A stretch of 62,753 nt of DNA, counting the filler, from Candidatus Woesearchaeota archaeon (lineage in GTDB: Archaea; Nanobdellota; Nanobdellia; Woesearchaeales; BM511), in the NCBI GenBank assembly GCA_023266675.1. It is 3 parts of 3 records of this genome, joined end to end, with 100 filler letters (N's around TTAATTAATTAA, not from the genome) between each part and the next. Parts side by side here need not be neighbours in the genome. Positions count along the whole stretch, not along the records: positions 1 to 28,227 come from JAHFPP010000009.1; 2 more parts are not named here. The stretch is one strand, 5' to 3'. How positions within the stretch are numbered: the stretch's first letter is position 1; each line of letters opens with the position of its first letter. Shown in pieces: positions 1 through 62,753 of this stretch. A program made the position numbers and the translations under genes. Below the pieces are notes generated by a model. It searched no databases. It saw only the letters and a list, made by a program, of their open reading frames with translations, and was not told the DNA's origin.

Positions 1-2
1 AC

Positions 3-506
3 TTTAAATTCTCCAATAATAATGTAAAAGGTGCAGAGAATGATTATACAAAAGCCATAGAAGTTGATCCTAAAAATGCTTTAGCTTATGCTTATAGAGG
101 AGTATTAATATTAACTTCATATCAAAACATGGATAAAGCAAAAGTTGATTTTGAAAAATCTAATGAAGTTAATCCAAATTATATTGCTTATACTTTTCTA
201 GGACAGATATCTATGAATAAAAAAGAGTATGATAAAGCTAAAGAAAGTTTTGATAAGGCAATCGAACTTAATCCAAATTATCTAAATGCAAGACTTTTAA
301 GGGGAGCAACAAGATATGCAACAGGTGATTTTATAGGTTCTTTAGAAGACTATAATCAGGTAATACAATTAGAGCAAAATAATGCATTATATTATACTTA
401 TAGAGGAGATACAAAATTTAAATTAGGGGATTTAAATGGTCAACAAGCAGATTATGCAAAGGCGGAATTACTTAATCCATTTGTTTGGAATTTAAGATCT
501 ACTTAA
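3..506 (+). CDS. Tetratricopeptide-repeat protein, 5'-truncated by the window edge
   Basis: Frame is open from position 3; repeated TPR motifs (YTKAIEVDPKNALAYAYRG, FDKAIELNPNYLNARLLRG, YYTYRGDTKFKLGD). Confidence 0.85.
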   Translation, partial: FKFSNNNVKGAENDYTKAIEVDPKNALAYAYRGVLILTSYQNMDKAKVDFEKSNEVNPNYIAYTFLGQISMNKKEYDKAKESFDKAIELNPNYLNARLLRGATRYATGDFIGSLEDYNQVIQLEQNNALYYTYRGDTKFKLGDLNGQQADYAKAELLNPFVWNLRST

Positions 507-544
507 AATTAATTTAGAAATTATATTTTAATAAAAAAATAAAT

Positions 545-1030
545 TTATTCTTCTTTGGCTTCAGCTTTTTCTTCAGTTGATGATTTTAGGACTTCAAGCT
601 TTCCGCCGGCTTTTTCTATTTTTTCTTTTGCGCCGTTTGACGCGTAGTCTGCTGTTATATTCATTTTTTGTTTTACTACGCCAGTTCCAAGAAGCTTGTT
701 GTATCCTAATTCTTCAAGGTTTACGTTGTATGTTTCTGCTTTCTTGGTTACTAATCCTTGTGAAACGTATGCATCAAGTCTTTCCTGTAAATCCTTAATA
801 TTTATAGCGACTATTTTAAGTGAGCTTTTGCTTGTGAATCCAATTCTTCCTAGGTAGTGTTTTCCTTCTTTTTGGTAGATTGGTTTTTTCTGGTCAGCTC
901 TTTTTCCTGAGCCTGCTCTTCCTCTTCCGCCTCGGTTTCCTGCTCCTTTATGGTGGGATGCTCCTCTTCCGTAGCCGTGCCATCTTAAGCCTCGTGCTCT
1001 TGTATTTTTTTTTCTTTTGTTGACTGTCAT
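545..1030 (-). CDS. rpl15: 50S ribosomal protein uL15
   Basis: RG..WHGYG, GAGNRGGRGRAG, KLLGTG, AKEKIEKAGG; last gene of the spc operon here. Confidence 0.97.
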   Translation of the reverse strand: MTVNKRKKNTRARGLRWHGYGRGASHHKGAGNRGGRGRAGSGKRADQKKPIYQKEGKHYLGRIGFTSKSSLKIVAINIKDLQERLDAYVSQGLVTKKAETYNVNLEELGYNKLLGTGVVKQKMNITADYASNGAKEKIEKAGGKLEVLKSSTEEKAEAKEE

Positions 1031-1034
1031 ATAT

Positions 1035-1397
1035 TTACACCATTTTTTTTATTAATTCGTTTATTTTTTCTTTTCTGTCCCCAAGTGCTCCGCCTTCAAC
1101 GAAGGTTCTTTTTGTGCCTTTTCTTTCAAAGCCTTTTCTTGGTGGTGACAGCCTGTATATCTTCTTTCCTTCTATTTTTCTTTTTTCATTTAGTAATTTT
1201 AATGTTTCGTCATCTATTTCGCCGTATGTTGCAAAGTCTTTTACTTTTACTGCCATACCTTCATTTATTTTTGTTTGAGGCAATACTATACATGAGAATT
1301 TGGTTCTTAGGTTTAGCATGTCAAGGGTATCCCTTATTTCTTTTCCTACTCCTGTTTCTCCTCTTATTCTGATTATTGCCATTAATTTATCTGCCAT
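1035..1397 (-). CDS. rpl30: 50S ribosomal protein uL30 (short form)
   Basis: AIIRIRG, DTLDMLNL, YGEID, RLSPPRKGF, INELIKKM; operon position. Confidence 0.95.
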   Translation of the reverse strand: MADKLMAIIRIRGETGVGKEIRDTLDMLNLRTKFSCIVLPQTKINEGMAVKVKDFATYGEIDDETLKLLNEKRKIEGKKIYRLSPPRKGFERKGTKRTFVEGGALGDRKEKINELIKKMV

Positions 1398-1399
1398 GT

Positions 1400-2185
1400 C
1401 TATGCCTCAGTTTTCTTTTGTTTTCGTCCATCAACTATGCTTAGTTTTGCGTTGTGATGGTCCATTATCTTTGTTGTTGTAAGAGCTTTCAGTGCTTCTT
1501 CTGTTGCTTTGATTAGGTTTATTTTTGATTTTTGCTGTCCAAGTGTTTTTGACCAAACATCTTTTATTCCTGCCATTGTGAGTACTTTTGCTATTTCTCT
1601 GTCTACAACTAAGCCTGTTCCTTTTGGAGCTGGGAATAGTGTTACCTGGCATGAGCCGCATTTTCCGTATACTTTGAAAGGTATTGAGTGCGCTGTTCCG
1701 CATCCGCATTGCCATGAGCCGCATCCTCTTTTGATTTTAAAAACGTTTAATTTTGCTTTTCTTATTGCTTTTTCTCGTGCTGGAACGGTTTCTTTTGCTT
1801 TTCCGTATCCTAGTCCGATTATTCCGTCCTTGTTTCCTACAACGCAAAGTGTTGCGAAGTTTGGCTTGTTTCCTTCTTTTGTTTTCTTTTGGGTTTGACG
1901 GAAGACTCTTCCTTGTCCGCCTCCAAATTTACCTTTTGATTGTCCTATCATTAATAAATCGTTTTCAAGACCTGGCATCAATATATCTACTATTTCCTGT
2001 TCTAATAATGGTGAACCTGTTGAGAGCATATCTTCTATTTCAGTTATTTCTTTTGTTTTTACTTTTTTTCCAATTTCAGTTTTAGGCACCCATGCTATTT
2101 CAGCTATAGTTCTTTCAGCTGCTCTTGCTTCGCCCTGTTCTTTTGTTTCTTTAGGCCTTTCTCTTCTTTGGTTTCTTTGTTTCAT
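1400..2185 (-). CDS. rps5: 30S ribosomal protein uS5
   Basis: WVPKTEIG, VVGNKDGIIGLG, RGCGSWQCGCG, PAPKGTGLV. Confidence 0.97.
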   Translation of the reverse strand: MKQRNQRRERPKETKEQGEARAAERTIAEIAWVPKTEIGKKVKTKEITEIEDMLSTGSPLLEQEIVDILMPGLENDLLMIGQSKGKFGGGQGRVFRQTQKKTKEGNKPNFATLCVVGNKDGIIGLGYGKAKETVPAREKAIRKAKLNVFKIKRGCGSWQCGCGTAHSIPFKVYGKCGSCQVTLFPAPKGTGLVVDREIAKVLTMAGIKDVWSKTLGQQKSKINLIKATEEALKALTTTKIMDHHNAKLSIVDGRKQKKTEA

Positions 2186-2189
2186 TTTT

Positions 2190-2684
2190 TTAGCTCTTGA
2201 TTATTTTTTCTTTGACTGTATTGAAATCTTTTTCAATATCTTTTCCTTGTATATGTTTTCCAAGTATTCTTTCTTTTGCTGGAAGCACTGATTCGTCGTG
2301 AGGTATTTGCATTCCACCGTCAACGCATCCTTTTAATAATGAATATATCCTTGAACCTTTTGTAGGTTTTTGAAGACCAACGTCAAGTATTGCTTCTTTT
2401 TGTTTTGATTTTTTCGAAAGCAGTAATCCTACTAGGTATGATGCCGGAACATTGTTTCTTGAGTTTTTCCATCCAAATTTTTCAAGTTCTTTTGAATGTG
2501 CTTCTGCAACAACTATGTCTCCAGTTGGATTGTATGTTATTATCTGTGCGATTATATTTTTATTGAATTTTCTTACAGTCAACCTTGGTGTTCTTCCTTT
2601 TAAAAGGCCAAGTCTGTTTTTGTAGTCTGTCTTTCCTTCTTTTTTTCGCTTTAAAAGCATAGTTGGTATTTTATGGCTTGGCAT
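2190..2684 (-). CDS. rpl18: 50S ribosomal protein uL18
   Basis: EGKTDYKNRL, RLTVR, NVPASYLVGLL, AILDVGL. Confidence 0.96.
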   Translation of the reverse strand: MPSHKIPTMLLKRKKEGKTDYKNRLGLLKGRTPRLTVRKFNKNIIAQIITYNPTGDIVVAEAHSKELEKFGWKNSRNNVPASYLVGLLLSKKSKQKEAILDVGLQKPTKGSRIYSLLKGCVDGGMQIPHDESVLPAKERILGKHIQGKDIEKDFNTVKEKIIKS

Positions 2685-3126
2685 TTTTTGTCACCATGTT
2701 CTTTTCTGTTATGTAAATCTTAAGGTGTCGTTTATTTCTGAAAAATCCACCTTTTGATTTTAAGTATAATTCTCGAAACACCTGGTTTGTGATTAATCCT
2801 TTTTCTTTTAGTTCAGCTATGAAGCTTCTCATTAGTCTTATTTTGTTTATCCATTCTCTTTTTGAAGGGCTTCTTGCTGTTTTTTTCCCTTTTCGTGATC
2901 CGTGTCCTCTTTGTCTTCCTTTTGTTCTTTGAATATGAGCTTGGCGTGCGCGTCCTCTTGATACTCCTCTTTTTTTGATTTCGGTTATTGCTCCGTCCTC
3001 AATTAGCGCTTTGACATCATATTTTGTTATTGCTTCTTTTATGTCGCTAAGTCTGTCTTCCTGGAATCTTACTCTTTTCTTGGATCCCTTGAATATTTGC
3101 GCTGCGAGTCTTTTTTGTATTCTCAT
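2671..3126 (-). CDS. rpl19e: 50S ribosomal protein eL19
   Basis: QKRLAAQI, GHGSRKGKKTAR, WINKIR, KGGFF. Confidence 0.97.
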   Translation of the reverse strand: MRIQKRLAAQIFKGSKKRVRFQEDRLSDIKEAITKYDVKALIEDGAITEIKKRGVSRGRARQAHIQRTKGRQRGHGSRKGKKTARSPSKREWINKIRLMRSFIAELKEKGLITNQVFRELYLKSKGGFFRNKRHLKIYITEKNMVTKNAKP

Positions 3127-3145
3127 TATTTTGTCACCAAATCAT

Positions 3146-3724
3146 TTAGTCTTTTTGTGTTAGGATTTTGTCTTTTTCTTTTTTATCTTCTTTCTTCTGT
3201 TCGTCTTCGTTTATTTTTTCTTCGACAGTTGATTTCTTTTCATCTTTTTCATGCTTCTTTTCTGCAATCTGTTTTTTCTTGTCTCTAGAGTCTTTTTTGA
3301 TTTGCTGCTGTGTTCTTCTTGCAGAAATTGCATCAAGTCTTTTGCTTATTTTAGTGTCATTTATGTTTGATACTTCTATTTTTAATTTCTTAGCTTCTTC
3401 AATTATCTGTATTTTTTTTCGAAGGCCGATTGTTGCCGCAATTATTGCTTTTTCATTTTTTCCTATTTTTTTAAGATCAGTTATATTTGTTACAAGTATT
3501 CCTGTTTTTCCGTCTCTTTCTACGCCTCGAATTTTGCTTGGTGTTCCATATCCTTTCTTGACTATGGCTCTTTTTCCATGCTCCTGAAGTCGCATCTTGT
3601 TTGTAAGCCCTTTTGGTCGTCTCCAGCCTGTATTTTTTAGCCTTACTTTTGTTAATCCTGAAGTTCTTATGAATTTTGGTGTTTTACGCTTGATTATTAT
3701 TTTTTCTTTTAGCAGTTTGTCCAT
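3146..3724 (-). CDS. rpl32e: 50S ribosomal protein eL32 with Lys/Glu-rich C-terminal tail
   Basis: PKFIR, WRRPKG..NKMR, GYGTP; start placed at ATG 3724 behind an SD-like GTGA. Confidence 0.94.
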   Translation of the reverse strand: MDKLLKEKIIIKRKTPKFIRTSGLTKVRLKNTGWRRPKGLTNKMRLQEHGKRAIVKKGYGTPSKIRGVERDGKTGILVTNITDLKKIGKNEKAIIAATIGLRKKIQIIEEAKKLKIEVSNINDTKISKRLDAISARRTQQQIKKDSRDKKKQIAEKKHEKDEKKSTVEEKINEDEQKKEDKKEKDKILTQKD

Positions 3725-3741
3725 GATTATCACTTTTATTT

Positions 3742-4290
3742 TTATAATAAATCTTTACCGTCTTTTTTTGTTATATAAATTCCGTCCTGAAATATTCTTG
3801 TGTCAAATCCGGGTCTTCTTGTTAGTTTTTCTATTGATGCAGCTGTTTGTCCTGCTGTTTCTTTGTTTACGTGTTCAACAGTTACTTTGTCTCCTTCAAC
3901 TTTTACTGTTACGCCAGGTGTTATTTTTAGTTTTCTTGGGAATTTTTCTCCGATAAAGTTTTTAATTATGAGTTCTCCTGAAACGATGCTTACGTTCATT
4001 GGGAAGTGTCCTGAGCATATTTTTAATTCATATACGTGTCCGTGTTCTGCTCCTTTAACCATATTTTTTATATGCGCAGCGTATGTATTAACTTCTTTTT
4101 TTTCATTCTTTGTTACTTTTTCTGTTGAAAGTATTAATTTACCTTCTTCCTGGTTGAATTTTATTTGAGGGTATCTTATTTCTTTTTTCGCTTCCCCTTT
4201 AGGACCTTTAACTGTTATAATTCTTCCTTCCATTGTAATATGGACTCCTTTTGGGATTTCGATTGTCTCTTCGATTTTCTTGATTTTCAT
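3742..4290 (-). CDS. rpl6: 50S ribosomal protein uL6
   Basis: VKGPKG, HFPMNV, IKNFIGE, GQTAASIE, DTRIFQDGIYIT. Confidence 0.97.
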   Translation of the reverse strand: MKIKKIEETIEIPKGVHITMEGRIITVKGPKGEAKKEIRYPQIKFNQEEGKLILSTEKVTKNEKKEVNTYAAHIKNMVKGAEHGHVYELKICSGHFPMNVSIVSGELIIKNFIGEKFPRKLKITPGVTVKVEGDKVTVEHVNKETAGQTAASIEKLTRRPGFDTRIFQDGIYITKKDGKDLL

Positions 4291-4299
4291 TGTATCCTC

Positions 4300-4692
4300 T
4301 TAGTAACAGTATGCTATTAGTTTTCCGCCTATTCCTTTTTCTTTTGCTGCATCATTTGTCATGAGACCTTTTGATGTTGTAACGAGTAGTATTCCAAATC
4401 CTTTTGCTGGAAGGAATCTTTTTTCAAATTTTTCAAACTCGGTTTTTTTGACTTTATGCCTTGGTTTTATTACTCCGCATTTGTTGATGTTGTTTAAAAG
4501 GTTTAATTTTACTCTGTTTCCTTTTCCGTCATTAATGACTTCGTAGCTTCCAAGGTAGTTATTCTCTTTTAATAAGTCAAGGACTTTGCTTATCATTTTT
4601 GAATTTTTGTTGAGTATTACTTCTTTTCTTCCTATTTTTTCGTAGGATAGGATATGGCTTAACGCGTCTCCTAGTGCATCTGTGAGGACCAT
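4300..4692 (-). CDS. rps8: 30S ribosomal protein uS8
   Basis: INKCGVIKPR, FLPAKGFG, TTSKGLM, GGKLIAYCY. Confidence 0.97.
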   Translation of the reverse strand: MVLTDALGDALSHILSYEKIGRKEVILNKNSKMISKVLDLLKENNYLGSYEVINDGKGNRVKLNLLNNINKCGVIKPRHKVKKTEFEKFEKRFLPAKGFGILLVTTSKGLMTNDAAKEKGIGGKLIAYCY

Positions 4693-4708
4693 TTTGTTTT
4701 GTTCACCT

Positions 4709-4939
4709 TTAATAAAATTTTTTAAAACCCATTTTTACTGCTATTTCTCTAAAGCATTGTCTGCAGACATCGAGTCCGTATTTATCTATGTGCGCTCCGT
4801 TTCTTCCGCATCTTCTGCATTTTTTCTTTGCTTTTCCGCAACTTCTTGTTTTTGGAGTGTTATATTTCTGGAATTTTTTCATTTTTGCAGGTTTCTTTGA
4901 AATCTGCTTTAGGACTTTTTTGTAATCGCTTGTTGTCAT
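4709..4939 (-). CDS. rps14: 30S ribosomal protein uS14 (zinc-binding, N-terminal extension)
   Basis: CRRCG...[19 protein letters not shown]. Confidence 0.96.
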
Positions 4940-5451
4940 TAATCTTCACCTATCTTTACTTCGTAGTTTTCTTTCATGAAATCGATTGCTTCTTGTTTTG
5001 TTATAATGTGGTGTTTTCCTATTGTTTTTGGTTTGACTTTTCTTCTTTTTATGCTGTATCCTGGTCTAGTTAGCGTGATTGTTACTTCAAGGCCCATTAT
5101 TCCTATTTCCGGGTTATATTTTGCTCCAGGTATATCAATATACTCTGGTATTCCAAAAGCTAGGTTTCCTCTGTTGTCAAATTGTGATTCTTTTAGTATG
5201 TTTTCTTTTGCCTTTAGCATTCTTTTTAGCATGCTTGTTGCTTCTTCTCCTCTTAGCGTTAATTTGCATCCTATTGGTAATCCTTGTCTTAGACCCCAGT
5301 TTGGTATTCTCTTTTTTGATATTGTTTGAACTGGCGCTTTTCCGACTAATTCAGTTATTAGTTTTATTCCTTTTTTCAGTTTAGGTTCATCTTTACCTGC
5401 ACCTATGTTTAAGGTGATTTTTTCAACTTTGATTATTTTCATTGGATTCAT
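4939..5451 (-). CDS. rpl5: 50S ribosomal protein uL5
   Basis: [33 protein letters not shown]. Confidence 0.97.
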
Positions 5452-5463
5452 TTTTGTTCACAT

Positions 5464-6153
5464 CTACACTGTAACTGATGGTTTTTTTATGCCTATTGCA
5501 AAAGCGTATCTTTTTTCTGTTTGATGCGTTTTTGATTCATCGTCTATAAAAAATATATTCTTATCTTCGATTTTTTCAATTGTGCCGCATCGTCCGACGT
5601 GTTTTCCGCCGGTTAGTATTATTATTGTTCCTTTTTCAAGGGTTATGTGCTCTTTTACTTCTTGTTTTGGAACGCTTATTATCAATGTGTCACCAGTTTT
5701 GTATTCGTTCTTTTTTAGTAAAATATTTCTTCCGTCTGACAAATTGATTTGTAATCTGTCTTTTCCAATTACAGTTTTATTCTGTATTTTGCATGGTTTG
5801 ATGCTTGTTTCTTTTTTGTCTATTTTTTTTAGTTCAAGCTTTCCATTTTTGTTGATTGTTAGCCTGTAATGTTCATTTATATCATTTATTGACATTACTG
5901 AAAAGAGTCCTAGCGCAACGTGTGGTTCTTTTATTCTTATTCCATCAATTGTTATTTCTTTCTCATTTAGTATCATTCTTACTTCTTTTGATGTCTTGCA
6001 GTATTTTAGGAAATCTTTGAATATTACGTTTAATGGCAGTACGAAATCCATCTTTTGACCTGATGGGTATGGTCGAGTTATGTATACCTCTTCTTTTCTT
6101 TTTATTTTCCATGTTTTTGGTGCTGATAATGATTTTAAGTGGTTCTTTACCAT
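5464..6153 (-). CDS. rps4e: 30S ribosomal protein eS4
   Basis: HLKSLSAPKTW, QINLSDGRN, YKTGDT, TGGKHVG. Confidence 0.96.
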   Translation of the reverse strand: MVKNHLKSLSAPKTWKIKRKEEVYITRPYPSGQKMDFVLPLNVIFKDFLKYCKTSKEVRMILNEKEITIDGIRIKEPHVALGLFSVMSINDINEHYRLTINKNGKLELKKIDKKETSIKPCKIQNKTVIGKDRLQINLSDGRNILLKKNEYKTGDTLIISVPKQEVKEHITLEKGTIIILTGGKHVGRCGTIEKIEDKNIFFIDDESKTHQTEKRYAFAIGIKKPSVTV

Positions 6154-6155
6154 AT

Positions 6156-6548
6156 TTATTTCCCCTGTTCTTTTTTTACTAATTTTTCTTTTCTTCTTTT
6201 GTCATTCAAGTTTAATTCTGTTATCATGACGTTTGATGAATGTATTGGGTACATTGTTTTTGAGCCGTCTTTTTTTGTGTATTCTACTTTTGTTATGAAT
6301 ACTTTGGAATTTTTTGTATCAACCTTTTCAATTGTTCCAATTTTTCCTTTAAATCCGCCTGTCATTATTTTTACTTTGTCGCCTTTTTTTACTCTTATTG
6401 ATCTTTTACCGTGTTTTTCTCTCAGTTCTTTTGAAAGATGTGATTGTGTCATTTTCCTTTTTAGGTGGAGAGGTGCATTTGCCTGATACTTTCTCTGTTT
6501 TCTTGGTTGAGTGCTTGATTTCCACGCTTTGGAGAATTGTTTTTCCAT
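6156..6548 (-). CDS. rpl24: 50S ribosomal protein uL24
   Basis: STQPRKQRK, APLH, VKKGDKVKIMTG, PIHSSNVMI. Confidence 0.97.
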   Translation of the reverse strand: MEKQFSKAWKSSTQPRKQRKYQANAPLHLKRKMTQSHLSKELREKHGKRSIRVKKGDKVKIMTGGFKGKIGTIEKVDTKNSKVFITKVEYTKKDGSKTMYPIHSSNVMITELNLNDKRRKEKLVKKEQGK

Positions 6549-6558
6549 TTTTATTTCC

Positions 6559-6960
6559 TCATACGATTATGCTTGCGACTTTTGCAATTCCAGGCCACCT
6601 TTCTGTAGCTTCTTTTGCTATTGGTCCCTTGAATATTGTTCCTTTTGGGTTTCCTTTGTCGTCTTTTAGTATTACTATTGAATTATCTTCAAATTTGATT
6701 CTCATTCCATTTGGTCGTCTGTATTCTTTTTTCTGTCTTACTATTACTGCAAAAGTAACTTGTTTACGCATGTCTGGTTTTCCTTTTTTGACTACTACCT
6801 GTACAAGGTCGCCAACACCAGCTGCTGGTATTCTTCCTTTTACTGTTTTGTGACCCTTTACAGCTGTTATCTTGATTATTTTAGCGCCTGAGTTATCACA
6901 TGTTTCTATATATGCTCCAACTGGCAGTCCTCGCGTTACTTTTGATTTGTGTGCTTTCAT
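6559..6960 (-). CDS. rpl14: 50S ribosomal protein uL14
   Basis: CDNSGAK, VKKGKP, FEDNS, PKGT..GPIAKE. Confidence 0.98.
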   Translation of the reverse strand: MKAHKSKVTRGLPVGAYIETCDNSGAKIIKITAVKGHKTVKGRIPAAGVGDLVQVVVKKGKPDMRKQVTFAVIVRQKKEYRRPNGMRIKFEDNSIVILKDDKGNPKGTIFKGPIAKEATERWPGIAKVASIIV

Positions 6961-6962
6961 TT

Positions 6963-7292
6963 TTATTTCTCTTTTATTATTTTTTCAATTATGACAAAGT
7001 TTTTTGTTTTTGATATTGGTCGTGATTCCATTATCTTGACTGTGTCTCCTTTTTTTATGTCAAGGCATGATGATGAGTGTGCTTTTACTCTTGTTCTGCT
7101 TTTTTCGTATCTTGCGTATTTGCTTACGAATTTTCTTTTTTCCCATTCAACGTTTGCTGTTTTTTGGAATATGTCTTTTAGTACTTTGCCTGTGAATGTT
7201 CTTCCTCTAAGGCTAATGTTTCCGTGGATCGGGCAATTGTTATCTGTGCAGCTTGTTTGTTCTTTTTCTTTTGTTTTTTTAGTTTCTGCCAT
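6963..7292 (-). CDS. rps17: 30S ribosomal protein uS17
   Basis: CTDNNCPIHG..LRGR, KYARYEK, ESRPISKTK. Confidence 0.97.
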   Translation of the reverse strand: MAETKKTKEKEQTSCTDNNCPIHGNISLRGRTFTGKVLKDIFQKTANVEWEKRKFVSKYARYEKSRTRVKAHSSSCLDIKKGDTVKIMESRPISKTKNFVIIEKIIKEK

Positions 7293-7298
7293 TTTTTT

Positions 7299-7547
7299 TC
7301 ATCTCGTTTTGATCCTGTCTTCAGTTCGTTTGGTTATTTTTTCTCCTTTGATTTGCTTGTTGTCAATTGTTATTTTTGCATTCTTTTTGATTATCGTTTT
7401 TTTGCCTTGTGGCGTTTCGATTTTTAGCGTGTTTTTTGTTTCAAGGATTATTTTTCCTTCAAACGTCTGTTTTTGTACTTGTATTTTTGCTTGTTTTCCG
7501 ATGAAATTGCTTTTGTATGCCTTTTCATCAGTTTTTTTTTCAATCAT
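7299..7547 (-). CDS. rnp1: Ribonuclease P protein component 1 (Rpp29/POP4)
   Basis: FIG, GKIILETKNTL, G..I.KRTEDRIK; conserved position between SUI1 and uS17; start moved to ATG 7547. Confidence 0.88.
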   Translation of the reverse strand: MIEKKTDEKAYKSNFIGKQAKIQVQKQTFEGKIILETKNTLKIETPQGKKTIIKKNAKITIDNKQIKGEKITKRTEDRIKTR

Positions 7548-7555
7548 GAAGTTTT

Positions 7556-7864
7556 TTACTGGACCTCTATGGTTTCCGGTGCAAATCCCATATTGATGAG
7601 CACTTCTTTTGTTCTTTGCTTGTGGTCGCCCTGAAGTTCGATTGTTCCGTCTTTGCAGGTTCCGCCGCACGCAAATTTTTCTTTTAGTTTTTTTGTCAGC
7701 TCTTTAAGGTTTATGTCTTTGTCGTCAACGCCGTCAATTGCTGTATATTTTTTTCCGAATTTCTTTTTTATTATTTTGACAGTAACTTTTAGTCCTTCCT
7801 TTGCTATTGTTTCACATACACAAAGCTCTTTTGGAAGTCCGCAAATTGTACAAATTTCACTCAT
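7556..7864 (-). CDS. sui1: Translation initiation factor aIF1/SUI1
   Basis: CTICGLPKELCVC, LKEKFACGGT, IELQGDH. Confidence 0.96.
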   Translation of the reverse strand: MSEICTICGLPKELCVCETIAKEGLKVTVKIIKKKFGKKYTAIDGVDDKDINLKELTKKLKEKFACGGTCKDGTIELQGDHKQRTKEVLINMGFAPETIEVQ

Positions 7865-8064
7865 TTGTTTTGTTTTTCCTCCTTCTCTTGTAGGACTAAA
7901 TTTATTTTTGCGATTGTTTTTTTGTAATTTCTTACTACTCCAGGTTTCTTTGGTGAAGTTCCTGAAGCTATCTGTGAATTTACCTTGATTAATTCTTTTC
8001 TTGTTTCTTCTTTTTTATCCTTAAGGTCTTCGGCAGACATTGATCGTAATTCTTTTGCTTTCAT
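7861..8064 (-). CDS. rpl29: 50S ribosomal protein uL29
   Basis: MKAKELRSMS, PG....KKTIAKI. Confidence 0.95.
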   Translation of the reverse strand: MKAKELRSMSAEDLKDKKEETRKELIKVNSQIASGTSPKKPGVVRNYKKTIAKINLVLQEKEEKQNK

Positions 8065-8066
8065 TT

Positions 8067-8825
8067 TTATTCAGTTTTTGTCTCTTCTTTTTTTGATTTT
8101 CTAGGTTTTCTTTCTTTTTTTGGCTTGTCTTCTTTGTCTGAAGAGTCTTTTTCTGTTTTTTCTTCAACTGCTTCTTTTAGTTCTTCAAGCGTTTCATCTT
8201 TTTTTGTTTCTTCGACAATGACTACAGGCTCTTTTAACATTTCAATGTGATATGGTAGTTTTGTTGTTGGCGGCATTATTTTTACCTGTATTCCAACTAT
8301 CCCTGATTTTAGTCTTGCTATAGCATAAGCGTGATTGACGCCAGTTACTGCGATGTCTCCGCATTTTTTTAAGTATCCCATGTAAAATCTCCATGTTTTT
8401 GCTCTTGAGCTAGGAATTTTTCCGCTGATTAGTATTTCTATTCCAAGGCCACCAGCGCCTGTAACGTCTGTCATTACCTTGTGTCCAATTCCTTTGAATC
8501 TTTGTGAGCCGAATCTTTCAAGTGCATTTGCGATGTTTTCAGCTACTATCTGTGCATCTAGCGCTTGGTTTTCAACTTCGCTGATTTCAATTTGAGGATT
8601 TTCAAGTTTAAACCTATTTTTTAGGGTTTTTGTAAGCGTTTTGATGTTTGTTCCCTGTCGTCCTATTATAAGTCCGGGCTTTGCTGCAAAAATTATTACT
8701 TTGTCGCCTAATGGCGTTCTTTGTATTTTTGTATGGCTATGACCAACTCTTGATAAGTTTTTTTCAAAATATTCTTGAACTTCAAATTCCTTGATTTTCT
8801 GCGCTATAAATTGTCTTTCAATCAT
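8067..8825 (-). CDS. rps3: 30S ribosomal protein uS3
   Basis: TPLG, KPGLIIGRQG KH motif, GIEILISGK, GIVGIQVKIM. Confidence 0.97.
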   Translation of the reverse strand: MIERQFIAQKIKEFEVQEYFEKNLSRVGHSHTKIQRTPLGDKVIIFAAKPGLIIGRQGTNIKTLTKTLKNRFKLENPQIEISEVENQALDAQIVAENIANALERFGSQRFKGIGHKVMTDVTGAGGLGIEILISGKIPSSRAKTWRFYMGYLKKCGDIAVTGVNHAYAIARLKSGIVGIQVKIMPPTTKLPYHIEMLKEPVVIVEETKKDETLEELKEAVEEKTEKDSSDKEDKPKKERKPRKSKKEETKTE

Positions 8826-9418
8826 TCTTTAGCCTCTTTACTTACTTTAGGTTTTGATTTAGTTTGAGTTTTTTTAGGTTTTTCTTCTGATGCTTCTTCG
8901 GTTTTCTTTTCTGTGTGTTTGTGTTCAACAGGTTTTTCGTGTTTAACGTTTTCAGTTTTTGGAGCGTCTTTTGTTTTCTTTGCTTCTCTTTCACAAAGCA
9001 CGATTTCAACATGTGTTGCTTTGACTTGTCTTCTTGATTGTCGACCGTGGTGCCATTGCATGTTTCCTTTATTTGCTGCCAAATGTTTTATTATCAAGTC
9101 ATTTCCTAAACCCTTGTTTGAAGCGTTTGCTTCTGCAAGTTTTATTAATGTTAATATCTCATTAACTGCTTTTACTGGGTATCTTCCAGGGCCGATTCCT
9201 ACTCTGTGAGCTACAGCTCGATTAAAACTTTTGTATGGAACAGCTCTTTTCATTACCATTACTTCTTCAAGCAGCATTTTTGCTTTCTTTGTTGATTTGA
9301 ATCTGATCATGTTTGATATTTCAGTAGCTATCTTTCTTGATAATGGCGCATTATTTAATCTGGCTTTAGCCATTCTTTTTTCGTCATAATCTTGCATTGA
9401 ATATCCTAGTTGACTCAT
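8822..9418 (-). CDS. rpl22: 50S ribosomal protein uL22
   Basis: AVPYK, GRYPVKA, AEANA..KGL, THVEIVL; charged C-terminal tail. Confidence 0.96.
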   Translation of the reverse strand: MSQLGYSMQDYDEKRMAKARLNNAPLSRKIATEISNMIRFKSTKKAKMLLEEVMVMKRAVPYKSFNRAVAHRVGIGPGRYPVKAVNEILTLIKLAEANASNKGLGNDLIIKHLAANKGNMQWHHGRQSRRQVKATHVEIVLCEREAKKTKDAPKTENVKHEKPVEHKHTEKKTEEASEEKPKKTQTKSKPKVSKEAKE

Positions 9419-9428
9419 TTTAATTTGT

Positions 9429-9812
9429 TCACCTTACTGATGCTGCTGAGCTTGATTTTGTTGCTCCAATTCCAGGGGAGTTGTGTGTTACTCTTTTTCT
9501 TGTTAATGCGAATTCTCCAAGTCTGTGTCCAAGCATATCTTCCTGAATCATTACTGGTACGAATTCTTTTCCTGAATGTACTTTGATTGTCATGCCTACC
9601 ATTTTTGGTATTACAATTACGTCTCTGCAATGTGTTTCGACGTTATTTTTTCCTTTTTCTATTTCTTTCATGAATGCTTTTTGAAGTTCAGTGTATCCTC
9701 TTACTAGAGTTCTTCTTTCTCTTGCAGGAACAAGCTTTGCAAATTCATTTGTTGATAATTCTTTTAATTCGCTAAGTGTTTTTCCTCTGTAAAAAAATTC
9801 TTTTTTAGCCAT
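9429..9812 (-). CDS. rps19: 30S ribosomal protein uS19
   Basis: [29 protein letters not shown]. Confidence 0.97.
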
Positions 9813-9822
9813 TTTAGTTTAC

Positions 9823-10530
9823 CTATTTGTTTTTTCTACCTGTTCTTCTTGGTCTTATCATACCTACATTTCGTCCTGGTGGGGCGTTATGTGGTGCTGG
9901 TTTTGCTTTTGATTTTCTTGATGTTCTCTTGTTACCGAATGGGTGGTCAACTGCGTTTTGAGCTGAACCAGACATTATTGGCCAGAGTTTATTTTTAGCT
10001 TTCATTTTGTGGAATTTTGTTCCTGCTCTCATGATTGGTTTTTCAAGTCTTCCGCCGCCAGCTACTATTCCTATTGTTGCTTTGCAGTTAGGGTGGAATG
10101 ATTTTTGTTTTTTTGACGGTAGCATGATAACTACTTTGTCAGGTGATCGTGATAATACTCTTGCAGCGACTCCGCCTGCTCTTGCGAATTTTCCGCCGTC
10201 GCCAGGTTGGCTTTCTATGTTAAATACCATTGTTCCTTCAGGTATGCTAGCAAGTGGAAGTGTGTTTTGAAGTGATACTTGTGCGCCAATTCCTACTTGT
10301 ATCTGGTCGCCTACTTTTACGTTTTCAGCTGCTATCATTAGTCCTTTAGAATTATCTTCATATTTTATTTCAAGGAGCGGTGCTGAGTGTCCCTGGCATT
10401 TTACTATGTCTGTTATTACTCCAACAATATTTTTATTTGGTACTTTAGCTTCTCCTTTATACCTGAATGATGGTGCTCGGTATGTTGGGCCGCCTTTTCC
10501 TCTTGCTTGTTGGATTAAATTTTTTCCCAT
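9823..10530 (-). CDS. rpl2: 50S ribosomal protein uL2
   Basis: MGKNLIQQARG, IPEGT, PGDGGK, NAVDHPFG. Confidence 0.98.
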   Translation of the reverse strand: MGKNLIQQARGKGGPTYRAPSFRYKGEAKVPNKNIVGVITDIVKCQGHSAPLLEIKYEDNSKGLMIAAENVKVGDQIQVGIGAQVSLQNTLPLASIPEGTMVFNIESQPGDGGKFARAGGVAARVLSRSPDKVVIMLPSKKQKSFHPNCKATIGIVAGGGRLEKPIMRAGTKFHKMKAKNKLWPIMSGSAQNAVDHPFGNKRTSRKSKAKPAPHNAPPGRNVGMIRPRRTGRKNK

Positions 10531-10542
10531 GTTTATTCACTT

Positions 10543-10797
10543 TTACATTAGTCCTAATTGTGTTGCTACATCTATTGCAGGGGTTTCTTCTGAAAATTTT
10601 ACATAAGCTTTTTTCAGTCCCTGAGGTGTTATTTGAGTGTTTATATTTACGACTTTTACTTTGTATGTTTTTTCTATGTCATCTTTTATTTCTTTTTTTG
10701 AGGCTTTTTTTTCTACTATGAATACAAGTTTGTTTTCTGATTCCATCATCCTTATTGATTTTTCTGTTGATAATGGGTATTTTATTACTTCACTCAT
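10543..10797 (-). CDS. rpl23: 50S ribosomal protein uL23
   Basis: PLSTEK, ENKLVFIV, KKAYVK, ATQLG. Confidence 0.97.
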   Translation of the reverse strand: MSEVIKYPLSTEKSIRMMESENKLVFIVEKKASKKEIKDDIEKTYKVKVVNINTQITPQGLKKAYVKFSEETPAIDVATQLGLM

Positions 10798-11630
10798 TTT
10801 TTCTTAGCCTCAATTTTTAATACGTTATTTGTGAATAATTTTTCGTCATGCATTTTTTTTAGTGATGATTCAGTGTATATTGTTAGTCGTCCAGCGATTG
10901 CTCCTGGCGCTAGTAGTTCTGCGTTGATATTTTTTACTTCAACAATATCTACTCCTGCAATATTTTTTGCTGCTTTCATGAGAGGGCACATTTGTGAGAC
11001 AACTAATAGTGGTCCTTTTCTTTTTTTGTATTTTCTTCCTCTCATTTTTCCTTTTCCGGCACGGATTGTTTTTACGCTTGACCTTTCCATTTCTTCAACA
11101 AGTCCAAGTTTTTGAAATAATGACACCACATCTTTTGTTTTTGAAATATCTTCAGCTTTGTTTTCGATTACTAGAGGGTATTCTGTTACTTTATGCCCTC
11201 GTTTTTCAACTAATTCTTTTATGATGCTTGCTGAGAGAGCTGATCGTATTGCTTTTCTTTTTTCTTTCTTGTTTATTTTTTCGTCTTGAACCTTGTATGG
11301 TTTTGGTGGGTGTGCTTGTCGGCCGCCTCTTGTTCCTGGTGCGAGTGCTCCTACCCAGTTCATTCTTGCGCCGTTTCTTGACATTATCTTTCTTGGAACT
11401 CTTGAGATTCCGTGAGAATATGATCCTTTGTAGTCTCTTCTTCTTCTTGATAGTTTTGATACGCTTTGTTTTCCTGCTTCCTCAAATGCTCCGTATGGCT
11501 GCATGTTGTGGCTTTGGATTGCAAGCACTGCTCTTTTTATCAAGTCTAGTCTTATTTCTTCCTTGAATTGTTCTGGAAACGTTATTTCTTTTCCTTCATT
11601 TCCACTGATTGTTCGTATTTTTGTTTTCAT
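10794..11630 (-). CDS. rpl4: 50S ribosomal protein uL4
   Basis: GGRQAHPP, RAGKGKMRGR, LLAPG..GRLT. Confidence 0.97.
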   Translation of the reverse strand: MKTKIRTISGNEGKEITFPEQFKEEIRLDLIKRAVLAIQSHNMQPYGAFEEAGKQSVSKLSRRRRDYKGSYSHGISRVPRKIMSRNGARMNWVGALAPGTRGGRQAHPPKPYKVQDEKINKKEKRKAIRSALSASIIKELVEKRGHKVTEYPLVIENKAEDISKTKDVVSLFQKLGLVEEMERSSVKTIRAGKGKMRGRKYKKRKGPLLVVSQMCPLMKAAKNIAGVDIVEVKNINAELLAPGAIAGRLTIYTESSLKKMHDEKLFTNNVLKIEAKKK

Positions 11631-11644
11631 TTTAATCGTTTAGT

Positions 11645-12619
11645 TTATCTTCCTTGTTTTGAGTCCAAGCTTGTAGCCTGTAATGCTGGTGCTTCAGTTG
11701 GCACGTTTTTTCTTGGTCTTTTTGATTCTGTGAATATTATCATTCTTTTTGATGGTCCCATTACTGAACCTTTTAATAGAATATATGTGTTGTTTACTAG
11801 GCCGTATTGCTTGAATCCGCCTTTTGCGTTTATTTCTTCAGTTTTATCGGATATTTTTATGATTTGTTTGTTTAGTTCTGTTCTTAAGTGGTATCCCATT
11901 TTTCCTGCGTGGGCGACTCTGTACATTACGTGTCCTTGTCCTCTCCATCCGCCTAAGCTTCCCGGGTTTCTGATTGCTTTTTCTGATTTGTGCGATCTTA
12001 TTGCAATTCCAAATCTTTTTACTGGTCCTTGAAAACCTTTTCCTTTTGTTACGCCGTGAACGTCAACCTGTATTCCTTCTTTGAATACATCCTGTAATTT
12101 TACTTCTTTGCCAAAGTGTTCTTTGGCGTATGCTAGTTTTTGCTCTTTTTTTCCGCCTAAAGTTATTTCAAATATCTCTGGTGATTTTTTCCCTATTGAT
12201 GTTTCTTTAGGATAAGTGTGTACTATTAATTTTAAGTCGTCAAATTCTTCAGGCATTTCCTTGTGTGTTTTTTGAAGTGTTGTTCTTCGTGTTAACTCTT
12301 TATCCAATTTATCTGCGTAAACATCGCATATTACCTGTCTTCCTTCATATGCTATTTTATAGAATCTTATTCCCATTACTTTTATTGGAGGGCACTCGAT
12401 AACTGTTACAGGCCATGATAATTCTGAGCCTTTAGTTGGAGAATTTTTTTTATTGTCAATTAGGCTTACGTGTGTCATTCCTACTTTGTATCCTGGGAAA
12501 GTCACGATTTTAGCGTCTTTTTGCAAAGTCGGAGTCCTAAGTCTTGCATACTCTCGCTTTGCTCTGACTCTAGGCCAGAACTGCATGCTTCCGCTTCTTG
12601 GTACTCTTATGTTTGCCAT
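11645..12619 (-). CDS. rpl3: 50S ribosomal protein uL3
   Basis: PRSGS..WPR.RA, GYKVGMTH, TKGKGFQGPVKRFG, GYHLRTE. Confidence 0.98.
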   Translation of the reverse strand: MANIRVPRSGSMQFWPRVRAKREYARLRTPTLQKDAKIVTFPGYKVGMTHVSLIDNKKNSPTKGSELSWPVTVIECPPIKVMGIRFYKIAYEGRQVICDVYADKLDKELTRRTTLQKTHKEMPEEFDDLKLIVHTYPKETSIGKKSPEIFEITLGGKKEQKLAYAKEHFGKEVKLQDVFKEGIQVDVHGVTKGKGFQGPVKRFGIAIRSHKSEKAIRNPGSLGGWRGQGHVMYRVAHAGKMGYHLRTELNKQIIKISDKTEEINAKGGFKQYGLVNNTYILLKGSVMGPSKRMIIFTESKRPRKNVPTEAPALQATSLDSKQGR

Positions 12620-12765
12620 TTTAGATTGGTATTTCTATTTTTTTTCTGTTAATTGTTTTTTTATGCGCCTATCGATGCAATTTACGTAAGAAACGAGTGT
12701 TCGTTGCTTGTAAACCACTTTTCAGGCAGTGTTGCGTCGATAAAAACCCCTGTTTTTACCACGCC
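12620..12765 (-). promoter_or_regulatory. Structured 5' leader of the rpl3 operon (candidate r-leader), with TATA box TTTTTAAA at about 12790-12797
   Basis: Arms 12732-12742 and 12670-12680 pair (UAUCGACGCAA/UUGCAUCGAUA, one mismatch) and enclose CACU/AGUG, UUUAC/GUAAA and AACGA/UCGUU helices. Confidence 0.55.
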
Positions 12766-12854
12766 AGAACAATAAGGAATTTGAATTGATTTAAAAACCT
12801 AACGGTTTTTGAAATACAATTTTTTATATCAGTTCGTTCAATATATAGGTATCT

Positions 12855-14486
12855 TTATTTCTCTTTGACTTCATTATCTGAATTATTTTCTTTATTCTCG
12901 ACAACAACTTTCTCTTTCTTTTCTTTTTTGGCTCTTTCCTTTGGCTTGTTTTGTTTTATCGCCCACTCTTTTTTCTTTGCGTACTGCGCAGGGTTTTTTA
13001 TTTTCTGACACAAGTTGTCGGAGTCCCTAAAGCATATTCCTAAATCTTTGTAGTACATGTTGTTGTCGCAGTTTGGCGGTGGCGCATTCTTTTTATGCTG
13101 TTTTTGGTAGCGCAAATGTCCAAGTATATATTGTTCTCTTATCGGGTCCTTGTTTTTCTTGTTCCACTCTATTATTCTTTTCTCAATCATTTCAGCGTCC
13201 CATCCTACTGACTGCAAAAAGTTTACAAGCGCGAACATGAATCTTTTTTTGCCGTCTTCCATGCCGCTAAGACCTTTTTTTATGCACGGAGGAAACAGTT
13301 CTTCAGGAATTGCTTTTTCTGGCACTTCAAACTCTTTTTTGTTTTCAAGACGTTTTGACTCTTCCTCATCCATTATATATACTGGGTTGTAATCATATGC
13401 TTTCAAAAACAAATCCCTAGCTTCATTAGGTATACACTGCGTTCTGTCAAGAAACCGGAATTTTGACACTTTAACATTCTCGGATTTAGCGTTTTCTTTT
13501 TCAAACAAATCAATTTTTTGAGGGTTAAAGGGAACCGATACAAGACCAGATTTTTCGTGCATTGAAAATTCCATTCTGTAAAGATGTCGTGATGATATGA
13601 GTATTGTGTCTACGTCAACTATTGACAGCGGATTGAATTTGTAATAGGCATTGTTTGAGCCACAGGAGCATAGTGTTTTTTTGTTTTCAATTTTTTGCAT
13701 GAGTGAATTGCATTTGCCGCATTTTCGCATTTCATCTTCAGTTTCCACGCTTTCCCTGTTTTCGCATCGAGTGCAGATGAAATCGGTTTTTTGCGCCTTT
13801 GCTTTTTCCTTGATTTCTTTCTTGCAATTAAGGCAGATTCTTTTTGTAAGTTCTGTTATGTCTTTTCCTGTCAACTCTTTTATTTTTTGGAGTGAAATCA
13901 CTGTTTTTCCGTCAATTATAATGTTTCCCTGAGTGTCGCAGTAGTTGTTTGCAATGTAGTCCACTATATATAGGGCGACTTTTCGCGCAGCGTCAGGGAA
14001 CAGCTTTTCAATTTCGAGTATTTCTCCTTTGATGTTTATTTTTTTAGGAAATGCTTCAAACGGTACTCCAATATGAAAACCCTTGTTTCCTGAGAATTTT
14101 ATCGATACTGATTTATTGACCCCATTATCATTTAGCGCCTTTACCATAAGCTTTGCTGTTGTTTTTGAGAGCTCCCAGTAAGGACAATCAATATCAAGAA
14201 CCAAGTCCCATCCGCGTCTTAGTTCTTCAAGTTCTCTTCGTGAAAGAGATGGCGAAAGCTGCATTGCATTTATCCATAGCTCTTCTGACGCGTGAAAGCT
14301 TGTTGCTCCCTTTTTTACAAATTCTAAAATGTCAGCTGGCGTACTTATCATATCTGGGCGTTTTCCATAGCCATTGTCGCTGTATCTTATGGCAATTTCT
14401 TTATCTAGTGCTCCGTCGCACATTGCTTGCCTTACATCTTCTCTTTTGTAGTGCAAAAGAAGTGAACTTATGCTTAATTCTCCCAT
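12855..14486 (-). CDS. priSL: Fused DNA primase PriS-PriL (DPANN type) with inserted multi-CxxC region
   Basis: PriS motifs WDLVLDID, FSGNKGFH, RHLYR...HEKS; PriL C-terminal domain FPPCI...PPNC...C...C; start placed at ATG 14486. Confidence 0.92.
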   Translation of the reverse strand: MGELSISSLLLHYKREDVRQAMCDGALDKEIAIRYSDNGYGKRPDMISTPADILEFVKKGATSFHASEELWINAMQLSPSLSRRELEELRRGWDLVLDIDCPYWELSKTTAKLMVKALNDNGVNKSVSIKFSGNKGFHIGVPFEAFPKKINIKGEILEIEKLFPDAARKVALYIVDYIANNYCDTQGNIIIDGKTVISLQKIKELTGKDITELTKRICLNCKKEIKEKAKAQKTDFICTRCENRESVETEDEMRKCGKCNSLMQKIENKKTLCSCGSNNAYYKFNPLSIVDVDTILISSRHLYRMEFSMHEKSGLVSVPFNPQKIDLFEKENAKSENVKVSKFRFLDRTQCIPNEARDLFLKAYDYNPVYIMDEEESKRLENKKEFEVPEKAIPEELFPPCIKKGLSGMEDGKKRFMFALVNFLQSVGWDAEMIEKRIIEWNKKNKDPIREQYILGHLRYQKQHKKNAPPPNCDNNMYYKDLGICFRDSDNLCQKIKNPAQYAKKKEWAIKQNKPKERAKKEKKEKVVVENKENNSDNEVKEK

Positions 14487-14560
14487 AAAAAAAGATTTAT
14501 TGCACATTATTTATATTGTTTGCTTAAAATCAAATAAGATTTATTATTTAACGATTTTAA

Positions 14561-14938
14561 TTATTCTAAATATTCATCTATTGATTTATCCATCAAGAAA
14601 ACTTTTCCTTTTCTTACTTCAATTTTGATTTTTCCTACTTCATGAGCTAATAAACCATCAATTTCTGATAAAGGTCTATCGGAATTTGCAGTGCTTTCTA
14701 TAGTCTTTGTTTTTTTTCTACTTACAGATTCTAATACTTCTTCATAAGCTTCATTATGATTTTTGCATATTTGTCTAATTGTGGATAATGAAAGCTGTTC
14801 ATATGTTTCATCTTGAATAAGATAATATAAAGAAAAAGGATTTGATTGAAGTTTAATCTCTCCCATTACTGGAAGGTCAATTTCAGATTCTTTTCCATCA
14901 AATGTGTATTTTAAACTCATACAACTTAAAATATTCAA
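14561..14938 (-). CDS. Hypothetical protein
   Basis: Approx. 120-aa ORF, very AT-rich, no recognisable motif. Confidence 0.55.
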   Translation of the reverse strand: MNILSCMSLKYTFDGKESEIDLPVMGEIKLQSNPFSLYYLIQDETYEQLSLSTIRQICKNHNEAYEEVLESVSRKKTKTIESTANSDRPLSEIDGLLAHEVGKIKIEVRKGKVFLMDKSIDEYLE

Positions 14939-15103
14939 ACTTTATATAAAATTTTAGTTAGCGACAATAGTTTTGTATAAAAAATCTCGTTAACTAAAGT
15001 TTGAAAGACAAACAATTTAATGTATTATTTTTGTCTTTCATTATTTTATGAAAAAGTTTAAATAGTAATGATGCTAAAAATTCTTTAGCGAGGTGCTAAT
15101 TAT

Positions 15104-15379
15104 ATGAGAAATAATAAAAAAGGCGCAGAATTGTCAATGAATGTCATAATAGTCGCAGCAATAGCTTTAATGGTTCTAGTTGTATTAAGCATAATCTTCA
15201 TGGGAAGAGCAGGAAAATTTGCAACAGAGTCAAATTTATGTTCAAACAATGGGGGAGCTTGTGTAAATACAGGAACTTGTACAGGGGCATATCAGAAAGT
15301 AACAACATCAGGTGTATGCTTGGATGCTGCTAAAAAATTGGATACTACAAAAGAATGTTGTATAACTGTAGCGACATAG
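15104..15379 (+). CDS. Type IV pilin-like protein (class III signal peptide, Cys-rich head)
   Basis: KKG|AELSMNVIIVAAIALMVLVVL; six-Cys C-terminus ending in CC; SD GAGGTG. Confidence 0.85.
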   Translation: MRNNKKGAELSMNVIIVAAIALMVLVVLSIIFMGRAGKFATESNLCSNNGGACVNTGTCTGAYQKVTTSGVCLDAAKKLDTTKECCITVAT

Positions 15380-15385
15380 GTTAAC

Positions 15386-15688
15386 ATGATTTTTAACTTT
15401 AAGCGCGGCTCGGAGATGACGTTAAACGTCATCATCGTTGCAGCTATCGCTTTAATTGTTCTAATTGTTTTAATATTCATATTCTCAGGAAAGATAAAAT
15501 TGTTTGGCCAGGGAACAGAAAGTTGCACTAATCAGGGTGGCCAATGCACGTCACCAAATGTTGCCTACACCGTAGGATGCATAGAGGCAGGCTCATGCAA
15601 ATGCCCAGACACAATACAAAACGCTGTAATGATAAGATCACAGGACTGCGAAAAACAGGCAAGAATTTGCTGCAAATCAGTGTTCTAA
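15386..15688 (+). CDS. Type IV pilin-like protein
   Basis: KRG|SEMTLNVIIVAAIALIVLIVL; eight-Cys head. Confidence 0.85.
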   Translation: MIFNFKRGSEMTLNVIIVAAIALIVLIVLIFIFSGKIKLFGQGTESCTNQGGQCTSPNVAYTVGCIEAGSCKCPDTIQNAVMIRSQDCEKQARICCKSVF

Positions 15689-15689
15689 A

Positions 15690-15992
15690 ATGAATCATAC
15701 AAAAAAAGCCCAGTCAATGTCAATGAATGTGATAATAGTTGCAGTGATAGCACTAATAGTACTAGTTGTTTTACTTTATATATTCGGTGACAAAATTAAT
15801 ATCTTCGGAAAAGGAGTGAGTAATTGTAACGGAAGGTGTTCAAACGGAATAATCTCTGATAGTAATTCTGGTTATGAAATATGTAATAATGAGTTTAGGG
15901 ATCAAGGGTATTCTTTTAATCCTGCAGGTGTATGCGGAACAAAAACACAACCACGTGCATGTTGCGTACAGCCACTTGGTCCGCAAACATAA
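15690..15992 (+). CDS. Type IV pilin-like protein
   Basis: KKA|QSMSMNVIIVAVIALIVLVVL; six-Cys head. Confidence 0.85.
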   Translation: MNHTKKAQSMSMNVIIVAVIALIVLVVLLYIFGDKINIFGKGVSNCNGRCSNGIISDSNSGYEICNNEFRDQGYSFNPAGVCGTKTQPRACCVQPLGPQT

Positions 15993-16032
15993 TAGCAACC
16001 TTTAAATAGATAAAACCTCACTAATTCTTAAT

Positions 16033-16191
16033 ATGTTTTTAGACGTTAAAAACTCAAACAAAAGGGGTAAGAAAGGTCAGTATGCTTTAACGCAAAACCT
16101 TGTAATTATAATCATTATACTTATTCTTGTTGGTATGGCATCATTCATAATCTATAAAGCAGTCAGCGGAAAACTGGCGGTGCATCCATGA
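16033..16191 (+). CDS. 52-aa mini-pilin (not in the ORF track)
   Basis: MFLDVKNSNKRGKKG|QYALTQNLVIIIIILILVGMASFIIYKAVSGKLAVHP*; ATGA overlap with the next gene. Confidence 0.8.
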   Translation: MFLDVKNSNKRGKKGQYALTQNLVIIIIILILVGMASFIIYKAVSGKLAVHP

Positions 16192-17306
16192 GAGGAAGAA
16201 AATCTCAGGTATCAAGCACGCTAGTAATAATGATAGCAGGAATGATAGGTTTACTGGTTCTAATAATAGTTACTGGTGGGTTTGCAAAGGTTTTCAAAAC
16301 AATCACGGGAAAAAGCGACTGCCAGATGCAGTTCTTGATATCAAGCTTCACAAAAACAGGCGGCGCACAGACAATTGAGCCTGAATGCGAACCACATTTG
16401 ATAACAGTTACACAGGACACTCTGGATAAAGGAGCGTCTAATGCAAAAAAAGTGTTAACTGAATACCAGAAAAATTTTGATTCTGGAAAATATAAGGGAA
16501 TAGATTCTGCACAACAATATTGGAATGGAAATTTTCAAGGTTATTCTGATCCAAACACTAAAAAATTAAATGAATGGGTAATGGATAAAACAGTTGCAGA
16601 TGAAATGAAATACTGCTGGGATGTAACAGGACGAGGAAATTTGGATTTGTTTAATGATTGGTGGACTTTACTTGATTGTAGAATAGATGGATGTACAAAT
16701 GTTGATGATTCAAAATGTTTTCAGAAATGTACAAAAGAACAAATATATGGAATGTATGGTTTAAATTCAGATGGACAAGCATTAACTGCACTAGGTGCTG
16801 CTGGAATAATTTGGGAATTAACGGGTATTAAAGGTAAAACAATGGTAGCAACAGTGACAGGTTTGCCACTTCTTTATAAAACCGCAACAGGTCAAATGCA
16901 AATTGCACAACCGCCAACTTTTTGTGTTCTTTGTTCAAGAATAAAATTTGATGAAACAGCTAAAACTTCAATAAAAAACCCTTCAGTAACATCGATGAGT
17001 TTATGGCTTGCAAATAATCCGGTAACTGATGTAGGGGACTATTCAAAAGTATCTTACGCTTCATATCTCCAAAATGATGCATATAAAGGTTTATGGGCAT
17101 CTAAAGATTCATATTCTTATGATACAAACCAAGCTTACGCAGTCTTGTATACTCGAATTAACGTTATGAAATCTAAACAATTACTTGGAGATATAGGAAC
17201 TCTTGTAGCAGGTACTAATCCAAACGATTTACCTCAAGCTGTTCAAATGATAAAATTGGTACCTTACCAAAATATTAAAAATGAATGTACTTATTTGGTT
17301 GGTTGA
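16188..17306 (+). CDS. Class III signal-peptide protein (minor pilin/adhesin-like, Cys-rich)
   Basis: RKS|QVSSTLVIMIAGMIGLLVLIIV; ADEMKYCW, CVLCSRI; internal hydrophobic segment. Confidence 0.8.
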   Translation: MRGRKSQVSSTLVIMIAGMIGLLVLIIVTGGFAKVFKTITGKSDCQMQFLISSFTKTGGAQTIEPECEPHLITVTQDTLDKGASNAKKVLTEYQKNFDSGKYKGIDSAQQYWNGNFQGYSDPNTKKLNEWVMDKTVADEMKYCWDVTGRGNLDLFNDWWTLLDCRIDGCTNVDDSKCFQKCTKEQIYGMYGLNSDGQALTALGAAGIIWELTGIKGKTMVATVTGLPLLYKTATGQMQIAQPPTFCVLCSRIKFDETAKTSIKNPSVTSMSLWLANNPVTDVGDYSKVSYASYLQNDAYKGLWASKDSYSYDTNQAYAVLYTRINVMKSKQLLGDIGTLVAGTNPNDLPQAVQMIKLVPYQNIKNECTYLVG

Positions 17307-17310
17307 TAAA

Positions 17311-17463
17311 ATGAGGAAAAATAAAAACGCAGAGATTGGTTGGAGTTTTGTAGTAAAATTAATTCTTGGATTAATGATATTATTGGCTTTGATATTTGTA
17401 GCAGTGAATGCAAAATCAGGATTTTCAAACATGTTTAGTAAATTAGGAAGCTTATTTGGGTAA
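17311..17463 (+). CDS. 50-aa mini-pilin
   Basis: MRKNKNA|EIGWSFVVKLILGLMILLALIFVAV; start moved to ATG 17311. Confidence 0.75.
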   Translation: MRKNKNAEIGWSFVVKLILGLMILLALIFVAVNAKSGFSNMFSKLGSLFG

Positions 17464-17466
17464 GAA

Positions 17467-20466
17467 ATGAAATTAAATAAAAGAGGGTTTTCAGTACTTG
17501 TAGCGATGATACTCGGATTAATTTTAATCCTAATTATGATACCTGTTGTGAAATATGTTAAAGATTCTAGCGACTCAAAATTCTTTCAGGACCAAGGGAT
17601 AAATCCTAAAGATGATTTTATACCATTTAATTATAATTCTAAAATACTTGGAGACGATAAAATTGCATTAGCATCTTTTGATCTTTTAACTGAAGCAATA
17701 AATTCTGTAGCACAAGGAAAAACAGTTGATGCCTCAACAAGTGCAGATTCCGGCGTTTATGTTAGTTTCACAGGAGAATTTGAAGCAGGAGTTAAAGGCG
17801 GGCAAAAACAAAAAGAATTTTGTTCATTCTATCTGACAAAAACAGGTTCACAATCATATAATTGTAAAGATTATTTTGACAATAAACAAAATAATGTAAA
17901 TGATAATCTCAGAGATAAAATACCTTATGATATTAATGGATTGTATACTTTTAATGTTGCTACGGAGAAAGGAGAATGCAAATTTCCTGATGGATATGAG
18001 TATGAGGTATCAGACTTAAAAACTAGAGGAGATATGGATAGTTGCTCAGATGCACCTAATTTTGTAATATGCAACGGCTACAAAGTTTCATATTGTGGAA
18101 AAGCGGCATGGAACATAAAAGTTTATGTTGAAAAAACAAGTGCTGAAAATAATTTTTCAGTAAAAACCTGGGACAGTTCTTTGACAAAAACAGCAAATTT
18201 CATTAAAAAAGGATTAAGCAAAATAGCTATTAATCCTATAAAACCATCAACCGCTTTTTGTGATGGCGGGAAAATTGTTGACTTGGGAAACAATAAATCG
18301 ATGTGTTTAAATTGTGACCCTACAAGAAAAAAATGTGATTTAATCGGATTTGAACTTCCTCAAAAGATAAATCAAACCGGCATTGAAAAATGGCTTCAAG
18401 GATATGGAGACCCAAAATATATTGTATATTATGAAATGTTTCCACAAGGCGAAGAGGATGCTTGGCAGATAAGTAAAGCAACAACTGCGTCAATAGTATT
18501 GACAACGGCATCAGTAACATTAGATATGTTACCTGCTGTCGGAAAATTAATTTCAACATCAACGAAAATGTCAAAATTTTTTGAACCGGTAAATACGTGG
18601 TGGACTAATATTAAAGCAAAAACAGTTGGGAAAGCGAAAGATGCAGTTGTTAATGGAATTAGAACTATTTTAGATAATCCTTCTACTGAAGAAATATTAA
18701 GCAGGGCTATGAAAATTGCAATATCTGATGGGTCTGCAGATGCTATGATATCAGTTAATAAAGGACTAGTCAGTCAAGAAGTCCGTAATTCTCTTAATAG
18801 CGTAAATAGAAATTTAGGTTCTAAATTAACTAAAAATTTTTATGATGATATTTCAAGTGTAAGCAGTAAATATGTTGATAGTACAGGCGAAATTATGGGA
18901 GATTATGCTTTAAAATTTCCTAAAGAGGCATCAGATTTGCTTAGACAAAAATTAAAACAAGATCAAAATTTAATAAAATATTTAGAAAAACAATATGTTA
19001 ACAGTCCAAACAAACAACAATTAATTGATGAAACAATTGAAAAAACTGCAATTAATTTTGAAAAAAACTTTGCAAATGAAGCAAAATTAATTACTAAAGA
19101 GAATTTGGATATTATAAGATTTCAAAAAGGATTGACTTCTCAGGATAGATATTTTGTTGAAACTTTTAAAAATATGTTTCAAGCCCAAAAATCAGGAGGA
19201 AGTATCTTCTATAAACTTGATGAGAAAGCTTTTGATGATATAGCTGTAAAACTTGAAAAAACTTTAAGTTCACCCGATTTTTCTCGTGAGGCTAAACAAG
19301 CCTTATACGAAAGAGCACAAAAAATGGAAGCAAAAATGCTTATAGAAAAAGGAGATGATTTAGCCATAAATAAATTTGCATTTATACTTGATGATGTTGG
19401 AGCAGATATTACTTCTATAGCTCCACAAATAGATGCAGTAGCTGCAAAATATACTACAAAAACAATTTATGGTCAAGTAGTAGATGGAGCATCAGCAACT
19501 GGAACAACCGTGTGGAATAATAAAGGAAGGATGTTTTTTGCCACAGTAATTGCAATGTATGCTGCGCAGATGGACAAAATAAATGAGAAATATACACCTT
19601 CTGGTGTCAATAAACTTTCATTATCCACAGTCTCATTAGCAGAACAAAAAAGATCAAACTCTTTAGATGCGGCTAATGATTATTTTATAAGAATTGATAA
19701 AGGAAGAGGAAGCACTAATACAGACAGGTTCTTTTTAGCATCTCCATGTAAAACAGATTTGGACATTAGAATAGAAAAATGCAGTTGTGCAGTTGATGAT
19801 ACAATAACCAATATTAATGGGCAATGGACAGGATATCTCATTAAGACAAAAACAGGGTATATACCAGTAAAAAATGTAAATCCAAAAAATGGAGATTATT
19901 ACATTTTATCATTTGATAAAACAACTGCAAAAGATACACCCTCATATTCAGTATCAAGTGAGATAACAGGAGGTGTAACTCCTGATGTTTATGATACCTC
20001 AACTTTTGGAAGCAGAGATTATCCTGTGTTAGTCAATAATCCCTCATTAACGCAGTTTGCTGTTAAAGAATGCAACAGCAGGGGATGGTGGAGTAAAAAT
20101 GTATTCAATGGAGATAATGTTAATATTGATACTGGTTGTATAACTATTTCAGAATCATCTAATTCATTGGATGGAAAATACTATAATTACAATAATGAGT
20201 ATAATTTTTGCTATTCGTCAGCAGATTATCAAGAATGGAAAGATATAATATTAACCGCTCAAGTAGGTCTTGCAGTTGGCACAGTTGGTACAGGAGGTAC
20301 AGGAGCAATTATTGCAGGACCATTAAATGTTATGTTAACTTTTGGTGAAATTGCTCTTGATAAATCTTCAAAATGGCCAAATAATATAGACCACAAGAAT
20401 AATTATGTTGCTAAAGATAAATGGGATGATTCATTAAATGTCGCAGGACCTGTAGTCATGCCATAA
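17467..20466 (+). CDS. 999-aa class III signal-peptide protein (giant pilin-like surface protein)
   Basis: KRG|FSVLVAMILGLILILIMIPVV; two Cys-rich regions flanking a Cys-free charged core; Gly-rich hydrophobic segment near the C-terminus. Confidence 0.8.
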   Translation: MKLNKRGFSVLVAMILGLILILIMIPVVKYVKDSSDSKFFQDQGINPKDDFIPFNYNSKILGDDKIALASFDLLTEAINSVAQGKTVDASTSADSGVYVSFTGEFEAGVKGGQKQKEFCSFYLTKTGSQSYNCKDYFDNKQNNVNDNLRDKIPYDINGLYTFNVATEKGECKFPDGYEYEVSDLKTRGDMDSCSDAPNFVICNGYKVSYCGKAAWNIKVYVEKTSAENNFSVKTWDSSLTKTANFIKKGLSKIAINPIKPSTAFCDGGKIVDLGNNKSMCLNCDPTRKKCDLIGFELPQKINQTGIEKWLQGYGDPKYIVYYEMFPQGEEDAWQISKATTASIVLTTASVTLDMLPAVGKLISTSTKMSKFFEPVNTWWTNIKAKTVGKAKDAVVNGIRTILDNPSTEEILSRAMKIAISDGSADAMISVNKGLVSQEVRNSLNSVNRNLGSKLTKNFYDDISSVSSKYVDSTGEIMGDYALKFPKEASDLLRQKLKQDQNLIKYLEKQYVNSPNKQQLIDETIEKTAINFEKNFANEAKLITKENLDIIRFQKGLTSQDRYFVETFKNMFQAQKSGGSIFYKLDEKAFDDIAVKLEKTLSSPDFSREAKQALYERAQKMEAKMLIEKGDDLAINKFAFILDDVGADITSIAPQIDAVAAKYTTKTIYGQVVDGASATGTTVWNNKGRMFFATVIAMYAAQMDKINEKYTPSGVNKLSLSTVSLAEQKRSNSLDAANDYFIRIDKGRGSTNTDRFFLASPCKTDLDIRIEKCSCAVDDTITNINGQWTGYLIKTKTGYIPVKNVNPKNGDYYILSFDKTTAKDTPSYSVSSEITGGVTPDVYDTSTFGSRDYPVLVNNPSLTQFAVKECNSRGWWSKNVFNGDNVNIDTGCITISESSNSLDGKYYNYNNEYNFCYSSADYQEWKDIILTAQVGLAVGTVGTGGTGAIIAGPLNVMLTFGEIALDKSSKWPNNIDHKNNYVAKDKWDDSLNVAGPVVMP

Positions 20467-20482
20467 TAATCAGGGGTATAAA

Positions 20483-21301
20483 TTGGAAAAACAACTTTCA
20501 GAATATATTAAACAACAGTTAAAACAAAAACAAAAACCAAAAGAGATAGTATCCTCCCTAATGAAAAATGGATATGATGAAAAAGAAGCTAAACATAAAG
20601 TGCATTTTATAATAATTTTAAAATATCTTAAACTACTAGGAATCATACTCTTTTCAATTGTAATTCTTAGTTTTTTATTTATTTGGTTATATTTTACATT
20701 AACTGAAAAAACAATTCCTGTTAAAGAAATGTACCCTTCTAAACCAGAAAGCTGGATTGTAAAAACTGAAAATAATCAAAGTTTAGTTGATGTATCATCA
20801 ATAACTAAAGGTAACTCTTATTTTGAAGGTTTAAAACAAGTATACACAATTCCGTTTACAGATTTAACAACAATTTTTGAGGTTAATGGTTATTACAAAG
20901 GTACATATTTTTATGACTCTTATAATAAGGGAAACAAAGATTTAATGAGAATAACAAGCTCAATGAATCCAAGTGATGGGGTTATTGAAGGGTTCATTGT
21001 TGAAAGAATTAATGATTATAAAATAAATAATGTAACAGCTTTTATTTTTGTTGATTCTGATTGGAAAAATGCAATGCCAAATACGAAAATTTTCTATGGT
21101 TCAAAATATCAATATACTTCCGATTTTAAATTTAATGAGATAAGTCCCGGAATTTATATGACACAGATATATGACGATCCAAACAGACATTTTGAGAATT
21201 TCAGCATAAGTTATGGAGGAATAGCTGTTGGAGATTTGACAAAAGAGGATATATTAAATAATAATATCATCAATAAAACTTTTATAAGACTTTATTCATA
21301 A
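20483..21301 (+). CDS. Single-pass membrane protein of unknown function
   Basis: Short basic/helical N-terminus, one TM segment, C-terminal soluble domain. Confidence 0.7.
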   Translation: MEKQLSEYIKQQLKQKQKPKEIVSSLMKNGYDEKEAKHKVHFIIILKYLKLLGIILFSIVILSFLFIWLYFTLTEKTIPVKEMYPSKPESWIVKTENNQSLVDVSSITKGNSYFEGLKQVYTIPFTDLTTIFEVNGYYKGTYFYDSYNKGNKDLMRITSSMNPSDGVIEGFIVERINDYKINNVTAFIFVDSDWKNAMPNTKIFYGSKYQYTSDFKFNEISPGIYMTQIYDDPNRHFENFSISYGGIAVGDLTKEDILNNNIINKTFIRLYS

Positions 21302-21347
21302 AGTGCATCCAACAGCTTTAAATAGGAGAAGCGACACAAGATTTATT

Positions 21348-21719
21348 ATGAATAAGAAAGCAGATATGTCAATAAATACAATTGTTGCAGCAGCTCTTGC
21401 ATTGATACTTCTGATAATACTAATCTTTGTATTCAAAGGTCAGATAGGTAACCTTGCAAAAGGGTTTACTACAACAGGAGATGAAGCAAAACTTGGAGCT
21501 ACTCAAACGAAATGCAGGGCAATGTTTACTGATAGAGCTTGTGAATCTGATTTAAGTAAGTTTCCAGAATATACTAAAACAGGTTCTGCTTTACCAAAAC
21601 CTTGTAAAAAATATAAACCTGACCCAGTGACTAAAAAAGATAGTCAAGAATGTCTAGATGTAGGTTGGATTGATTGTGGAAATTCCGATTGTTATGAAAT
21701 AGTTAAAAAATCAACTTAA
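21348..21719 (+). CDS. Type IV pilin-like protein
   Basis: KKA|DMSINTIVAAALALILLIILIFVF; six-Cys head; start moved to ATG 21348. Confidence 0.85.
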   Translation: MNKKADMSINTIVAAALALILLIILIFVFKGQIGNLAKGFTTTGDEAKLGATQTKCRAMFTDRACESDLSKFPEYTKTGSALPKPCKKYKPDPVTKKDSQECLDVGWIDCGNSDCYEIVKKST

Positions 21720-21853
21720 TTTCTTCTAAATTATATTAAATCACAATGTTTATTTCTTTTTTATTCTGATTTCTATTTTAAAATAGGAAACTAATCATGA
21801 AAATTAAGGTTATTTCCTATAGTTTTTTATACACCTAATTCAATCTGTACTGT

Positions 21854-23356
21854 ATGAGGATAAAAGGTTATCATTTATGGCTTTTAGCGATATTCCTAGT
21901 AGTCTTTGCTTCAAGGATGTATATTTCTTCACAGACTGATTTATTCTCTGACGATAATTCATATTTCACTTTAAGGCAGGTTGAACATATTGTTGATACT
22001 GGAAAGCCTTTGATATATGATGACTTGAGCTATGGAGGTAGAACACTTATTTTTTCGCCATTTTATTTTTATCTTCTTTCAGCGGCATATATAATCAATC
22101 ATAAGATTATAATGCTTAAAATATTTGTTAATTTGCTTGCAACACTTCTTGTTTTGGCAAGCTTTTTGATAGCTGACGAAGTCACCAAAAGCAAAAAGAT
22201 AGCGCTTGTAACAGCGTTTCTCTCAGGATTTATACCTGTGTATTTTCAGGAAACCGTAAACTCTCTATCCATTTATTCCTTAATTGTCCCATTGACATTC
22301 TTTTCAATATATTACCTAATGATGCTAAATAAGGATAAGAAATACAGCACGCATTTTCTTGTTTTATTGACGTTTCTTATAATCTCTTCGCCTACTTCAA
22401 TAATATTTGTTCTTGGAATACTTTTTTTTATAATTCTTGCAAAACTTGAAAAAATAGAACTTAACAAGGCAAACATTGAGATACTTATAGTTTCAATATT
22501 TTTCTATCTATGGCTTAATTTTATATTGTTCAAAAAAGCGATACTGTTTCATGGGCCGTCAATAATATGGCAGAATATTCCAAAAATATACCTGACTCAA
22601 TACTTTTCTGAAATTAACATATTGCAATCCGTATACCTGATAGGGGTGCTTCCTTTTGTTTTAGGTATATATTCTGCGTACATCTATGTCACACGCCAGA
22701 ATTCACTGCAAATTTACATAATAATCGGGGCATCATCATCATTGTTTCTTCTTTTATGGTTTAAACTGATACCTTTTAAGACTGGGCTTATATTTCTTGG
22801 AGCGTTTCTTGTGATACTGCTTTCACAGTACCTAAAACTGTTCTTTGATTATATTCTGCAGACAAAATTTTCAAAGTTTTCAGCATTCGCTTTTATACTA
22901 TTTATCATAATGATACTTTTATCATCAGTGTTGCCAAGTGTTGTTTTAGGATATCAAAAAATAAGTAATATACCCGAAAAAGAAACACTTGACGCATATT
23001 CATGGATTTCAAAAAACATAAACAGTACAAATACTGTTTTGGCGTTACAGGATGAAGGGCATGCACTCTCCTATTTTGGAAATGTAAAAACAGTAGCTGA
23101 CGACAATTTCATATTTGTAAAAAATATTGATCAGCATATCTATGACGTTGACAGAATATACCTTACAAGGTTTAGCGATGAATCACTTGAAATCATCCAC
23201 AAATATTATATTGATTATATTCTCATTGACAAAAAAGTAAAATTAAAATATAATTTAACTGATGTATTCTATTCAACTGATGAATGTTTTTCTCTGGTAT
23301 ATCATACCAAAGATGTAAAAATCTATAAAATATTATGCGAAGAGGAAGCAATATGA
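21854..23356 (+). CDS. GT-C fold multipass membrane protein (AglB/STT3-like glycosyltransferase)
   Basis: DDNSYFTLRQVEHI after TM1, many TM segments, C-terminal domain WI..N...VLALQDEGHALSYFGNVKTVADD...YYIDYILI. Confidence 0.65.
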   Translation: MRIKGYHLWLLAIFLVVFASRMYISSQTDLFSDDNSYFTLRQVEHIVDTGKPLIYDDLSYGGRTLIFSPFYFYLLSAAYIINHKIIMLKIFVNLLATLLVLASFLIADEVTKSKKIALVTAFLSGFIPVYFQETVNSLSIYSLIVPLTFFSIYYLMMLNKDKKYSTHFLVLLTFLIISSPTSIIFVLGILFFIILAKLEKIELNKANIEILIVSIFFYLWLNFILFKKAILFHGPSIIWQNIPKIYLTQYFSEINILQSVYLIGVLPFVLGIYSAYIYVTRQNSLQIYIIIGASSSLFLLLWFKLIPFKTGLIFLGAFLVILLSQYLKLFFDYILQTKFSKFSAFAFILFIIMILLSSVLPSVVLGYQKISNIPEKETLDAYSWISKNINSTNTVLALQDEGHALSYFGNVKTVADDNFIFVKNIDQHIYDVDRIYLTRFSDESLEIIHKYYIDYILIDKKVKLKYNLTDVFYSTDECFSLVYHTKDVKIYKILCEEEAI

Positions 23357-24795
23357 AAAAGATATTCGAACTTAATAAAAAAGCATCAATAGCAATTCTT
23401 CTCATGATATTTCTGGTTACATTTTCATTTCTTGGTGTTGCAAGATATCAAAAAAACAGTGCTTTAATTGGAGATGAATCATATTATCACCTAAGACTCT
23501 CTGAAAACATTGAAAAAAACGGATTTGAAAAAAATGGATTATCAGACAATGATTTATCATTGATTTTAGGACAGAAATATTATTTTAATCTAATTGATTT
23601 TGTTTTATCGCTTGTAAAACACAAGATTATATTCATGATAACAATTCCGCTTCTGCTTGGATTAGCCTCATTAATATTTTTTTATCTGGCACTTTCAAGG
23701 ATAGGTATAGAAAATAACCAGGTATTTTTTTCGTCAATACTCCTTATTTTGTCACCGCCTTTTATATACATATTTTCATCATATACTGTCTATCCTTTTC
23801 TTGTTTTTTTTAACATCCTTTTCCTGTTTTTATATTTAAACAACATGAAAAAGCTCTCTTTTCTGGCTATAATCCCAACATTATTTATAAGTCTCCCATC
23901 AGTATTTTTGACGTCTTTGATACTATTTTTTATCTATATATTCAATAAAAAGGACAAGCGTGAGATACTGATATCATCTTCATTATTAATATTAACCTCA
24001 TTAATAATATATTTCACCTTCTATTTTCCAAATTTTATTCCAAACAAGCTTTTTTTCTTTCACAGAAACATTTTTTCAAGAATAATATCTGACCTTGGAG
24101 CTAGCATAGGAATCAGCATATTTCATTTGGTTCTTGCATTTATCGGGCTTCTTGTAATAAAGACAAAAGAGAAAAGATTTCCAAATTACTTAATTCTTCT
24201 TTTCGCATTGATACTTTCAATATTTTTTAATCTTATAATGATATTTTTCAACTTCTTTGTGTGTTTTCTCGCATCATATTCATTATCGGAGATTTATCAT
24301 AAAAAATGGGAGATAGATGTACTAAAAAATATTACATTAATACTCATAATTTACGGTCTTTTATTTTCAAGTTTTTCTTTTCAGACAAGGTTAATCAGTT
24401 CAAGTCCTACAATTGAGGAAATAAACGCGCTAGCATTCTTAAAGGATAACCCATCTGGAGTTGTTTTTTCGCACTTCTCAAACGGCTATCAGATAGAGTA
24501 TTTTTCAGAGAAAAGCGCAATGATAGACCAAAGAATCTACACATTAAATAACGGCAAAGAATTATTGAATGATTCAAACACGATATTCTTTTCAAGAAAC
24601 ATTCAAACTACAAAGAAGCTGCTTGAGAAAAACAATATCTCTTATATTTTTATAAACAAGGAAATGAAAGACGGGCTTATATGGGACAAGCGAAATCAGG
24701 GGCTTCTTTTCCTTCTTGACAAATCTACAGATTTTAAAAATATATATGACAAAGATGAAGTGGAAATATGGCAAGTTTTATCATCAAAAAATTGA
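23353..24795 (+). CDS. GT-C fold multipass membrane protein (AglB/STT3-like), paralogue of the upstream gene
   Basis: GDESYYHLRLSENI; VFSHFSNGYQIEYFSEKSAMID...NISYIFI; ATGA overlap gives start 23353. Confidence 0.65.
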   Translation: MKKIFELNKKASIAILLMIFLVTFSFLGVARYQKNSALIGDESYYHLRLSENIEKNGFEKNGLSDNDLSLILGQKYYFNLIDFVLSLVKHKIIFMITIPLLLGLASLIFFYLALSRIGIENNQVFFSSILLILSPPFIYIFSSYTVYPFLVFFNILFLFLYLNNMKKLSFLAIIPTLFISLPSVFLTSLILFFIYIFNKKDKREILISSSLLILTSLIIYFTFYFPNFIPNKLFFFHRNIFSRIISDLGASIGISIFHLVLAFIGLLVIKTKEKRFPNYLILLFALILSIFFNLIMIFFNFFVCFLASYSLSEIYHKKWEIDVLKNITLILIIYGLLFSSFSFQTRLISSSPTIEEINALAFLKDNPSGVVFSHFSNGYQIEYFSEKSAMIDQRIYTLNNGKELLNDSNTIFFSRNIQTTKKLLEKNNISYIFINKEMKDGLIWDKRNQGLLFLLDKSTDFKNIYDKDEVEIWQVLSSKN

Positions 24796-24948
24796 ATTCT
24801 TCAATATTCTAGAATCATCCATATTTGGATGGATTTTAAAGGATTTTCCGCAATAAACACACCTTTTGACTTTATCAGTTAATATCTCTCCTTTAGGATT
24901 GCATTTCTGGTCATGATTGCATTTTGGGCACTTTACTGTTAGTATCAT
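24784..24948 (-). CDS. 54-aa zinc-ribbon protein (not in the ORF track)
   Basis: MILTVKCPKCNHDQKCNPKGEILTDKVKRCVYCGKSFKIHPNMDDSRILKNSIF*; upstream GAAGGT SD. Confidence 0.75.
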   Translation of the reverse strand: MILTVKCPKCNHDQKCNPKGEILTDKVKRCVYCGKSFKIHPNMDDSRILKNSIF

Positions 24949-24970
24949 ATTATTACCTTCTAAATAAACG

Positions 24971-25083
24971 CGCCGCGGCTGAGAGTTTCACTCAGGCACT
25001 AAGGTGCGTGCGATTTGAACTCAGAAGGCTTGGAAGCCAGCGATGTATCAGACCGCCGCGCTACCAGATTGCGCGACCGCGGC
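24971..25083 (-). tRNA. tRNA with GAT (Ile) anticodon but Ser-like body (long variable arm, G73); 29-nt intron at position 59/60 (24985-25013); CCA not encoded
   Basis: GCCGCGG TC GCGC AATCTGGTA GCGC G GCGGT CTGATAC ATCGC TGGCTTCCAAGCCTT CTGAG TTCAAA[intron]T CTCAG CCGCGGC G; upstream TATATAAA. Confidence 0.9.
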
Positions 25084-25139
25084 ATAACTTCGACACAAAT
25101 TTTATATATCACAACTATCTACTATTATTTGTATCAGAT

Positions 25140-25424
25140 CGCTGTGTTACCGGTTGTGTGACCGGTTTTCTTTTATTTTTTTAAATAAGAATTTGTTTAT
25201 ATATCTCACGCGTTCATGTCCAGTGGGTTTTCTACTATTTTTATGACGACAAAGAGATGTCCAGTGACCCGCAATAAAACATGGTTTTCTGTGCACAGAA
25301 AATGCGTTTTTACATTTTCTTGTGTTTTAATAAAGGTCAAACAAAACAGTTAGGACTATTTATCGTCGATAAATAGTCCTTATTTTCGGTGTAAACGGAC
25401 GAAATCGTTTGTCCAGTGGGTTTT
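25140..25424. repeat. Non-coding repeat/palindrome cluster, candidate replication origin
   Basis: TGTCCAGTGGGTTTT at 25217 and 25410, TGTCCAGTG at 25258; palindromes at 25285-25302 and 25352-25380. Confidence 0.5.
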
Positions 25425-27068
25425 TTATCTTTGATAAATATCTAAATCTCTTTTGTCAAAAGCGCTTAATCTTTCAGCATGGTTAATTCCATACCCATTC
25501 ATAAGAAGAGTTGATATTGTTTCTGAAACTCTGCCTTCTAAAATCCTTTCTTGTCTTTTACCTGTTTCTATTGCAAAAGCTTCATATTCTGGAGAGTAAT
25601 CTTTTTCTGTGCTTTCAATAAGAGTTAGAAGATTGTTGTATCCTTCAATCATGCCTCTTACATTCAAAAAAGATCTATTATATCCTTCATTGTCTCCACG
25701 CATTTGCACAAGTCTGGATTCTTTCTTCATTACAGCTAAAACTTTTTCTGCGTTTACTGTTATTCTTCCTTTTTCTGATGAAGGATAAAAGAATGAGAAA
25801 TTAGGTGCATTTTTAAGATTCATATCAAAAAATGGGAAAAATTCTTCAACTAAAGATAAAGCCAAAATTTGCCTATCCTCCAATCGTTTGCCATATTCAC
25901 TCTTATTCTTTAACAAAAGGTCTGCATAGCTTTCAATAGCGGAAAGATGACTAAAGAAATCTTCCTTTGAAATTATCCCAGCTTCATGTATGCAATGAAT
26001 CAATGGTCGTGAGTATAATGTGTCGTAAATAAATTTTTCATAAGGCATTATTCTTGCAAGCTCAAGCTCAGTTTTTGAGACCTCGTGAACTTCTACGCTT
26101 TGAAATGGCACTTTAAAATTTATTTTTCCTTTGGAAATGGAGATGGGGAATGCATAAGACAAGTCATCAACAAGGGCGACATCTCCTGTTCTTAAATCCA
26201 TGGATATATTATGAGGATGAAACTCTCCGCTAAATCCGTTCATTCCAAAATCAACCGAATACTTTTTATTAAAATAAGACTTAGGGATATCATGCGCAGT
26301 AAGTATTGCAGTGTCATCTCTCCCTTGAAAAAAGTTTAGTTGATTAAGAATACTGCCAACAGATGAGAATATGTATTCCATATACTCTTTCGGGCTAATT
26401 TCTTTAACATCTGCAAGCTCCTTCATCAGCTGAGGAGTCAAAAATGATAACCTTATCGCTTCTGTTTTTTGCTCTGTAATGCTTATTGAGAAAGGTGTAT
26501 GTGCAGGAATTACAAGCTTTTCTTCATTTGAATCTATACCATAAAATTGTTCTGGAGCATTTGACATGAATTCTAAGAAGGCAACAGGAGTGTTGTGAAA
26601 AGGAATTCCATTATCCATAAGGTGACTATGAAGCGAAAGTGACCGTCCTATCTCTGACTCCAATACCGCAGGTGGCATTGAAGGAAGAGTCGGCGCATAT
26701 GAAGTGAACGTTGTTAGACTTCTGCTTGGCGGATGCCTTGGTGAGAATGTCCTTAAAATATAGGTTTTATCATCTATCCTTGCTTCAAAGCGGCGATATG
26801 AAAAAGGAGATGGAATAAAAGTTATTCGTTTATCGCTCTTTGTGTTTCTTATTACATATCTTGGAGTTGTCTTATAATATCTCCATATTGCTTCGTTAGC
26901 AACATCTGTGCTGAATGCAGGGGAATACAATTCTAAAATAGGATTAATTTCTGTTCTAAGGTGGGTTATATCTCTAAGAAGCTCAACGCTGCCGTTAACA
27001 ATTTCTTCCAAAAGTATTTTTGAAGAGTCGTCTTTAGAAAAATTATTTGTAAGGATGGAGACCGTCAT
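25425..27068 (-). CDS. Hypothetical protein, possible atypical kinase-like fold
   Basis: 547-aa ORF; LESEIGRSL..H..L...GIP and GEFHPHNI...VDD motifs. Confidence 0.55.
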   Translation of the reverse strand: MTVSILTNNFSKDDSSKILLEEIVNGSVELLRDITHLRTEINPILELYSPAFSTDVANEAIWRYYKTTPRYVIRNTKSDKRITFIPSPFSYRRFEARIDDKTYILRTFSPRHPPSRSLTTFTSYAPTLPSMPPAVLESEIGRSLSLHSHLMDNGIPFHNTPVAFLEFMSNAPEQFYGIDSNEEKLVIPAHTPFSISITEQKTEAIRLSFLTPQLMKELADVKEISPKEYMEYIFSSVGSILNQLNFFQGRDDTAILTAHDIPKSYFNKKYSVDFGMNGFSGEFHPHNISMDLRTGDVALVDDLSYAFPISISKGKINFKVPFQSVEVHEVSKTELELARIMPYEKFIYDTLYSRPLIHCIHEAGIISKEDFFSHLSAIESYADLLLKNKSEYGKRLEDRQILALSLVEEFFPFFDMNLKNAPNFSFFYPSSEKGRITVNAEKVLAVMKKESRLVQMRGDNEGYNRSFLNVRGMIEGYNNLLTLIESTEKDYSPEYEAFAIETGKRQERILEGRVSETISTLLMNGYGINHAERLSAFDKRDLDIYQR

Positions 27069-27255
27069 ATTTGCCTTTTACTCCATCACCACTCATACTA
27101 CTTAACAATAAATCTCTGTAAGGTACATTTTTAGGAATAACAGGTGCATCAATACTTCCAACTACAGCATCAATAGAGGTAAACTTAGGTATTGGAGTTT
27201 CTGAGTTGTCATCAAAGAATCTTCCTTGCTTAATAAATCGATTTCCACTGACCAT
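27043..27255 (-). CDS. Small hypothetical protein
   Basis: 70-aa ORF preceded by a TTTATAAA TATA box; overlaps the start of the next gene. Confidence 0.45.
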   Translation of the reverse strand: MVSGNRFIKQGRFFDDNSETPIPKFTSIDAVVGSIDAPVIPKNVPYRDLLLSSMSGDGVKGKYDGLHPYK

Positions 27256-27308
27256 TTTATTACTACTAATTCATCAAAGTTTATAAATATTGTGCAATTT
27301 TCTTGATT

Positions 27309-27878
27309 ATGTCACTCTTTAGAATAGTAACAGATAGGATTGAGAAAGATTATGCAGACAAAATAATCTGTGATGTAACTTCTGTTTTTCAAGATATACA
27401 CATATTTGATACAATATCTGATGATAGAATAAAAAATTTGGAGCAATCAATATCGAACGGAAAAGAAAATGGAATTCCTAAGGAAGAACTGTTAAAATAT
27501 CTTCACAATAACTACTTCAATTCTGTTTTATGCCTTACAAGCTCAGCAGTAATTGATGAAAATAAAGCATTTATTCGCGGTTATTCTGAGCAATCAACTT
27601 TCAGAAATCATGGTCATATATTTGTTTCAGCATACCTTTCGGAATTTAAAGATGAAGATGGTCATTTATTGCATAAACTTGTTTCAAAGGTTGCAGTGCA
27701 TGAATTAGGGCATTATTTTGGGCTTGATGACCATAATGTGCAAGACGGAATAATATACACGCCGCAAACATGCATCATGACTCAGTCAGAAATTACTAAA
27801 CCATTAGCTGAGAGAAAAAAAGAGCTTGAAATCAGAGGAACAAGTTTTTGCGATTATTGCATTGAAAGATTATATTAA
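27309..27878 (+). CDS. Archaemetzincin-like zinc metalloprotease (M54)
   Basis: KVAVHELGHYFGLDDH...CIM...FCDYC. Confidence 0.82.
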   Translation: MSLFRIVTDRIEKDYADKIICDVTSVFQDIHIFDTISDDRIKNLEQSISNGKENGIPKEELLKYLHNNYFNSVLCLTSSAVIDENKAFIRGYSEQSTFRNHGHIFVSAYLSEFKDEDGHLLHKLVSKVAVHELGHYFGLDDHNVQDGIIYTPQTCIMTQSEITKPLAERKKELEIRGTSFCDYCIERLY

Positions 27879-27994
27879 CATATTTTATTTTTTTAATTAC
27901 ATTTTCTGACGACATATTAATTTCTATCAAAAAGTATAAAAAGAGCTGATATTCCTTTGATTTAACCAATGATTATTGGTCGGGGATACAGTAA

Positions 27995-28227
27995 ATGCTA
28001 AAAACCAAGTTCATCGTCATTACTGGCGGAGTCTTATCAGGACTTGGAAAAGGAGTCGTAACTGCGTCAATCGGCAGAATTCTAAAAGCGCAAGGGTACA
28101 AGGTTACTGCAATAAAAATTGACCCATATCTTAATTTTGACGCAGGAACAATGCGTCCAACTGAGCACGGTGAAGTTTTTGTTACTAATGACGGCGGCGA
28201 AACTGATCAGGATCTTGGAAACTATGA
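27995..28227 (+). CDS. pyrG: CTP synthase, N-terminal fragment cut by the contig end
   Basis: [50 protein letters not shown]. Confidence 0.97.
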
Positions 28228-28327
28228 NNNNNNNNNNNNNNNNNNNNNNNNNNNNNNNNNNNNNNNNNNNNTTAATTAATTAANNNNNNNNNNNNNNNNN
28301 NNNNNNNNNNNNNNNNNNNNNNNNNNN
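28228..28327. other. Artificial contig linker
   Basis: 44 N + TTAATTAATTAA + 44 N; stops in all six frames. Confidence 0.95.
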
Positions 28328-28328
28328 T

Positions 28329-28643
28329 GAAGACTTATCTTATTTTATTACTTCTATCATTACAGGATTATCTGTTTCGTTTTTTATTATTTTATGGACA
28401 ACTAATTATGTATTTAATAATACTCTTCTTAAGAAAATATTATTATCTCTAGATCTTGTGATTTGTTCTATTTTCATTTATTTATTAATCTATCTTACTT
28501 ATTCAAGAAGATGTATCAAATTTATAGTGGATTATACACATAAACTAATAGTAAAAACTGGATGGAGATTATTTATGGTCTTATTTTTAATTTTAATAAT
28601 CCTTTACAATCTTTATCTAATCTATCTAATCTTTTTTGTATAA
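28329..28643 (+). CDS. Membrane protein, C-terminal fragment
   Basis: Frame open from the gap; three hydrophobic segments. Confidence 0.55.
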   Translation, partial: EDLSYFITSIITGLSVSFFIILWTTNYVFNNTLLKKILLSLDLVICSIFIYLLIYLTYSRRCIKFIVDYTHKLIVKTGWRLFMVLFLILIILYNLYLIYLIFFV

Positions 28644-28692
28644 CACTTCCTTTAAACCAAATGTTTTTAAATAAAGTGTGCATTTTAATTGC

Positions 28693-29832
28693 ATGGATGA
28701 TGCGATAGAGTTTCATAGAAAGCATAAAGGAAAGTTTGCGATAGCATCAAAGGTTCCTCTAAAAAACAAGGAAGACTTGTCTTTGGCATACACGCCTGGC
28801 GTTGCAAAAGTTTCTATGGCAGTTTCTAAAGACAATTCTTTAGCTTACAGCTTAACTTCAAAAGGCAACATGGTTGCTGTCGTTTCTGACGGCACAGCAG
28901 TTCTTGGGCTTGGCGACATTGGTCCTTACGGCGCAATGCCTGTCATGGAAGGAAAAGCGATACTATTCAAGCACTTTGGAAACATTGACGCTGTGCCAAT
29001 ATGCCTGAACACTAAAGACGTTGATAAAATCGTTGAGACAGTTAAAATGATTGCGCCAACGTTTGGCGGCATAAACCTTGAAGACATATCCGCGCCAAGA
29101 TGCTTTGAAGTTGAAGAAAGATTAAAGCGCGAACTTGACATACCTGTCTTTCACGATGACCAGCATGGAACAGCAATAGTTGTTGTTGCTGCGATAATAA
29201 ACGCTTTAAAGATTGTCAAAAAGGACATAAATGACGTTACTGTAGTGATTAGCGGCGCAGGCGCTGCAGGTATTGCAACAGCAAAACTTCTTGGCGTAGC
29301 AGGTGTTGAAAAACTTTTTTTAGTGGATTCAAAAGGTATCACATCACGCTCAAGAACTGACTTAAACAAATACAAAAAAGAACTCTCAGACAAATTTAAC
29401 ATGGAAAAACAAGGCTCATTAAAAGATGCATTAAAAGATGCAGACATATTCATCGGAGTGTCAGTTGCAGGCGCATTAAAACAGGATATGATAAAAGGCA
29501 TGGCACGCGACCCTATAATAATCGCCATGGCAAACCCAGTGCCTGAAATAATGCCTGATGAAGCTTACGCAGCAGGCGCTGCAATTGTAGCAACAGGTAG
29601 AAGTGATTTTCCAAACCAGGTAAATAATTTACTCGCATTTCCAGGAATATTTCGAGGCGCGTTTGATTGCGGCGCAAAACAGATAACTGAGGAGATGAAA
29701 ATTGCATCAGCTCACGCACTAGCCGCATTAATTAAGCACCCAACAAAAGACAAGATACTCCCAACACCATTTGATGAAGGAGTTGTTGAAGCGGTATCCA
29801 CAGCAGTAAAACTCGTACATAAAATATTCTAG
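28693..29832 (+). CDS. mae: NAD(P)-dependent malic enzyme
   Basis: LSLAYTPGVA, DGTAVLGLG, MEGKA, INLEDI, FHDDQHGTA, GAGAAG, NQVNN. Confidence 0.96.
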   Translation: MDDAIEFHRKHKGKFAIASKVPLKNKEDLSLAYTPGVAKVSMAVSKDNSLAYSLTSKGNMVAVVSDGTAVLGLGDIGPYGAMPVMEGKAILFKHFGNIDAVPICLNTKDVDKIVETVKMIAPTFGGINLEDISAPRCFEVEERLKRELDIPVFHDDQHGTAIVVVAAIINALKIVKKDINDVTVVISGAGAAGIATAKLLGVAGVEKLFLVDSKGITSRSRTDLNKYKKELSDKFNMEKQGSLKDALKDADIFIGVSVAGALKQDMIKGMARDPIIIAMANPVPEIMPDEAYAAGAAIVATGRSDFPNQVNNLLAFPGIFRGAFDCGAKQITEEMKIASAHALAALIKHPTKDKILPTPFDEGVVEAVSTAVKLVHKIF

Positions 29833-29928
29833 ATTTCCTTATTCTAACTACAGTTCTCTCATTCAACTTAAACATCCAATTAATAAATACTTTTTAAATT
29901 ACAATTCCTCAGTCTCGAGGTGTTATCA

Positions 29929-30957
29929 ATGGCAGGAAAGGATGAACTAATTATAACAAGAACTTTTAATGCATCAAAAAAAGATTTATTCAATGCATGG
30001 ACAAATCCTGACTTACTTAAAAAATGGTGGGGACCAGAGGGATTTAGCTGCCCAGTTGCAAGAATCGATTTAAAAGTCGGCGGAAAATACGTCTACTGCA
30101 TGCGTGGCGAAATCGGAGACTTTAAAGGAAAGGATTTTTGGAGCGGCGGCGAATACAAAAAAATTGACGCGCCAAACAAACTGATTATCTCAGATTATTT
30201 CTGCGACAAAAACGGCAACAAGACAGACCCGACAGCGCATGGCCTTGACAAGAATTTTCCAAAGGAGTCCTTAGTTACAATAACCTTCACAGAAAAAAAC
30301 GGTAAAACAACACTTAAAACTTCTTACAAGCTTCCAAAATCAAAAGCAGCGCGAGAATCAATTAAAAAAAGCAGAATGGATGAAGGATGGAACTCAAGCC
30401 TAAACAAGCTTCAAAAATTAGTTGAGAATAAAACTAAAAATTTCAAAATGAAAGAGTTTGTCATTAAACGAACATTCAACACTGACAAGAAAACTCTTTG
30501 GCAGGCTTTCACAAATGAAAAATATATGAGGCAATGGTGGGGTCCAAAAGAAGTTGACGTAATTCATTCTGAAATGAATCTTAAAGTTGGCGGAAAATAT
30601 CATTACTGCATGCAAAATTATAATGGAGAACGAAACTGGGGAAGAATGGTCTTTAAGGAAATCTGCAAGCCAGACAAACTTGTTTTCATAAACTCTTTCT
30701 CAAACGAGAAAGGAGAATTGACGAGGGCGCCGTTTCCAGGTCCATGGCCTTTAGAGATGTTGACTACGATGACATTCACAGAGAAAAACGGAAAAACAAC
30801 AGTAAACATTTCATGGATTCCAATTAACAACACAAAAGAAGAATACAATGTTTTTGACAAAGGACGTGACGGAATGGTAACAGGATGGACTGGTTCGCTT
30901 GACAGACTTGATAAATGCATTAAAAACTTTCAGAAGAAAAGAGGAGATAGATGTTAA
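29929..30957 (+). CDS. Tandem double SRPBCC/AHSA1-domain protein
   Basis: Two repeats of R.FN....W.A.T......WWGP...DL.VGGKY.YCM...GW..SL..L. Confidence 0.9.
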   Translation: MAGKDELIITRTFNASKKDLFNAWTNPDLLKKWWGPEGFSCPVARIDLKVGGKYVYCMRGEIGDFKGKDFWSGGEYKKIDAPNKLIISDYFCDKNGNKTDPTAHGLDKNFPKESLVTITFTEKNGKTTLKTSYKLPKSKAARESIKKSRMDEGWNSSLNKLQKLVENKTKNFKMKEFVIKRTFNTDKKTLWQAFTNEKYMRQWWGPKEVDVIHSEMNLKVGGKYHYCMQNYNGERNWGRMVFKEICKPDKLVFINSFSNEKGELTRAPFPGPWPLEMLTTMTFTEKNGKTTVNISWIPINNTKEEYNVFDKGRDGMVTGWTGSLDRLDKCIKNFQKKRGDRC

Positions 30958-30958
30958 A

Positions 30959-31390
30959 ATGAAAAAACTAAATGTGTACCTAAACTTCAACGGAAACACT
31001 GAGGATGTGTTTAATTTCTACAAATCAGCTTTTAAAGGAAAATTTATTATTATTCAAAGATTCAAGGACATGCCTGACGGCAACAATTTTCCAAAAAAAG
31101 ACCAAAACAAAATAATGCACGTGTCGCTTCAGATAAATAAAGATATTATCCTAATGGCTTCTGACGCGCTTGAATCACAGGGACAAAAAGTGGTTCAGGG
31201 AAACAACTTTTACATTCAGATTGAGCCTGAAAGCAAGAAGGAGACAGACAAATTGTACGAGTCACTTTCAACTGGCGGAAAAATAGAGATGAAGCTTCAG
31301 GATGCATTTTGGGGAGCATACTCATGCATGTTTAAAGACAAGTTTGGAACAGGATGGATGATTAACTACACTTATCCAAAAAAGAAATGA
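30959..31390 (+). CDS. VOC/PhnB-family protein
   Basis: YLNFNG, IMH..L, ASD, GNN, FWG..DKFG..WMI. Confidence 0.9.
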   Translation: MKKLNVYLNFNGNTEDVFNFYKSAFKGKFIIIQRFKDMPDGNNFPKKDQNKIMHVSLQINKDIILMASDALESQGQKVVQGNNFYIQIEPESKKETDKLYESLSTGGKIEMKLQDAFWGAYSCMFKDKFGTGWMINYTYPKKK

Positions 31391-31402
31391 GGAGGAGATA
31401 CA

Positions 31403-31834
31403 ATGGCAATACTTAATCAGATGATACGGTTTGACGGCAAAACAGAGGAGGCATTTGATTTTTATAAATTGGCTTTTGGAACAAAATTAACTTCAATTAT
31501 GCGATGGAAAGAAATGCCAGGAAACAATAAACTTTCAAAGAAAGATGGAGATAAAATAATGCATATAGCGCTTCCAGTCGGAGAATTCTCACTTATGGGG
31601 TCTGATGTTATAGGGGAGTATAAGAAAAAATTCAATGAAGGAAACAATTTCTCAATAGTAATCCAGGCAAAAAGCAAAGAAGAGGCAAACTCGCTTTACA
31701 AAAAACTTTCCAATGGTGGAAAAATATTCATGCCACTGTCCGACTCTTTCTGGGGTTCGTATTACGCGCAGTTCCACGACAAATTCGGAATAGAATGGAT
31801 GATAAATTACACTTACCCAAAAAAACAGAAGTGA
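31403..31834 (+). CDS. VOC/PhnB-family protein (paralogue)
   Basis: IMHIAL, GSD, GNNFSI, FWGSYY...DKFGIEWMI. Confidence 0.9.
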   Translation: MAILNQMIRFDGKTEEAFDFYKLAFGTKLTSIMRWKEMPGNNKLSKKDGDKIMHIALPVGEFSLMGSDVIGEYKKKFNEGNNFSIVIQAKSKEEANSLYKKLSNGGKIFMPLSDSFWGSYYAQFHDKFGIEWMINYTYPKKQK

Positions 31835-31839
31835 GACAA

Positions 31840-32331
31840 ATGATAAAGCAAAAAATAACAAATTGCTTGTGGTTTGACAGCGAAGCGCTTGAAGCTGCAA
31901 AATATTATGTTTCAATTTTTAAGAATTCAAAAATACTGCAGATTACGCATTACGATGAGGCATCATCAAAAGTTTCAGGACAGAAAAAAGGAAGTATATT
32001 AACTGTTTTATTCATTTTAGACGGACAAAAGTTCATGGCATTAAATGGCGGACCAATCTTTAAATTCAACGAAGCAATGTCATTAATGGTTGACTGCAAA
32101 GATCAGAAAGAAGTTGATTATTACTGGAAAAAACTTTCCAGCGGCGGAGAAGTCGTAGAATGCGGATGGCTAAAAGACAAGTATGGCGTCTCATGGCAGG
32201 TTGTGCCAACTGAATTAAACAAACTGATTAGTTCAAAAAACAAAGTCAAGTCAGAACGCGCAATGCAGGCAATGATTAAAATGAAAAAGCTTGATATAAA
32301 CATTATAAAAAAAGCGTATAATCAGAAATGA
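31840..32331 (+). CDS. VOC-family protein (3-demethylubiquinone-9 methyltransferase-like/PhnB)
   Basis: QKIT.CLWF, ALNGGP.FKFNEA, CGWLKDKYGVSWQVVP. Confidence 0.92.
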   Translation: MIKQKITNCLWFDSEALEAAKYYVSIFKNSKILQITHYDEASSKVSGQKKGSILTVLFILDGQKFMALNGGPIFKFNEAMSLMVDCKDQKEVDYYWKKLSSGGEVVECGWLKDKYGVSWQVVPTELNKLISSKNKVKSERAMQAMIKMKKLDINIIKKAYNQK

Positions 32332-33574
32332 TTATTCAAATTTGTATCCTTCTGGAACAATTGTTATCTTATTTTTGAAGTCAACTCTGAAACCTCTTTT
32401 GTTATCATGCTCTAAATCCCGCCCTATACTAGTTCCTGCAGGAATTATTACTCCTTTATCAACAATGGTCCTGTACAGGTTAGCGCCTTTTCCGACATAA
32501 TTGTTTCCCATAAGAATAGTATCAGTTATATCTGCGCCATCAATTATTGAATTATATGAAAGTATTGAACCATTTACATTCCCTGAATAAATAACTGTTC
32601 CGTTTGCTGAAACAGAATTACGTGGGTTACCATCCAAATTTTTTGCAGGAGTTGAAACTTCCATATAAGTATGAATTGGCCAATTAGGATGGTGCGCGTT
32701 AGGTATCTCTCTTGGAAGCGCAACTTCCATACTCGTGTTGAAAAATTCAATTGGTGAGCCAACATCTCTCCAATAAGGTTCAGTTTTTCTTTCTTCTCCA
32801 TCAATTCGGTTATCTCTAAAATTATAAACAAATACTCTTCTGTTATTTCTTAGCATGCTTGGGATTATGTCAAAACCAAAATCATTTTTTGAGAATGTTT
32901 CTGGGCTTTCTTTCACGAGGGGACCATCAGTTGTAAATTCTCTTTTCCCGTCTAAAACAAGTTCTTCAAGCAAAGAGCGAGGGTTGAATGCATAGTTTCC
33001 CATGGATGCAAGACAATATCCTTCCATTCCGGGGATTTGTTTTGGGTGTTCTGGTTTTTCTTCAAAACCTTTTAATCTCCAATCTTTATCAACTTCAAGG
33101 TATCCCTGAAATAGTCATGTCAGCATTATTATCCCTATGAAACTGATTCATCTCTCTTACATCCATTATATATATGTGGTCAGCGCCAAATACGTTGACA
33201 ATAGAAGGATTCCCATATCCAATATCATCCATATTCTGAAATATTGCATTTGCTGTTCCTCTATACCATCCTTCTTCTTCCTTGCTTCCAAGGGTGGCAG
33301 CGCGAATGTTAAATGAGTCATTCTGACCAAATCCGACACGCGGGTACCATCCTTCACTTATATGCTTGATAAGCGAATCTGATCTATATTGCGTTAAAAT
33401 TAGAACTCTTTTTGAACCTGCTTGGGAGTTATATATGTTGCTAAGCACATAATCAATTACTCTGTGTGTTCCTCCAAACGGAACTGCAGGCTTAGCTCTT
33501 CGAGTAGTCAATGGGCGCAGTCTTTTTCCTTCTCCGCCTCCAAGCACATATACTAATTCATTTAATTTAGGCAT
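32332..33574 (-). pseudogene. glgC: Glucose-1-phosphate adenylyltransferase, frameshifted by an internal deletion near 33100
   Basis: GGGEGKRL.PLT..RAKPAVPFGG, WYRGTA, DHIY.MD in frame 1; FEEKP, ASMGNY, YWRDVG and beta-helix in frame 2. Confidence 0.88.
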
Positions 33575-33687
33575 AAACCATAGAATCTCTTTATTATTTA
33601 TAAATTTTTCTTATAGTACCACTATATAATAGTTAAAACTAATTAAATTTATAAATCAAACATGATTTCCTATGAGATTGAGAAACA

Positions 33688-34602
33688 ATGGCAGAATTAA
33701 CTGAGTTAATTGAGAAAACCGATTTAGCAATACCATCACTAGACAGCATTCTTCCAAATAGATGGGACCCATACAGTAATGACCAACATGATGAGATAAA
33801 TGAATCTCTGGCACAGCTTAATCTTCCTAATTATCATCAAATGTCTGCGCAGGATAAGATTACACTTGTTGATGTAACAAATCAAGTCAGGGTAAATAGA
33901 CAACAAAGGTTAGAGAATGCAAGAAAGATACTCGGCGTTGACAATCAGACATTAACTCTTATTGCAGAAGAAATTGAAGCACTTCATGGAAAAAGATTCA
34001 GCGAATATTACCTTCGTATAAACGGATATGCTCCTGTGGTATCATTTTTAACAAAACTTTTTGGAGAGGATATGCGCAGTAGAAATATTGTAGAGATAGG
34101 GACAGGCAATGACGGCATTGCAATGCTTGGATACTTCTCAAGAAAAGGAGCCAGATGCTATGGCTTGGACTCTGAATCAACTCCAAAAGACGAAAAACTG
34201 AAAGAACACAACGTTCAATTCATTAAAGACAGATGGGAAAACATTGCATTGCATTTTGAACCTTTAAGTGTTGACGCAATATACCTTCAGTATATGCATC
34301 CAAATCCAGATATAGACAGTCCTTTATTTAATAATGAAGCATACACTAATCAAGGAGTTGATGGAATGCGCAAAAGAATAGAGGAAAAACAGTGGGATTT
34401 CCAGAAACACGTTGCAAAAGAGATGCATAAAATTTTAAAACCAAATGGCGTTTTCGCGTTAAGAGAATTAGATCAATTTTTAGAAGAACGCAGTGAGTTC
34501 ATTGCATATGAAACTTGCTTCACACAAAACGGATTCACGCTTCATAAACCAAAGCTTGAGAAATTCGGACGATATCTGCATATATTCCAGAAAACAAATT
34601 AA
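33688..34602 (+). CDS. Class I SAM-dependent methyltransferase-like protein
   Basis: IVEIGTG, YGLD, SVDAIY, HKILKPNG. Confidence 0.8.
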   Translation: MAELTELIEKTDLAIPSLDSILPNRWDPYSNDQHDEINESLAQLNLPNYHQMSAQDKITLVDVTNQVRVNRQQRLENARKILGVDNQTLTLIAEEIEALHGKRFSEYYLRINGYAPVVSFLTKLFGEDMRSRNIVEIGTGNDGIAMLGYFSRKGARCYGLDSESTPKDEKLKEHNVQFIKDRWENIALHFEPLSVDAIYLQYMHPNPDIDSPLFNNEAYTNQGVDGMRKRIEEKQWDFQKHVAKEMHKILKPNGVFALRELDQFLEERSEFIAYETCFTQNGFTLHKPKLEKFGRYLHIFQKTN

Positions 34603-34634
34603 TATTCTCTCTAGTTGGATATATAGAAAATTCA

Positions 34635-35486
34635 TTAATTATTCTCTCTAAACATTGCTATCTCTTTTACTGCAGTAAGATAATGTTTTGAATTATTATA
34701 CCTCAATATCGCTTTATCATGATTATTACTAAATCCTCTTTTGCTTAGATAGTATGCTGAAGAAAATATTGCATCTCTCATATTAAATGGGTGTGATTTT
34801 GTAACGTCGCCAGCTTCCCCGACAAATTCTCTGTTAAGTGACCACGGCAAAAATTGACTAAAACCAGTTGCGCCTGCATACGAGCCTTTAAGCGAGAATA
34901 TTGGAATCTTTGTTCTTTTAGAGTAATCTATCAATTCAGCTAAATGGTCCAAGGCAAACTTTCTTTTTTTCTCAACAAAGACATAAGTAGATGCGAGCGC
35001 ATTCACTGTTTTATATCTCCCTAAATTATTTCCAAATTTTGTTTCTATACCAATAATACCAGTTATATACTCTTTGTTAACCTTATGTCTTTTTTCTGCC
35101 ATCTCAAGCGCTTCCTTATGCTCTTCCATGAATCTTTGTTTTAATTCAAAAATTTCATTAATGCCAAGAACACGCTTATAATCATCATAATTTCTAATCA
35201 CAAATTTTTCTTTGCCGTCTGCTTTGCATCCATTCCAATTATACATCACACCTTTCTCTATCTTAAACTCTGCGTCATTAAATATTGAATCAATTGTTTT
35301 GCTGTCAAACTTTCTGGATAATTCTCTTCTTAATTCAGAAACTTTCTTCTCTTCCTTAACTTCAATCTTCTCAGTTATGCATCCTTTATTATTTGTCACT
35401 GCATTTGTTCTTTGCTCTGCATAAACATCACTAATTGGAGAGAGAAGCATTGCTATAACAGCAGATGTTGTTATTGTTCTTTTCAT
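34635..35486 (-). CDS. mltB: Secreted lytic murein transglycosylase B-like protein (SLT_2/GH103)
   Basis: Signal peptide; GIIGIETKFG (catalytic Glu), GSYAGA.G.SQFLP, DAI.S.AYYL, AILRYN.S..Y..AV. Confidence 0.9.
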   Translation of the reverse strand: MKRTITTSAVIAMLLSPISDVYAEQRTNAVTNNKGCITEKIEVKEEKKVSELRRELSRKFDSKTIDSIFNDAEFKIEKGVMYNWNGCKADGKEKFVIRNYDDYKRVLGINEIFELKQRFMEEHKEALEMAEKRHKVNKEYITGIIGIETKFGNNLGRYKTVNALASTYVFVEKKRKFALDHLAELIDYSKRTKIPIFSLKGSYAGATGFSQFLPWSLNREFVGEAGDVTKSHPFNMRDAIFSSAYYLSKRGFSNNHDKAILRYNNSKHYLTAVKEIAMFRENN

Positions 35487-35528
35487 AATATACCAAGAAT
35501 AAAAAACTTATTTATAAATTGCATAGAC

Positions 35529-36278
35529 TTAATTGATATCTCTGGTTTGTTTCCAAAGCCGCGGTATGACATATTCAGAAAGCTGTTTTAGATTAATTAT
35601 GTCCTCTTCGTTGTACTGCACCAGTAAATCAAGGTATTTTTTCTCGCCAGTCGCTCTGTATTGACGCCAAAGCATAACTGCATCTTCGCCAGTCACTCCC
35701 TGCACTTCGTCAGCTCTTTTGATTCCGATCTCATGCTCAATCTTTTTTAGTCCACCGGAGAGTCCAATCTTTTTTGCTGCAAAACGAAGGTCTATATGCG
35801 GTACATTGAAGTCAATGTTAAACTGCCGCCGAATAACAGGCAAATCAAATGATGCACCGTTAAATGTTATTAGCATTTTATATTTTGAAAGCTCGTCCTC
35901 AATTTTATCCTTGAAAAGCGATTGTCCTTTAACAAAAGTTTTTGTGTCGTGCCCGTCATAGAGTCCAAGAACTGTGATGTCACCATAGTATCCTGTTGTT
36001 TCAATATCCAAAAAACAGACGTCGTTCTTGAATTGATTATATAATCTCCACGTTTCGCCTGTAGGAAAAACTTCCTTGAAAAACTTCTCATTATCATCAA
36101 TAAGATGTTTTTTAGCATCATTAATTAGCCGGTCGTAAGAAGGCTTTTTAGCTTCAGTAACTCCTTTAATCTGCTCAGTTTTTAAAAAATCATCCCAGCT
36201 GTGAACATTCTGCGACCAAATGATTTTCTCCTTCTTTGGAGTTATCCTTGGAAGAAAAATAAAAGAGTTTTGTATCAT
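35529..36278 (-). CDS. YprB/RNase_H_2-family exonuclease
   Basis: FLDIETTG, TFNGASFDLP, GGLK.IE, YNEED. Confidence 0.9.
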   Translation of the reverse strand: MIQNSFIFLPRITPKKEKIIWSQNVHSWDDFLKTEQIKGVTEAKKPSYDRLINDAKKHLIDDNEKFFKEVFPTGETWRLYNQFKNDVCFLDIETTGYYGDITVLGLYDGHDTKTFVKGQSLFKDKIEDELSKYKMLITFNGASFDLPVIRRQFNIDFNVPHIDLRFAAKKIGLSGGLKKIEHEIGIKRADEVQGVTGEDAVMLWRQYRATGEKKYLDLLVQYNEEDIINLKQLSEYVIPRLWKQTRDIN

Positions 36279-36345
36279 GAAAACGCTAAACAATAATCTG
36301 TTTAAATAGTTTCGGAATTTTAAATAACCAAACTTAATGAATTCA

Positions 36346-36792
36346 TTAATTTATATCTTTATAAACAGGTGTTTCTTTGTCTTTTTGAAAATTAATTCCA
36401 AATCTTACTTTCAGATAAAATTCTTGAAGTCCGTTCACCTGTTTATAACCAAGATGTTCCCAGAACGCTGAATTTTCATTATTATTTATTATAATCTTTT
36501 GTATTCCTAATTCTTCACAAATTGTTTCTCGTAATTCAATTAATTTTCTTCCAAGCCCTTTGCCGCGATGTTCATCATCAACTTTTAAATCACCATTATA
36601 AGACAGTCTATTTGGTATGTCTAAAAGAAAACGGTATTTACCATATTCTACAGAACCAAGATGAGATAATACTCCAAAAACATTTGACCCAGCATGATTA
36701 AATTCGAGAGCAAACCATCTTGATTCATCAAATTCAGGTATTACTGCGGCAGCATGTTTTCTAATAAGTGCATCAATATATTTTGTATTCAT
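36346..36792 (-). CDS. GNAT-family acetyltransferase
   Basis: VDDEHRGKGLGRKLI, N.AFWEHLGY. Confidence 0.85.
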   Translation of the reverse strand: MNTKYIDALIRKHAAAVIPEFDESRWFALEFNHAGSNVFGVLSHLGSVEYGKYRFLLDIPNRLSYNGDLKVDDEHRGKGLGRKLIELRETICEELGIQKIIINNNENSAFWEHLGYKQVNGLQEFYLKVRFGINFQKDKETPVYKDIN

Positions 36793-36859
36793 CTTATTTG
36801 GATAATCTTATAATTTATAAATCTTATCTTTGTAACTATTATTAAGTAACTACATAACT

Positions 36860-37082
36860 CTATTCAAACGGATTAAACTTTTGTTTCAGAAGATTTTCTA
36901 TCGGTAAAAGTAGCGACGTTGGTAGTAAGTTTCATTTAAACCATTTCACTGTTCACATTCATCTGGCTCTATAATCTTGACTTTCCCAGAATCATAATCT
37001 GCAATAATAAAGAGAGCGATGTAATGCTTTTCTCTTTTTTTGGCGTTATCCTTGGTAGGAAAATAAAAGAGTTTTGAATCAT
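36860..37082 (-). pseudogene. Chimeric pseudogene: YprB N-terminus joined to a NUDIX C-terminus
   Basis: MIQNSFIFLPRITPKKEK, then in another frame KHYIALFIIADYDSGKVKIIEPDECEQ, frameshift, KWFK*NLLPTSLLLPIENLLKQKFNPFE*. Confidence 0.85.
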
Positions 37083-37225
37083 GATTTTATCAATTAATCA
37101 CTGTTTTAAATAGTTTGGGAAAAATAGGAACTAACTTAAAAATAAGTTATATAATAAAAACTATATTCTCTAATACTTCTATTAAAGAATAGTCTTATAT
37201 AGGAATAGGGCTTATTACTCATTAA

Positions 37226-37789
37226 ATGGAAAAAGCAGACCCAAAACTCCCAAAGCTAACTGAAAATGACAAAGAAGTGCTTAGGCAGATTATAGATCAT
37301 TCTAAAATTCCAGACAGCAAAATTGCAGAAGAAATTGGAATCTCCCCTCAGGCAGTCTTTAAGATACGAAACAAGCTTGAAGAATTAGGAATAATAAAAG
37401 GATATACTCCTGTAATCGATTTTAAGAAAGTCGGCATTAATGTTTTAGCGCTGCTTGTTCTTCGTTTTAAGTCAGGTGTATGGGACAGGTATTCCGATGA
37501 TTTTGTTTCTGAACGTATAACAAAAATTCCTTATATCATCGCAGCTTACAGAGTCGCTGACGCGAGAGCATCACATATACTCTTAATTGGGTTTAGAAAT
37601 ACTGCGCAAAAAGAGCAGTACCTTGCACAGATCCAAACTAAATACCAGAATGATATTGAGATAAAAGATGCATACACATTCTCAGTTGATAAAATAATCA
37701 CTCAAAATCCAATAGGGTTATTGAACGAAATAATCGACAAAAACGATTTTTCTAAATATGAATTATTCCCTGTGGACAAGAAAAAATAG
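37226..37789 (+). CDS. Lrp/AsnC-family transcriptional regulator
   Basis: LTENDKEVL..IAEEIGISPQAV..IRNKLEELGIIKGY.PVID. Confidence 0.9.
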   Translation: MEKADPKLPKLTENDKEVLRQIIDHSKIPDSKIAEEIGISPQAVFKIRNKLEELGIIKGYTPVIDFKKVGINVLALLVLRFKSGVWDRYSDDFVSERITKIPYIIAAYRVADARASHILLIGFRNTAQKEQYLAQIQTKYQNDIEIKDAYTFSVDKIITQNPIGLLNEIIDKNDFSKYELFPVDKKK

Positions 37790-37892
37790 TTCCAAGTAAA
37801 TTACTTCTTATTTTATAATGCAACAACTTAGCCACTAATTTTTATTTTATCCATACACCTTTATATACTAAAAAAGCATATTAACCCATAAG

Positions 37893-38453
37893 ATGGAAAA
37901 AGCGGACCCTGATTTTCCAAAGCTGACAGAGCATGATAAGGAAGTTCTAAAGGAGATTATACATCATGCTAAAATTCCTGACAGTAAAATAGCCGAAGAT
38001 ATTGGAATTTCCCCTCAGGCAGTCTTTAAGATACGAAACAAGCTTGAAGAACTGGGGATAATCAAAGGATACACGCCAGTAATCGATTTTAAGAAGATAG
38101 GCATCAATGTCTTGGTTCTTATCATCCTCCGCCTTAAATCTTCAGTCTGGGATAAATACACCAATGATGAAGTCTCTGAAAATATCTCTAAAATTCCTCA
38201 CATCATCTCGGCATATAGAGTTGCTAATGCGCAGGCATCGCATGTGCTTCTAATGGGCTTTCGGGATATTTCACAAAAGGAGACTTATCTTTCCAAGATT
38301 CAAACAAAATATGCAAACGAGATAGAAGTCAATGCAGTGCACACGTTCTCTGTTGATAACATAATAACCCAGAATTCAATCAGACTATTAAATGAGATGT
38401 TGGATAAGAAAGATTTTTCTGAATACGAATTATTCCCAACTAAAAAGAAATAA
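37893..38453 (+). CDS. Lrp/AsnC-family transcriptional regulator (tandem paralogue)
   Basis: Same HTH motif; colinear with the upstream gene. Confidence 0.9.
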   Translation: MEKADPDFPKLTEHDKEVLKEIIHHAKIPDSKIAEDIGISPQAVFKIRNKLEELGIIKGYTPVIDFKKIGINVLVLIILRLKSSVWDKYTNDEVSENISKIPHIISAYRVANAQASHVLLMGFRDISQKETYLSKIQTKYANEIEVNAVHTFSVDNIITQNSIRLLNEMLDKKDFSEYELFPTKKK

Positions 38454-38696
38454 TAATTATCTGACAATCTCTTAAATATATTTTTCTAGAATACTTTTTT
38501 TTGTGCATAACAAATTAAACAATTTTGCTTCTAAAAATTTCGATAATGCATAATCCATTATTATCATTAATTCACCATTTATATTTTTCACGAGAATAAA
38601 ACCTAAATTTCTCAATTAAAACATAAAAACTGGTTGTGATTCCCAACCAAGTGTTATTATAGCTGGTTGCCTTAACGATACTAGAAGGGTAAACTA

Positions 38697-38861
38697 ATGA
38701 AAAACGTAAAAGGGATTAATAAAAAGGGAAAAAGCAACGCATCTGCCGGTACAAAATCTGTCATTATTTGCAGACATTGCAAAAAACGGATAGACAAAGT
38801 GAAGATGGTAGGACTTTCATTGATATGCCCATCATGCAGAAAGCCGCAAAACGGCAGTTGA
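38697..38861 (+). CDS. 54-aa zinc-finger protein (not in the ORF track)
   Basis: MKNVKGINKKGKSNASAGTKSVIICRHCKKRIDKVKMVGLSLICPSCRKPQNGS*; SD GAAGGGT. Confidence 0.7.
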   Translation: MKNVKGINKKGKSNASAGTKSVIICRHCKKRIDKVKMVGLSLICPSCRKPQNGS

Positions 38862-38987
38862 ACTTGAAAACAAAAACAGGATGCAATAATTTACCATTTT
38901 AACTTAAACATTGTTTGTTAACTAATAACGAGGTAACTTACAAATCAAGTGTTATAATTATAAACCTAAACTAGGGGGAAAACGAAA

Positions 38988-41624
38988 ATGAAACAAAAAA
39001 CAAATTTTAAAAAATTATTATCAAATCTATCTATCTATCTAATCTTAATGGTGTCAATTATGTTTAGCGCACACGCATACACATCACCTGCAACTATTAA
39101 TCTTCTGACAGCAGCGGATTATGTCATATTAACAAAAACAGGAGTCACAAATGTACACACCTCCGCAATCACAGGAGATGTTGGTTCAAGCCCAATCACT
39201 GCTGCTTCAATGGACAACGTGTTTTGCTCGGAAATAACCGGAACAATATATGGCGCTAACGCAGCATATACGGGAAGCGGAGACGTAACCTGTTTTGCAG
39301 GAACACCATCCGATAATACTTTGGTGGCTAACGCAGTTCTTGATATGGGAACTGCATACGGTGATGCAACATCACGAGCACCTGACGCAACTGAACTAGG
39401 CGCAGGAGACCTTAGTGGATTAACACTCGCTCCGGGAGTATATAAGTGGAGTACAGATGTTGTTATAAATACTGACGTCACGCTTAACGGAAGCAATACA
39501 AGCGTATGGATCTTTCAAATATCAGGAGATTTAACTGTTGCTGCTGGTGCAAACGTACCTGCAGGAATAAAAGTACTGCTTATAGGAGGAGCGCTTCCAC
39601 AAAACATTTTCTGGCAGGTTGGCGCATCAAACTTTGGAGCAACACTTGGAACCTACTCAACATTTAATGGAAACATTTTAAGCGCAAAGCAGGTCAGGAT
39701 AAACACTGGCGCAATATTAAATGGACGAGCGCTTGCAGACACCCAAGTTACATTACAGTCTAATACCATAACAATACCTACAACTGGCGGCGGTGGTGGC
39801 GGCGGTTCAACAAACTCAACAATAACATTAGCAACACCAGGAAATAATACTTTTAAAAATAATATTACACCAACATTCATATTCAAATATATTGGTAACA
39901 CAACAGCCTCGTGCACTTTGTTTGTTGATAGTGTAGGTAAAGGAATAAATGCATCAACGGTTAATAATACAAATACAGCAATCGTTGCAAACAGTTCATT
40001 AACTCAAGGAAATCACAATTGGAATGTAAACTGCACAGATTCTTCCGGAAACGTTGGTTCATCAATAAGATTAGTCAAAATTGACACAACATCTCCGGTA
40101 GTGAATTTAATAAGTCCAACCAATAACACTTTTAGCGCATCTATATTTACTTTTAATTACACTGATGCCTTAAGTTCAACATCATCATGCACATTATATG
40201 TTGGCGGAGTATCTAAAGGAACAAATGGTTCAGTTGCCAACAACACAAACACAGCCATCACTGCAAACTCTTCATTAACTCAAGGAAGCAACAGTTGGTA
40301 CGTAAACTGCACTGACCTTGCAGGCAATATCGGAAATTCAAGCAGCAGAATCGTTTTAACAGATTCAATTTATCCAACATCATTAATCAACAATGTTAAT
40401 GGTGTGCTTAATGGAATTGGCACAACTAATGAAACTTTGACAATAAATTTCACTGCAAATGACACAAACATGGTAAATTGGACGTTATCAGTCTATAATT
40501 CAACATGGGGTTTATTGCAGAATTGGTCAGCAAATACAAATAATCTTTCTGCATTCAACGTATATACAGCAACTTCAAACGGCACATATTACATAAACTT
40601 GACTGTCAGAGATAATGCTACCAACATAAACACCACTTCATTTACTGTGTATGTCGATCAGTCAGTGCCAATCATAACGACATTTACACTTTCAGATTCA
40701 AGTGTTTATATTGGACAGACAATAACATGGTCATGCTTGGCAACGGATAGTTATACTGTTGTGACAACTGATGTAACTGGGCTAGATACCTCATCGGCAG
40801 GAACAAGAACAGCAACATGCATAGCAACAGACGGCGCCGGAAACACAGCATCTGCAACAGCATCATATACTGTCTCTCATAGGGCAACAGGCGGCGGAAG
40901 CGGAAGCGGCGGAAGCAGCAGTGCAACATCTGACAATTCGCAGTCATCAAGCCTTTCAACAATGATAGAAGGAAAAACAAATGTAGAATTCAATAAAGCA
41001 ACATTGCCAGTAACAGGAGTTGATATTGAAACAAGTGAAAAAGCATCAAACGTGAAAATAACAGAAACAATGCTTAGTACAAAACCATCTGATACTCCTG
41101 CTCCACAGGCTGAATACATCTACTATTATATTCAGATTGACCACACAAACCTTAACAACTCAATAATAAGCTCTGTAAAAATTAGGTTTAAAGTAGCTAA
41201 ATCCTGGATTGAAAGCAATAGTATTCAGTTAAGCCAGATAAGGCTTTATAGATACAACCAAGGATGGGAAACACTTAACACAACAATGTTATCAAATGAC
41301 TTAACCTATTATTATTTTGAGGCAACAAGTCCCGGGTTATCACTTTTTGCAATAGGATCTGAGAACGCAGCTGTAACGCCACCTGTAGTAACTCCGGCTG
41401 TAACACCTCCTGTAGTAACTCCGGCTGTAACACCTCCTGTAGTAACTCCGGCTGTAACACCTCCTGTAGTAGTACCGCAAGTCACAGGCAACGCAGCAAG
41501 TGAAAGCTGGTTTAAAACTTCATGTGGACTGGTTTTGGCATTGTTTGTTATCATCGGACTTTTGATTGGAGGATACTTTATGTTTAGAGAGCCAAAAAAC
41601 AAGAATCGGAGACATAGAGATTAA
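38988..41624 (+). CDS. Cell-surface ice-binding protein: DUF3494 + Ig-like repeats + PGF-pre-PGF domain + C-terminal TM anchor
   Basis: ILTKTGVT, ITGDVG.SP, TLAPGVYKW, WIFQI, NIFWQVG, GRALA.TQVTL; EATSPGLSLFAIG; many N-x-S/T sequons. Confidence 0.9.
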   Translation: MKQKTNFKKLLSNLSIYLILMVSIMFSAHAYTSPATINLLTAADYVILTKTGVTNVHTSAITGDVGSSPITAASMDNVFCSEITGTIYGANAAYTGSGDVTCFAGTPSDNTLVANAVLDMGTAYGDATSRAPDATELGAGDLSGLTLAPGVYKWSTDVVINTDVTLNGSNTSVWIFQISGDLTVAAGANVPAGIKVLLIGGALPQNIFWQVGASNFGATLGTYSTFNGNILSAKQVRINTGAILNGRALADTQVTLQSNTITIPTTGGGGGGGSTNSTITLATPGNNTFKNNITPTFIFKYIGNTTASCTLFVDSVGKGINASTVNNTNTAIVANSSLTQGNHNWNVNCTDSSGNVGSSIRLVKIDTTSPVVNLISPTNNTFSASIFTFNYTDALSSTSSCTLYVGGVSKGTNGSVANNTNTAITANSSLTQGSNSWYVNCTDLAGNIGNSSSRIVLTDSIYPTSLINNVNGVLNGIGTTNETLTINFTANDTNMVNWTLSVYNSTWGLLQNWSANTNNLSAFNVYTATSNGTYYINLTVRDNATNINTTSFTVYVDQSVPIITTFTLSDSSVYIGQTITWSCLATDSYTVVTTDVTGLDTSSAGTRTATCIATDGAGNTASATASYTVSHRATGGGSGSGGSSSATSDNSQSSSLSTMIEGKTNVEFNKATLPVTGVDIETSEKASNVKITETMLSTKPSDTPAPQAEYIYYYIQIDHTNLNNSIISSVKIRFKVAKSWIESNSIQLSQIRLYRYNQGWETLNTTMLSNDLTYYYFEATSPGLSLFAIGSENAAVTPPVVTPAVTPPVVTPAVTPPVVTPAVTPPVVVPQVTGNAASESWFKTSCGLVLALFVIIGLLIGGYFMFREPKNKNRRHRD
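41370..41477 (+). repeat. 4 x 27-bp coding tandem repeat (AVTPPVVTP linker)
   Basis: GCTGTAACACCTCCTGTAGTAACTCCG repeated four times with minor variation. Confidence 0.95.
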
Positions 41625-41776
41625 ACGATTATCATAACCTTTTTTATTTTTTAATTTAGGTTAGACTAAACAGTAAACTAAGTATCAATTCAACCAAAAC
41701 GAATTCTTGTTTGATACAGACTATTTAATACAGAATACATTAATCAAAATAAATAAAATATATAAGGTGAACAAAA

Positions 41777-43354
41777 ATGAAAGGAAAAAAATTATTAAAT
41801 ATTGTTTTATACACGCTTGTAATTGTGTCATTATTATCTGTAAGCATATTCAGCGCTTACGCAGCGCAGTCAGCAGTTAATCTAGGAACTGCAGGAAATT
41901 TTGTTATCCTATCAAAAACAGGAGTATCAACAACAGGCACAACAGCTATAACAGGAGATATTGGTGTAAGTCCGATTGACGGCACTGCAATCACAGGCTT
42001 TGGACTGATAATGGATGCAACAAACGAATTCTCAACATCATCACTTGTAACTGGAAAGCTTTACGCAGCAGATTACACGCCACCAACTCCGGCTAAAATG
42101 ACGACAGCTGTGAGCGACATGGAAACAGCATACACTGATGCAGCTGGGCGAACAGAAACAAGCATAGTCACAGAGCTAGGCGCAGGCGACATCAGCGGCA
42201 TGACAATTGCACCAGGCCTTTACAAATGGGGTACAGGAGTTCTAATTTCAACAGATATAACACTTGAAGGAGATTCAAACGCAATATGGATTTTCCAGAT
42301 ATCAGGCGACCTTACTGTGGCGTCAGGGGCGAAAATAATCTTAAAAGGCGGAGCGCAGGCTAAGAACATATTCTGGCAGGTAGGCGGAGGAGTTGGCGTA
42401 GAAATAGGAACAACAGCGCACATAGAAGGAAACATCATAGCTCAAAAAGCAATTCACCTTCGAACTGGTGCCACATTAAACGGACGCGCACTTTCCCAAA
42501 CAGCAGTAACATTGGATGCTAATGAAATATCATTATCCGCATCATCAACAGCTACTGAAACATCAACATCTGGCACAACAGGAACATCATCAAATAATAA
42601 TCAAGCCAACACAAATTCAAATAGCGGCACAAGCAGTGGCACTAGCAGTGTGTGCAGAGCAGCTTTTGAGTGTAATGACTGGTCAACATGTAATGCTGAA
42701 AAAAAGCAGACAAGAATATGTGTAGACAAAAATAACTGCGGAAGTAAAGATAATACTGAAACAAGAACTTGCACATATATTCTCAAATCAGAAAATAATT
42801 CAGATAAAGAATATTTGACCGATGAAAAAAATAAATCAAGTGAAGGAATCGGCCAGGAGCTCAATAATCAGATTAGCGAGCGAAAAGAAGAAATCAAGTC
42901 AGGCGAGTATACATCACCTATGGGTCAAATGATGGGAGTTAGAGAATTATCCAAAAACCTAAAAGAGTTAAGGGTCAATAATATCAATGCTCAAACTAGT
43001 TTAAGCATAATCGCCGAAACTGATAAAGACGGAAAAACAAGATTCAAAACAAAATTGACAAACGGCACAGAAATAGAAATAAAAATTATGCCTAACATGG
43101 CTTCACAAAAAGCGCTTGAGCAGCTAATGGTCAAAGTGTGTTCGTCTGACAATAACTGCACAATCCAGCTAAAAAAAGTTGGAAATGGAGCCTCTGAAAA
43201 GATTCAATACGAAATACAATTGGAAAGGCATTCAAAACTTTTAGGGATGTTCTCCAAAAAGATGCATGTCAGCGCAAATGTCGATGCACAAACAGGCGCA
43301 GCAACAATGCATAAACCATGGTGGTCATTCATGGCATCTGAAAAATTAGAATAA
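41777..43354 (+). CDS. Secreted ice-binding protein: DUF3494 + Ser/Thr linker + Cys-rich module + C-terminal domain
   Basis: AVNLGTAGNFVILSKTG, TGDIGVSP, YAADY..PTP..MTTAVSDM.TAY.DAAGR, PGLYKW, NIFWQV, GRALSQTAVTLD. Confidence 0.93.
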   Translation: MKGKKLLNIVLYTLVIVSLLSVSIFSAYAAQSAVNLGTAGNFVILSKTGVSTTGTTAITGDIGVSPIDGTAITGFGLIMDATNEFSTSSLVTGKLYAADYTPPTPAKMTTAVSDMETAYTDAAGRTETSIVTELGAGDISGMTIAPGLYKWGTGVLISTDITLEGDSNAIWIFQISGDLTVASGAKIILKGGAQAKNIFWQVGGGVGVEIGTTAHIEGNIIAQKAIHLRTGATLNGRALSQTAVTLDANEISLSASSTATETSTSGTTGTSSNNNQANTNSNSGTSSGTSSVCRAAFECNDWSTCNAEKKQTRICVDKNNCGSKDNTETRTCTYILKSENNSDKEYLTDEKNKSSEGIGQELNNQISERKEEIKSGEYTSPMGQMMGVRELSKNLKELRVNNINAQTSLSIIAETDKDGKTRFKTKLTNGTEIEIKIMPNMASQKALEQLMVKVCSSDNNCTIQLKKVGNGASEKIQYEIQLERHSKLLGMFSKKMHVSANVDAQTGAATMHKPWWSFMASEKLE

Positions 43355-43430
43355 TTTTTTATTTTTTTAAACTTTAATTTAATATCAAAATTTAATATAA
43401 ACTATTTATATTTTAGTCGGGGGTAAAAAC

Positions 43431-43683
43431 ATGGATACAACTAGATTAATCCATTTTATTTTATACGATAAACTTGCAAAGAAACTTTTGATTTTTGTTG
43501 ATTTTAATAATTATGCAGACAATGAGTATACTGCAGAACAAACAGTTGGGGGAAAGGAAATTGGAACAAACACTATTCAAGAAAGCAAATACAACAGTGG
43601 GATACCACGACATGTTATGGGAGCTTAATAAAATGTGTCCGTGCGGATCAGGAAAAGATTTCAGATACTGCTGCGAAACATAA
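43431..43683 (+). CDS. SEC-C motif protein, probably frameshifted
   Basis: SD-led ATG at 43431; CPCGSGKDFRYCC lies in a different frame. Confidence 0.5.
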
Positions 43684-43842
43684 ATTACATTAACTTTTTT
43701 TAACTTTTTTTTAATTTAATTAAAAACAAACGGCAAAAGAGGAATAAAATGATATATGATTATATTGACGATGAAGACGATACTCCAACAAGTCGAATCC
43801 TGTCATGGATATCAAAAATAAAGAATCATGAGAAACTAAAAA

Positions 43843-44799
43843 GTGGAAGAAATGATAAAAAAACAAATACATAAAAAAATTGCAGAGTCACTGTTAATCG
43901 GGGGACTACTTCTAACCGGTGCAGGATGCAGTACAACCCCGTATATAACAACGGCGACATCCACGCAAACTTCTCAGCCTCAATACAAAGCTCAATATTT
44001 AGATGAAACAAGCATCTCTACTTCAAGTGATGATACTCCGGAAAATTTGCTTATAGTATTGTCTCCTCACTTTGATGATGCTGTGCTCTCACTTGGAGGG
44101 TACATCTCTGATTTTCAAGGTCCTAAATTCGTTGTTACTTTCTTTTCTTCAGTGCCTGACTCACTTGATGGCTTAACAAAATGGGATGACATGTCAGGGT
44201 TTGACAAAAGCTCTGACTCAAGAAAGATAAGGGAAAAAGAGAATACCAACTCGCTACAGTCACTTGGGGCAAAAATCATCAACAAGAGTTACATAGACAA
44301 CCAGTATGAAATGCGTTCAGAGCTTGACAAAACCGTTCTTGTATCATCAATAACTGATGACATAAAACAGATTATCAACTCACGAGCCAATTATAACTTA
44401 ACTGTCATTGGCCCAGCATACTTTGGAGAGGAAAATACACATGCTGACCATTTATTGGTTTCAAAATCATTGATGCAGGTTGCAAAAGATAAAACCTATT
44501 CAAACACTCGCTTCTACTTTTACGAGGATGAACCATACACGCAGAAAAAGTTTGCTGGCGAAGAAATAACGCTTGATAAAATGCTTACAGATTTTTATCC
44601 TGGCCTTCAATTGACTAAAAGAGAAGTTCCGATATCAAAATATGGATTTGATTCAAAAATAAAGGGAATTGAATTATACAAATCACAAGAGCACGCTTTT
44701 CATGTAAAAATGGAGAACATAATTCAGGAAGTAACTGATTACGCAATGAGTAGGTGCATAGACATCAAGCCGTGCGAAGTCATTTATGAAATAAAATAA
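43843..44799 (+). CDS. PIG-L/LmbE-family deacetylase with lipoprotein-like signal
   Basis: LSPHFDDAVLSLGG, R..E, HADH, YED.PY, Y.SQ; LLTGAGC lipobox-like. Confidence 0.88.
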   Translation: MEEMIKKQIHKKIAESLLIGGLLLTGAGCSTTPYITTATSTQTSQPQYKAQYLDETSISTSSDDTPENLLIVLSPHFDDAVLSLGGYISDFQGPKFVVTFFSSVPDSLDGLTKWDDMSGFDKSSDSRKIREKENTNSLQSLGAKIINKSYIDNQYEMRSELDKTVLVSSITDDIKQIINSRANYNLTVIGPAYFGEENTHADHLLVSKSLMQVAKDKTYSNTRFYFYEDEPYTQKKFAGEEITLDKMLTDFYPGLQLTKREVPISKYGFDSKIKGIELYKSQEHAFHVKMENIIQEVTDYAMSRCIDIKPCEVIYEIK

Positions 44800-44849
44800 A
44801 TTATGAAATAAACTAAATTTAGAAAAATAAGTCTTGGAGGACAATAAAA

Positions 44850-45071
44850 ATGAAATCAAAAACAATAAAAGGCATTGAACAGGATATCAATACAACAAAG
44901 AAACAGGTTAAGTCTGAATTTATCAAAGCAAAAGCAAAAATCGTGGAAGCACAAAAACATGCAGAAGACTACATTGCAAAAAATCCAAAGAAAGCAACAG
45001 CTATGGCAGTAGGACTTGGAGTGGCAGTAGGCGCAGCAGTAACAGCATATTTTATGAAAGCAAAAAAATGA
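44850..45071 (+). CDS. ElaB/YqjD (DUF883)-like tail-anchored protein
   Basis: Helical N-terminus, YIAKNPKKATAMAVGLGVAVG C-terminal anchor. Confidence 0.7.
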   Translation: MKSKTIKGIEQDINTTKKQVKSEFIKAKAKIVEAQKHAEDYIAKNPKKATAMAVGLGVAVGAAVTAYFMKAKK

Positions 45072-45110
45072 ACTCAAACGTGCATAATATGATTATACGG
45101 AGCGACTAAA

Positions 45111-45299
45111 ATGAACAAAAAAGGACTAGGAGGTTGGCTGCTTTTAGCAATAATTTTTTTAGCAGTGGCTTTAATCTCAGGGATACTTGGCTTTGGGATT
45201 ATTTCAGGGTTTTCGTTCACACTGGCAAGATGGATGGCAATGATATTCGTAATATTATTTGTAATTTCAGTTATAGCCCACGTAATCAAAGAAGCTTAA
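45111..45299 (+). CDS. DUF1328/UPF0391 small membrane protein
   Basis: IIFLAVALISGILGFG.I......LA....IFVILFVIS. Confidence 0.8.
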   Translation: MNKKGLGGWLLLAIIFLAVALISGILGFGIISGFSFTLARWMAMIFVILFVISVIAHVIKEA

Positions 45300-45352
45300 A
45301 CTTTTTTATTTTTTTAAATTTTAATTTTATGAATCAATTCGGAGCGTAAAAA

Positions 45353-45598
45353 ATGTCAAACAAAACCAACAAAAATCTGATTATGATAATAATAGCTGTT
45401 GCAGTCGTCCTTGTTGTCTCTGGATTTTTCGGATTTGGATACAGAATGATGGGCGGGTATAATAACTACGGAATTATTGGAGGATTTGGCTACGGATTCA
45501 TGCTGATTAATTGGATATTCAGCATTTTGGTAATCTGCCTTGTAATTGCAGGGATTTACTGGCTTATTCAGCACACAAAAAAATACAAACTTAACTAA
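45353..45598 (+). CDS. Small two-TM protein with Gly/Met-rich loop
   Basis: GFGYRMMGGY...GFGYGFM between hydrophobic segments. Confidence 0.7.
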   Translation: MSNKTNKNLIMIIIAVAVVLVVSGFFGFGYRMMGGYNNYGIIGGFGYGFMLINWIFSILVICLVIAGIYWLIQHTKKYKLN

Positions 45599-45693
45599 GC
45601 AATCAGCTAATCAATAATTTGAATAATACTTTGAAAATAATTTGAAGACAAAATTCAAAACAGGATTATGAAAATACAATAAAAGGATACACA

Positions 45694-45798
45694 ATGAAAA
45701 AAATAATTAACAAAAACGGAGGATTGTTCTCGTTTATAGGCATGGTAGTTGTAATAATAATCCTCATCGCATTGTATCTGAAATTTTTTAAAAATTAA
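45694..45798 (+). CDS. 34-aa single-TM peptide (not in the ORF track)
   Basis: MKKIINKNGGLFSFIGMVVVIIILIALYLKFFKN*; SD AAGGA. Confidence 0.55.
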   Translation: MKKIINKNGGLFSFIGMVVVIIILIALYLKFFKN

Positions 45799-45834
45799 CT
45801 TAATAATTTAATATTATGAACTAGGTGTTAACAA

Positions 45835-46341
45835 ATGGAAACTGAAAAATCAAAAGAAGAAAAATTGGAAGAAATAAGGGAGTGCATAAACCAAAAAGAC
45901 AGCCTGTACTCTGTGCACAAAAAAGATGCTATGCGTTTTGCAGAAGAAAGCAAAAAAGAAGGGAAGGGCACAATCCCTATAATGACTTACGGGGATTACA
46001 TCATCTGCCTGAAAGCAGAGTGCCTGGATATACCAAATATACCATTATCCAATTTTAATTATACTTCAGGCACATTTGAGAAAAAGTGGGGGCCAGACCA
46101 TAAAACGATTGTTCTCACGCCAAACCATTCAAGCATAAGAAAAGTCGAGATAGAAATTCAAGGTATAGACATTCACAATATGAAACTTCTGCCTGATAAA
46201 ACCGGCGACGTAATTGAAGACACTGCAAAAATCAAGATAACACGGCATTACAGGTTTTCTGAAGGAAACCTTGAAAATAAAGAAGACAATCTTCTGGCGT
46301 CACCCGGCGAGAAAAAAGCAGAATTCGTGACTGGATTATGA
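45835..46341 (+). CDS. Hypothetical protein
   Basis: 168-aa ORF with SD AGGTG; overlaps the next gene. Confidence 0.65.
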   Translation: METEKSKEEKLEEIRECINQKDSLYSVHKKDAMRFAEESKKEGKGTIPIMTYGDYIICLKAECLDIPNIPLSNFNYTSGTFEKKWGPDHKTIVLTPNHSSIRKVEIEIQGIDIHNMKLLPDKTGDVIEDTAKIKITRHYRFSEGNLENKEDNLLASPGEKKAEFVTGL

Positions 46342-46697
46342 GTGTAAAAATGGCAAAAAACAAAAAAGAAGAAAAACGAGGTTTTATGGACATACTAAAA
46401 GAAGGAATAGTATCTGTTTTTCAGATTATATCCTCCGGCGTATTGCCTTCAATCACAGAAGGCGCTGAAAATATTCTGAACAAGGTTGATGACAGAATAC
46501 TCATAATGGAAAAAAGGATTCTCAAAAAAATATCTACTTTTTTAATAATCGGGTTTGGATGCGTATTCCTTATATTTGCGCTGCTCTTTTTTTTAAAAGA
46601 ATATCTGGGATGGAATAACTCTGCAGCATTTTTTGCAATAGGCATAACTGTTTTTGTGATTGGTCTTTTATTAAAACTTAAGGAATCTAAAAGGTGA
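46338..46697 (+). CDS. YqjE/Phage_holin_3_6-like membrane protein
   Basis: Amphipathic N-terminal helix followed by two TM segments with LGW....F. Confidence 0.55.
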   Translation: MSVKMAKNKKEEKRGFMDILKEGIVSVFQIISSGVLPSITEGAENILNKVDDRILIMEKRILKKISTFLIIGFGCVFLIFALLFFLKEYLGWNNSAAFFAIGITVFVIGLLLKLKESKR

Positions 46698-46701
46698 AAA
46701 A

Positions 46702-47022
46702 ATGGTAACTAAAACAAAGATGACCTCAATGAAACTTAAAAAAGAATTTACAAAAAAAGAAGCAGAACTAATAGGCATCAAACTTGGAATAAAATGGGAC
46801 AAATTTAATGTTGAACAATATAGAATGGGCATAAATGTTGAATTAGAACATGGAAAAAGAAACATAGTTGCAAATATTTCAAATGATGACCCTATAATTA
46901 CAGGAAAAATTGCTTTAGCGCATCTAAAGGAATTTCCGGATTACTATGACCGCTTAAAAAAGATGGAGAAAGAAGCAGATAAATTCTGGGGTAAAAAAAG
47001 AAAAAATGGGTTAAATGCCTAA
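46702..47022 (+). CDS. DUF5661-like protein
   Basis: G..VELEHG...DDP...KIALAHLKEFPDYY.RL.KME. Confidence 0.8.
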   Translation: MVTKTKMTSMKLKKEFTKKEAELIGIKLGIKWDKFNVEQYRMGINVELEHGKRNIVANISNDDPIITGKIALAHLKEFPDYYDRLKKMEKEADKFWGKKRKNGLNA

Positions 47023-47039
47023 TACTTGGAGTGAATTAA

Positions 47040-47345
47040 ATGAAAATAATAAAAACCAGTTTAATCATAATTGCTTTGCTCTCTGTAATGATATTTATCA
47101 CTGGATGTACAATAGCTTCAATAAAAGATGTGAAAAATCCAGACTACGTTGGGAAAAAAATAACCGTGTCAGGAACTGTTCAGGATACAATAAAAGTAGG
47201 CGAAATTTCAGGCTATACAATTAAAGACAAAACAGACACAATTAAGGTTTCTTCACAGAGTCTGCCAGCTGAAGGAAGCAACATTAGTGTTACAGGCATA
47301 TTAATCAAAGATACAATTTTTGGGTATTATATCAAAGCAGATTAG
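47040..47345 (+). CDS. OB-fold lipoprotein
   Basis: FITGC lipobox; NPDYVGKKITVSGTV, G..ISVTG. Confidence 0.7.
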   Translation: MKIIKTSLIIIALLSVMIFITGCTIASIKDVKNPDYVGKKITVSGTVQDTIKVGEISGYTIKDKTDTIKVSSQSLPAEGSNISVTGILIKDTIFGYYIKAD

Positions 47346-47351
47346 ATTACA

Positions 47352-48419
47352 ATGAGAAATCATCACGAATATCAAAAGTTAGTGCCATTCATACTATTTG
47401 TGTTAGCATTGCTTCTGCTTTTTAAGCTTATACAGCCGATGATAACAATACTATTAAGCAGCATCCTCATTGCATATATCTCCTTTCCGATATACAAGCG
47501 AATTCTTAAAAAGATTCCTAACAACTTCATTTCAATCATTCTGGCTTTGCTAATTGTTTTCATTATTATCATGATTCCATTCATTTTTCTGGGGTTTGAG
47601 ATAACACAGCAAGGATACTACTTTTTCAATTCGCTTTCTGACAAGATTCAGAAGGGAGCAATATTTGGATATGGTTGTACAAGCGCAGATTCAAAGCTTT
47701 GTGAGCTTCTTAACCAGTTTGAAAGTTTCAGCAAGGAAAGACTGACGTCGTTTGGGTTTGACAAGCAGCTGCAAAAATACCTGCCGATTGTTGAAGGTGA
47801 GTTAACCGGTTTTATCCTAAGCATTCCATTTATACTGGCTGAAGCATTCATTACTTTTGTAATAGCGTACTTCATAATAAAAGACAGGGAGTCTATAATA
47901 AAAAAATCCATTGATTTGATTCCAATGAGAAAAAAAACAATAAACCGTATGATAAAAGAATTTGACGATATAACCCATACAGTTATTTACGCGCAGTTAT
48001 TTGTTGCTGTGATTCAGGGATTTGTGGCAACGCTTGGGTTTTATCTGTTTGGTGTTCCGCTTCCTGTTATACTTGGTATAATGGTTGCATTCTGTACTTT
48101 AATTCCAACAGCCGGAACAGCGATTATATGGATACCTGCAACATTATATCTTTTGCTTGGAGGATATTACAATCATGACACATGGTTATTATGGAGAGGA
48201 ATAGGGTTATTTCTATACAGTTTTTTCATAATAAACCTCATAGACAATTTACTTCTGGCAAAAATAGTGCAAAAAAAAGCCAAGGTAAGCCAGATTCTAG
48301 TTATTATCGGAGTTATATGCGGCGCTGCAATGTTTGGTGTTGTAGGCATATTTATCGGGCCAATACTCCTCCCATTACTCTTAACTTATTTTGAGACTTT
48401 CAAAGAGAGATTTGTCTAA
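47352..48419 (+). CDS. AI-2E (PerM/YhhT)-family transporter
   Basis: AQL.VA.IQG, LIP..GT...WIP, IDN, G...FG..GIFIGP. Confidence 0.92.
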   Translation: MRNHHEYQKLVPFILFVLALLLLFKLIQPMITILLSSILIAYISFPIYKRILKKIPNNFISIILALLIVFIIIMIPFIFLGFEITQQGYYFFNSLSDKIQKGAIFGYGCTSADSKLCELLNQFESFSKERLTSFGFDKQLQKYLPIVEGELTGFILSIPFILAEAFITFVIAYFIIKDRESIIKKSIDLIPMRKKTINRMIKEFDDITHTVIYAQLFVAVIQGFVATLGFYLFGVPLPVILGIMVAFCTLIPTAGTAIIWIPATLYLLLGGYYNHDTWLLWRGIGLFLYSFFIINLIDNLLLAKIVQKKAKVSQILVIIGVICGAAMFGVVGIFIGPILLPLLLTYFETFKERFV

Positions 48420-49015
48420 TGGCGAATTTCACGATAATGAATAAATTAGGTGCAGTAAACAATATTTTAGCGTACGGATTTTTAATAATACCAACATACT
48501 TATTAGTGTTTACAAAGTCAAATCCGTGGATGGTTGTGCCTTTATATCTTGTTTTTATTCTCTATCTATCACTCAAACATGTTGATAAAATAAAAAAAAT
48601 TAAGATCCCGGATTATATCTATTTCTTTGGAATTTTTTTTGTTTACATGAATATCATCGGAGAGTTTTTTCTTAGACTATATTACACCGTTCCATATTAT
48701 GACAAATTTCTGCATCTGATAGTTCCTATCTATCTTGTGTTTGTTGCCAAATTATTCATTAAAAAAGAAACAAAATCCAATATGTTTTTGATGATACTAC
48801 TCGCATTTACTGTTTGTATTTTATGGGAAATTTTTGAATACTTCATAGACTCTGTTTCAGGAACAACCGTAATGCGCGGGGTTTTCATAAATATAAAAGA
48901 AATGACAGGCGGGTCAAATGATACAGTCCAAGACTTATTATTTTCTATAATTGGAAGCATCATCGGCGGCATAACTGTTCTATACTTAAATTATCAGAAC
49001 TTTAAAAAAAGATGA
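48419..49015 (+). CDS. Multipass membrane protein (DUF2238-like)
   Basis: YDKFLH, WEIFEY, DT..DL....IG. Confidence 0.7.
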   Translation: MANFTIMNKLGAVNNILAYGFLIIPTYLLVFTKSNPWMVVPLYLVFILYLSLKHVDKIKKIKIPDYIYFFGIFFVYMNIIGEFFLRLYYTVPYYDKFLHLIVPIYLVFVAKLFIKKETKSNMFLMILLAFTVCILWEIFEYFIDSVSGTTVMRGVFINIKEMTGGSNDTVQDLLFSIIGSIIGGITVLYLNYQNFKKR

Positions 49016-49090
49016 AGTTATAATCTCTAAAACGAGGTATATAAACTATAAATCTGAAACCTTTAATTTATGGCAACTGATGTCTTTTAC

Positions 49091-50554
49091 TCATTCAAAC
49101 TTATATATCTCTATGTCGCCAATTTTATATGATGCTGTCAATTTTTTTCTGTTATTAATATATTTAAACAGAGACTCATTGGGCATTGTGGTATACATCC
49201 ATGACCTGTCGCTAATTAGCCATACATTCTTGTCAAGATAATCACTAAGTGCGTTTTTCCCGCTGTTTGAAGTCAATTTTGAGTTATCGCTGCAGCATGT
49301 AGCTTCCCAATCCAAAGACAATATCTCATGTCTGTTAAAATTGCATGTTGGTATATCACTCTCTTTAAAACAGTCAATATCATAATAATATGTAAACGGC
49401 TGCTGATGATAAAATGGATCAATAAATATTGTTTCGTTTTCTTTCACATTCTCCTTAACATAAATGGAGACATCGCGCCAATCATCCTTATCCATTCTCT
49501 CAAGCTGTGTAAAAACTGAGTTGAGCGATGATATTATCAAAATTGCGATTAATATATAACTAAACGTCTTATTTTTTTCGGCAATTTTATCAATGAAAAC
49601 TGAAAACAACATCAAAATTGCAGGAAGAGTGAACAATAAGTATCTCGTATTATAAACCGAAGAGAACATGGAGGAATATGCAATAACTATTGCAAACGGA
49701 ACAAGTATCCAAATTCCAAGAAGAATGATGTTTTCTTTGGATTTTGCTTCAAATTTCTTTCTCTGAATTATTACAACCAAAACAAAGATGAATATTAATA
49801 AGTTTAAAGTGTTTCCAAAAAACTCTACAAATGTTTTAATGACTATTCCAGGATTTGGTTTTGGTATCCACATTACACTTAACGTGCGGTTTACCTGCTT
49901 GATAAGTGTTGGAATCCATGGCGTAAAAAGCATAAATAGTGCGAGTTGGCATAAAAACCATTTTAACAGTTTCTTAATTTTAAATCTGTAAAAATACAAT
50001 ACATACATATTTTGTGCAATTATAACTAAAAATGAAAACAGATGAGTGTAAATTAGTAGCAAACTAAAAAACAGATAAAAAAGCAGGTTTTTATTGTCCT
50101 TCTTCTCAATGTACTCTATAAAAAAGTAAAAGGAAACAAGCACAAGCAAAACAAACAAGCTGTAGAGTCTTGCTTCCTGAGAATAATACGTCATTATTGG
50201 CGAAACAGCCGTCAAAGCCAAAGAAATCAAAGCTATCTTCTCACAAAACAATTTTCTGGCAAGAAGATAAACCATAAAAAGCGACAATACTCCAAACATC
50301 AAAGATAGGCTTCTGCTTGATAGCTCGGTTATCCCAAAAAGTTTCACCCAAAAATGAAGAAGCACAGTATATAATGGCAGATGGATGTCACTTTTAACCA
50401 TCTCAATTGCTGTGCTGTAATTCTCCTGCGCCTGCTTAATGCTTACAGCCTCATCAAGCCAATAAGATTCGGATGTAATCCCAATTAATCTAATAATAAG
50501 CGCAATTGATAATAATATCAGTACTATTATAGGAATGTGTTTTTTTAAATCCAT
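49091..50554 (-). CDS. GT-C glycosyltransferase (PMT/ArnT-like)
   Basis: SYWLDEA, H.PLY..LLH.W..LFG..E...R.LS, YSQEAR.Y, RYL. Confidence 0.88.
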   Translation of the reverse strand: MDLKKHIPIIVLILLSIALIIRLIGITSESYWLDEAVSIKQAQENYSTAIEMVKSDIHLPLYTVLLHFWVKLFGITELSSRSLSLMFGVLSLFMVYLLARKLFCEKIALISLALTAVSPIMTYYSQEARLYSLFVLLVLVSFYFFIEYIEKKDNKNLLFYLFFSLLLIYTHLFSFLVIIAQNMYVLYFYRFKIKKLLKWFLCQLALFMLFTPWIPTLIKQVNRTLSVMWIPKPNPGIVIKTFVEFFGNTLNLLIFIFVLVVIIQRKKFEAKSKENIILLGIWILVPFAIVIAYSSMFSSVYNTRYLLFTLPAILMLFSVFIDKIAEKNKTFSYILIAILIISSLNSVFTQLERMDKDDWRDVSIYVKENVKENETIFIDPFYHQQPFTYYYDIDCFKESDIPTCNFNRHEILSLDWEATCCSDNSKLTSNSGKNALSDYLDKNVWLISDRSWMYTTMPNESLFKYINNRKKLTASYKIGDIEIYKFE

Positions 50555-50717
50555 ATATCATAATAAAAGCGCGCTTCTTATATTAATGTTTCCTAATATT
50601 ATCACATGTTTATCGTGTTATTAATTTATATATTAAAAAATAGAATGCGCAAACTTATATTACAAATTTAATAAAAAACATAACCAAATAAACTCGTTGT
50701 TTTAACATTGCTTCAAT

Positions 50718-51125
50718 TTATATAAACGGATTAAATTCTTGCTTTAGAAGATTTTGTATCGGTAAAAATAGCGGTATGGGTAGCAAGTCCCAGCTGAACC
50801 ATTCCCATGTTTCCCATTTGTCAGGCTCCATAACTTGAACTTCTCCAGAGTCATAGTCTGCAACCACAAACAAAGTGATATAATGTTTCTTCTCTTTTTC
50901 AAAGACATCATTTGTGTAAGGTCCAATTCTTAGGTTTTTAATTTTAATTCCTGTTTCTTCAAGTGTTTCGCGAACTGCACAATCATTAACTTTCTCACCA
51001 AACTCTAGGTGTCCGCCGGGAAAACTCCACGCACAGTCACCGTGCGCATTTTTTCTTTTGCCTAGAAGAACTTTATTATCTTTTATCACAATCACGCCAA
51101 CGCCAACTTTGGGTCTTTCATCCAT
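50718..51125 (-). CDS. NUDIX hydrolase (NUDT15/MTH2-like)
   Basis: PGGHLEFGE....A.RE..EETG Nudix box; HYITLF, EPDK. Confidence 0.93.
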   Translation of the reverse strand: MDERPKVGVGVIVIKDNKVLLGKRKNAHGDCAWSFPGGHLEFGEKVNDCAVRETLEETGIKIKNLRIGPYTNDVFEKEKKHYITLFVVADYDSGEVQVMEPDKWETWEWFSWDLLPIPLFLPIQNLLKQEFNPFI

Positions 51126-51171
51126 AATTTTAGAATTATCAATTCTTATTTAAATCTCTTTTCATTAAAAA

Positions 51172-51303
51172 GCGTTATTGAAAAGTTATCCTACTCCATC
51201 TCGTTCGCTTAAAACTGCTCACTCGATTCCGTCTGGCCATGCCTACATTTGCTACGCAAATTCCGGCATTTGTAGGCACAGACGATTAACTTTTCAATAA
51301 CGC
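51172..51303. mobile_element. 132-bp MITE/REP-like element with 17-bp terminal inverted repeats
   Basis: GCGTTATTGAAAAGTTA ... TAACTTTTCAATAACGC; nested internal inverted repeats. Confidence 0.65.
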
Positions 51304-51317
51304 CAATTAAAACTTTA

Positions 51318-51923
51318 CTAATCAACTTTAACAGAAAATCCTTTCAGCCTTTCTATTAATTGCGCCTTATTTAGATATAATATTCCTTTGATTCCGACTC
51401 TCTTTGCGCCATCAACATACTGTATCTTGTCATCAATAAAAATTGTCTGCTCAGGTTTTGTGCCAAGTTTCTCAAGAGCGATTCTGTATATCTTTTCTTC
51501 AGGTTTTATTGTTTTTTCATGGCAGGAAAAAACTGTTGCGTCAAAATATTTCTCATATCCATTATCAATAAAATATTCCATCGAAGGAATCTCTGTGTTT
51601 GAGAGAAATCCTATTTTATAGCCTTTTTTTCTTAATGTTTTGGCAAGCTCAAAAATCTCTTTTCTGTCTGTAAAAACTTTCCCAACTCCCTCTTTCCACA
51701 ATGATTTAGTTTCAGGAGTTTTCACCTTCATTTCATCGCAGATTTTCTTCCACATAATATTCTCTTCTATTAGTCCTTTTTGAAAATCATTCTCATATTT
51801 AGAGCCAACATTTTTCATAAGCCAAAGATCAACATTCAGTTCTTTTGCGCAGTATTTCATCATTTCTTCTGCAGGATTATCAATGAGAACTCCACCCCAG
51901 TCGAATATTATCGCTTTAATCAT
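51318..51923 (-). CDS. HAD-family hydrolase
   Basis: IIFDWGGVL, LSNT, KP...IY, FIDD; start at ATG 51923. Confidence 0.92.
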   Translation of the reverse strand: MIKAIIFDWGGVLIDNPAEEMMKYCAKELNVDLWLMKNVGSKYENDFQKGLIEENIMWKKICDEMKVKTPETKSLWKEGVGKVFTDRKEIFELAKTLRKKGYKIGFLSNTEIPSMEYFIDNGYEKYFDATVFSCHEKTIKPEEKIYRIALEKLGTKPEQTIFIDDKIQYVDGAKRVGIKGILYLNKAQLIERLKGFSVKVD

Positions 51924-52026
51924 ATTATCTTTGAATTTAAGCTTCTTATTTAAACTTTTTGTTTCATCATTAATCAGTAGTGTCAAACCATAAAATTTAT
52001 ATACTCTACACTCTTTATGGCTTAAC

Positions 52027-52923
52027 ATGGCATCAATACATGTTGAAGGCGAAACATTTGAAACATTATTTGTTCCGCTAAATGAACAAGAAAAACCTGG
52101 TGTAGATTTATCTCTCTCATTTTATGAAGTTCCTGACGCACTTGAAGAAAAATTAAGCAAGAGAGAAGAAGAGTTATGGAAACTAAAACTAACTGAAGCA
52201 AAAGTTAAAGGCATTAATTTAACAAATGGGAATCAATACGGATTTATTCCAACGGTTTTCTCTTATACTCTAATTATGAATAGAAACCTAGTTCTTCAAT
52301 TATCAAAAACAAGATACTCCCGTATTGAACTTGCAAAAGAAGAAAATAGTAAAAATATCTCAAATGTTCTTGCACTTTCAGAAATAATAGAAGGATCAGA
52401 CGGTTATTTGTTTGTTCAACGAGGGAATAAAGTTGCATATTATAATAATTCTGGTCAGCTGCACGCACTCGTTGCAGGAAATTATCCACAAAATATCGAT
52501 TTTTTATCGCCAAACAATATGTCAATTGATAAGTGGTTAACTGAACAGCAAAAAACAGAGCACTGTATTGATAAAACTGAGATTACTGACAGATTATTCC
52601 TCGGAGTTGTCTTAGACAAAAAATGCGGATACAAACCTGACATAGTTTACACTGCAAAAACTCCATTAAATAAGCAGGAGCTAAGTAAAAGAAACGCAAT
52701 TGATGCATGGGAGAAAAAAGGAGTGATTGAAACTCCTTCAACAGAAAAAGAATTAAGAACTCTTATTTTAGAGCATTCAGAATTAAAACAGCATGTCCCT
52801 CCAGGGTATGCGGGTGCAATTCTCGAACTTGCAAAAGCATTTGGACTGCAAGCGCTTGACAGGCTTAATTATGAAGGTAAAAAAGGAAGTGCACCATTGA
52901 TTGAGTATTCTGTTATTAGATAA
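52027..52923 (+). CDS. Hypothetical protein, possible degenerate NUDIX-like fold
   Basis: I.GSDG...QRG.KV...G segment; no canonical Nudix box. Confidence 0.55.
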   Translation: MASIHVEGETFETLFVPLNEQEKPGVDLSLSFYEVPDALEEKLSKREEELWKLKLTEAKVKGINLTNGNQYGFIPTVFSYTLIMNRNLVLQLSKTRYSRIELAKEENSKNISNVLALSEIIEGSDGYLFVQRGNKVAYYNNSGQLHALVAGNYPQNIDFLSPNNMSIDKWLTEQQKTEHCIDKTEITDRLFLGVVLDKKCGYKPDIVYTAKTPLNKQELSKRNAIDAWEKKGVIETPSTEKELRTLILEHSELKQHVPPGYAGAILELAKAFGLQALDRLNYEGKKGSAPLIEYSVIR

Positions 52924-52966
52924 TAATAATCTTAATACTATCTCTTTAAAATTAAATATGCCTCTC

Positions 52967-53713
52967 TCAGGCTTCAATCTTTGAGAAGAAATATGCGCCG
53001 ATGCTTAAGAATAATACTGCAACTCCTGACAACACAACCGCATCAAAAATAAGCCCAAAATGCAGGTTGCCAGTCATTGCGCCGCGTAGTGCATCAACGC
53101 CGTAGCTAAGCGGATTTATCGATGATAAAACTGTTATGAATTTAGGCACTCCCTGCAAAGGAAATAGTGCGCCAGACAAGAAGAAGAGTGGCATAATCAG
53201 GAAATTTATTATTAGCTGAAACGCATGCATATCCTCAAGCTGCGAGGCAATAGCTGTGCCTAGAGCAGTGAATATTATGGCAATAAGCGCCATGAAAAAA
53301 ATTGACAATATAACTGATTCAATGCTTTTTGGTCGAAATCCGATTATCATTGACAGTAATAAAACTATGAGTCCTTGAAACGTCGCAACAGTTGCGCCGC
53401 CAAGAGTTCGCCCAAGCATTATCTTAAAACGTGAAACAGGCGCGACAAGCGTTTCTTTTAAGAATCCAAACTGCCTGTCCCAAATAACTTCGATGCCCAT
53501 AAATGTGGACGAAAAAAGCACGCTCATAGCAATAATTCCTGGAACAAGGAAGTCAATGTAGTTTCCACCACTTGCTTTGTTATATATTGGTCCAAAACCA
53601 AAGCCAAACGCAACTAAAAACAAGAGAGGCTGCGCTAAGGACGCTATCATTCTAACTTTTGAACGGTAATACCTTTTCAGCTGCCTTTCCCACAAAACGT
53701 AAATTGTTTTCAT
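52967..53713 (-). CDS. ABC-2 type exporter permease
   Basis: DRQFGFLKE.LVAPVSR, PLFFLSGALFP, NPLSYGVDALR. Confidence 0.95.
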   Translation of the reverse strand: MKTIYVLWERQLKRYYRSKVRMIASLAQPLLFLVAFGFGFGPIYNKASGGNYIDFLVPGIIAMSVLFSSTFMGIEVIWDRQFGFLKETLVAPVSRFKIMLGRTLGGATVATFQGLIVLLLSMIIGFRPKSIESVILSIFFMALIAIIFTALGTAIASQLEDMHAFQLIINFLIMPLFFLSGALFPLQGVPKFITVLSSINPLSYGVDALRGAMTGNLHFGLIFDAVVLSGVAVLFLSIGAYFFSKIEA

Positions 53714-54525
53714 TTGTGCCCCCTAAACATTTTTCGGCTGTTTCTTAATGAATCCATTGCAGTTGCATGCTCTTCCCTGATATCGCGGCCAGTAAGTTTT
53801 ATGAAAGCGTCTTCAAGTGACTCAGTTTTTGTCTGTTTCATAAGGTCCTTTGGTGTTCCTTTTGAGATTATTTTTCCATGGTCAATAATGCATATCTGGT
53901 CGGCGACTTTTTCGGCCTCTTCCATGTAATGCGTTGTGAAAAAAACAGTAACGCCCTCAGTTTTGTTCAACTCTTTTATGTGGTCCCAAATGTGATTTCG
54001 TGTCTGTGGGTCAAGGCCAATTGTCGGCTCGTCAAGAAACAGAATCTTTGGGTGGTGAAGAAGTCCTCTTGCAATTTCAAGGCGCCGCTTCATACCACCT
54101 GAAAAAGTTTTCACAAAATCTTTTTTTCGGTCGTACAATTCGACGAGTGTCAACAGTTTTTTAATCCTTTCTTCTCTTAATTCTTTAGGCACGCGATAAA
54201 GCACTCCGTGAAGCTCCATGTTTTCGTACGCCGTGAGTTCTTCGTCTAAACTTTGGTCCTGAAACACTATCCCAAAAATCTTTCGCACATCATCAGCGTG
54301 AACTTGCGGATTCTTTCCATCCATCATAATTTCTCCGCTTGTTGGACTCAGAAGCGTTGTAAGCATCTTAATCGTTGTCGATTTTCCTGCGCCGTTTGGT
54401 CCTAGAAACCCAAATATTTTTCCGCGCTCAACAAAGAATGAAACATCATCAACAGCAGTGTTATCTTTGAATTTCTTTGTCAAATTAGTTACACTGATAA
54501 TGTGGTTTTTACTCTCTTTTTCCAT
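53710..54525 (-). CDS. ABC exporter ATP-binding subunit (DrrA-like)
   Basis: GPNGAGKST, FSGGM, LFLDEPT, THYMEEA. Confidence 0.96.
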   Translation of the reverse strand: MEKESKNHIISVTNLTKKFKDNTAVDDVSFFVERGKIFGFLGPNGAGKSTTIKMLTTLLSPTSGEIMMDGKNPQVHADDVRKIFGIVFQDQSLDEELTAYENMELHGVLYRVPKELREERIKKLLTLVELYDRKKDFVKTFSGGMKRRLEIARGLLHHPKILFLDEPTIGLDPQTRNHIWDHIKELNKTEGVTVFFTTHYMEEAEKVADQICIIDHGKIISKGTPKDLMKQTKTESLEDAFIKLTGRDIREEHATAMDSLRNSRKMFRGHK

Positions 54526-54757
54526 ATTTTATCTTATTAAAACATCTCGTCTTATAAAGATTTGTTTTAATTGATATGTGGTCATATAATATCTTTGTGT
54601 AACGTGTTCTCAAAAAATATTCCTGAAACTTTTACTTATCTAAACCGCGAGCAGGACCTCGGCGAAGAGGGTCTAAAAAAATCCAAAGAAAGCTATCGGC
54701 CAATTAAGATGGTTGAGAAAGTACGGATAACTAATTAGGTTATAACTAACTTGATTT

Positions 54758-55272
54758 TTAGAACTTAATCTTTTTTATCTCATTAAAATCTGTTATTGCA
54801 TCTTTATATTTTAACTTCAGTTTATCAATTACTTCTTTGTCGGCAATATCTGATTTTGAGATATAAATTATCACTGGCTTGTCAAGCTTTTTTGTTCTTT
54901 CAAGAAGCTGCACCTGGTCATCAATTGAGTATTCTAATGTTGGGTCAAAGACATAGATTATTTTGTCTGCAGCGTATTTCATAACGAGATGCGCGGCTTT
55001 TTCAATGTAATTCATCTTGTCAAACCTGTTAAGCGTGCCTGGCGTGTCTATGCACTGGACTTTGTCATATTTTTGCTCAAGGTATCCAACATTAAGTCCT
55101 TTTGTTGTGAATGGATAATTGCTTATTTCAGGCTTTGAAGTAGTCAGTTTTGCGAGCAGCGTTGATTTGCCGACATTTGGCAATCCTGCAATTGCAACAG
55201 TTGGAATTCCAGTTTTTATTGCAGGAAAATTCTTCATAGTTTTTCTGGCATTTTCAAGATATTCAAGCTCTT
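54758..55272 (-). CDS. NOG1/Obg-family GTPase, 5'-truncated by the contig end
   Basis: GLPNVGKS, YPFTT, DTPG, SKSD. Confidence 0.9.
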
Positions 55273-55372
55273 NNNNNNNNNNNNNNNNNNNNNNNNNNNN
55301 NNNNNNNNNNNNNNNNTTAATTAATTAANNNNNNNNNNNNNNNNNNNNNNNNNNNNNNNNNNNNNNNNNNNN
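55273..55372. other. Artificial contig linker
   Basis: 44 N + TTAATTAATTAA + 44 N. Confidence 0.95.
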
Positions 55373-55937
55373 GGTTCATTGTGCCTATGAAGATGAAGTT
55401 TGCTTCAAAATCAAAATCATAAGAACCTATCGTCGCTTTCTTTTCCTGTAAAACCTGCAAAAGCGCGTTTTGGAGTTTTTCAGGGCACCTGTTTACTTCG
55501 TCAAAGAATAGTATTCCATTGTTAGCCTTGAAAATTTTCCCAGGAGTAAATGCTTCAATTGACATTGGGCCAAATTCAAGCGCTTTTATTGGGTCAATAT
55601 CACCGATGAGGTCTTCAGCTGTCAGGTCTGGTGAGCCCTGTACTCTGACAAACAAATCTCCGCCTTTGACTTTTTTTGTTTTTGGCTTCTTTGTTTTGCA
55701 CTTAGGGCAAACTGGGGCGTCAGGTAGGCAGTTGAATTCGCAATCATTAACTATCCTTTCAGGCAGTATTCTTGCAATGTTTTTTGCAAGAGTAGTCTTT
55801 CCGATTCCCGGCGGACCCACAATTATCATGTTTCTTTCAGACAAAAGGACGCTTTTAATTTGCTTTTTAATGTCGTCCTGTCCAAGAATATCGTTGAACT
55901 CTTCTTTTAATATTGCTTTTAGTAAATCGTCTTGCAT
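55373..55937 (-). CDS. AAA+ ATPase (MoxR/ChlI-like), 3'-truncated
   Basis: GPPGIGKT, VQGSPDLT.EDL.G, FDEVNR...QNALL. Confidence 0.88.
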
Positions 55938-55988
55938 AGAACAAAAAGAAAACTTCTGTTCATTTATAAGATTATTGTTTTCTGACGA

Positions 55989-56552
55989 TTACTTTTTATT
56001 AAAATATTTTGTAACAGCCATCCCGACTCCATATCCAATAAGCGCGCCAAAAGCCACGTCGGAGAAATAATGGTATGAGAAGTAGAGTCTTGAAAAAATT
56101 ATCAATAGCGCAATTGCTAGCCAAACAATTTTTAGTTTTCTAAACTCTTCGTCAATGACTGCAAGCACCGCAAATGAAAGCGCTGCGTGTGCAGACGGAA
56201 AAGAATAATCGGCAAAGTGAAAAACTGTGTACATTTCGCCAAGCATTCGAGGGCGCTGCACTATGAATTTGAGTATATATACTATAACAAACGTTGCTAC
56301 AAATGAAACCCAAAGCGGGAGTATTCCTTCTTTTTTATTTTTTGAATAAAGATAAACTGACACCATTGTCAAAAGCGGTAAAAACAGCGCAAGATTGTAA
56401 GAAAATACTGCCAATATATAATCAAGAAAAACGTTTCTTATAATATAGACACCCTCTACTATGTAGCTGTCAATAAAAAAGCTTATTAGGCATAGAAAAA
56501 TCAAAACTGCTAAAATTACCTTCTCTTCCTTATCAAAGCTTATCTTTTTCAT
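55989..56552 (-). CDS. PAP2-family membrane phosphatase
   Basis: K......RP, SFPSAH, SRLY...HY.SDV. Confidence 0.93.
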   Translation of the reverse strand: MKKISFDKEEKVILAVLIFLCLISFFIDSYIVEGVYIIRNVFLDYILAVFSYNLALFLPLLTMVSVYLYSKNKKEGILPLWVSFVATFVIVYILKFIVQRPRMLGEMYTVFHFADYSFPSAHAALSFAVLAVIDEEFRKLKIVWLAIALLIIFSRLYFSYHYFSDVAFGALIGYGVGMAVTKYFNKK

Positions 56553-57799
56553 ATTATCTTTATTCTGTCTGCTTTATCCTTAATAAAATCTTCCTTGATT
56601 AATGACGCTACAAGCGATTTTGGAGTTGTAAATTTTCTTTTCACATTCGCGTAAAGCCTATTGTTTTTTTCAAAGTAATCCTTATTTTTCTTCTTGAAAT
56701 CTTCGCAGCTTTTCTTTTTCATTAGCGGCGGGCCTTCTCTCACAAAAGTTTCTGAAAGCGTTTTCTCGTTAACTAAAAAATACATCTGCGATTTTCTTTT
56801 CCTGTCCCATTTCCAGTCAGTCTCAGAAATGCTAAAACCGAAAAGCGTAAGCTGTTTTTTCACATGTTCAAATATCTTTAGAAGTTTTGCGCCGACAATA
56901 TCACGTTTTCCGCTGCACGCGTCAATCTCTAGCGCAATAAANNNNNNNNNNTATTTTTTCCCAAAATTCTTTTTTATCTTTTCAATATCAAATTCACTTA
57001 CTTCAAAAAATTTCTTTGATGGATTTGCTAAAAACATTTTTGAGGCGTTTACAAAAACATTGAATTTTTCCTCGCTGATTGCTGCAGCGGCGTTTCTCTG
57101 TGGTTGCACTGGGTCAACAATTATGAGCGGACCAAAAGTCTTCGACTGGTCTATGTTCTTTATCGGTGTTTTCCAGTGGTGTTCAATGTCAATAACCACT
57201 TTTGGAGTCCACTTGCTTGCGGCTTTTAATAGTTTCAAAAATCCGCCATAATATATAATCAATATATCCATAGTGTGACCTGAAAACCCCTGAATATAAC
57301 TCTCGGCGCCATAAATCTTTTGTGCTTTGCAGAATCTTTTTGCAAGCCTTATATCATCGCGAAGCTTATTATTAAGTTTTTTATTCACCCATATAACGTG
57401 GTGAGGGCTCATGTCAGTAACGTTCTCAATCTCATCTGGTGACTTTACAAACAGCGTTGGTATAATCTCATAATCAATCTCTCCTTTTTTTATCTGAAAA
57501 TAATCCCGCGAACCATGAACAGTTATTGGCTTAAGGCTTTTCAATGCATCTCCTAGTATGTTTGAAATGTTTTCTTTTTTGTACTTATAATCAAATATCA
57601 CAAAAAGGTCAACGTCATGGTCGTCTTTTAGAAATGTGCCTTTTGCTGTTGAGCCGCCTTTGACGCACTTCGCTTTGATTTTAGCTTTTTTTAAAATAGA
57701 ATTAATATTGGTTATAAATCTGTCAACTTCTATTAGCGAAAGGTCATCAGGTCTTATCTCCTTTTTTACTTTCTTAAGTATTTCATCCAATTTTCCCAT
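56549..57799 (-). CDS. cca: CCA-adding enzyme (archaeal class I); 10-N gap at 56942-56951
   Basis: GGSTAKGTFL...DVDLF, YGAE....GFSG, DPV...RN.AAA. Confidence 0.95.
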   Translation of the reverse strand: MGKLDEILKKVKKEIRPDDLSLIEVDRFITNINSILKKAKIKAKCVKGGSTAKGTFLKDDHDVDLFVIFDYKYKKENISNILGDALKSLKPITVHGSRDYFQIKKGEIDYEIIPTLFVKSPDEIENVTDMSPHHVIWVNKKLNNKLRDDIRLAKRFCKAQKIYGAESYIQGFSGHTMDILIIYYGGFLKLLKAASKWTPKVVIDIEHHWKTPIKNIDQSKTFGPLIIVDPVQPQRNAAAAISEEKFNVFVNASKMFLANPSKKFFEVSEFDIEKIKKNFGKKXXXXFIALEIDACSGKRDIVGAKLLKIFEHVKKQLTLFGFSISETDWKWDRKRKSQMYFLVNEKTLSETFVREGPPLMKKKSCEDFKKKNKDYFEKNNRLYANVKRKFTTPKSLVASLIKEDFIKDKADRIKII

Positions 57800-57916
57800 G
57801 GAGGGCAATAATAAAACATCATATATAAATAGTGCGGTTAGTTTGGTTTTATAAAACAACTTTTGGTTCTACAAAAATAGAAAGTGGCTTTGGTTAAAAG
57901 AAAAATTAGGTTATTC

Positions 57917-58360
57917 TTACTGCTTTCCGAAGCTTAATTCTCTACTCTGTCTAGTGTGTGCTATTCCAGCGTTGTAGTCATCTCCTATTCTTAATCTGCC
58001 ATCCTCATTTAAAGTTGGAAAGAAATGTGGGTTATAAAATGGTCGAATATTATCATTGTCATAAAGAACACTCCCATCTTTTGTAATAATAGACATAATT
58101 GCATCAGGTGAACTAAGAAATGGAATTCCAATTGTACTTTTCATAATTTTTCTTCCCTTAAAAACATCACTGTCTTGCATCTCTTCAGGAACTTTTTCCA
58201 AATATGTTACAACAACACTAGAATAGGGTGTTACTTCTTTTAGTTTTCCTCTAATTAATCTTTGCTGATTCATTTGATCAACATAAGTAACACTTACGAT
58301 TTCTCCAAGATGTTTTGGAAGTTTTACCATTGATTCAATTCTTTCAGTTTGATTCATCAT
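57917..58360 (-). CDS. Hypothetical protein
   Basis: 147-aa ORF with an upstream TTTATAAA box. Confidence 0.6.
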   Translation of the reverse strand: MMNQTERIESMVKLPKHLGEIVSVTYVDQMNQQRLIRGKLKEVTPYSSVVVTYLEKVPEEMQDSDVFKGRKIMKSTIGIPFLSSPDAIMSIITKDGSVLYDNDNIRPFYNPHFFPTLNEDGRLRIGDDYNAGIAHTRQSRELSFGKQ

Positions 58361-58705
58361 TTTAATTGCCTATAAACATAGTATAAATTAATACTTTATA
58401 AACTTTTCTTTTTGTAATCACTATTAAGTACTAATTAATAACTAAGAACACCAAATTAACCCCCTTACAGTTGTTTGACTCAAATTCATTGCTTATCTTA
58501 TAATTGGACCTTTCTGTAAAGAACTTATATAATTGATTATCTTGCATAATTTTACTACTCAGTTAATGGCACAATTTAACACGTGGTTACTTATTCCAAA
58601 ACATTTTTAAATACTATTGACGAAGGAAAGAGTGCCAAAAATCGTTAGATTTTTAAATAGGTGCAATTTTCTAGAGCATATCACAATAATAAGGGTGAAT
58701 AATCT

Positions 58706-59128
58706 ATGTCAGAAGAAATGGGAAATGTTAAACTTGCAAGCGTTGGCGGCATGAAGAAAGGAAACTACATCATAATCGAAGGCGTTGCAAGCACAGTTGT
58801 TGATACTCAAACATCAAGGCCTGGAAAACACGGTCACGCAAAAGTAAGATTATCCGCAGTAGGACTAATCGACGGCAAAAAAAGAATAGTTGTAATGCCA
58901 GGGCACGACAACGTTGAAGTTCCAATCATTGAAAAAAAGACAGCGCAGGTTCTATCAATAACTGGCGACATGGCAAACGTCATGGACTCAGAGTCATACG
59001 AAACATTCGATATGAAAATACCTGACGAAATGAAAGAAGAAGTCAAGGAAGGTGTATCAATACTTTACTGGACAATCCTAAATGACAAAGTCATGAAACA
59101 GGTAAAATCAGCTGACGCTCAGCAATAA
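58706..59128 (+). CDS. eif5a: Translation factor aIF5A
   Basis: SRPGKHGHAK hypusine motif, VPIIEK..AQV, MD.E.YETF. Confidence 0.97.
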   Translation: MSEEMGNVKLASVGGMKKGNYIIIEGVASTVVDTQTSRPGKHGHAKVRLSAVGLIDGKKRIVVMPGHDNVEVPIIEKKTAQVLSITGDMANVMDSESYETFDMKIPDEMKEEVKEGVSILYWTILNDKVMKQVKSADAQQ

Positions 59129-59170
59129 TAATAATAATAATAAAAATAAACATAACAAAGGTGAACAAAT

Positions 59171-59332
59171 TTGTCAAAATTCCCAGAAACCGAAGCACGA
59201 AAATTCAAAAACATGTTTGTATGCAGACGATGCAAAACAAAAATAAGAGCTCACAACATGAAAGTGCTTGCAGGAAAGATCAAGTGCAGAAATTGCAATT
59301 CAAAAACATTAAGGCCTGTAAGGAAGAAATGA
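59171..59332 (+). CDS. rpl40e: 50S ribosomal protein eL40 (TTG start; not in the ORF track)
   Basis: MSKFPETEARKFKNMFVCRRCKTKIRAHNMKVLAGKIKCRNCNSKTLRPVRKK*; SD AGGTGA. Confidence 0.92.
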   Translation: MSKFPETEARKFKNMFVCRRCKTKIRAHNMKVLAGKIKCRNCNSKTLRPVRKK

Positions 59333-59339
59333 ACTTAAA

Positions 59340-60539
59340 ATGGGTTTTCTAAACTCTTTTCTTAACTTTTTTATTGAAAACAAGTGGATACTATTATTCT
59401 ATTTAGCAATATTCCTAATAGTTTATACAAACAGAAAAAAGTTTGAGATACAGGCTAAAGTAATAGCACTTTACAGAACAAAGTTTGGTGTAAACGCGAT
59501 ACACAAGTTTGCTAAAAATCACTCAGAATTTATAAAAATAATGGGATACATTGGTATAGGTGTAGGCTTTATAGGGTTGATTACCATCTCAGGAATGATG
59601 TTAAAAGCTCTTTGGGATTTATTCTTTATTCCACATGCTCCTGCAGCTGTATCATTAATTATACCTGGCGTTAAAATACCAGGTTCGTCAATCTTTGTGC
59701 CATTCTGGTACGGAATAATTGCGCTGTTCTTTGTTGTGCTGATACACGAGTTCTCCCACGGAATAGTTGCAGCATCGCACGGACTTAAAATAAAACACAC
59801 AGGAATAGTTTTCTTTGGACCAATCATCGGCGCATTTGTTGAGCCTGATGAAAAGGAAATAAAAAAACAAAGCGATGTAGTTCAATATTCAATATTTGCA
59901 GCAGGGCCGTTTTCAAACGTTATACTTGCAGGAATAGCAATTGCACTAATGGTTTTTGTCTTTGCACCAATACATAGCTCACTCACAGACGAAGTAGGAG
60001 TAAGCTTTAGCGCAATTCAAAACAACACGCCTGCAGAAAAATCAGGGTTATACTATAATATGACACTAATAAAAGCTGATGACACCAAAATAAAAGGATT
60101 ATCAGAATTTGAGAGTTTTCTAACCTATGTAAAGCCAAACCAGACAATAACCATTTATTCAGATAAAAATGAAAACTTTACGATTGTAACAACAACTCAT
60201 CCTGACAATCCAAAAAAAGGATACCTTGGAGTAATCGGCGCTCATAGTGTAACCAAACTTAAAAATGACGCAGCAGTCTTTAAATTTGCAGATTCATCAA
60301 CAATCATAATATCAACACTTCTACTCTGGATTTACATACTAAGCCTTGGGATTGGTCTTGCAAATCTTTTGCCACTAGGACCTGTTGATGGAGGACGAAT
60401 ACTTCAGACAGCGCTTCACAAAACAACAGGCACAGAGAAGAAAGGCAATGTCATATGGCATAAAGTCACATTATTAACAATATTAGTCCTTTTGATATTA
60501 TTACTTATGCCAATATTCAGAAGCGTAATAAAATTCTAA
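59340..60539 (+). CDS. Site-2 protease (M50) with PDZ-like domain
   Basis: HEFSH, GAFVEP, AGP.SN, NLLP..P.DGG. Confidence 0.94.
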   Translation: MGFLNSFLNFFIENKWILLFYLAIFLIVYTNRKKFEIQAKVIALYRTKFGVNAIHKFAKNHSEFIKIMGYIGIGVGFIGLITISGMMLKALWDLFFIPHAPAAVSLIIPGVKIPGSSIFVPFWYGIIALFFVVLIHEFSHGIVAASHGLKIKHTGIVFFGPIIGAFVEPDEKEIKKQSDVVQYSIFAAGPFSNVILAGIAIALMVFVFAPIHSSLTDEVGVSFSAIQNNTPAEKSGLYYNMTLIKADDTKIKGLSEFESFLTYVKPNQTITIYSDKNENFTIVTTTHPDNPKKGYLGVIGAHSVTKLKNDAAVFKFADSSTIIISTLLLWIYILSLGIGLANLLPLGPVDGGRILQTALHKTTGTEKKGNVIWHKVTLLTILVLLILLLMPIFRSVIKF

Positions 60540-60576
60540 AGGTAATTTTAAATACCTTATACTCTTTCTTAATATT

Positions 60577-61269
60577 ATGATAACAGTAGTTCTCGTCGAA
60601 CCTGAAAATGAGGGAAACATTGGCGCGGTTTCGCGCGCAATGGCAAACTTTGACTTAGAAAACCTGGTTATAATCAAGCCTAAGTGCAATCATCTTTCGC
60701 AAGATGCCCGCCGCCGCTCTGTTCACGCGACAAAAATTCTTGAAGATGCAAAAATCGTAAAAAGCTTTGTAACACTAAAAAAGTTTGATTATGTCGTTGG
60801 CACAACATCCCAGATGGGAACAGACTATAATATCACACGCTCACCTCTTCTTCCACACGAGTTTGCAGAGAAGATTCCAAAAAATAGCAGCGTCGCGCTG
60901 GTTCTTGGGCGCGAGTCGCATGGACTCTCAAACAAGGAGCTTGAACTGTGTGACTTTGTTGTTACAATTCCATCATCAAAAAAATATCATTCAATAAATT
61001 TGTCTCACGCGGCAATAATCCTGTTTTATGAATTGTATAAAGTGCATGGTGACAATAAGATAACAAGCCACATTCCGTCGGCCACAAAAAAAGAGAAAGA
61101 AGTGATTATAGGTGCCTTTAGTAGTATTCTTGACAGCATCGAGTTCTCAACAAAGGAAAAAAAGCAGACTCAAAAAATCGTCTGGAAAAAACTATTTAGT
61201 AAAGCAATGCTCACAAAAAGAGAAGCATTCGCAGTGATTGGGCTTTTAAAGAAAATAGCTAAAAAGTAA
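60577..61269 (+). CDS. trmJ: tRNA C32/U32 2'-O-methyltransferase TrmJ (SPOUT)
   Basis: VVLVEP...GNIGAVSRAM.NF, GRE..GLSN.EL..CD, SINLSHA. Confidence 0.92.
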   Translation: MITVVLVEPENEGNIGAVSRAMANFDLENLVIIKPKCNHLSQDARRRSVHATKILEDAKIVKSFVTLKKFDYVVGTTSQMGTDYNITRSPLLPHEFAEKIPKNSSVALVLGRESHGLSNKELELCDFVVTIPSSKKYHSINLSHAAIILFYELYKVHGDNKITSHIPSATKKEKEVIIGAFSSILDSIEFSTKEKKQTQKIVWKKLFSKAMLTKREAFAVIGLLKKIAKK

Positions 61270-61550
61270 GCTGGTGTGCGGACACGTCACCTCTTTTTTG
61301 ATATGCAAAGATCCTGTCACCAATCCTTAACTAAAACTTTGTTGTGAGCCAAAGCTTTAATGCAAAAGCCTCTTCCGCCGTACTAGTCAAAGATGCATCA
61401 AAATACCGTTTCTCACACCGATATTGTGCCGTAATTGACCTTAGCATGGTTAAAGACAGTTGCATGGTCGATGCTTTCACAGGAGTAGATGCAAACAGCG
61501 TATGCCCTACACCCCCCAGCACTCTTTACAAAACCACAAAGATTTACTCA
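61270..61550 (-). ncRNA. Unassigned structured non-coding RNA
   Basis: Long-range pairing with many G-U pairs on the minus strand; BRE/TATA AAAGGTATTTATATA at about 61590-61576. Confidence 0.65.
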
Positions 61551-61671
61551 AGAGCAAACATCTTTTGGTTAAATATATATAAATACCTTTGCATAAAAAA
61601 GTATTTCTCTTCAAGCCACAACTCGTTAGTGTAAGGCAAACTTAATATACAACCAAACCTAAAAACCTGTT

Positions 61672-62211
61672 ATGGACGACATAGTAAAGACTGACATCTT
61701 AAAAGTTCTAAATTCAGCATCTATGATGATAGAGAAAGGTGACACAATGGGGTTAAAGGAGCTTTCAAACCACACAATCCACAACGCATCAATCTTCCAG
61801 GATGAAGACTCAGTAACAATCGCTGTCATAATATATACGCTCGCCAAGATCTTTGAGCGAGAAAACCGCTGCGAGATGTCAATTGTTCCAATAATCAACA
61901 GTGCAAAGAAAAATCTTTTTGAAAACAACCTTGAATCATATAAATTGAACTTGACAAAAATTTACACTCACATAAAAAACCATGATTCAAAAAATAAGCT
62001 TTACATCCAGGAAGTCATACAGCAGGCAGGAGTTAAGAAGAGCTCAAAAATCTATGACCACGGAGTATCTTTAGGACAGGCTGCAAGTATTCTTGGTGTT
62101 TCGCAATGGGAACTTATGGAATATATTGGAAACACGAGCATCACTGACAATTTTGAGCCTGACAACTTAAAAAAACGGCTGTCAACGGCAAGAAAACTTT
62201 TTGGAGGATAA
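61672..62211 (+). CDS. Hypothetical protein with C-terminal UPF0175-like HTH
   Basis: G.SLGQAASILGVSQWEL. Confidence 0.7.
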   Translation: MDDIVKTDILKVLNSASMMIEKGDTMGLKELSNHTIHNASIFQDEDSVTIAVIIYTLAKIFERENRCEMSIVPIINSAKKNLFENNLESYKLNLTKIYTHIKNHDSKNKLYIQEVIQQAGVKKSSKIYDHGVSLGQAASILGVSQWELMEYIGNTSITDNFEPDNLKKRLSTARKLFGG

Positions 62212-62218
62212 ACTTAAT

Positions 62219-62404
62219 ATGGAAAACAAGTCATTTGAAGTCAAATTTGTTCTTGACAAAAACAATAACATTCAGACGCAGATAAGCAACAAGGGAGTTT
62301 CCCCAACAGAAGCTATCGGGCTTCTTGAGATGGTAAAAGACCAGATGATGGATAATCTTCGTAAAGGAAGAAAGAACATGTTTGATATTAAGGGAGACTT
62401 ATGA
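62219..62404 (+). CDS. Small hypothetical protein
   Basis: 61 aa, SD GGAGG upstream; EAIGLLEMVK. Confidence 0.65.
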   Translation: MENKSFEVKFVLDKNNNIQTQISNKGVSPTEAIGLLEMVKDQMMDNLRKGRKNMFDIKGDL

Positions 62405-62485
62405 AATCCGACCTTTTACAAAAAGCTCGACCAAAACACGGCGGGTTGTAAATGCAACCCACCTAATATAAAAAAAGGATAAAAA

Positions 62486-62753
62486 ATGAAATCAATAATT
62501 TTTGACACTGGACCGATAATCAGCCTTGCAACAAACAACCTGCTCTCAGTATTCAAAAAGTTAAAGGAGTCATTTAACGGAGAGTTTTACATAACAACTG
62601 CTGTCAAGAAGGAAGTAATTGAACGCCCGCTTGATTCAAAACGATACAAGTTTGAGGCGCTTCAGGTGTTAAAACAGTATCAGGACGGCGTTTTCAAATT
62701 ATACGACGCAACTCAGCTGAAAGAGAAAACAGAAAAACTGATGTTTCTTGCAA
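62486..62753 (+). CDS. PIN-domain protein, 3'-truncated by the window edge
   Basis: MKSIIFDTGPIISL...YITTAVKKEV. Confidence 0.8.
   Translation, partial: MKSIIFDTGPIISLATNNLLSVFKKLKESFNGEFYITTAVKKEVIERPLDSKRYKFEALQVLKQYQDGVFKLYDATQLKEKTEKLMFLA

Follow-up and report, generated by a model that had tools for sequence, protein, structure and literature searches.

What role do the two large proteins of a pilin-like gene cluster, p372 and p999, play at the surface of a Candidatus Woesearchaeota archaeon? The cluster lies in a window of 62,753 nucleotides (the whole stretch of DNA that was analysed, filler included) from assembly GCA_023266675.1. The initial annotation viewed both as pilus-displayed proteins that insert into a host membrane, with a Cys-free core of p999 as translocated cargo. 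All of the sequence features listed for the two proteins (open reading frames, motif positions and Cys map) exist where they had been placed. Of the interpretation, the prepilin-like and probably extracytoplasmic character of both proteins is supported, and the Cys-free core also held up; the swapped cargo and the pore-former or fusogen fold did not, and the p372 hairpin proved to be an insertion. Both p372 and p999 are real, conserved genes, and their products are the large subunits encoded by a pilin-like surface cluster, hitherto undescribed, that is conserved in Woesearchaeota-type (DPANN) archaea.

The cluster consists of three small Cys-rich pilin-like genes followed by p372, p60, p999, p272 and a last gene that is again pilin-like (Table 1). 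The p372 and p999 reading frames are present in single copy. The start of p60 is probably the internal MRKNKNA, and only 3 nt separate its end from p999. Every cluster protein except p272 carries a class III (prepilin-type) N-terminus, which in p372 and p999 consists of a short basic stretch, [KR][GAS] and then about 20 apolar residues. Within the p999 family, 80/104 members show [KR][GA] ahead of an apolar stretch, and the 26 N-terminal residues of this family align with the N-terminus of the p372 family (hhalign probability 94%, E 1e-7). Synteny was counted over 10 fetched loci with p999 homologues. In all 10, a p272 homologue adjoins the p999 homologue at its 3' end (5 co-directional, 5 convergent), and small pilin-like genes are also present; a p372 homologue lies upstream in eight, and a p60 homologue lies between the two in seven. 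Searches of curated pilin families gave no match for the cluster proteins beyond a sub-threshold Flp1_like match of the 138-aa protein, and the 91-aa protein had no match in the curated-family search. The Flp1_like model was also hit, again below threshold, by orthologues of the 138-aa gene in 2 of the 23 small pilins scanned. The peptidase, ATPases and platform proteins needed by prepilin-like proteins are encoded elsewhere in the genome, outside the cluster (Peptidase_A24, T2SSE and T2SSF genes are present). An STT3/AglB gene was also found in this genome.

Table 1. Features of the pilin-like cluster, with positions in the window.
Feature	Position	Strand	Basis or remark
Small Cys-rich pilin-like gene, 91 aa, 6 Cys	15104..15379	+	N-terminus KKG followed by AELSMNVIIVAA; homologues in related loci
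Small Cys-rich pilin-like gene, 100 aa, 8 Cys	15386..15688	+	ORF, Cys count, homologues in related loci
Small Cys-rich pilin-like gene, 100 aa, 6 Cys	15690..15992	+	ORF, Cys count, homologues in related loci
p372, prepilin-like, 372 aa, 10 Cys, sequon-poor	16188..17306	+	ORF, homologues
p372 aa 198-230, Gly/Ala-rich hydrophobic insertion ("hairpin")	16779..16877	+	Motif location, homologue comparison
p60, tiny single-helix protein	17281..17463	+	ORF; start overlaps p372 end
p999, giant prepilin-like protein, 999 aa	17467..20466	+	ORF; founding member of unnamed family
p999 aa 1-36, class III-type N-terminus	17467..17574	+	MKLNKRG followed by FSVLVAMILGLILILIMIPVV; KD peak 3.26
p999 aa 37-333, first Cys-rich domain	17575..18465	+	Beta-rich in model; 3.10% Cys in family
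p999 aa 334-712, zone without glycan sites and cysteines	18466..19602	+	Sequon and Cys counts; all-helical model
p999 aa 713-915, second Cys-rich domain	19603..20211	+	2.25% Cys in family
p999 aa 916-971, Gly/Ala-rich hydrophobic helical hairpin, then conserved K-W-P	20212..20379	+	Model helices 919-941 and 946-968
p272, single-span protein, Cys-free ectodomain	20483..21301	+	Homologue adjoins p999 homologue in 10/10 loci
Pilin-like gene, 138 aa, 6 Cys, last of cluster	21303..21719	+	ORF, Cys count

At E<=1e-3 the p999 family comprises 288 representatives (clusters at 50% identity); at E<=1e-10 there are 108. Among 301 genomes sampled from the phylum it was detected in 26, including the window's own genome, and 24 of the 25 further genomes belong to the same order. 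Two family members have a source name, both Candidatus Woesearchaeota. Searches of Pfam, NCBIfam and the PDB returned no match and no known fold for the p999 and p372 families, and none of 35 scanned p999 family members contained a Pfam domain at E<=1e-4. When the AF2 model of p999 (pLDDT 73, pTM 0.67) was searched by Foldseek against the PDB, the best match had an E of 0.079. Against BFVD viral structures the best match had an E of 0.0034 and a TM of 0.07, and the best match of a VIA-wide search (Z 8.2) fell on generic helices. The proposed likeness to PT-TG, pore-forming or fusogen folds found no match by sequence or by fold search.

Motifs and hydrophobic segments follow one another in a conserved order over the p999 family. 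The first Cys-rich domain closes with the conserved block C..FELPQ..GDPKY.VYYE.FP.GEE.AWQ, and P316 and W333 are invariant. The second opens with NEKYTP.GVN...RF.LASPCKTDL, and S759, P760 and C761 are invariant. In the zone between the two domains an all-alpha core is flanked by two hydrophobic helices, one at 339-360 and a short one at 686-707. The core is the most diverged part of the family, with a pairwise identity of 14.6% against 45% in the first and 31% in the second flanking block, so that it is less conserved than its flanks, and its length ranges from about 85 (103 in one of two counts) to 453 residues. Is it swapped between homologues, a check proposed at the outset? The core is fast-diverging but homologous, and 86/104 cores fall in one homology component. 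In the AF2 model it forms a defined helical bundle, with pLDDT values of about 70-89 in aa 440-620. The pLDDT is below 50 in the first internal helix and in the 70 residues that follow.

The hydrophobic segments of p999 correspond to TTASIVLTTASVTLDMLPAVGK at aa 339-360 (nt 18481-18546), FFATVIAMYAA at aa 690-700 (nt 19534-19566) and AQVGLAVGTVGTGGTGAIIAGPLNVMLTFG at aa 931-960 (nt 20257-20346). Kyte-Doolittle peaks in a 19-residue window reach 3.26 at aa 10-28, 1.40 at aa 341-359 and 1.51 at aa 946-964, so that the internal segments show only moderate hydrophobicity. In p999 itself the internal helices are weak (KD 1.40, with an Asp at mid-helix). The net charge of the first internal helix is -1.9 on the N-side and +2.5 on the core side, where K/R are the commoner in 94/104 sequences. 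The second internal helix has a core-side charge of +1.9, a median D/E/K/R-free run of 14 residues that reaches 18 in only 10/104 sequences, and a median KD19 of 0.68 in its zone. Short family members P0147 and P0153 have acidic residues at this position. In 45/104 sequences the run of the first helix is at least 18 residues and that of the second is below 15. This charge pattern of the internal helices obeys the positive-inside rule, and an own-membrane topology fits too. L-x-K is enriched (548/344) and K-x-K is depleted (136/357), which points to amphipathic helices. The C-terminal hairpin has a family median KD19 of 1.76 (at least 1.6 in 73/103) and a turn nearly without charge. Conservation reaches at least 90% at W970 and at P971, which together with W333 are positioned at helix ends. 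The Gly-zipper described for this region is a Gly/Ala-rich composition and not a motif, with GxxxG present in 57/103 C-terminal regions compared to 55.5 in shuffles. In VIA alignments the hairpin aligns along with the core helices and the 307-361 region, which suggests that the three pack together.

The middle part of p999 is marked by what it excludes. Sequons (N-x-S/T with a non-Pro middle residue) were counted over 104 related p999 homologues, so that the counts are not independent events; the zone at aa 334-712 holds 1 sequon, in 1/104 lineages, compared to about 158 expected. With any middle residue allowed, 13 N-x-S/T are present, of which 12 by subtraction are N-P-S/T. Within the core itself the count is 0 observed to 144 expected, while control tripeptides are near expectation (Q-x-S/T 119/130, D-x-S/T 183/207, S/T-x-N 136/144). 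An alignment-free recount on 64 proteins gave 0 sequons compared to 113 expected. Observed to expected counts are 84/220 in the first Cys-rich domain and 51/242 in the second. Elsewhere in the genome, reading frames without a hydrophobic segment (cytoplasmic type) stand at 1151/1151, a ratio of 1.00, and those with an N-terminal anchor only (secreted) at 681/501, a ratio of 1.36. Among 687 reading frames p999 ranks second in sequon depletion; p272 is not depleted (20 compared to 16.1 expected).

Cysteine follows the same partition. Ten of the 16 Cys of p999 are found in aa 119-290 and six in aa 761-915, leaving a Cys-free stretch of 470 aa (291-760). Over the family the core contains 18 Cys in 28,575 residues (0.06%), and 86/104 cores have none. 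Cytoplasmic-type reading frames of the same genome contain 1.03% Cys, 17-fold more, and 122 of their 933 300-aa windows are Cys-free. These counts support strong selection against glycan and cysteine in the zone. Since the core lacks sequons while cytoplasmic-type reading frames stand at background, it appears to be extracytoplasmic and kept without glycans and disulfides. In a composition classifier the core comes out as intermediate between cytoplasmic and secreted sets. The exclusion fits a segment that must refold, pack undecorated, or enter or cross a bilayer, and tight burial in an assembly could also be its cause.

The record of p372 is shorter. Among its family (15 homologues were found) 5 sequons are present compared to 38.7 expected, and a fold search with its AF2 model (pLDDT 65) gave no match. 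The proposed hairpin does exist in the sequence, with ALTALGAAGIIW at aa 198-209 and MVATVTGLPLLY at aa 219-230. It is carried by 8/16 homologues and by 0/4 examinable locus orthologues and is modelled at a pLDDT below 50. By comparison of sequences it is a lineage-specific insertion.

How might these features work together? Tentatively, and at somewhat less than even odds, the p999 insert is a putative contact module that refolds and acts on a membrane, carried by a pilin-type anchor. Beyond its N-terminal helix p999 would lie wholly outside the cytoplasm. Two disulfide-rich, beta-rich domains would hold an alpha-helical insert of about 380 residues (aa 334-712), bounded at both ends by hydrophobic helices with basic residues on the core side, and the protein would end in the Gly/Ala-rich hairpin and K-W-P. 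The insert would stay undecorated because it changes conformation and puts its hydrophobic helices into a lipid bilayer, most likely that of a partner cell, possibly the outer leaflet of the cell itself. p999 would assemble together with p372, p60 and the small pilin-like proteins as its partners. That the core is outside the cell, that the module acts on a membrane, that it is displayed on a filament and that a host cell is involved are four points that we infer. Should the C-terminal hairpin reside in the membrane of the cell itself, p999 could not be displayed at a pilus tip.

Could p999 and p372 instead be static adhesins of the tip or minor-pilin type, or stalk proteins, of a pilin-like filament or surface complex, with their hydrophobic helices permanently buried in a helical bundle or in the assembly's hydrophobic core and the insert glycan-free only because almost its whole surface is packed against partners? 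This is possible, if on balance unlikely. The cluster resembles a set of minor pilins accompanied by large accessory proteins, sequon depletion extends over most of p999 and p372 and is not confined to the core, and structure searches found no pore-former fold. The defined bundle at aa 440-620 and the suggested packing of the hairpin with core helices are also in its favour, but the low pLDDT of the first internal helix and of the next 70 residues is not. Burial of one face would, moreover, not need an exclusion as strict as one sequon in a 380-residue zone of such low identity and variable core length. Four near-chargeless helices of 15-25 residues, with basic collars and aromatic boundary residues, have the look of bilayer segments.

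As a further rival, p999 would cross the membrane of its own cell several times. The spans would be the N-terminal helix, the two internal helices and the C-terminal hairpin, with the Cys-rich domains on the outside and the helical core in the cytoplasm, perhaps coupling the surface complex to the assembly motor. Span-like helix lengths (22-25 residues in the model), the Cys partition (3.10%, 0.06% and 2.25%), a parity consistent with five spans and positive-inside charges at the first (94/104) and second (58/104) internal helices agree with this topology. It is nevertheless improbable, as a cytoplasmic segment would be expected at the background sequon ratio and its Cys would not be expected so far below the cytoplasmic level, with so many more cores than windows Cys-free. 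The second internal helix is too short, too polar and, in P0147 and P0153, acidic, and span parity conflicts in 45/104 sequences. The delivery of the core across a host membrane as cargo, with the internal helices spanning and the core ending on the host's cytoplasmic side, is the sole reading that covers both positive-inside charges (relative to the target membrane) and the exclusion of glycans and disulfides from a core exposed to the glycosylation enzyme of the producing cell. The small genome (1.22 Mb) and the Woesearchaeota source of both named members suit it as well. It is very improbable even so: the 35 family members scanned contain no enzymatic or toxin domain, the fold searches with p999 gave no match to an AB-toxin translocation domain, and a translocation machinery or energy source is not evident. 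The cores are homologous and not swapped, their length range is unusual for functional cargo, and the second internal helix makes a poor span.

The refolding contact module remains the tentative reading of p999, and the exclusion of sequons and Cys from its middle part hints at a need to refold or to enter a membrane. In this reading the insert would act in the manner of the helical insertion domains of alpha-pore-formers or of fusion proteins.

All genes of the cluster are co-directional: three small pilin-like genes are followed by those encoding p372, p60, p999, p272, and p138, each named for its length in residues. The cluster is located on the first contig of the window, which is contig C34 of a genome of 1.22 Mb in 83 contigs (95.9% complete). 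The contigs of the window are joined by N spacers (at 28228-28327, two N runs with a ttaattaattaa linker), and genes past 28227 are therefore no neighbours of the cluster. Upstream of the cluster lie a primase gene and a ribosomal-protein operon. The primase gene (12855-14507, minus strand) adjoins the cluster on the opposite strand and encodes a 550-aa protein that resembles the small subunit of DNA primase and has zinc-ribbon motifs in its interior and a tail rich in lysine. Just downstream, two overlapping genes on the plus strand (21854-23356 and 23335-24795) encode highly hydrophobic multi-span proteins of 500 and 486 aa. Neither has a Pfam family, one giving a weak match to chlor_Arch_YYY far below the cut-off (E 7.5e-4); they may be glycosyltransferase-like. 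Both p372 and p999 are single-copy, with no paralogue of either in the genome.

Genes of the cluster (positions in the window) and regions of p999 (positions in amino acids). Architecture statistics of the p999 regions come from alignment A3, which holds 104 p999 homologues; KD, Kyte-Doolittle hydropathy; KD19, the same in a 19-residue window; sequon, N-x-S/T glycosylation site.
Feature	Position	Strand	Description	Sequons observed/expected
Three small Cys-rich pilin-like ORFs	15104-15992	+	from the ORF listing; upstream of p372	
p372	16188-17306	+	ORF, 372 aa	
p60	17281-17463	+	tiny single-helix ORF; overlaps the end of p372; stops 3 nt before p999	
p999	17467-20466	+	ORF, 999 aa	
p272	20483-21301	+	one hydrophobic helix, 0 Cys	
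p138	21303-21719	+	pilin-like ORF; last of the co-directional block	
p999, N-terminal helix			hydrophobic; family median KD 2.71	
p999, first domain	aa 37-333		Cys-rich, 3.10% Cys; end block C..FELPQ..GDPxY..YYE.FP.GEE.AW, 45% pairwise identity over the block	84/220
p999, first internal helix			hydrophobic; 0 Cys; median KD19 1.56	
p999, core			helical; 0.06% Cys (18 in 28,575 residues); median 300 aa, range 103-453; 14.6% identity	0/144
p999, second internal helix			short, hydrophobic; median KD19 only 0.68	
p999, zone of core and both internal helices	aa 334-712			1/about 158
p999, second domain			Cys-rich, 2.25% Cys; start block NEK..P.G.N...RF.LASPCK.DL, 31% identity over the block	51/242
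p999, C-terminal region			Gly/Ala-rich, hydrophobic; median KD19 1.76	3/31
p999, K-W-P			conserved; median 6 residues from the C-terminal end	

Class III signals consist of a short basic N-terminus, [KR][GA] at positions -2/-1, and about 20 apolar residues. The N-terminus of p999 (MKLNKRG followed by FSVLVAMILG...) conforms to this pattern, and all cluster proteins except p272 begin alike, with [KR][GA] or a near variant of it. A class III-type pattern is found in 80 of 104 members of the p999 family, and the N-termini of p999 and p372 align with a probability of 94%. Pfam and NCBIfam, with their curated pilin and archaellin models, gave no match above the cut-off for any cluster protein; Flp1_like was matched below threshold only, in p138 and in two of the 23 orthologous small pilins scanned. 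The pilus motor genes lie outside the cluster; on other contigs, Peptidase_A24 (one), T2SSE (four), and T2SSF (four) have matches that exceed the cut-off. Both the N-terminal signature and the neighbouring genes make the cluster a predicted variant of the pilin sets of archaeal type IV filaments. Type IV filament (T4F) systems are seldom found in DPANN archaea with current models, according to PMC13705601. Display of the large proteins on a pilus is suggested by their N-terminal signature, by their pilin-like neighbours, and by the machinery encoded in the genome. If the C-terminal hairpin of p999 were located in the cell's own membrane, display at the pilus tip would be excluded.

A word-based search recovered only three relatives of p999. 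HMMER over 1.84 billion representative sequences recovered 288 at E<=1e-3, 108 at E<=1e-10, and 12 at E<=1e-30, query included. Two members carry a source name, both as 'hypothetical protein' of Candidatus Woesearchaeota archaeon. The family is widespread in one order: it was found in 26 of 301 sampled genomes of the phylum (one of them, G243, marked unpublished), namely the genome itself, 24 others of the same order, and one of the same class. Among the genomes carrying the family, ten loci were fetched, and the neighbourhood is conserved in them. In all ten, the p999 homologue has a p272 homologue directly at its 3' end, co-directional in five and convergent in five. The adjacency is thus kept across loci L022-L031 even where orientation differs. 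The convergent order was confirmed by eye in one locus (L030), where the stop codons lie back to back (6061/6062). An invertible switch around p272 was considered and rejected, as only short AT-rich inverted repeats were seen and none of them flanked the gene. Eight of the ten loci have a p372 homologue upstream of that of p999, seven have a p60 homologue between the two, and all ten contain small pilin-like genes.

The motifs on which the initial annotation had built its case are all present in p999: TTASIVLTTASVTLDMLPAVGK at aa 339-360, FFATVIAMYAA at 690-700, and a Gly-rich stretch at 931-960. The hydrophobic stretches described for p372 are likewise found, at aa 198-209 and 219-230. So is the Cys-free middle of p999, whose 16 Cys fall at 119-290 and 761-915, with 0 in 291-760. 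The two internal hydrophobic peaks are only moderate, reaching Kyte-Doolittle values of 1.40 and 1.51 (19-residue window) versus 3.26 for the N-terminal helix. Natural short versions of p999 exist, with a core of about 85-125 residues. The two Cys-rich domains were also compared as possible duplicated pilin heads, an idea that hhalign did not support (probability 0.2%).

An AlphaFold2 model of p999 built from 72 sequences (pLDDT 73, pTM 0.67) has beta-rich Cys-rich domains and an all-helical stretch at 368-707, with low confidence at 354-434. Its helices 337-361, 686-707, 919-941, and 946-968 are span-like in length. The proposed likeness to pore-forming and fusogen folds did not appear in fold searches. 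Foldseek with the whole 999-aa model returned no meaningful match and nothing at E<=1e-3 in the PDB (best E 0.079) or in BFVD (best E 0.0034, TM 0.07), and an exhaustive VIA-align search returned generic helical rows only (Z<=8.2). Fold searches with the p372 model (pLDDT 65) gave no significant match, and the ESM Atlas gave no usable one. Pfam gave only noise at E<=1 for p999. A profile search of the PDB matched only de novo designed helical proteins; the best matches, to DP221, PP507, and DP622 (E about 4e-6), were rejected as compositional, being repeated, high-bias matches to the K/E/L-rich core. The names of these three entries lead to a preprint whose subject is metalloproteases designed de novo (10.64898/2026.01.06.697903). 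The p999 family is unnamed in curated databases and is without a known fold. In the literature searched, neither the family nor its sequon exclusion was found described.

Glycosylation sites and cysteines are excluded from the middle of p999. Tripeptides used as controls occur in the core about as often as expected (Q-x-S/T 119/130, D-x-S/T 183/207, S/T-x-N 136/144). When proline is also admitted in the middle position, N-x-S/T occurs 13 times in the zone 334-712; apart from the single true sequon, the other 12 are N-P-S/T, the form that escapes glycosylation. An alignment-free check on 64 proteins gave 0 sequons versus 113 expected. The genome has an STT3/AglB gene, and its sequon counts are 1151/1151 in 575 ORFs without a hydrophobic segment and 681/501 in 72 ORFs with an N-terminal anchor only. 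Among 687 ORFs of the genome, p999 is the second most sequon-depleted. Depletion extends to the p372 family (5/38.7) and slightly to the small pilins (10/14.1), but not to the neighbour p272 (20/16.1). Cysteine in the core is 17-fold under the 1.03% of the genome's soluble ORFs, and 86 of 104 cores are Cys-free compared to 122 of 933 cytoplasmic windows of 300 residues. A composition classifier for secreted versus cytoplasmic sequence placed the core in between. As a cytoplasmic segment feels no selection against sequons, the core would be exposed on the outer face and have to stay unglycosylated; we infer that it lies outside the cytoplasm and is kept glycan-free.

Several large secreted proteins of this genome have about twice the expected number of sequons, for example those encoded at C41:11907-15500 (77 vs 33) and C44:3235-9762 (107 vs 57), so much of the cell surface appears to be heavily glycosylated. 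The most sequon-depleted ORF (C2:18165-21008, plus strand; 4 vs 21.9 expected) encodes a 947-aa protein with 5.1% Cys and a signal-peptide-like start; the STT3/AglB gene (C2:12977-14287) is some 4 kb away. This protein, too, may be a glycan-free surface protein. A prepilin-like pair at C50:238-5946 (minus strand) comprises proteins of 1215 aa (24 Cys; sequons 4 vs 11.7) and 353 aa (0 vs 3.7). A profile search showed no homology of this pair to p999 or p372, and the 1215-aa protein belongs to another family. The pair suggests that sequon avoidance may be common in the large pilin-like proteins of this genome.

The core had been proposed as a translocated cargo, to be checked by looking for its swapping between homologues on conserved flanks. 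The contrast in conservation was borne out, the core being far less conserved than the flanking blocks; the swapping was not. By phmmer single linkage, which is lenient for K/E-rich helices, 86 of 104 cores fall in one homology component. No known domain was found by Pfam at E<=1e-4 in any of 35 family members, the longest included. Together, these two results argue for a fast-evolving single domain instead of unrelated cargos. A link to PT-TG and polymorphic toxins finds no support in the same scan, which found no PT-TG or known toxin domain. A variable immunity gene next to p999 was not seen either, the downstream gene being the p272 homologue in all ten loci. The Gly-zipper description of the C-terminal region finds no statistical footing, as GxxxG occurs in 57 of 103 such regions and in 55.5 of shuffled ones; for [GAS]xxxGxxx[GAS], the counts are 61 of 103 and 51.5. 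The hairpin of p372, regarded as a feature of the system, is an insertion present in only eight of 16 homologues (p372 has 15 relatives). It is absent from all four locus orthologues in which the flanking motifs were found; in four more, the motifs were not located. The insertion is modelled at pLDDT <50 and is lineage-specific, not family-defining.

The reading that fits p999 best is that of a prepilin-type protein which lies entirely outside the cytoplasm. In it, two disulfide-rich domains would clamp a helical module free of glycans and disulfides. The module would consist of amphipathic helices (L-x-K 548/344, K-x-K 136/357) with basic collars and aromatic boundary residues, and a second hydrophobic hairpin would follow at the C-terminus, where the turn is almost charge-free and the outer flanks are acidic. 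An undecorated amphipathic module with a hydrophobic hairpin is what would be expected of a part that refolds and engages a bilayer. This favours the reading of the module as a membrane-active contact module, which is our tentative prediction and agrees in spirit with the initial annotation, minus the swapped cargo. Alternatively, p999 may be a static adhesin of a pilus tip or stalk, with its hydrophobic helices buried in the assembly; this is possible but somewhat doubtful.

The charges flanking the internal helices raise another alternative, that p999 is a multi-span protein of the cell's own membrane with a cytoplasmic core. Net charge is -1.9 on the N-terminal side of the first internal helix and +2.5 on its core side, which is the richer in K/R in 94 of 104 members; at the second helix, the core side has +1.9 and the opposite side -0.5. 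Both fit the positive-inside rule. However, a cytoplasmic domain should show background levels of sequons and cysteine, as soluble ORFs do (1151/1151 and 1.03%), whereas the core shows 0/144 and 0.06%. The second internal helix also appears too short and, by its KD19 median of 0.68, too weakly hydrophobic for a span. Its run free of D/E/K/R has a median of 14 and reaches 18 in only ten of 104 members, and short p999 members have acidic residues at this helix. A run of at least 18 in the first helix goes with one below 15 in the second in 45 of 104, which breaks the parity needed by a two-span topology. A cytoplasmic core is thus distinctly unlikely. Full delivery of the core into a host as cargo is the only one of the four readings weighed so far that joins the charge pattern with the sequon exclusion; there is no sign of a cargo function, and we regard it as very unlikely. 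A further version, in which p999 acts as a trans-cellular 'staple' or harpoon that drives its undecorated helical insert through a partner membrane, is also distinctly unlikely. In such a case, the pilin-type N-terminal helix would hold p999 on the archaeon, via the filament or the cell, and both internal hydrophobic helices, perhaps with the C-terminal hairpin, would finally lie across the partner membrane. The basic ends of the core would come to lie on the partner's cytoplasmic side, so that the positive-inside charges and the total exclusion of glycan sites and cysteines would be explained together.

How DPANN archaea attach to or exchange material with other cells is, to our knowledge, an open question, and we know of no contact protein from Woesearchaeota. 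If true, the staple reading would provide the first molecular candidate for the opening or bridging of a host membrane by a DPANN archaeon. The absence of both sequons and cysteines, a signature read from sequence alone, marks a 380-residue module that would need to stay undecorated outside the cell. Further archaeal surface proteins of uncharacterised function could be screened with the sequon statistic for regions that refold, are packed, or pass through membranes. On another contig than the cluster, a gene at 34635-35486 (minus strand) encodes a lytic transglycosylase of the SLT_2 family (Pfam E 2.9e-38) that carries a Sec-type signal peptide; such a peptidoglycan-cutting enzyme in an archaeal genome could point to a bacterial partner. 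Two adjacent genes on the plus strand (38988-41624 and 41777-43354) encode large Ice_binding-like proteins (E 4e-56 and 9e-77), one of which also has a bacterial Ig-like domain.

Among known systems, archaeal type IV pilins are similar in having small pilin-like genes in a row and, in the genome, Peptidase_A24, assembly ATPases, and platform proteins. Archaeal pilins are usually glycosylated, whereas the large proteins of the cluster avoid N-glycosylation sequons. These proteins are also far larger (372 and 999 aa), add hydrophobic helices and a C-terminal hydrophobic hairpin, match no curated pilin model, and are encoded away from the motor genes. In bacteria, minor-pilin operons with a large tip protein include FimU-PilVWX-PilY1 and GspH-K of type II secretion. 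The cluster resembles them in combining small pilin-like genes with large accessory proteins away from motor genes, and a shared role in filament priming and tip adhesion is plausible by analogy, although no relation in sequence or fold was found. PilY1 is no pilin and has a beta-propeller; p999 differs in its pilin-type start, two disulfide-rich domains, and helical insert. ArlF and ArlG (FlaF/FlaG) of the archaellum are small, single-domain, S-layer-binding proteins. As described, they share a pilin- or archaellin-like N-terminal helix and are a precedent for membrane anchoring without polymerisation, while p999 is large and multidomain. The N-terminal pattern of the cluster is that of archaeal class III pilins such as the Epd pili of Methanococcus maripaludis (T4F 'system 1'); the comparison with system 1 draws on PMC13705601. 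According to PMC13705601, archaeal adhesins with remote similarity to PilY are assigned to arCOG03511 of subsystem 4A.

For the predicted membrane activity, the comparison extends to viral and toxin proteins. No structural match to class I viral fusion proteins was found in BFVD or the PDB, and the p372 insertion, which resembles a fusion peptide, is absent in half of the homologues. The likeness to class I fusion peptides lies in a Gly/Ala-rich, moderately hydrophobic helical hairpin at aa 916-969 of p999, where Gly makes up 12% and Ala 16% of the residues in the family. Insertion domains of alpha-pore-formers and AB toxins include the colicin pore domain and the diphtheria toxin T domain. 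In p999, the hydrophobic helices are instead scattered over 600 residues, a pilin-type helix anchors the module, and neither a match in fold or sequence to these domains nor a catalytic cargo was found. The resemblance would be in the way of working: p999, too, has hydrophobic helical hairpins alongside helices that are amphipathic and basic, and the part that would have to refold lacks disulfides. Proof of membrane insertion would make the p999 family categorically new.

Follow-up and report, generated by a model that had tools for sequence, protein, structure and literature searches.

Naturally occurring tRNAs whose body and anticodon point to different amino acids are rare test cases of tolerated or exploited mistranslation. 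In the CTG-clade yeasts (Candida), tRNA-Ser(CAG) has a serine body (long variable arm, G73) together with A35, and the amino acid it mainly accepts is serine. The nev-tRNAs of nematodes are class-II bodies that carry the anticodons of other amino acids, including Ile(UAU), and exist beside the normal decoders; we know of no antisense gene linked to them. Streptomyces and its relatives possess the tRNA-ProX/ProRSx pair, in which an accessory tRNA shows a mismatch between anticodon and identity and is thought to cause regulated mistranslation. In type I toxin-antitoxin systems such as hok/sok, a harmful product is encoded next to, or overlapping with, an antisense RNA that has its own promoter and terminator, and non-canonical bulge-helix-bulge (BHB) introns are known in tRNA genes of Thermoproteales, Korarchaeota and DPANN archaea. 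Finally, allo-tRNAs from genomes and metagenomes have serine- or selenocysteine-like bodies that mismatch their anticodons, and are predicted to misread sense codons (Mukai et al. 2017, PMC5389517).

The locus analyzed here lies in a 62.7-kb stretch of DNA, the whole of which we call the window, from Candidatus Woesearchaeota archaeon, a tiny groundwater archaeon of the Woesearchaeota-type DPANN, a little-understood group. It carries a tRNA gene with a serine-type body and an isoleucine GAT anticodon, and its relatives would make up the first archaeal family of mismatched tRNAs, governed by an A35-only rule, represented many times per genome and equipped with a conserved control module. Like Candida tRNA-Ser(CAG), the family joins a serine body to a Leu-family A35 anticodon, and CAG itself occurs among its members. 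However, the yeast tRNA is the sole decoder of a reassigned codon, whereas in the archaeon the codons are standard and a normal decoder is present; the archaeal family also differs in its ten NAN anticodons, its introns and its putative antisense partner. The nev-tRNAs share a mismatched class-II body that is kept beside normal decoders, but they are eukaryotic, have a leucine-type body that is charged with leucine, and use two anticodons only. tRNA-ProX is likewise a natural accessory tRNA whose anticodon and identity disagree, but its partner is a synthetase paralog dedicated to it, whereas here there is one SerRS and the linked element would be an RNA. The layout of the archaeal locus, as known from its sequence, resembles that of hok/sok in that an antisense gene is predicted beside a presumably harmful gene. 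By contrast with hok/sok, where the toxin is a small membrane peptide and the antisense RNA acts on an mRNA, the presumed toxin would be a tRNA and the antisense RNA would act on its mature or precursor form; a literature search found no described case of a harmful tRNA paired with an antisense RNA. As in the BHB-intron tRNA genes, the intron sits at a non-canonical site (59/60, in the T loop), has a relaxed motif and is missed by standard finders, but such an intron is a matter of packaging only and leaves the mismatch of body and anticodon unexplained. Allo-tRNAs are bacterial and have 8/4 or 9/3 acceptor/T-stems, in contrast to the canonical 7/5 of the archaeal window tRNA, and the available part of PMC5389517 describes neither an A35 rule nor an antisense partner.

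The pre-tRNA gene occupies 113 nt on the minus strand (25083 to 24971, i.e. 24971..25083) and would give an 84-nt tRNA once spliced. All the parts that the initial annotation had named, namely the acceptor stem, G73, the variable arm and the anticodon stem and loop, could be read there. The 5′ exon (25014..25083; tRNA positions 1–70), parsed by eye with its pairs counted in an alignment, comprises the 5′ strand of the acceptor stem, the D, anticodon and variable arms, the 5′ strand of the T stem and most of the T loop. The 3′ exon (24971..24984) supplies the last T-loop base, the T-stem strand CTCAG, the acceptor strand CCGCGGC and G73; CCA is not encoded at the 3′ end of the gene. The acceptor stem GCCGCGG/CCGCGGC has 7 bp and is followed by G73, the D arm is GCGC-AATCTGGTA-GCGC with G18G19 present, and the anticodon stem GCGGT/ATCGC has 5 bp and closes a 7-nt loop. 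This loop, CTGATAC, has T33 and A37 as normal and contains the anticodon GAT at 25047..25049 (atc on the plus strand); the anticodons of relatives were read from the same loop columns. The variable arm (GGCT-TCCA-AGCC) belongs to a 15-nt variable region, the length found in 31 of the 46 true Ser tRNAs of the order. The T arm (CTGAG-TTCAAAT...CTCAG, 5-bp stem) is interrupted by a T-loop intron of about 29 nt between positions 59 and 60 (24985..25013, minus strand, ends accurate to ±1–2 nt). The 5-bp T stem, a 4-bp helix TTCA/TGAA that is invariant in 5/5 paralogs, and two 3-nt bulges (AAT and ACT) form the flanks and core of a predicted BHB-like motif, which is relaxed in that its inner flanking helix is weak. 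Once spliced, the tRNA has the features of a canonical cloverleaf (stems, G18G19, U33, a purine at 37 and a TTCRA loop). It shares the long variable arm and G73 with tRNA-Ser but has GAT in place of NGA or GCU, and it shares the anticodon with tRNA-Ile(GAU) but lacks the class-I body and A73.

Standard tools did not detect this gene. ARAGORN called no tRNA in the 62.7-kb window and, with introns allowed, 28 tRNAs genome-wide, none of them from the A35-type family. At the gathering score Rfam gave no match in the window, where RF00005 aligned only partially, at 25040-25074, with a score that was as low as 16.4 bits because of the T-loop intron. Since annotation tools of this kind miss such genes entirely, the tRNA sets of these genomes, and inferences on their genetic code, are incomplete. 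Under a covariance model built from the window tRNA and four paralogs, the window tRNA scored 121.9 bits. In the alignment of these five sequences 95.1% of cells pair, and compensatory changes on both sides were found in 11/29 pairs and in every stem, a level of covariation that was reached by 0/500 shuffles. The region 24600-25287 showed no difference from a 4832-nt contig that an independent assembler produced from a DNA run; because that run probably represents the source sample, the agreement is between two assemblies and not between two samples. The anticodon bases, which the initial annotation had wanted verified, are GAT in both assemblies. We conclude that the window gene is a real accessory tRNA gene whose structure is under selection.

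The window gene is one of six family copies in the genome (C34 and C57, GAT; C78, GAG; C66, C31 and C33, GAA), so that five paralogs (one GAT, three GAA and one GAG) lie elsewhere. BLAST of the tRNA against 40 relatives gave no match outside its own genome, a null result that reflects the insensitivity of BLAST, since the covariance model did find relatives, and an exact 20-mer scan of metagenome contigs gave no match. We classified 100 serine-bodied tRNAs from 33 genomes of the same order; a further 25 distinct metagenome loci were read, as were 20 hits in 15 genomes from other orders. This kind of anticodon recurs on a serine-type body in dozens of relatives: 54 of the 100 have A35 anticodons, for Phe, Leu, Ile or Val codons, although this proportion is not a prevalence, because the tRNAs sampled were the best-scoring matches of a model trained on family members. 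The anticodons are GAA (15), GAT (11), GAG (9), GAC (6), CAG (4), AAG (4), TAA (3), TAG (1) and TAT (1), and no non-Ser anticodon other than the A35 type occurred among the 100. Two CAA members and all 25 distinct metagenome loci extend the A35 type; paralogs and kin in these counts are not independent of each other, which inflates the Fisher and binomial statistics calculated on them. Positions 34 and 36 vary even among close paralogs, whereas A35 is constant. A tree placed the A35 tRNAs among the Ser tRNAs. G73 is present in 52/54 members, most of which have a variable region of 15 nt, as do true Ser tRNAs. A T-loop insert is found in 53/54 A35-type relatives as against 18/46 true Ser tRNAs, and intron-less relatives are 83–84 nt long. 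The A35-type tRNAs are a family of one archaeal order, with a serine tRNA body and NAN anticodons, and a single genome can hold up to about 15 of the genes (G112).

The argument that G73 and a long variable arm make up a serine identity set, while the tRNA-Ile body is different, held when the other tRNAs of the genome were compared. The normal tRNA-Ile(GAT), at C30:2107-2201, is class I, with a short loop and A73, and an intron-less relative was also seen; normal Phe(GAA), Leu(GAG) and Ser(TGA) tRNAs are present as well, the normal Ile, Phe and Leu tRNAs all carry A73, and the D arm of the window tRNA is close to that of Ser(TGA). Of the two separate genes that were to be looked for, the normal Ile(GAT) was thus recovered and a Ser(GCT) was not found in the 96%-complete, 83-contig assembly; a stricter acceptor/T-arm scan of the genome gave no further convincing tRNA. 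The missing GCT gene says little, because the assembly also lacks many other tRNAs, Cys and Tyr among them. We found one SerRS with a Seryl_tRNA_N arm (C1, 430 aa), and a search for a spare synthetase yielded three Anticodon_1 proteins and, beyond the IleRS at C52 (1093 aa), no second IleRS, LeuRS or ValRS-like gene. In archaea G73 is a strong SerRS determinant and serine identity is independent of the anticodon (PMC9976931). Because the window tRNA has the serine identity set and the SerRS has an arm that binds long variable arms, the genome's SerRS should charge it, by the rules established in other archaea. A weaker SerRS determinant, G30-C40, is a G·U pair in the window copy and A-U in the C66 copy. 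Codon usage confirmed the initial view that there is no wholesale reassignment: the conserved columns of AspRS that align with these codons mostly have the standard residue (TTT/TTC, F in 24/24; ATT/ATC, I in 4/6, the rest V and M; CTT, L in 14/15), and none of them has serine.

Three other readings of the anticodon or the body were discarded. An anticodon shifted to UGA (positions 33–35), which would read a Ser codon, is missing in the CAG, TAG, AAG, TAA, CAA and TAT members. Editing of A35 to give GGA or GCU would need more than one chemistry, as no single one could produce the two, and in relatives Ser(GGA) and Ser(GCT) have genes of their own. A class-I tRNA-Ile with the variable arm as its intron is countered by the pairing and covariation of this arm, which are like those of Ser arms, by the persistence of G73 and by the normal tRNA-Ile in the genome.

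Upstream of the tRNA, a comparison of promoters identified a putative sense promoter, P1 (25196..25225, minus strand), made up of a CACTGGACA box, 11 nt, GTGAG and TATATAAA. A motif scan located three CACTGGACA boxes (25217-25225, 25258-25266 and 25410-25418, minus strand), the only matches in the 62.7-kb window and all at the tRNA locus, against 0.15 expected; 0/100 shuffles reached three. Promoters of the P1 type lie 15–23 nt before the ATG of three leaderless genes, as measured from TATA to ATG. The standard tRNA genes of the genome have a TATA box at about −35 to −48, as judged by eye, and no promoter was seen at this usual distance from the window tRNA gene; P1 probably drives the tRNA through the region that separates them, which contains a partial copy of the tRNA. 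Boxes of this type occur upstream of 12/27 copy-bearing loci, as compared with 0/27 copy-less A35-type loci and 0/46 Ser loci, and upstream of 18/25 metagenome loci. In the window genome the same promoter type precedes genes for a KilA-N protein, an Mrr-like nuclease, two LAGLIDADG-like proteins, a MazE-like protein, a DUF7557 protein and a Hef-like protein (ERCC4 plus helicase).

The copy is at 25130..25164, where the minus strand is a degenerate version of the 5′ half of the tRNA (local alignment at −81..−46). Read on the plus strand, this segment would be the core of a putative antisense sRNA (an "anti-tRNA"), complementary, with G·U wobbles, to tRNA positions ~4–40, including the anticodon loop. 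Its predicted duplex with the cognate tRNA has an energy of −62.3 kcal/mol, whereas shuffled sequences give −24.4 (sd 3.8); in 5/5 loci the best predicted duplex partner is the cognate tRNA. A TATA box, TTTATATA (25100..25109, plus strand), lies 21 nt before the putative antisense start and ends only 17 nt from the 5′ end of the tRNA on the opposite strand. The antisense units of the family have a TATA box that precedes the complementarity by 21–23 nt, and a box 17–27 nt beyond the end of the complementarity occurs in 17/27 loci and in 14/24 metagenome loci; such boxes are palindromic, and their orientation is argued from these distances. A terminator scan detected a terminator-like hairpin of 7 pairs followed by a T-run (25149..25182, plus strand, with the T-run at 25167-25182), which would end the antisense RNA, and the 700-nt region has four terminator-like sites as against 0.5 in shuffles.

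These features are conserved. The partial upstream copy is present in 27/54 A35-type loci, that of the window included, and in 24/25 metagenome loci, at a fixed ~40–80 nt from the tRNA gene and in different housekeeping contexts. An A-run precedes it in 25/27 copy-bearing loci, versus 0/46 Ser loci; on the opposite strand, a T-run is found in 26/27 loci and a hairpin of at least 4 bp in 19/27. The per-base changes from tRNA to copy are asymmetric (G>A 22% versus C>T 7%; T>C 9% versus A>G 3%), as they are in the metagenome set (G>A 19% versus C>T 4%; T>C 17% versus A>G 3.5%), and the favored changes are those that would keep G·U pairing between the predicted antisense RNA and the tRNA. At the level of sequence, signals of an adjacent promoter, of a terminator and of complementarity are present and conserved; a search for RNA data sets with the locus listed none, and the metatranscriptome run of the same sample gave 0 contigs. 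This putative gating module is not universal, because the other 27/54 A35-type loci have neither the copy nor a CACTGGACA box. Other origins of the copy fitted poorly: the fixed spacing, the differing housekeeping contexts and the absence of an integrase argue against an att remnant, and the G>A and T>C transitions and indels, which are not A-to-any changes, argue against a diversity-generating retroelement with the copy as its template repeat. We also rejected a guide RNA of the C/D or H/ACA type, since no boxes were seen by eye in the antisense strand and Rfam gave no match; the best score on 24800-25500 was 20.9 bits against a gathering score of 95.

Taken together, we tentatively favor the possibility that the window gene encodes a conditional, stress- or defense-linked mistranslating tRNA that is charged by SerRS and held in check by a cognate anti-tRNA. 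The sequences show the anatomy, the family, the A35 rule, the conserved module and the absence of codon reassignment, whereas charging with serine, expression from either strand, the action of the antisense RNA and what triggers the system are inferred; the steps would be as follows. Removal of the T-loop intron would yield the 84-nt tRNA with its serine identity set, on which the SerRS with its N-terminal arm would place serine while G73 would keep LeuRS and IleRS off. On the ribosome, the tRNA would decode AUU and AUC as Ser and compete there with the normal class-I tRNA-Ile(GAU). A serine-inserting tRNA of this kind would be harmful; many anticodon variants of tRNA-Ser are reported to be lethal in yeast when they accumulate (PMC6125640), although the presence of up to about 15 such genes per cell, as in G112, is hard to square with pure toxicity. 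The expression of the tRNA may be gated in two ways: by transcription from the upstream CACTGGACA promoter, which is common to nuclease, antitoxin and DNA-repair genes, and by the antisense RNA encoded between promoter and tRNA, whose predicted pairing of ~35 bp covers the D arm and the anticodon loop and might thereby prevent the tRNA from folding, being charged or decoding. A real antisense partner would represent a new way of regulating a tRNA and a candidate new class of RNA-only toxin/antidote or defense system in DPANN archaea.

A more specific form of this proposal, which we regard as doubtful, is that the tRNAs are the poison of a poison-antidote system, in which SerRS-charged tRNAs directed only against the hydrophobic NUN codon column, where serine would do most damage, are each silenced by an anti-tRNA of their own and turned on by a promoter in common with nuclease, antitoxin and DNA-repair genes. 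The silencer would be an antisense sRNA encoded upstream or, in one clade, the intron after its excision, and the outcome would be programmed poisoning of translation, or scrambling of the proteome, during virus attack, DNA damage or host conflict. This would be the first toxin-antitoxin-like module to use a tRNA as its toxin, and its antisense unit would be the first regulator of that kind dedicated to a tRNA.

The strongest competing explanation, which we consider somewhat unlikely, is that the molecule never enters the ribosome and is a tRNA-shaped regulatory RNA, its loop serving as a pairing module for a cognate complementary RNA, either in regulation at the RNA level or as bait or decoy for a factor that binds tRNAs, such as an anticodon nuclease. 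Some members indeed have a loop that is odd for an efficient decoder: a pyrimidine occupies position 37 in 15/53 members, versus 0/46 true Ser tRNAs, A34 occurs in four members and C33 in three, and the D arm is far less conserved than in true Ser tRNAs. Every clade also seems to have retained an element that complements the loop, namely the upstream antisense unit in 27/54 loci. In G112 this element is a hairpin loop within the T-loop intron; it matches loop positions 33–37/38 as their complement in 10/15 members and covaries with the anticodon (GCTCA with GAG, GGTCA with GAC, GGTTCA with GAA); in an alignment of ten of these members 87.8% of the cells pair, against 20–50% in slid registers, and one pair switches between C-G and G-C 4:3. 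In addition, the family is patchy, and the model's matches in the closed genomes G087, G031 and G099 included no A35-type tRNA. However, the full aminoacylation and elbow apparatus is conserved (a compensated 7-bp acceptor stem, G73 in 52/54, G18G19, TTCAAAT and the variable arm), and conservation of the full body counts against a non-decoding role because it would be costly for a mere pairing loop. Likewise, a strict A35 with free positions 34 and 36 is meaningful in codon space, where it selects the hydrophobic U column, and not for a generic pairing loop.

It is quite unlikely that the tRNA is a conservative decoder, charged by IleRS through G34-A35-U36 or by LeuRS as a class-II A35 tRNA. 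It would then insert Ile or Leu, perhaps as a reserve tRNA whose different body lets it escape a viral or competitor's nuclease specific for the anticodon arm or the body. In the family A35 is the sole invariant base of the anticodon. This base serves as an identity element in the Ile, Val, Met and Phe systems. All Leu isoacceptors have it in common (PMC9976931). Leu anticodons account for 18/54 members, or 20/56 with the two CAA members, and a promoter in common with nuclease and antitoxin genes would fit a setting of conflict. On the other hand, G73 is retained whatever the anticodon, which four different synthetases would not all select, and the genome's normal Ile, Phe and Leu tRNAs have A73; no second IleRS, LeuRS or ValRS-like gene accompanies the three proteins with an Anticodon_1 domain. 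G73 is, moreover, an antideterminant for the LeuRS of the archaeon H. volcanii (PMC9976931).

It is highly improbable that the genes are tRNA-derived repeats, decaying or selfish (pseudogenes or a mobile element), whose upstream copy was left behind by a duplication or integration. The family is multicopy, patchy, fast-evolving and uncalled by standard tRNA finders, and other short dispersed repeats adjoin the window gene; however, decay is at odds with the compensatory changes and the 95% of cells that pair, with a module geometry that is fixed across many families of the order and in 24/25 metagenome loci, and with a copy that diverges by strand-asymmetric, pairing-compatible changes rather than symmetrically. 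The six genomic copies, too, lie in different housekeeping contexts, with no integrase and no common flanks beyond the module. Least credible of all, and rejected here although the initial annotation had offered it, is a tRNA-Ser(GCU) altered from C35 to A by a sequencing or assembly error or a recent point mutation: GAT is one base from GCT, no Ser(GCT) gene was found, and AGC stands at conserved Ser columns of AspRS (3/3), but the second assembly shows no difference at the locus, a second GAT paralog exists whose upstream copy has the same loop, GAA and GAG paralogs occur, ten further GAT members were read in relatives, and relatives such as G046, G112, G081 and G010 have a separate Ser(GCT) alongside the A35 family.

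The focal gene, the reverse complement of plus-strand positions 24971-25083 of the window, encodes an acceptor stem GCCGCGG/CCGCGGC followed by G73, T8, a D arm GCGC-AATCTGGTA-GCGC, G26, an anticodon stem GCGGT/ATCGC enclosing the loop CTGATAC, a variable arm GGCT-TCCA-AGCC and a T stem CTGAG leading into the loop TTCAAAT. Re-reading the minus strand, we found the tRNA description in the initial annotation correct in all details. About 29 extra bases separate the T loop from the T-stem 3′ strand (CTCAG). Close to the end of the insert a TGAA pairs with the T-loop TTCA, forming a 4-bp helix adjacent to the T stem and flanked by the 3-nt bulges AAT and ACT; the insert, at about 25013-24985 of the window, is a predicted bulge-helix-bulge-like intron at position 59/60. 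Its removal leaves an RNA of 84 nt, the same length as intron-less serine tRNAs of relatives. The locus was called neither by ARAGORN nor by Rfam at gathering score, and the general tRNA model reached 16.4 bits there, covering the D and anticodon arms only. A 54-codon reading frame (24784-24948, minus strand) begins 22 nt past the tRNA 3′ end, is preceded by a Shine-Dalgarno-like GAAGGT motif and contains two CxxC pairs, zinc-ribbon-like by eye. A co-oriented gene lies closely downstream in five of the six paralogs of the focal genome, which may point to co-transcription with the tRNA.

The focal genome (1.22 Mb, 83 contigs, 95.9% complete) has five paralogs of the focal tRNA, with anticodons GAT (contig C57:7703-7818), GAG (C78:1-113, truncated at the contig end) and GAA (C66:16912-17027, C31:6454-6566 and C33:6539-6773, the last of which carries another intron behind the anticodon loop as well as a long one in the T loop). 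When five of the family copies in this genome were aligned, 95.1% of cells were paired and both sides had changed in 11 of 29 pairs, values reached by none of 500 shuffles, while slid registers paired 39-48%. An independent assembler's contig, from one DNA run containing the locus, covered 24600-25287 at depth 7 with zero differing letters; as the run and the source sample are probably the same, the second contig tests the assembly, not the biology. The focal gene is undamaged, and selection maintains its structure. The separate tRNA-Ile(GAT) gene that the initial annotation proposed looking for is present at C30:2107-2201; it is class I, with A73 and a 37/38 intron, and has an intron-less relative. 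Ordinary tRNA-Phe(GAA), tRNA-Leu(GAG) and a single tRNA-Ser(TGA) lie on C77, C52 and C12, all four anticodons having been parsed by eye. No tRNA-Ser(GCT), (GGA) or (CGA) was found in the assembly, but Cys, Tyr and many other tRNAs were missing as well, so the missing serine genes weigh little. ARAGORN, Rfam and our own scans together gave only about 38 tRNA genes, many of them with introns and with Cys and Tyr genes lacking; standard tools badly under-call the tRNA genes of this lineage. A class-I tRNA at C73:6270-6409, with the intron-interrupted loop CTTATA..., carries the anticodon TAT (Ile, AUA); tRNA-Ile(UAU) is unusual among archaea.

R1, a covariance model built from the five aligned copies, had matches in every one of the 151 genomes sampled from the order, a tally that counts three unpublished genomes (G114, G123 and G134), of which our other claims are independent; ordinary serine tRNAs were among the matches. 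We read 105 matches from 33 genomes, comprising top matches and every match of ten closed or match-rich genomes, aligned them to R1, and removed duplicates and three rows with unparsable anticodons. The search of relatives that had also been proposed thus yielded dozens of serine-bodied tRNAs with A35: among the remaining 100, 46 were true serine tRNAs (GGA, TGA, CGA, GCT) and 54 had other anticodons, counts that are not prevalences because sampling with a family-built model is family-biased. These 54, with anticodons read from alignments or by eye, comprised GAA (15), GAT (11), GAG (9), GAC (6), CAG and AAG (4 each), TAA (3), and TAG and TAT (1 each); two further members had CAA. All of them carry A35, and no non-serine anticodon with G35, C35 or U35 occurred among the members read. 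A metagenome contig scan whose pattern was the family 3′ end only gave 43 loci, and all 25 distinct loci analysed had an A35 anticodon. The focal tRNA combines a serine body with an isoleucine anticodon, in a family limited to NAN anticodons. G73 was kept in 52/54 A35-family members and 45/46 true serine tRNAs, whereas a T-loop intron (53/54 versus 18/46), C38 (29/51 versus 0/29) and a pyrimidine at position 37 (15/53 versus 0/46) set the family apart, and its D arm was less conserved. On a weakly resolved tree of 75 columns without anticodon loop and introns, the A35 label required 5 changes, against about 33 under shuffled labels; it fell in at least three clades, within which close paralogs differ in anticodon. 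Three closed genomes (G087, G031 and G099) had no A35-type tRNA among their R1 matches; G019 had one. In other orders of the class the best 20 matches (15 genomes) were all ordinary serine tRNAs; within the genomes searched, the A35 family is confined to the focal order. Four metagenome loci (L178, L179, L188 and L196) have an extra 40-110 nt insert at the junction of variable arm and T stem, with a common conserved palindromic core, which looks like a mobile intron.

Six loci of the focal genome could be aligned well past the tRNA gene. Moving upstream, one first meets a TATA box, whose end is 17 nt from the tRNA (three loci) or, after a 45-nt insertion, about 60 nt (two loci). Beyond it come a copy of tRNA positions ~4-40, degenerate but with the gene's own anticodon loop kept (focal core 25130-25164), then an A-run, and then a second TATA box with GTGAG and CACTGGACA boxes ahead of it. 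The opposite strand of the copy ends in a hairpin and T-run (at the focal locus, a scanner call at 25149-25166 plus TTTCTTTTAT); of 27 loci, 26 have the T-run and 19 have a hairpin with 4 bp or more. The nearer TATA box reads TTTATATA on that strand, 21 nt ahead of the first complementary base at the focal locus. This spacing was 17-27 nt in 17/27 genome loci and 15-28 nt in 14/24 metagenome loci, the local alignment overshooting in the others, and matches the 15-23 nt that separate TATA from ATG in leaderless genes of the focal genome. In most loci the box lies 6-17 nt from the tRNA, compared by eye with about 35-48 nt in 20-odd ordinary tRNA genes, and is therefore too near to drive the tRNA; its orientation is argued from this spacing.

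The copy differs from its own tRNA chiefly by G>A and T>C, changes that would leave G.U wobbles in place of G-C and A-U pairs in an antisense:tRNA duplex, whereas C>T and A>G would break pairs. G>A exceeded C>T in 26 genome loci (22% versus 7%, Fisher 2e-7) and 24 metagenome loci (19% versus 4%, 9e-8), as did T>C over A>G (9% versus 3%, 0.003; 17% versus 3.5%, 4e-6), although the loci are kin or paralogs and the Fisher figures overstate the case. The predicted focal duplex is nearly continuous over 35 bp, at -62.3 kcal/mol compared with -24.4 in shuffles, and in all five loci the own tRNA was the predicted best partner of the antisense. The copy was found at 27/54 A35-type genome loci and 24/25 metagenome loci; an A-run preceded it in 25/27 and 24/24, respectively, compared with 0/46 true serine tRNAs. 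A CACTGGACA box with at most one mismatch occurred at 12/27 A35-type loci with the copy, 0/27 without it, 0/46 true serine tRNAs and 18/25 metagenome loci. The module is specific to the A35 family, and as a conserved unit it bears the sequence signals of a putative antisense gene and a common regulated promoter. Some true tRNA-Ser genes (L072-L087, in G099, G031 and G028) have their first ~14 nt copied about 60-70 nt upstream; by eye, this copy pairs into a hairpin as its 5′ strand, and the 3′ strand complements the tRNA's own 5′ end. Unlike the A35-family unit, these leader copies have no A-run.

The window holds three CACTGGACA boxes, all within 200 nt upstream of the focal tRNA (0.15 expected). 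In the focal genome the CACTGGACA...GTGAG-TATA arrangement also precedes ten protein genes, and Pfam matches were sought for nine (C1:8751, C2:40447, C9:9220, C13:8658, C18:4785, C31:4516, C47:7912, C76:13123 and C83:10266). Named from Pfam alone, these encode a KilA-N protein, an Mrr-type restriction-endonuclease fold, two LAGLIDADG-like proteins (one under cut-off), a MazE-type antitoxin, DUF7557, a Hef-like ERCC4 nuclease-helicase and two proteins without a reliable match, which looks like a regulon-like conflict, damage or defence set. Directly upstream of the promoter lies a short dispersed repeat (25300-25425, minus strand) with a conserved tail and a 13-bp perfect hairpin at 25352-25380. 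Pieces of it occur on at least ten contigs (C8, C66, C13, C76, C40, C50, C33, C83, C58 and C9), the C33 paralog harbouring one copy in its long T-loop intron, and DNA-run depth rises from 7 to about 50 across 25189-25374. Its best Rfam score was 20.9 bits, far under gathering; it may be a MITE or an uncharacterised small RNA.

To read codon meaning, we aligned 111 of 120 listed homologs, whose source names (Woesearchaeota or Nanoarchaeota) show where the organism belongs, with the AspRS encoded beside the C78 paralog, leaving out the nine closest, and counted codons at columns at least 80% conserved. TTT and TTC fell on Phe in 14/14 and 10/10 columns, CTT on Leu in 14/15, AGC on Ser in 3/3, and ATT plus ATC on Ile in 4/6 (the rest V and M); conserved serine columns held no NUN codon. 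The genetic code is otherwise standard, without reassignment, in agreement with the initial annotation. Six of the 120 listed homologs (P0008, P0030, P0046, P0060, P0073 and P0107), about 740 aa long and from the focal lineage, carry an extra PF04073 domain, a YbaK/ProX-type aminoacyl-tRNA editing domain; a deacylase fused to AspRS in a lineage with mismatched tRNAs may merit attention.

We are highly confident that the focal gene functions within a family of tRNAs that join a serine body to NAN anticodons, and that it represents no error and no ordinary tRNA-Ile or tRNA-Ser. According to PMC9976931, serine identity lies in the variable arm and G73, the anticodon being ignored, and the single SerRS of the focal genome has the arm-binding N-terminal domain, so the focal tRNA should be charged by SerRS. 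It would then insert Ser at AUU/AUC, and the module suggests that it would be transcribed from the regulated CACTGGACA-box promoter and be neutralised by its cognate anti-tRNA; we propose this whole chain, from charging to neutralisation, tentatively, at somewhat less than an even chance. It resembles in its working, without belonging to, the identity/anticodon chimeras Candida tRNA-Ser(CAG), bacterial allo-tRNAs and nematode nev-tRNAs, as well as tRNA-ProX/ProRSx pairs, but it differs from them in lacking codon reassignment, in having 7/5 rather than 8/4 or 9/3 stems, in its serine rather than leucine body, and in having no dedicated synthetase, respectively. With a tRNA taking the toxin's position, the linked putative antisense gene is reminiscent of type I toxin-antitoxin loci. 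Full-text searches, largely outside subscription journals, turned up no description of archaeal serine-bodied NAN tRNAs and none of a tRNA with an antisense gene of its own; passages from a Nanobdellota preprint, a Pyrobaculum small-RNA paper and the tRNAscan-SE 2.0 paper mention neither.

The main alternative, a serious if somewhat unlikely one, is that the family RNAs do not decode and the loop is a pairing module: members with a pyrimidine at 37, A34 or C33 and the relaxed D arm are consistent with it, but the acceptor end and G73 are conserved and A35 fits codon-column logic. Charging by IleRS or LeuRS is improbable; G73 blocks archaeal LeuRS (PMC9976931). That a gene under structural selection is a decaying or selfish repeat is very improbable. 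The option that the locus is tRNA-Ser(GCU) altered by mutation or mis-assembly, left standing in the initial annotation, can practically be dismissed in view of the identical second assembly, the five paralogs and the covarying stems.

Upstream copies are absent from the family members of genome G112. In 10 of 15 of these (L051, L101, L107, L111, L113, L115, L117, L119, L121 and L123), which also have C at position 37, anticodon-loop positions 33-37/38 find their complement in the hairpin loop of the T-loop intron. This intron loop tracks the anticodon (GCTCA with GAG, GGTCA with GAC, GGTTCA with GAA, GTCTCA with GAG plus A37). Across the 10 aligned members 87.8% of cells were paired, compared with 20-50% in slid registers, and one pair switched between C-G and G-C (4:3), as occurred in 11 of 500 shuffles. 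These loops offer a modest indication, from one genome, of the same theme, in which the tRNA would be accompanied by an RNA complementary to its anticodon loop.

Follow-up and report, generated by a model that had tools for sequence, protein, structure and literature searches.

A short GH103-type lytic transglycosylase gene with a predicted export signal in a Woesearchaeota archaeon

Introduction

The best comparison for the gene described here is offered by MltB/Slt35 of Escherichia coli and SltB1 of Pseudomonas aeruginosa, family-3 lytic transglycosylases (GH103, SLT_2) of solved structure (1QUS/1D0K, 4ANR, 9VLR). The archaeal protein has the fold, catalytic glutamate and motifs in common with these enzymes, but is encoded by an archaeon, reaches a structural-alignment identity of 20-22% and possesses neither a lipobox nor an outer-membrane anchor.

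Lytic murein transglycosylases have also been published in Woesearchaeota and Pacearchaeota (PMC9723730, PMC8204110), among them a GH23 ‘large lytic murein transglycosylase’ in Woesearchaeota of Lake A (Vigneron et al., 2022, PMC9723730). As far as the portions of these papers drawn on here go, the DPANN proteins of PMC8204110 (2021) and PMC9723730 resemble the present one in that an exported cutter of wall glycan strands is predicted in a DPANN archaeon without peptidoglycan and in that the same role on or against bacteria is proposed; they reportedly reach a large size, up to 3,000 aa, and are classed in one of the papers as GH23, whereas a 283-aa single-domain SLT_2/GH103-type protein is found here. 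Archaeal peptidoglycan hydrolases have been demonstrated experimentally to kill bacteria, and Nanoarchaeota are rich in genes for such hydrolases, according to the consulted sections of a recent study (PLoS Biol 2025, PMC12352652). The modular hydrolases treated in those sections are, like the candidate described here, archaeal, exported and aimed at the bacterial wall; the tested enzymes discussed there are of M23 type, whereas the present protein is a transglycosylase, and the survey demanded a catalytic plus a wall-binding domain, so that a single-domain protein of this kind would have gone uncounted. Surveys with such a demand would miss the single-domain architecture altogether.

No paper that describes a short GH103 form in DPANN was found in the literature on GH103 and archaea and on Woesearchaeota and MltB, as represented by main texts available in part; the supplements of PMC9723730, PMC8204110 and PMC12352652 may list some. 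The existing picture is unchanged by the locus reported here, as both the idea and genes of this kind can already be found in print and in the annotation of public databases, where homologues carry the NCBI names ‘lytic murein transglycosylase [Nanoarchaeota archaeon]’ and ‘[Candidatus Woesearchaeota archaeon]’. Most DPANN archaea are uncultured, little is known of their partners, and a wall-cutting enzyme in an archaeon that has no such wall itself is a rare sequence clue to an interaction of some of them with bacteria, not only with archaea.

Results

The window, that is the whole stretch of 62,753 nucleotides that was analysed, consists of three contigs joined by runs of N, with the transglycosylase gene on the complete contig C36 (28328-55272). 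The open reading frame of 283 codons for amino acids (34635..35486, minus strand, stop codon included) starts with ATG, is intact in frame and retains all conserved residues; Pfam, AF2 and Foldseek identify it as a gene for a short-form SLT_2 (GH103-type) lytic transglycosylase, which is predicted to be exported. The Pfam SLT_2 profile (PF13406) is matched with an E value of 2.9e-38 and 132.2 bits, above the cut-off of 24.3, by residues 46-255 (34722..35351, minus strand), comprising the alpha and core regions and only profile positions 3-204 of 292. In the PDB, the sequence matches are MltB, SltB1 and Slt35, whose catalytic motifs line up with those of the archaeal protein (E 4.9e-20 to 1.3e-13). 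Glu148, the predicted catalytic acid in the motif IIGIETKFG (codon 35043..35045, minus strand), lies in a gapless alignment opposite position 123 of the Slt35 chain 1d0k_A, which we take to be Glu162 of Slt35, provided that the chain begins at residue 40. Residues 201-214, GSYAGATGFSQFLP, constitute a motif of the GSYAGA..QF.P type and residues 261-267, LRYNNSK, one of the RYN.S type. The original prediction had read the motifs IET.FG, GSYAGA.G..QF.P and RYN.S as intact, and all of them are indeed present and align with the same motifs in the solved MltB, SltB1 and Slt35 chains, where the catalytic glutamate is embedded in I-E-T-x-F/Y-G. Glu148 and Gln211 are invariant in both sets of aligned relatives (26 of 26 and 108 of 108), and S202, G205, A206, P214, Y263, N264 and Y269 are conserved to at least 90% in the 108 relatives.

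The AF2 model of the protein (pLDDT 89.2, pTM 0.84) retrieves by Foldseek eight PDB matches at E<=0.001, all of which are SltB1, SltB3, Slt35 or SltB2 (TMq 0.62-0.71), and the modelled lysozyme-like helical core fold is common to the archaeal protein and the solved family-3 lytic transglycosylases. In the alignment with 1d0k_A, residues 119-261 correspond to chain positions 94-235 and residues 259-276 to positions 295-312; chain positions 236-294, approximately 59 residues which we take to be the beta-domain of Slt35, are without counterpart in the archaeal protein. The model contains no beta-strand of at least three residues, and the C-terminal core helix (residues 259-275, AILRYNNSKHYLTAVKE; 34662..34712, minus strand) directly follows the catalytic part, the middle segment of about 59 residues being missing. 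A further stretch, GEAGDVTKS, is aligned to DFSGDGHIN of Slt35 and DFDGDGHIN of SltB1, with most of the acidic positions replaced; the Slt35 segment is presumably its EF-hand Ca2+ loop, and the identity of the ligating residues is assumed likewise.

Assignment to the ‘MltB family’, as originally proposed, is correct at the level of Pfam SLT_2 and CAZy GH103 and does not extend to the MltB equivalog. The protein scores 111.4 bits against TIGR02282 (cut-off 281.4), 83.4 against NF008029 (449) and 84.4 against TIGR02283, MltB_2 (248.45), and the three-domain architecture of the Slt35 type (alpha, beta, core) is not present. MltB proper (TIGR02282 / PRK10760 equivalog) was rejected on the sub-threshold score, the absence of the approximately 59 Slt35 residues and the lack of a lipobox. 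The large GH23-type protein of DPANN (fam00969) was ruled out for a 283-aa single-domain protein with SLT_2 instead of SLT, and PF01464 SLT has no match in the genome. A phage endolysin or virion-associated transglycosylase was discarded with no PHROG at E<=0.001 and no relative on viral contigs, where none was confirmed among 101 matches of a pattern search of limited sensitivity.

The N-terminus displays the build of a Sec-type signal peptide, predicted by a hydropathy heuristic for residues 1-23 (35418..35486, minus strand), with an MKR n-region, a hydrophobic core (mean Kyte-Doolittle hydropathy of 2.39 in the 10-residue window from residue 9) and VYA followed by EQ. Residues 1-26 have a pLDDT <50, no transmembrane-like stretch is found further on, and of 22 archaeal rows, which include two identical pairs, 20 have a similar hydrophobic segment at the N-terminus. 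From these features we infer export and cleavage near residue 23; of the signal peptide claimed beforehand a signal-like segment is thus established, its identity as a signal peptide being a call of the heuristic. The N-terminus, MKRTITTSAVIAMLLSPISDVYAEQ, has no cysteine where the hydrophobic core ends, the first one being residue 36, well past the core, and inspection by eye revealed no lipobox. The single-domain protein of 283 aa contains no cell-wall-binding module and no anchor.

The hexamer TTTATA, which resembles an archaeal TATA box (35513..35518, minus strand), begins 32 nt upstream of the ATG. Across the genome, TTTAWA shows a sharp peak at -32 to -27 (164 occurrences upstream of the 638 ORFs that encode 200 aa or more) and is found in the zone from -40 to -24 in 30.4% of these ORFs versus 3.9% of random 22-mers. 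The proposal that the gene has its own TATA box is thereby borne out, with the element placed where the promoters of the genome peak and better than expected by chance; its location at -32 suggests a leaderless or near-leaderless transcript. The RNA run available for this sample contributes no contig to the stretch, which is uninformative on expression.

Contig C36 is archaeal and not a contamination. An RNase_H_2 (PF13482) exonuclease-like gene (35529..36293, minus strand; Pfam E 1.1e-36) is located co-directionally 42 bp upstream of the transglycosylase gene and has orthologues within the archaeal order of the genome (13 of 20 relatives, 41-54% identity), which anchors the contig to this order. 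As context, a GNAT acetyltransferase gene (36346..36792, minus strand) is the first of the three co-directional genes, which are separated by gaps of 52 and 42 bp. A NOG1-domain GTPase is also encoded on C36. The neighbours, described at the outset as archaeal-looking, are so in fact. A 1241-base contig of another assembly covers positions 34878-36118 and joins the transglycosylase and RNase_H_2 genes; this fragmented assembly, of approximately 5x coverage, stems from a run flagged as one from which this DNA may derive. Parts of 32335-34470 are uncovered in it. By tetranucleotide distance C36 ranks 13th among the 33 contigs that measure 15 kb or more, and 5-kb windows over the transglycosylase gene score 0.020, the median of the genome being 0.019. 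The genome, with a completeness of 95.86% and a contamination of 0.9%, encodes L15e, a family which among the control genomes matches only the four archaeal ones; an archaeal SSU rRNA was not found in the genome, and the window contains no recognised tRNA or Rfam family. Checking the taxonomy of the contig, as had been recommended, hence yields an archaeal contig by typical composition, an archaeal neighbour gene and a bridged junction.

Against this background it is barely conceivable that an ordinary bacterial housekeeping transglycosylase, for example of Balneolales-like origin, was misbinned or incorporated by chimeric assembly into an archaeal metagenome-assembled genome. The SLT_2 family is overwhelmingly bacterial, with the Pfam control matching only bacterial control genomes, many Balneolaceae harbour close short-form relatives with 31-42% identity, the second assembly is thin and fragmented, and likeness in tetranucleotides is partly circular, as binning uses tetranucleotides. 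This origin is nevertheless largely refuted by the orthologues of the gene 42 bp upstream together with the separate assembly that bridges both genes, by the NOG1-domain GTPase, the TATA box at the preferred distance of the genome and the typical composition, by homologues elsewhere in the order (19 of 400 genomes, in some cases on contigs >100 kb), and by the tree, in which joining the query to Balneolales is rejected.

In that tree (IQ-TREE on 57 rows; FastTree was run on all rows of the 138-row set), the query and its homologue P0002, which is 59-63% identical and keeps the motifs, group together (support 100) inside a short-form clade (support 99), apart from classical proteobacterial MltB. 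The named rows nearest to this pair are archaeal, and the three organism-named clusters among 30 relatives are all Nanoarchaeota or Woesearchaeota, the others bearing a function name at most, so the suggested phylogeny places the query in the short-form clade next to Woesearchaeota/Nanoarchaeota relatives. Named members of the clade are DPANN archaea and Balneolales bacteria, with two archaeal sequences nested among Balneolales, a composition which should not be extended to bacteria in general, as the two peptide patterns of the 4-sequence alignment used bias the organisms recovered. The short forms of Balneolaceae (Fodinibius, Rhodohalobacter, Aliifodinibius, Halalkalibaculum) have the same trimmed build (~250-310 aa, aligned to query residue 277); they differ in falling into another sub-clade (support 98) and presumably act on their own wall. 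Constraining the query to join Balneolales was rejected (delta lnL 60.2, p-AU 0.002).

Elsewhere in the order, the Pfam cut-off is exceeded in 19 of 400 genomes, several times on contigs of 40-170 kb, and in none of the three genomes of the same family. This sporadic distribution (~5% of the order, ~3% of the phylum sample) indicates that the transglycosylase is not essential to the lifestyle. In five relatives, the loci around the RNase_H_2 gene have only that gene in common, and a methyltransferase flanking the locus has no homologue in 20 relatives. A GlgC-like gene near the transglycosylase locus is frameshifted. Patchiness, the absence from the family, the methyltransferase, which suggests a variable region, and the frameshift nearby would all suit a recent, selectively neutral passenger of horizontal transfer that is not used by the archaeon. 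We regard such a history as highly improbable given the intact frame with its conserved residues, the host-type promoter at the right distance, the host-like composition and the retention of the motifs in P0002; the diversity of archaeal short-form sequences also argues for long residence in DPANN.

Discussion

Taken at face value, sequence and structural model make it likely that this DPANN archaeon, which has a small genome and belongs to a Woesearchaeota/Nanoarchaeota-type order, encodes under its own archaeal promoter an active, exported, single-domain SLT_2/GH103 lytic transglycosylase which cuts the walls of bacteria outside the cell. No match to Mur_ligase_M, SEDS or the PBP transpeptidase was obtained in the genome, which is 96% complete, and no genes of pseudomurein synthesis are recognisable in it; as peptidoglycan synthesis genes were not found, a bacterial wall is the one substrate that makes sense. 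Extracellular cleavage of bacterial peptidoglycan is thus most likely the function of the protein. After Sec export and removal of the signal near residue 23, a helical enzyme of approximately 29 kDa would accommodate a glycan strand of peptidoglycan in its groove, and Glu148, as general acid/base, would cut the MurNAc-beta-1,4-GlcNAc bond to yield 1,6-anhydroMurNAc as in MltB/Slt35, by which the bacterial sacculus outside the archaeon, be it that of a host, prey, a competitor or debris, may be locally opened or degraded. A probable partner is a large, apparently membrane-anchored M23 endopeptidase protein: a 1215-aa ORF on contig C50 combines an M23 domain with an N-terminal hydrophobic anchor, and its N-terminal 809 aa, used as query, have homologues in 29 of 40 relatives. 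A free enzyme without wall-binding module or anchor could not be expected to reach the sacculus of a diderm unaided.

The missing residues and the degenerate loop aligned to the Ca2+ site imply that activity or specificity could differ from Slt35. Extended further, the fold might have been kept for another target, an archaeal or environmental glycan containing GlcNAc, or the protein might mainly be a glycan-binding adhesin, an alternative which we judge unlikely. It would agree with a divergent subfamily that lacks approximately 59 Slt35 residues and scores far below the equivalog cut-offs and in which no characterised member of the short-form clade was found in the searched literature, and roles in binding or attachment have been suggested for DPANN proteins with transglycosylase domains in the part of PMC8204110 considered here. 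It is opposed by the catalytic glutamate and the residues aligned to the Slt35 site, which are invariant or nearly so in 108 relatives, among them those of Balneolaceae, bacteria expected to have peptidoglycan. The 1,6-anhydro mechanism requires a MurNAc-type sugar with a hydroxyl at C6, and the talosaminuronic acid of pseudomurein has none, which renders the pseudomurein of archaeal hosts implausible as a substrate. To our knowledge, GH103 holds lytic transglycosylases only.

With bacterial peptidoglycan as the preferred substrate, a bacterial host or prey of this archaeon can be proposed, attack, attachment and scavenging all being compatible with the data. That the enzyme, active on peptidoglycan, serves to turn dead bacterial walls into nutrients instead of acting on a living host or prey is the less probable option, with perhaps a minor share of the likelihood. 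A soluble protein without anchor or binding module would be in keeping with an enzyme that diffuses and acts on debris where it lies exposed, and a DNA run, as a possible source not independent evidence, is labelled groundwater metagenome. Yet in the 96% complete genome AnmK was not found, MurQ reaches 26 bits, far below its cut-off of 302, and neither Amidase_2 nor LysM was found; without AnmK and with MurQ below cut-off, the canonical route by which anhydro-muropeptides would become food is not evident, and the large anchored M23 protein fits a contact-dependent biology better.

For the reading of an exported transglycosylase directed against bacterial walls, the small single domain, which should be easy to express, the archaeal promoter and the good structural model provide a convenient candidate for a direct test of activity. 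More speculatively, the short forms might represent a distinct minimal GH103 lineage without beta-domain, anchor or binding module and with a degenerate Ca2+ loop, which moved repeatedly between DPANN and particular bacteria and which in DPANN would serve as a small weapon or key that diffuses to bacterial walls, its open groove perhaps allowing endolytic cleavage. If this tentative scenario were true, the phylogeny of the lineage could point to the bacteria with which specific DPANN lineages live. Among metagenome contigs, at least one weak locus related to the transglycosylase was observed, with 33% identity over residues 175-233.

A short GH103-type transglycosylase

The transglycosylase gene (34635-35486, minus strand) is an uninterrupted open reading frame of 283 codons with an ATG start, whose product matches SLT_2 (PF13406) far above the Pfam cut-off (132 bits against 24.3, E 2.9e-38), residues 46-255 covering profile positions 3-204 of 292. 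By sequence search, its best match among solved structures is lytic murein transglycosylase B (9vlr_A, E 4.9e-20), with further matches to Pseudomonas aeruginosa SltB1 (E ~3e-16) and Escherichia coli MltB/Slt35 (E ~1e-13). The stretch IIGIETKFG aligns with the catalytic motif of the I-L-G-V-E-T-G-Y-G type of the solved enzymes, GSYAGATGFSQFLP with their GSYAGA.G..QF.P motif and the C-terminal AILRYNNSKHYLTAV with their near-C-terminal I-T-R-Y-N-x-S-x-x-Y motif. Against Slt35 (chain 1d0k_A) the alignment runs without a gap from residue 119 (chain 94) to beyond E148 (chain 123); on the assumption that the chain starts at MltB residue 40, this residue corresponds to the catalytic Glu162. Neither E148 nor Q211 varies in either alignment of relatives (26 and 108 sequences), and G156, S202, G205, A206, P214, L247, Y263, N264 and Y269 are kept in at least 90% of the sequences of the larger one. 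Because the motifs align with those of solved enzymes and the residues are conserved in relatives, the sequence features on which the original prediction of a secreted, bacteria-directed MltB-family transglycosylase was built can all be regarded as real.

The AlphaFold2 model built from the 108-sequence alignment (mean pLDDT 89.2, pTM 0.84) is all-helical, with pLDDT below 50 only at residues 1-26 and 31-33. Foldseek against the PDB returned eight matches at E<=0.001, all of them family-3 lytic transglycosylases (SltB1, SltB3, Slt35 and SltB2; query-normalised TM-scores 0.62-0.71), and the next match lay at E 0.25.

While membership of the SLT_2/GH103 type held, the predicted assignment to the MltB family was too specific. 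The alignment with Slt35 falls into two pieces (residues 119-261 to chain 94-235 and 259-276 to chain 295-312), so that about 59 residues of Slt35 have no counterpart; in our reading this segment is the beta-domain among the three domains of Slt35, and the model of the archaeal protein contains no beta-strand of at least three residues. Where Slt35 and SltB1 carry the acidic loops DFSGDGHIN and DFDGDGHIN, presumably an EF-hand-like Ca2+ site, the archaeal protein reads GEAGDVTKS, and the site has probably been lost. The distance from MltB is confirmed by the NCBI curated models, all three of which score far below their cut-offs (TIGR02282 (MltB), 111.4 bits against 281.4; TIGR02283, 84.4 against 248.45; PRK10760, 83.4 against 449). 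Judged by sequence, the protein is an SLT_2/GH103-type enzyme and not an MltB equivalog. Speculatively, the lack of these roughly 59 residues could leave the groove more open and shift the preference between exo- and endo-cleavage.

At the N-terminus, MKRTITTSAVIAMLLSPISDVYAEQ, basic residues precede a hydrophobic core (mean hydropathy 2.39 across 10 residues, beginning at residue 9), and a small-residue site follows. Since the core does not end in a Cys, the signal would not be of the lipoprotein type, and the hydropathy profile of the whole protein holds no second membrane-like segment; the enzyme is a trimmed form, probably soluble and exported. The archaeal short-form homologues at loci L016, L017 and L018 possess N-termini of the MNRR-x-F-L/S type, which resemble a Tat (twin-arginine) signal; the N-terminus of the query protein, by contrast, is Sec-like.

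Archaeal origin of the contig and promoter

The gene is located on contig C36 (26,945 bases, complete), one of the three contigs joined by N runs in the window, from a genome of 1.22 Mb in 83 contigs (95.86% completeness, 0.9% contamination). That C36 or the gene itself derives from contamination or chimerism, the concern attached to the prediction, is very unlikely, since gene content, neighbour orthologues, an overlapping contig, promoter and composition all agree on an archaeal contig. Ribosomal protein L15e is present in the genome, and among the control genomes its family matches only the four archaeal ones; an archaeal-type ribosomal protein cluster (L19e, L32e, S4e, L5e and L24P/L26) is located on the first contig of the window. 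C36 itself encodes a GTPase with a NOG1 domain, and the upstream RNase_H_2-family gene, whose end is 42 bp from the transglycosylase gene, has orthologues in 13 of 20 same-order genomes (41-54% identity). A 1,241-base contig of another assembly covers 34878-36118, including the junction of these two genes, with 0 differences; the assembly is separate, but the run is a possible source of the same DNA and the data are therefore not independent. In tetranucleotide distance from the genome mean C36 ranks 13th of the 33 contigs of at least 15 kb, and 5-kb windows across the gene score 0.020 (genome median 0.019, 90th percentile 0.030), a likeness that lends weak support, since binning uses such signals.

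The predicted TATA box is likewise genuine: TTTATA begins 32 nt upstream of the ATG. Upstream of the 638 open reading frames of at least 200 aa in the genome, TTTAWA peaks sharply at -32 to -27 (164 occurrences across this peak, maximum at -30); 30.4% of these frames have it between -40 and -24, whereas 3.9% of random 22-mers contain it. The gene thus has a promoter architecture typical for this archaeon, and its transcript would be leaderless or nearly so. Co-transcription with the two upstream co-directional genes (gaps of 52 and 42 bp) is also conceivable.

Relatives and distribution

Distribution of the gene is sporadic, as holders are few in family, order and phylum: a protein search matched the query in 3 of 60 same-order relatives; with the Pfam model, 31 of 400 other same-order genomes match SLT_2 at E<=0.001 (19 above the cut-off) and none of three same-family genomes exceeds it; and 11 of 401 high-quality genomes in a phylum sample do, this genome included and only one from outside the order. 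In a library of 1.84 billion proteins, 3,022 representatives match at E<=0.001, 889 at 1e-10 and 6 at 1e-30. The closest, P0002, on a 3.6-kb metagenome contig, shares 59-63% identity and all others at most 40%. For the 30 top relatives examined, an organism name is attached to three clusters, in each case Nanoarchaeota or Candidatus Woesearchaeota archaeon; all three are annotated "lytic murein transglycosylase", and one lies on a 147-kb contig.

Species genomes were scanned with peptide patterns taken from the query and archaeal sequences, which biases the sampling, and the best 80 of 132 confirmed relatives were used. Of these 80, five are DPANN records (their titles name Woesearchaeota, Nanoarchaeia, Nanoarchaeota and Pacearchaeota). 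A large set comes from Balneolaceae and relatives, which share 31-42% identity and align as far as query residue 277, and the alignments of classical proteobacterial MltB already end at residue ~255-260. The contig of L052, from a MAG titled 'uncultured Methylophaga sp.', encodes a short-form protein near-identical to that of L059, an Aliifodinibius isolate (branch lengths 0.011 and 0.029), and is probably mis-binned Balneolaceae DNA in a public MAG.

Trees were calculated with FastTree (138 rows, 134 distinct) and IQ-TREE (57 rows, LG+C20 PMSF, SH-aLRT only), leaving out rows shorter than 200 aa or open-ended (L084, L122, L013 and L021). For the IQ-TREE run seven long-branch rows were also removed, and 12 of 53 Balneolaceae and 24 of 43 unnamed proteins were kept. 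Both concordantly place classical proteobacterial MltB apart from a short-form clade (support 99) which contains all archaeal rows, Balneolales and the query. The query pairs with P0002 (100), and the group around this pair, with weak support (83), comprises 23 rows, of which 6 are known archaeal, 16 unnamed and none named bacteria. Balneolales fall into another sub-clade (98) together with four archaeal rows, two of which are nested among them (96). Constraining the query and P0002 to join Balneolales costs 60.2 log-likelihood units and is rejected (p-AU 0.002, for a group chosen after the tree was seen). By these placements the short form is an established DPANN lineage that has been exchanged with bacteria more than once, in one direction or the other.

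Substrate and comparison with known systems

Mur_ligase_M, SEDS (FtsW/RodA) and PBP transpeptidase have no match in this ~96% complete genome; each matches 10 of 10 bacterial controls, Mur_ligase_M also two archaeal controls. This fits an archaeon without murein or pseudomurein, short of proof of absence at such completeness. The 1,6-anhydro ring can form only if the C6 hydroxyl of muramic acid is free, a group that is absent from the talosaminuronic acid of pseudomurein; the pseudomurein of a methanogen host is therefore implausible as substrate.

The data show fold, residues, genomic context and promoter; as to secretion, activity, substrate and purpose, we infer that the enzyme would be exported via the Sec route and released from the cell, bind peptidoglycan glycan strands and, through Glu148, cleave MurNAc-GlcNAc bonds to yield 1,6-anhydroMurNAc, the target being a bacterial wall beyond the archaeal cell. 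As a free enzyme would be unable to cross an outer membrane, it probably acts on exposed walls, at contact sites or on debris.

A second candidate for action on bacterial walls is encoded outside the window, on contig C50 of the same genome (241-3885, minus strand): a 1,215-codon open reading frame with an N-terminal hydrophobic segment and, at residues 210-309, the one Peptidase_M23 domain found in the genome (E 1.5e-18), of a family that matches all 10 bacterial controls and none of the 4 archaeal ones. A search with the N-terminal 809 aa of this frame gave homologues of portions of it in 29 of 40 order relatives, several across the M23 region. The genome would thus pair a cutter of glycan strands with one of peptide cross-links. 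SLT (PF01464), Amidase_2 and LysM have no match in it. Nor does AnmK, and for MurQ no match exceeds 26 bits against a cut-off of 302, so a canonical route for feeding on anhydro-muropeptides is not evident.

Lytic transglycosylases of DPANN directed against bacterial walls are already known. Vigneron et al. (2022; PMC9723730) describe large lytic murein transglycosylase genes, assigned to GH23, in five MAGs of Lake A Woesearchaeota and in public MAGs, cite an earlier case in genome AR20 and propose predation on bacteria. According to a further study (PLoS Biology 2025, PMC12352652), 175 of 3,706 archaeal genomes, prominently Nanoarchaeota, encode peptidoglycan hydrolases, which by its title kill bacteria; as its definition requires both a catalytic and a wall-binding domain, the single-domain protein described here would fall outside that catalogue. 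Literature searches on GH103 in archaea and on MltB in Woesearchaeota turned up no account of the short SLT_2 form in DPANN in the main texts consulted, and the protein adds a modestly distinctive, minimal GH103 architecture. Its interpretation as a bacterial-wall enzyme is reasonable but unproven.

Neighbouring features

Convergent with the transglycosylase gene lies a 304-aa class-I methyltransferase-like gene (33688-34602, plus strand) with homologues in none of 20 order relatives, which may mark a variable region. A GlgC-like sugar-phosphate nucleotidyltransferase gene (32332-33574, minus strand) is split by a frameshift near 33030-33095 into two open reading frames, the N-terminal NTP_transferase and the C-terminal hexapeptide part; the other assembly leaves most of it uncovered, and the break reflects either a pseudogene or a misassembly where coverage is low. 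Upstream of a GNAT gene, an intergenic stretch (37014-37088, minus strand; C36 8687-8761) encodes 25 residues that match positions 4-28 of the RNase_H_2-family protein (35529-36293) at 80% identity, and looks like a duplication remnant. At the tandem Lrp/AsnC-like HTH_24 genes (37226-37789 and 37893-38453, both plus strand) a contig of the other assembly links 37342 to 38010, skipping 667 bases with 42 letters common at the joint; hence either a one-copy form exists in the data or the assembler collapsed the repeat. On C34, the first contig of the window, seven open reading frames of 138-999 aa beside the ribosomal protein cluster (16188-24795, plus strand; 25425-27068, minus strand) have no Pfam match at E<=1e-4. 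Two large adjacent proteins of 878 and 525 aa (38988-41624 and 41777-43354, both plus strand) carry N-terminal Ice_binding-like domains (PF11999), one also a bacterial Ig-like Big_13 domain, and are probably surface or adhesin-type proteins.
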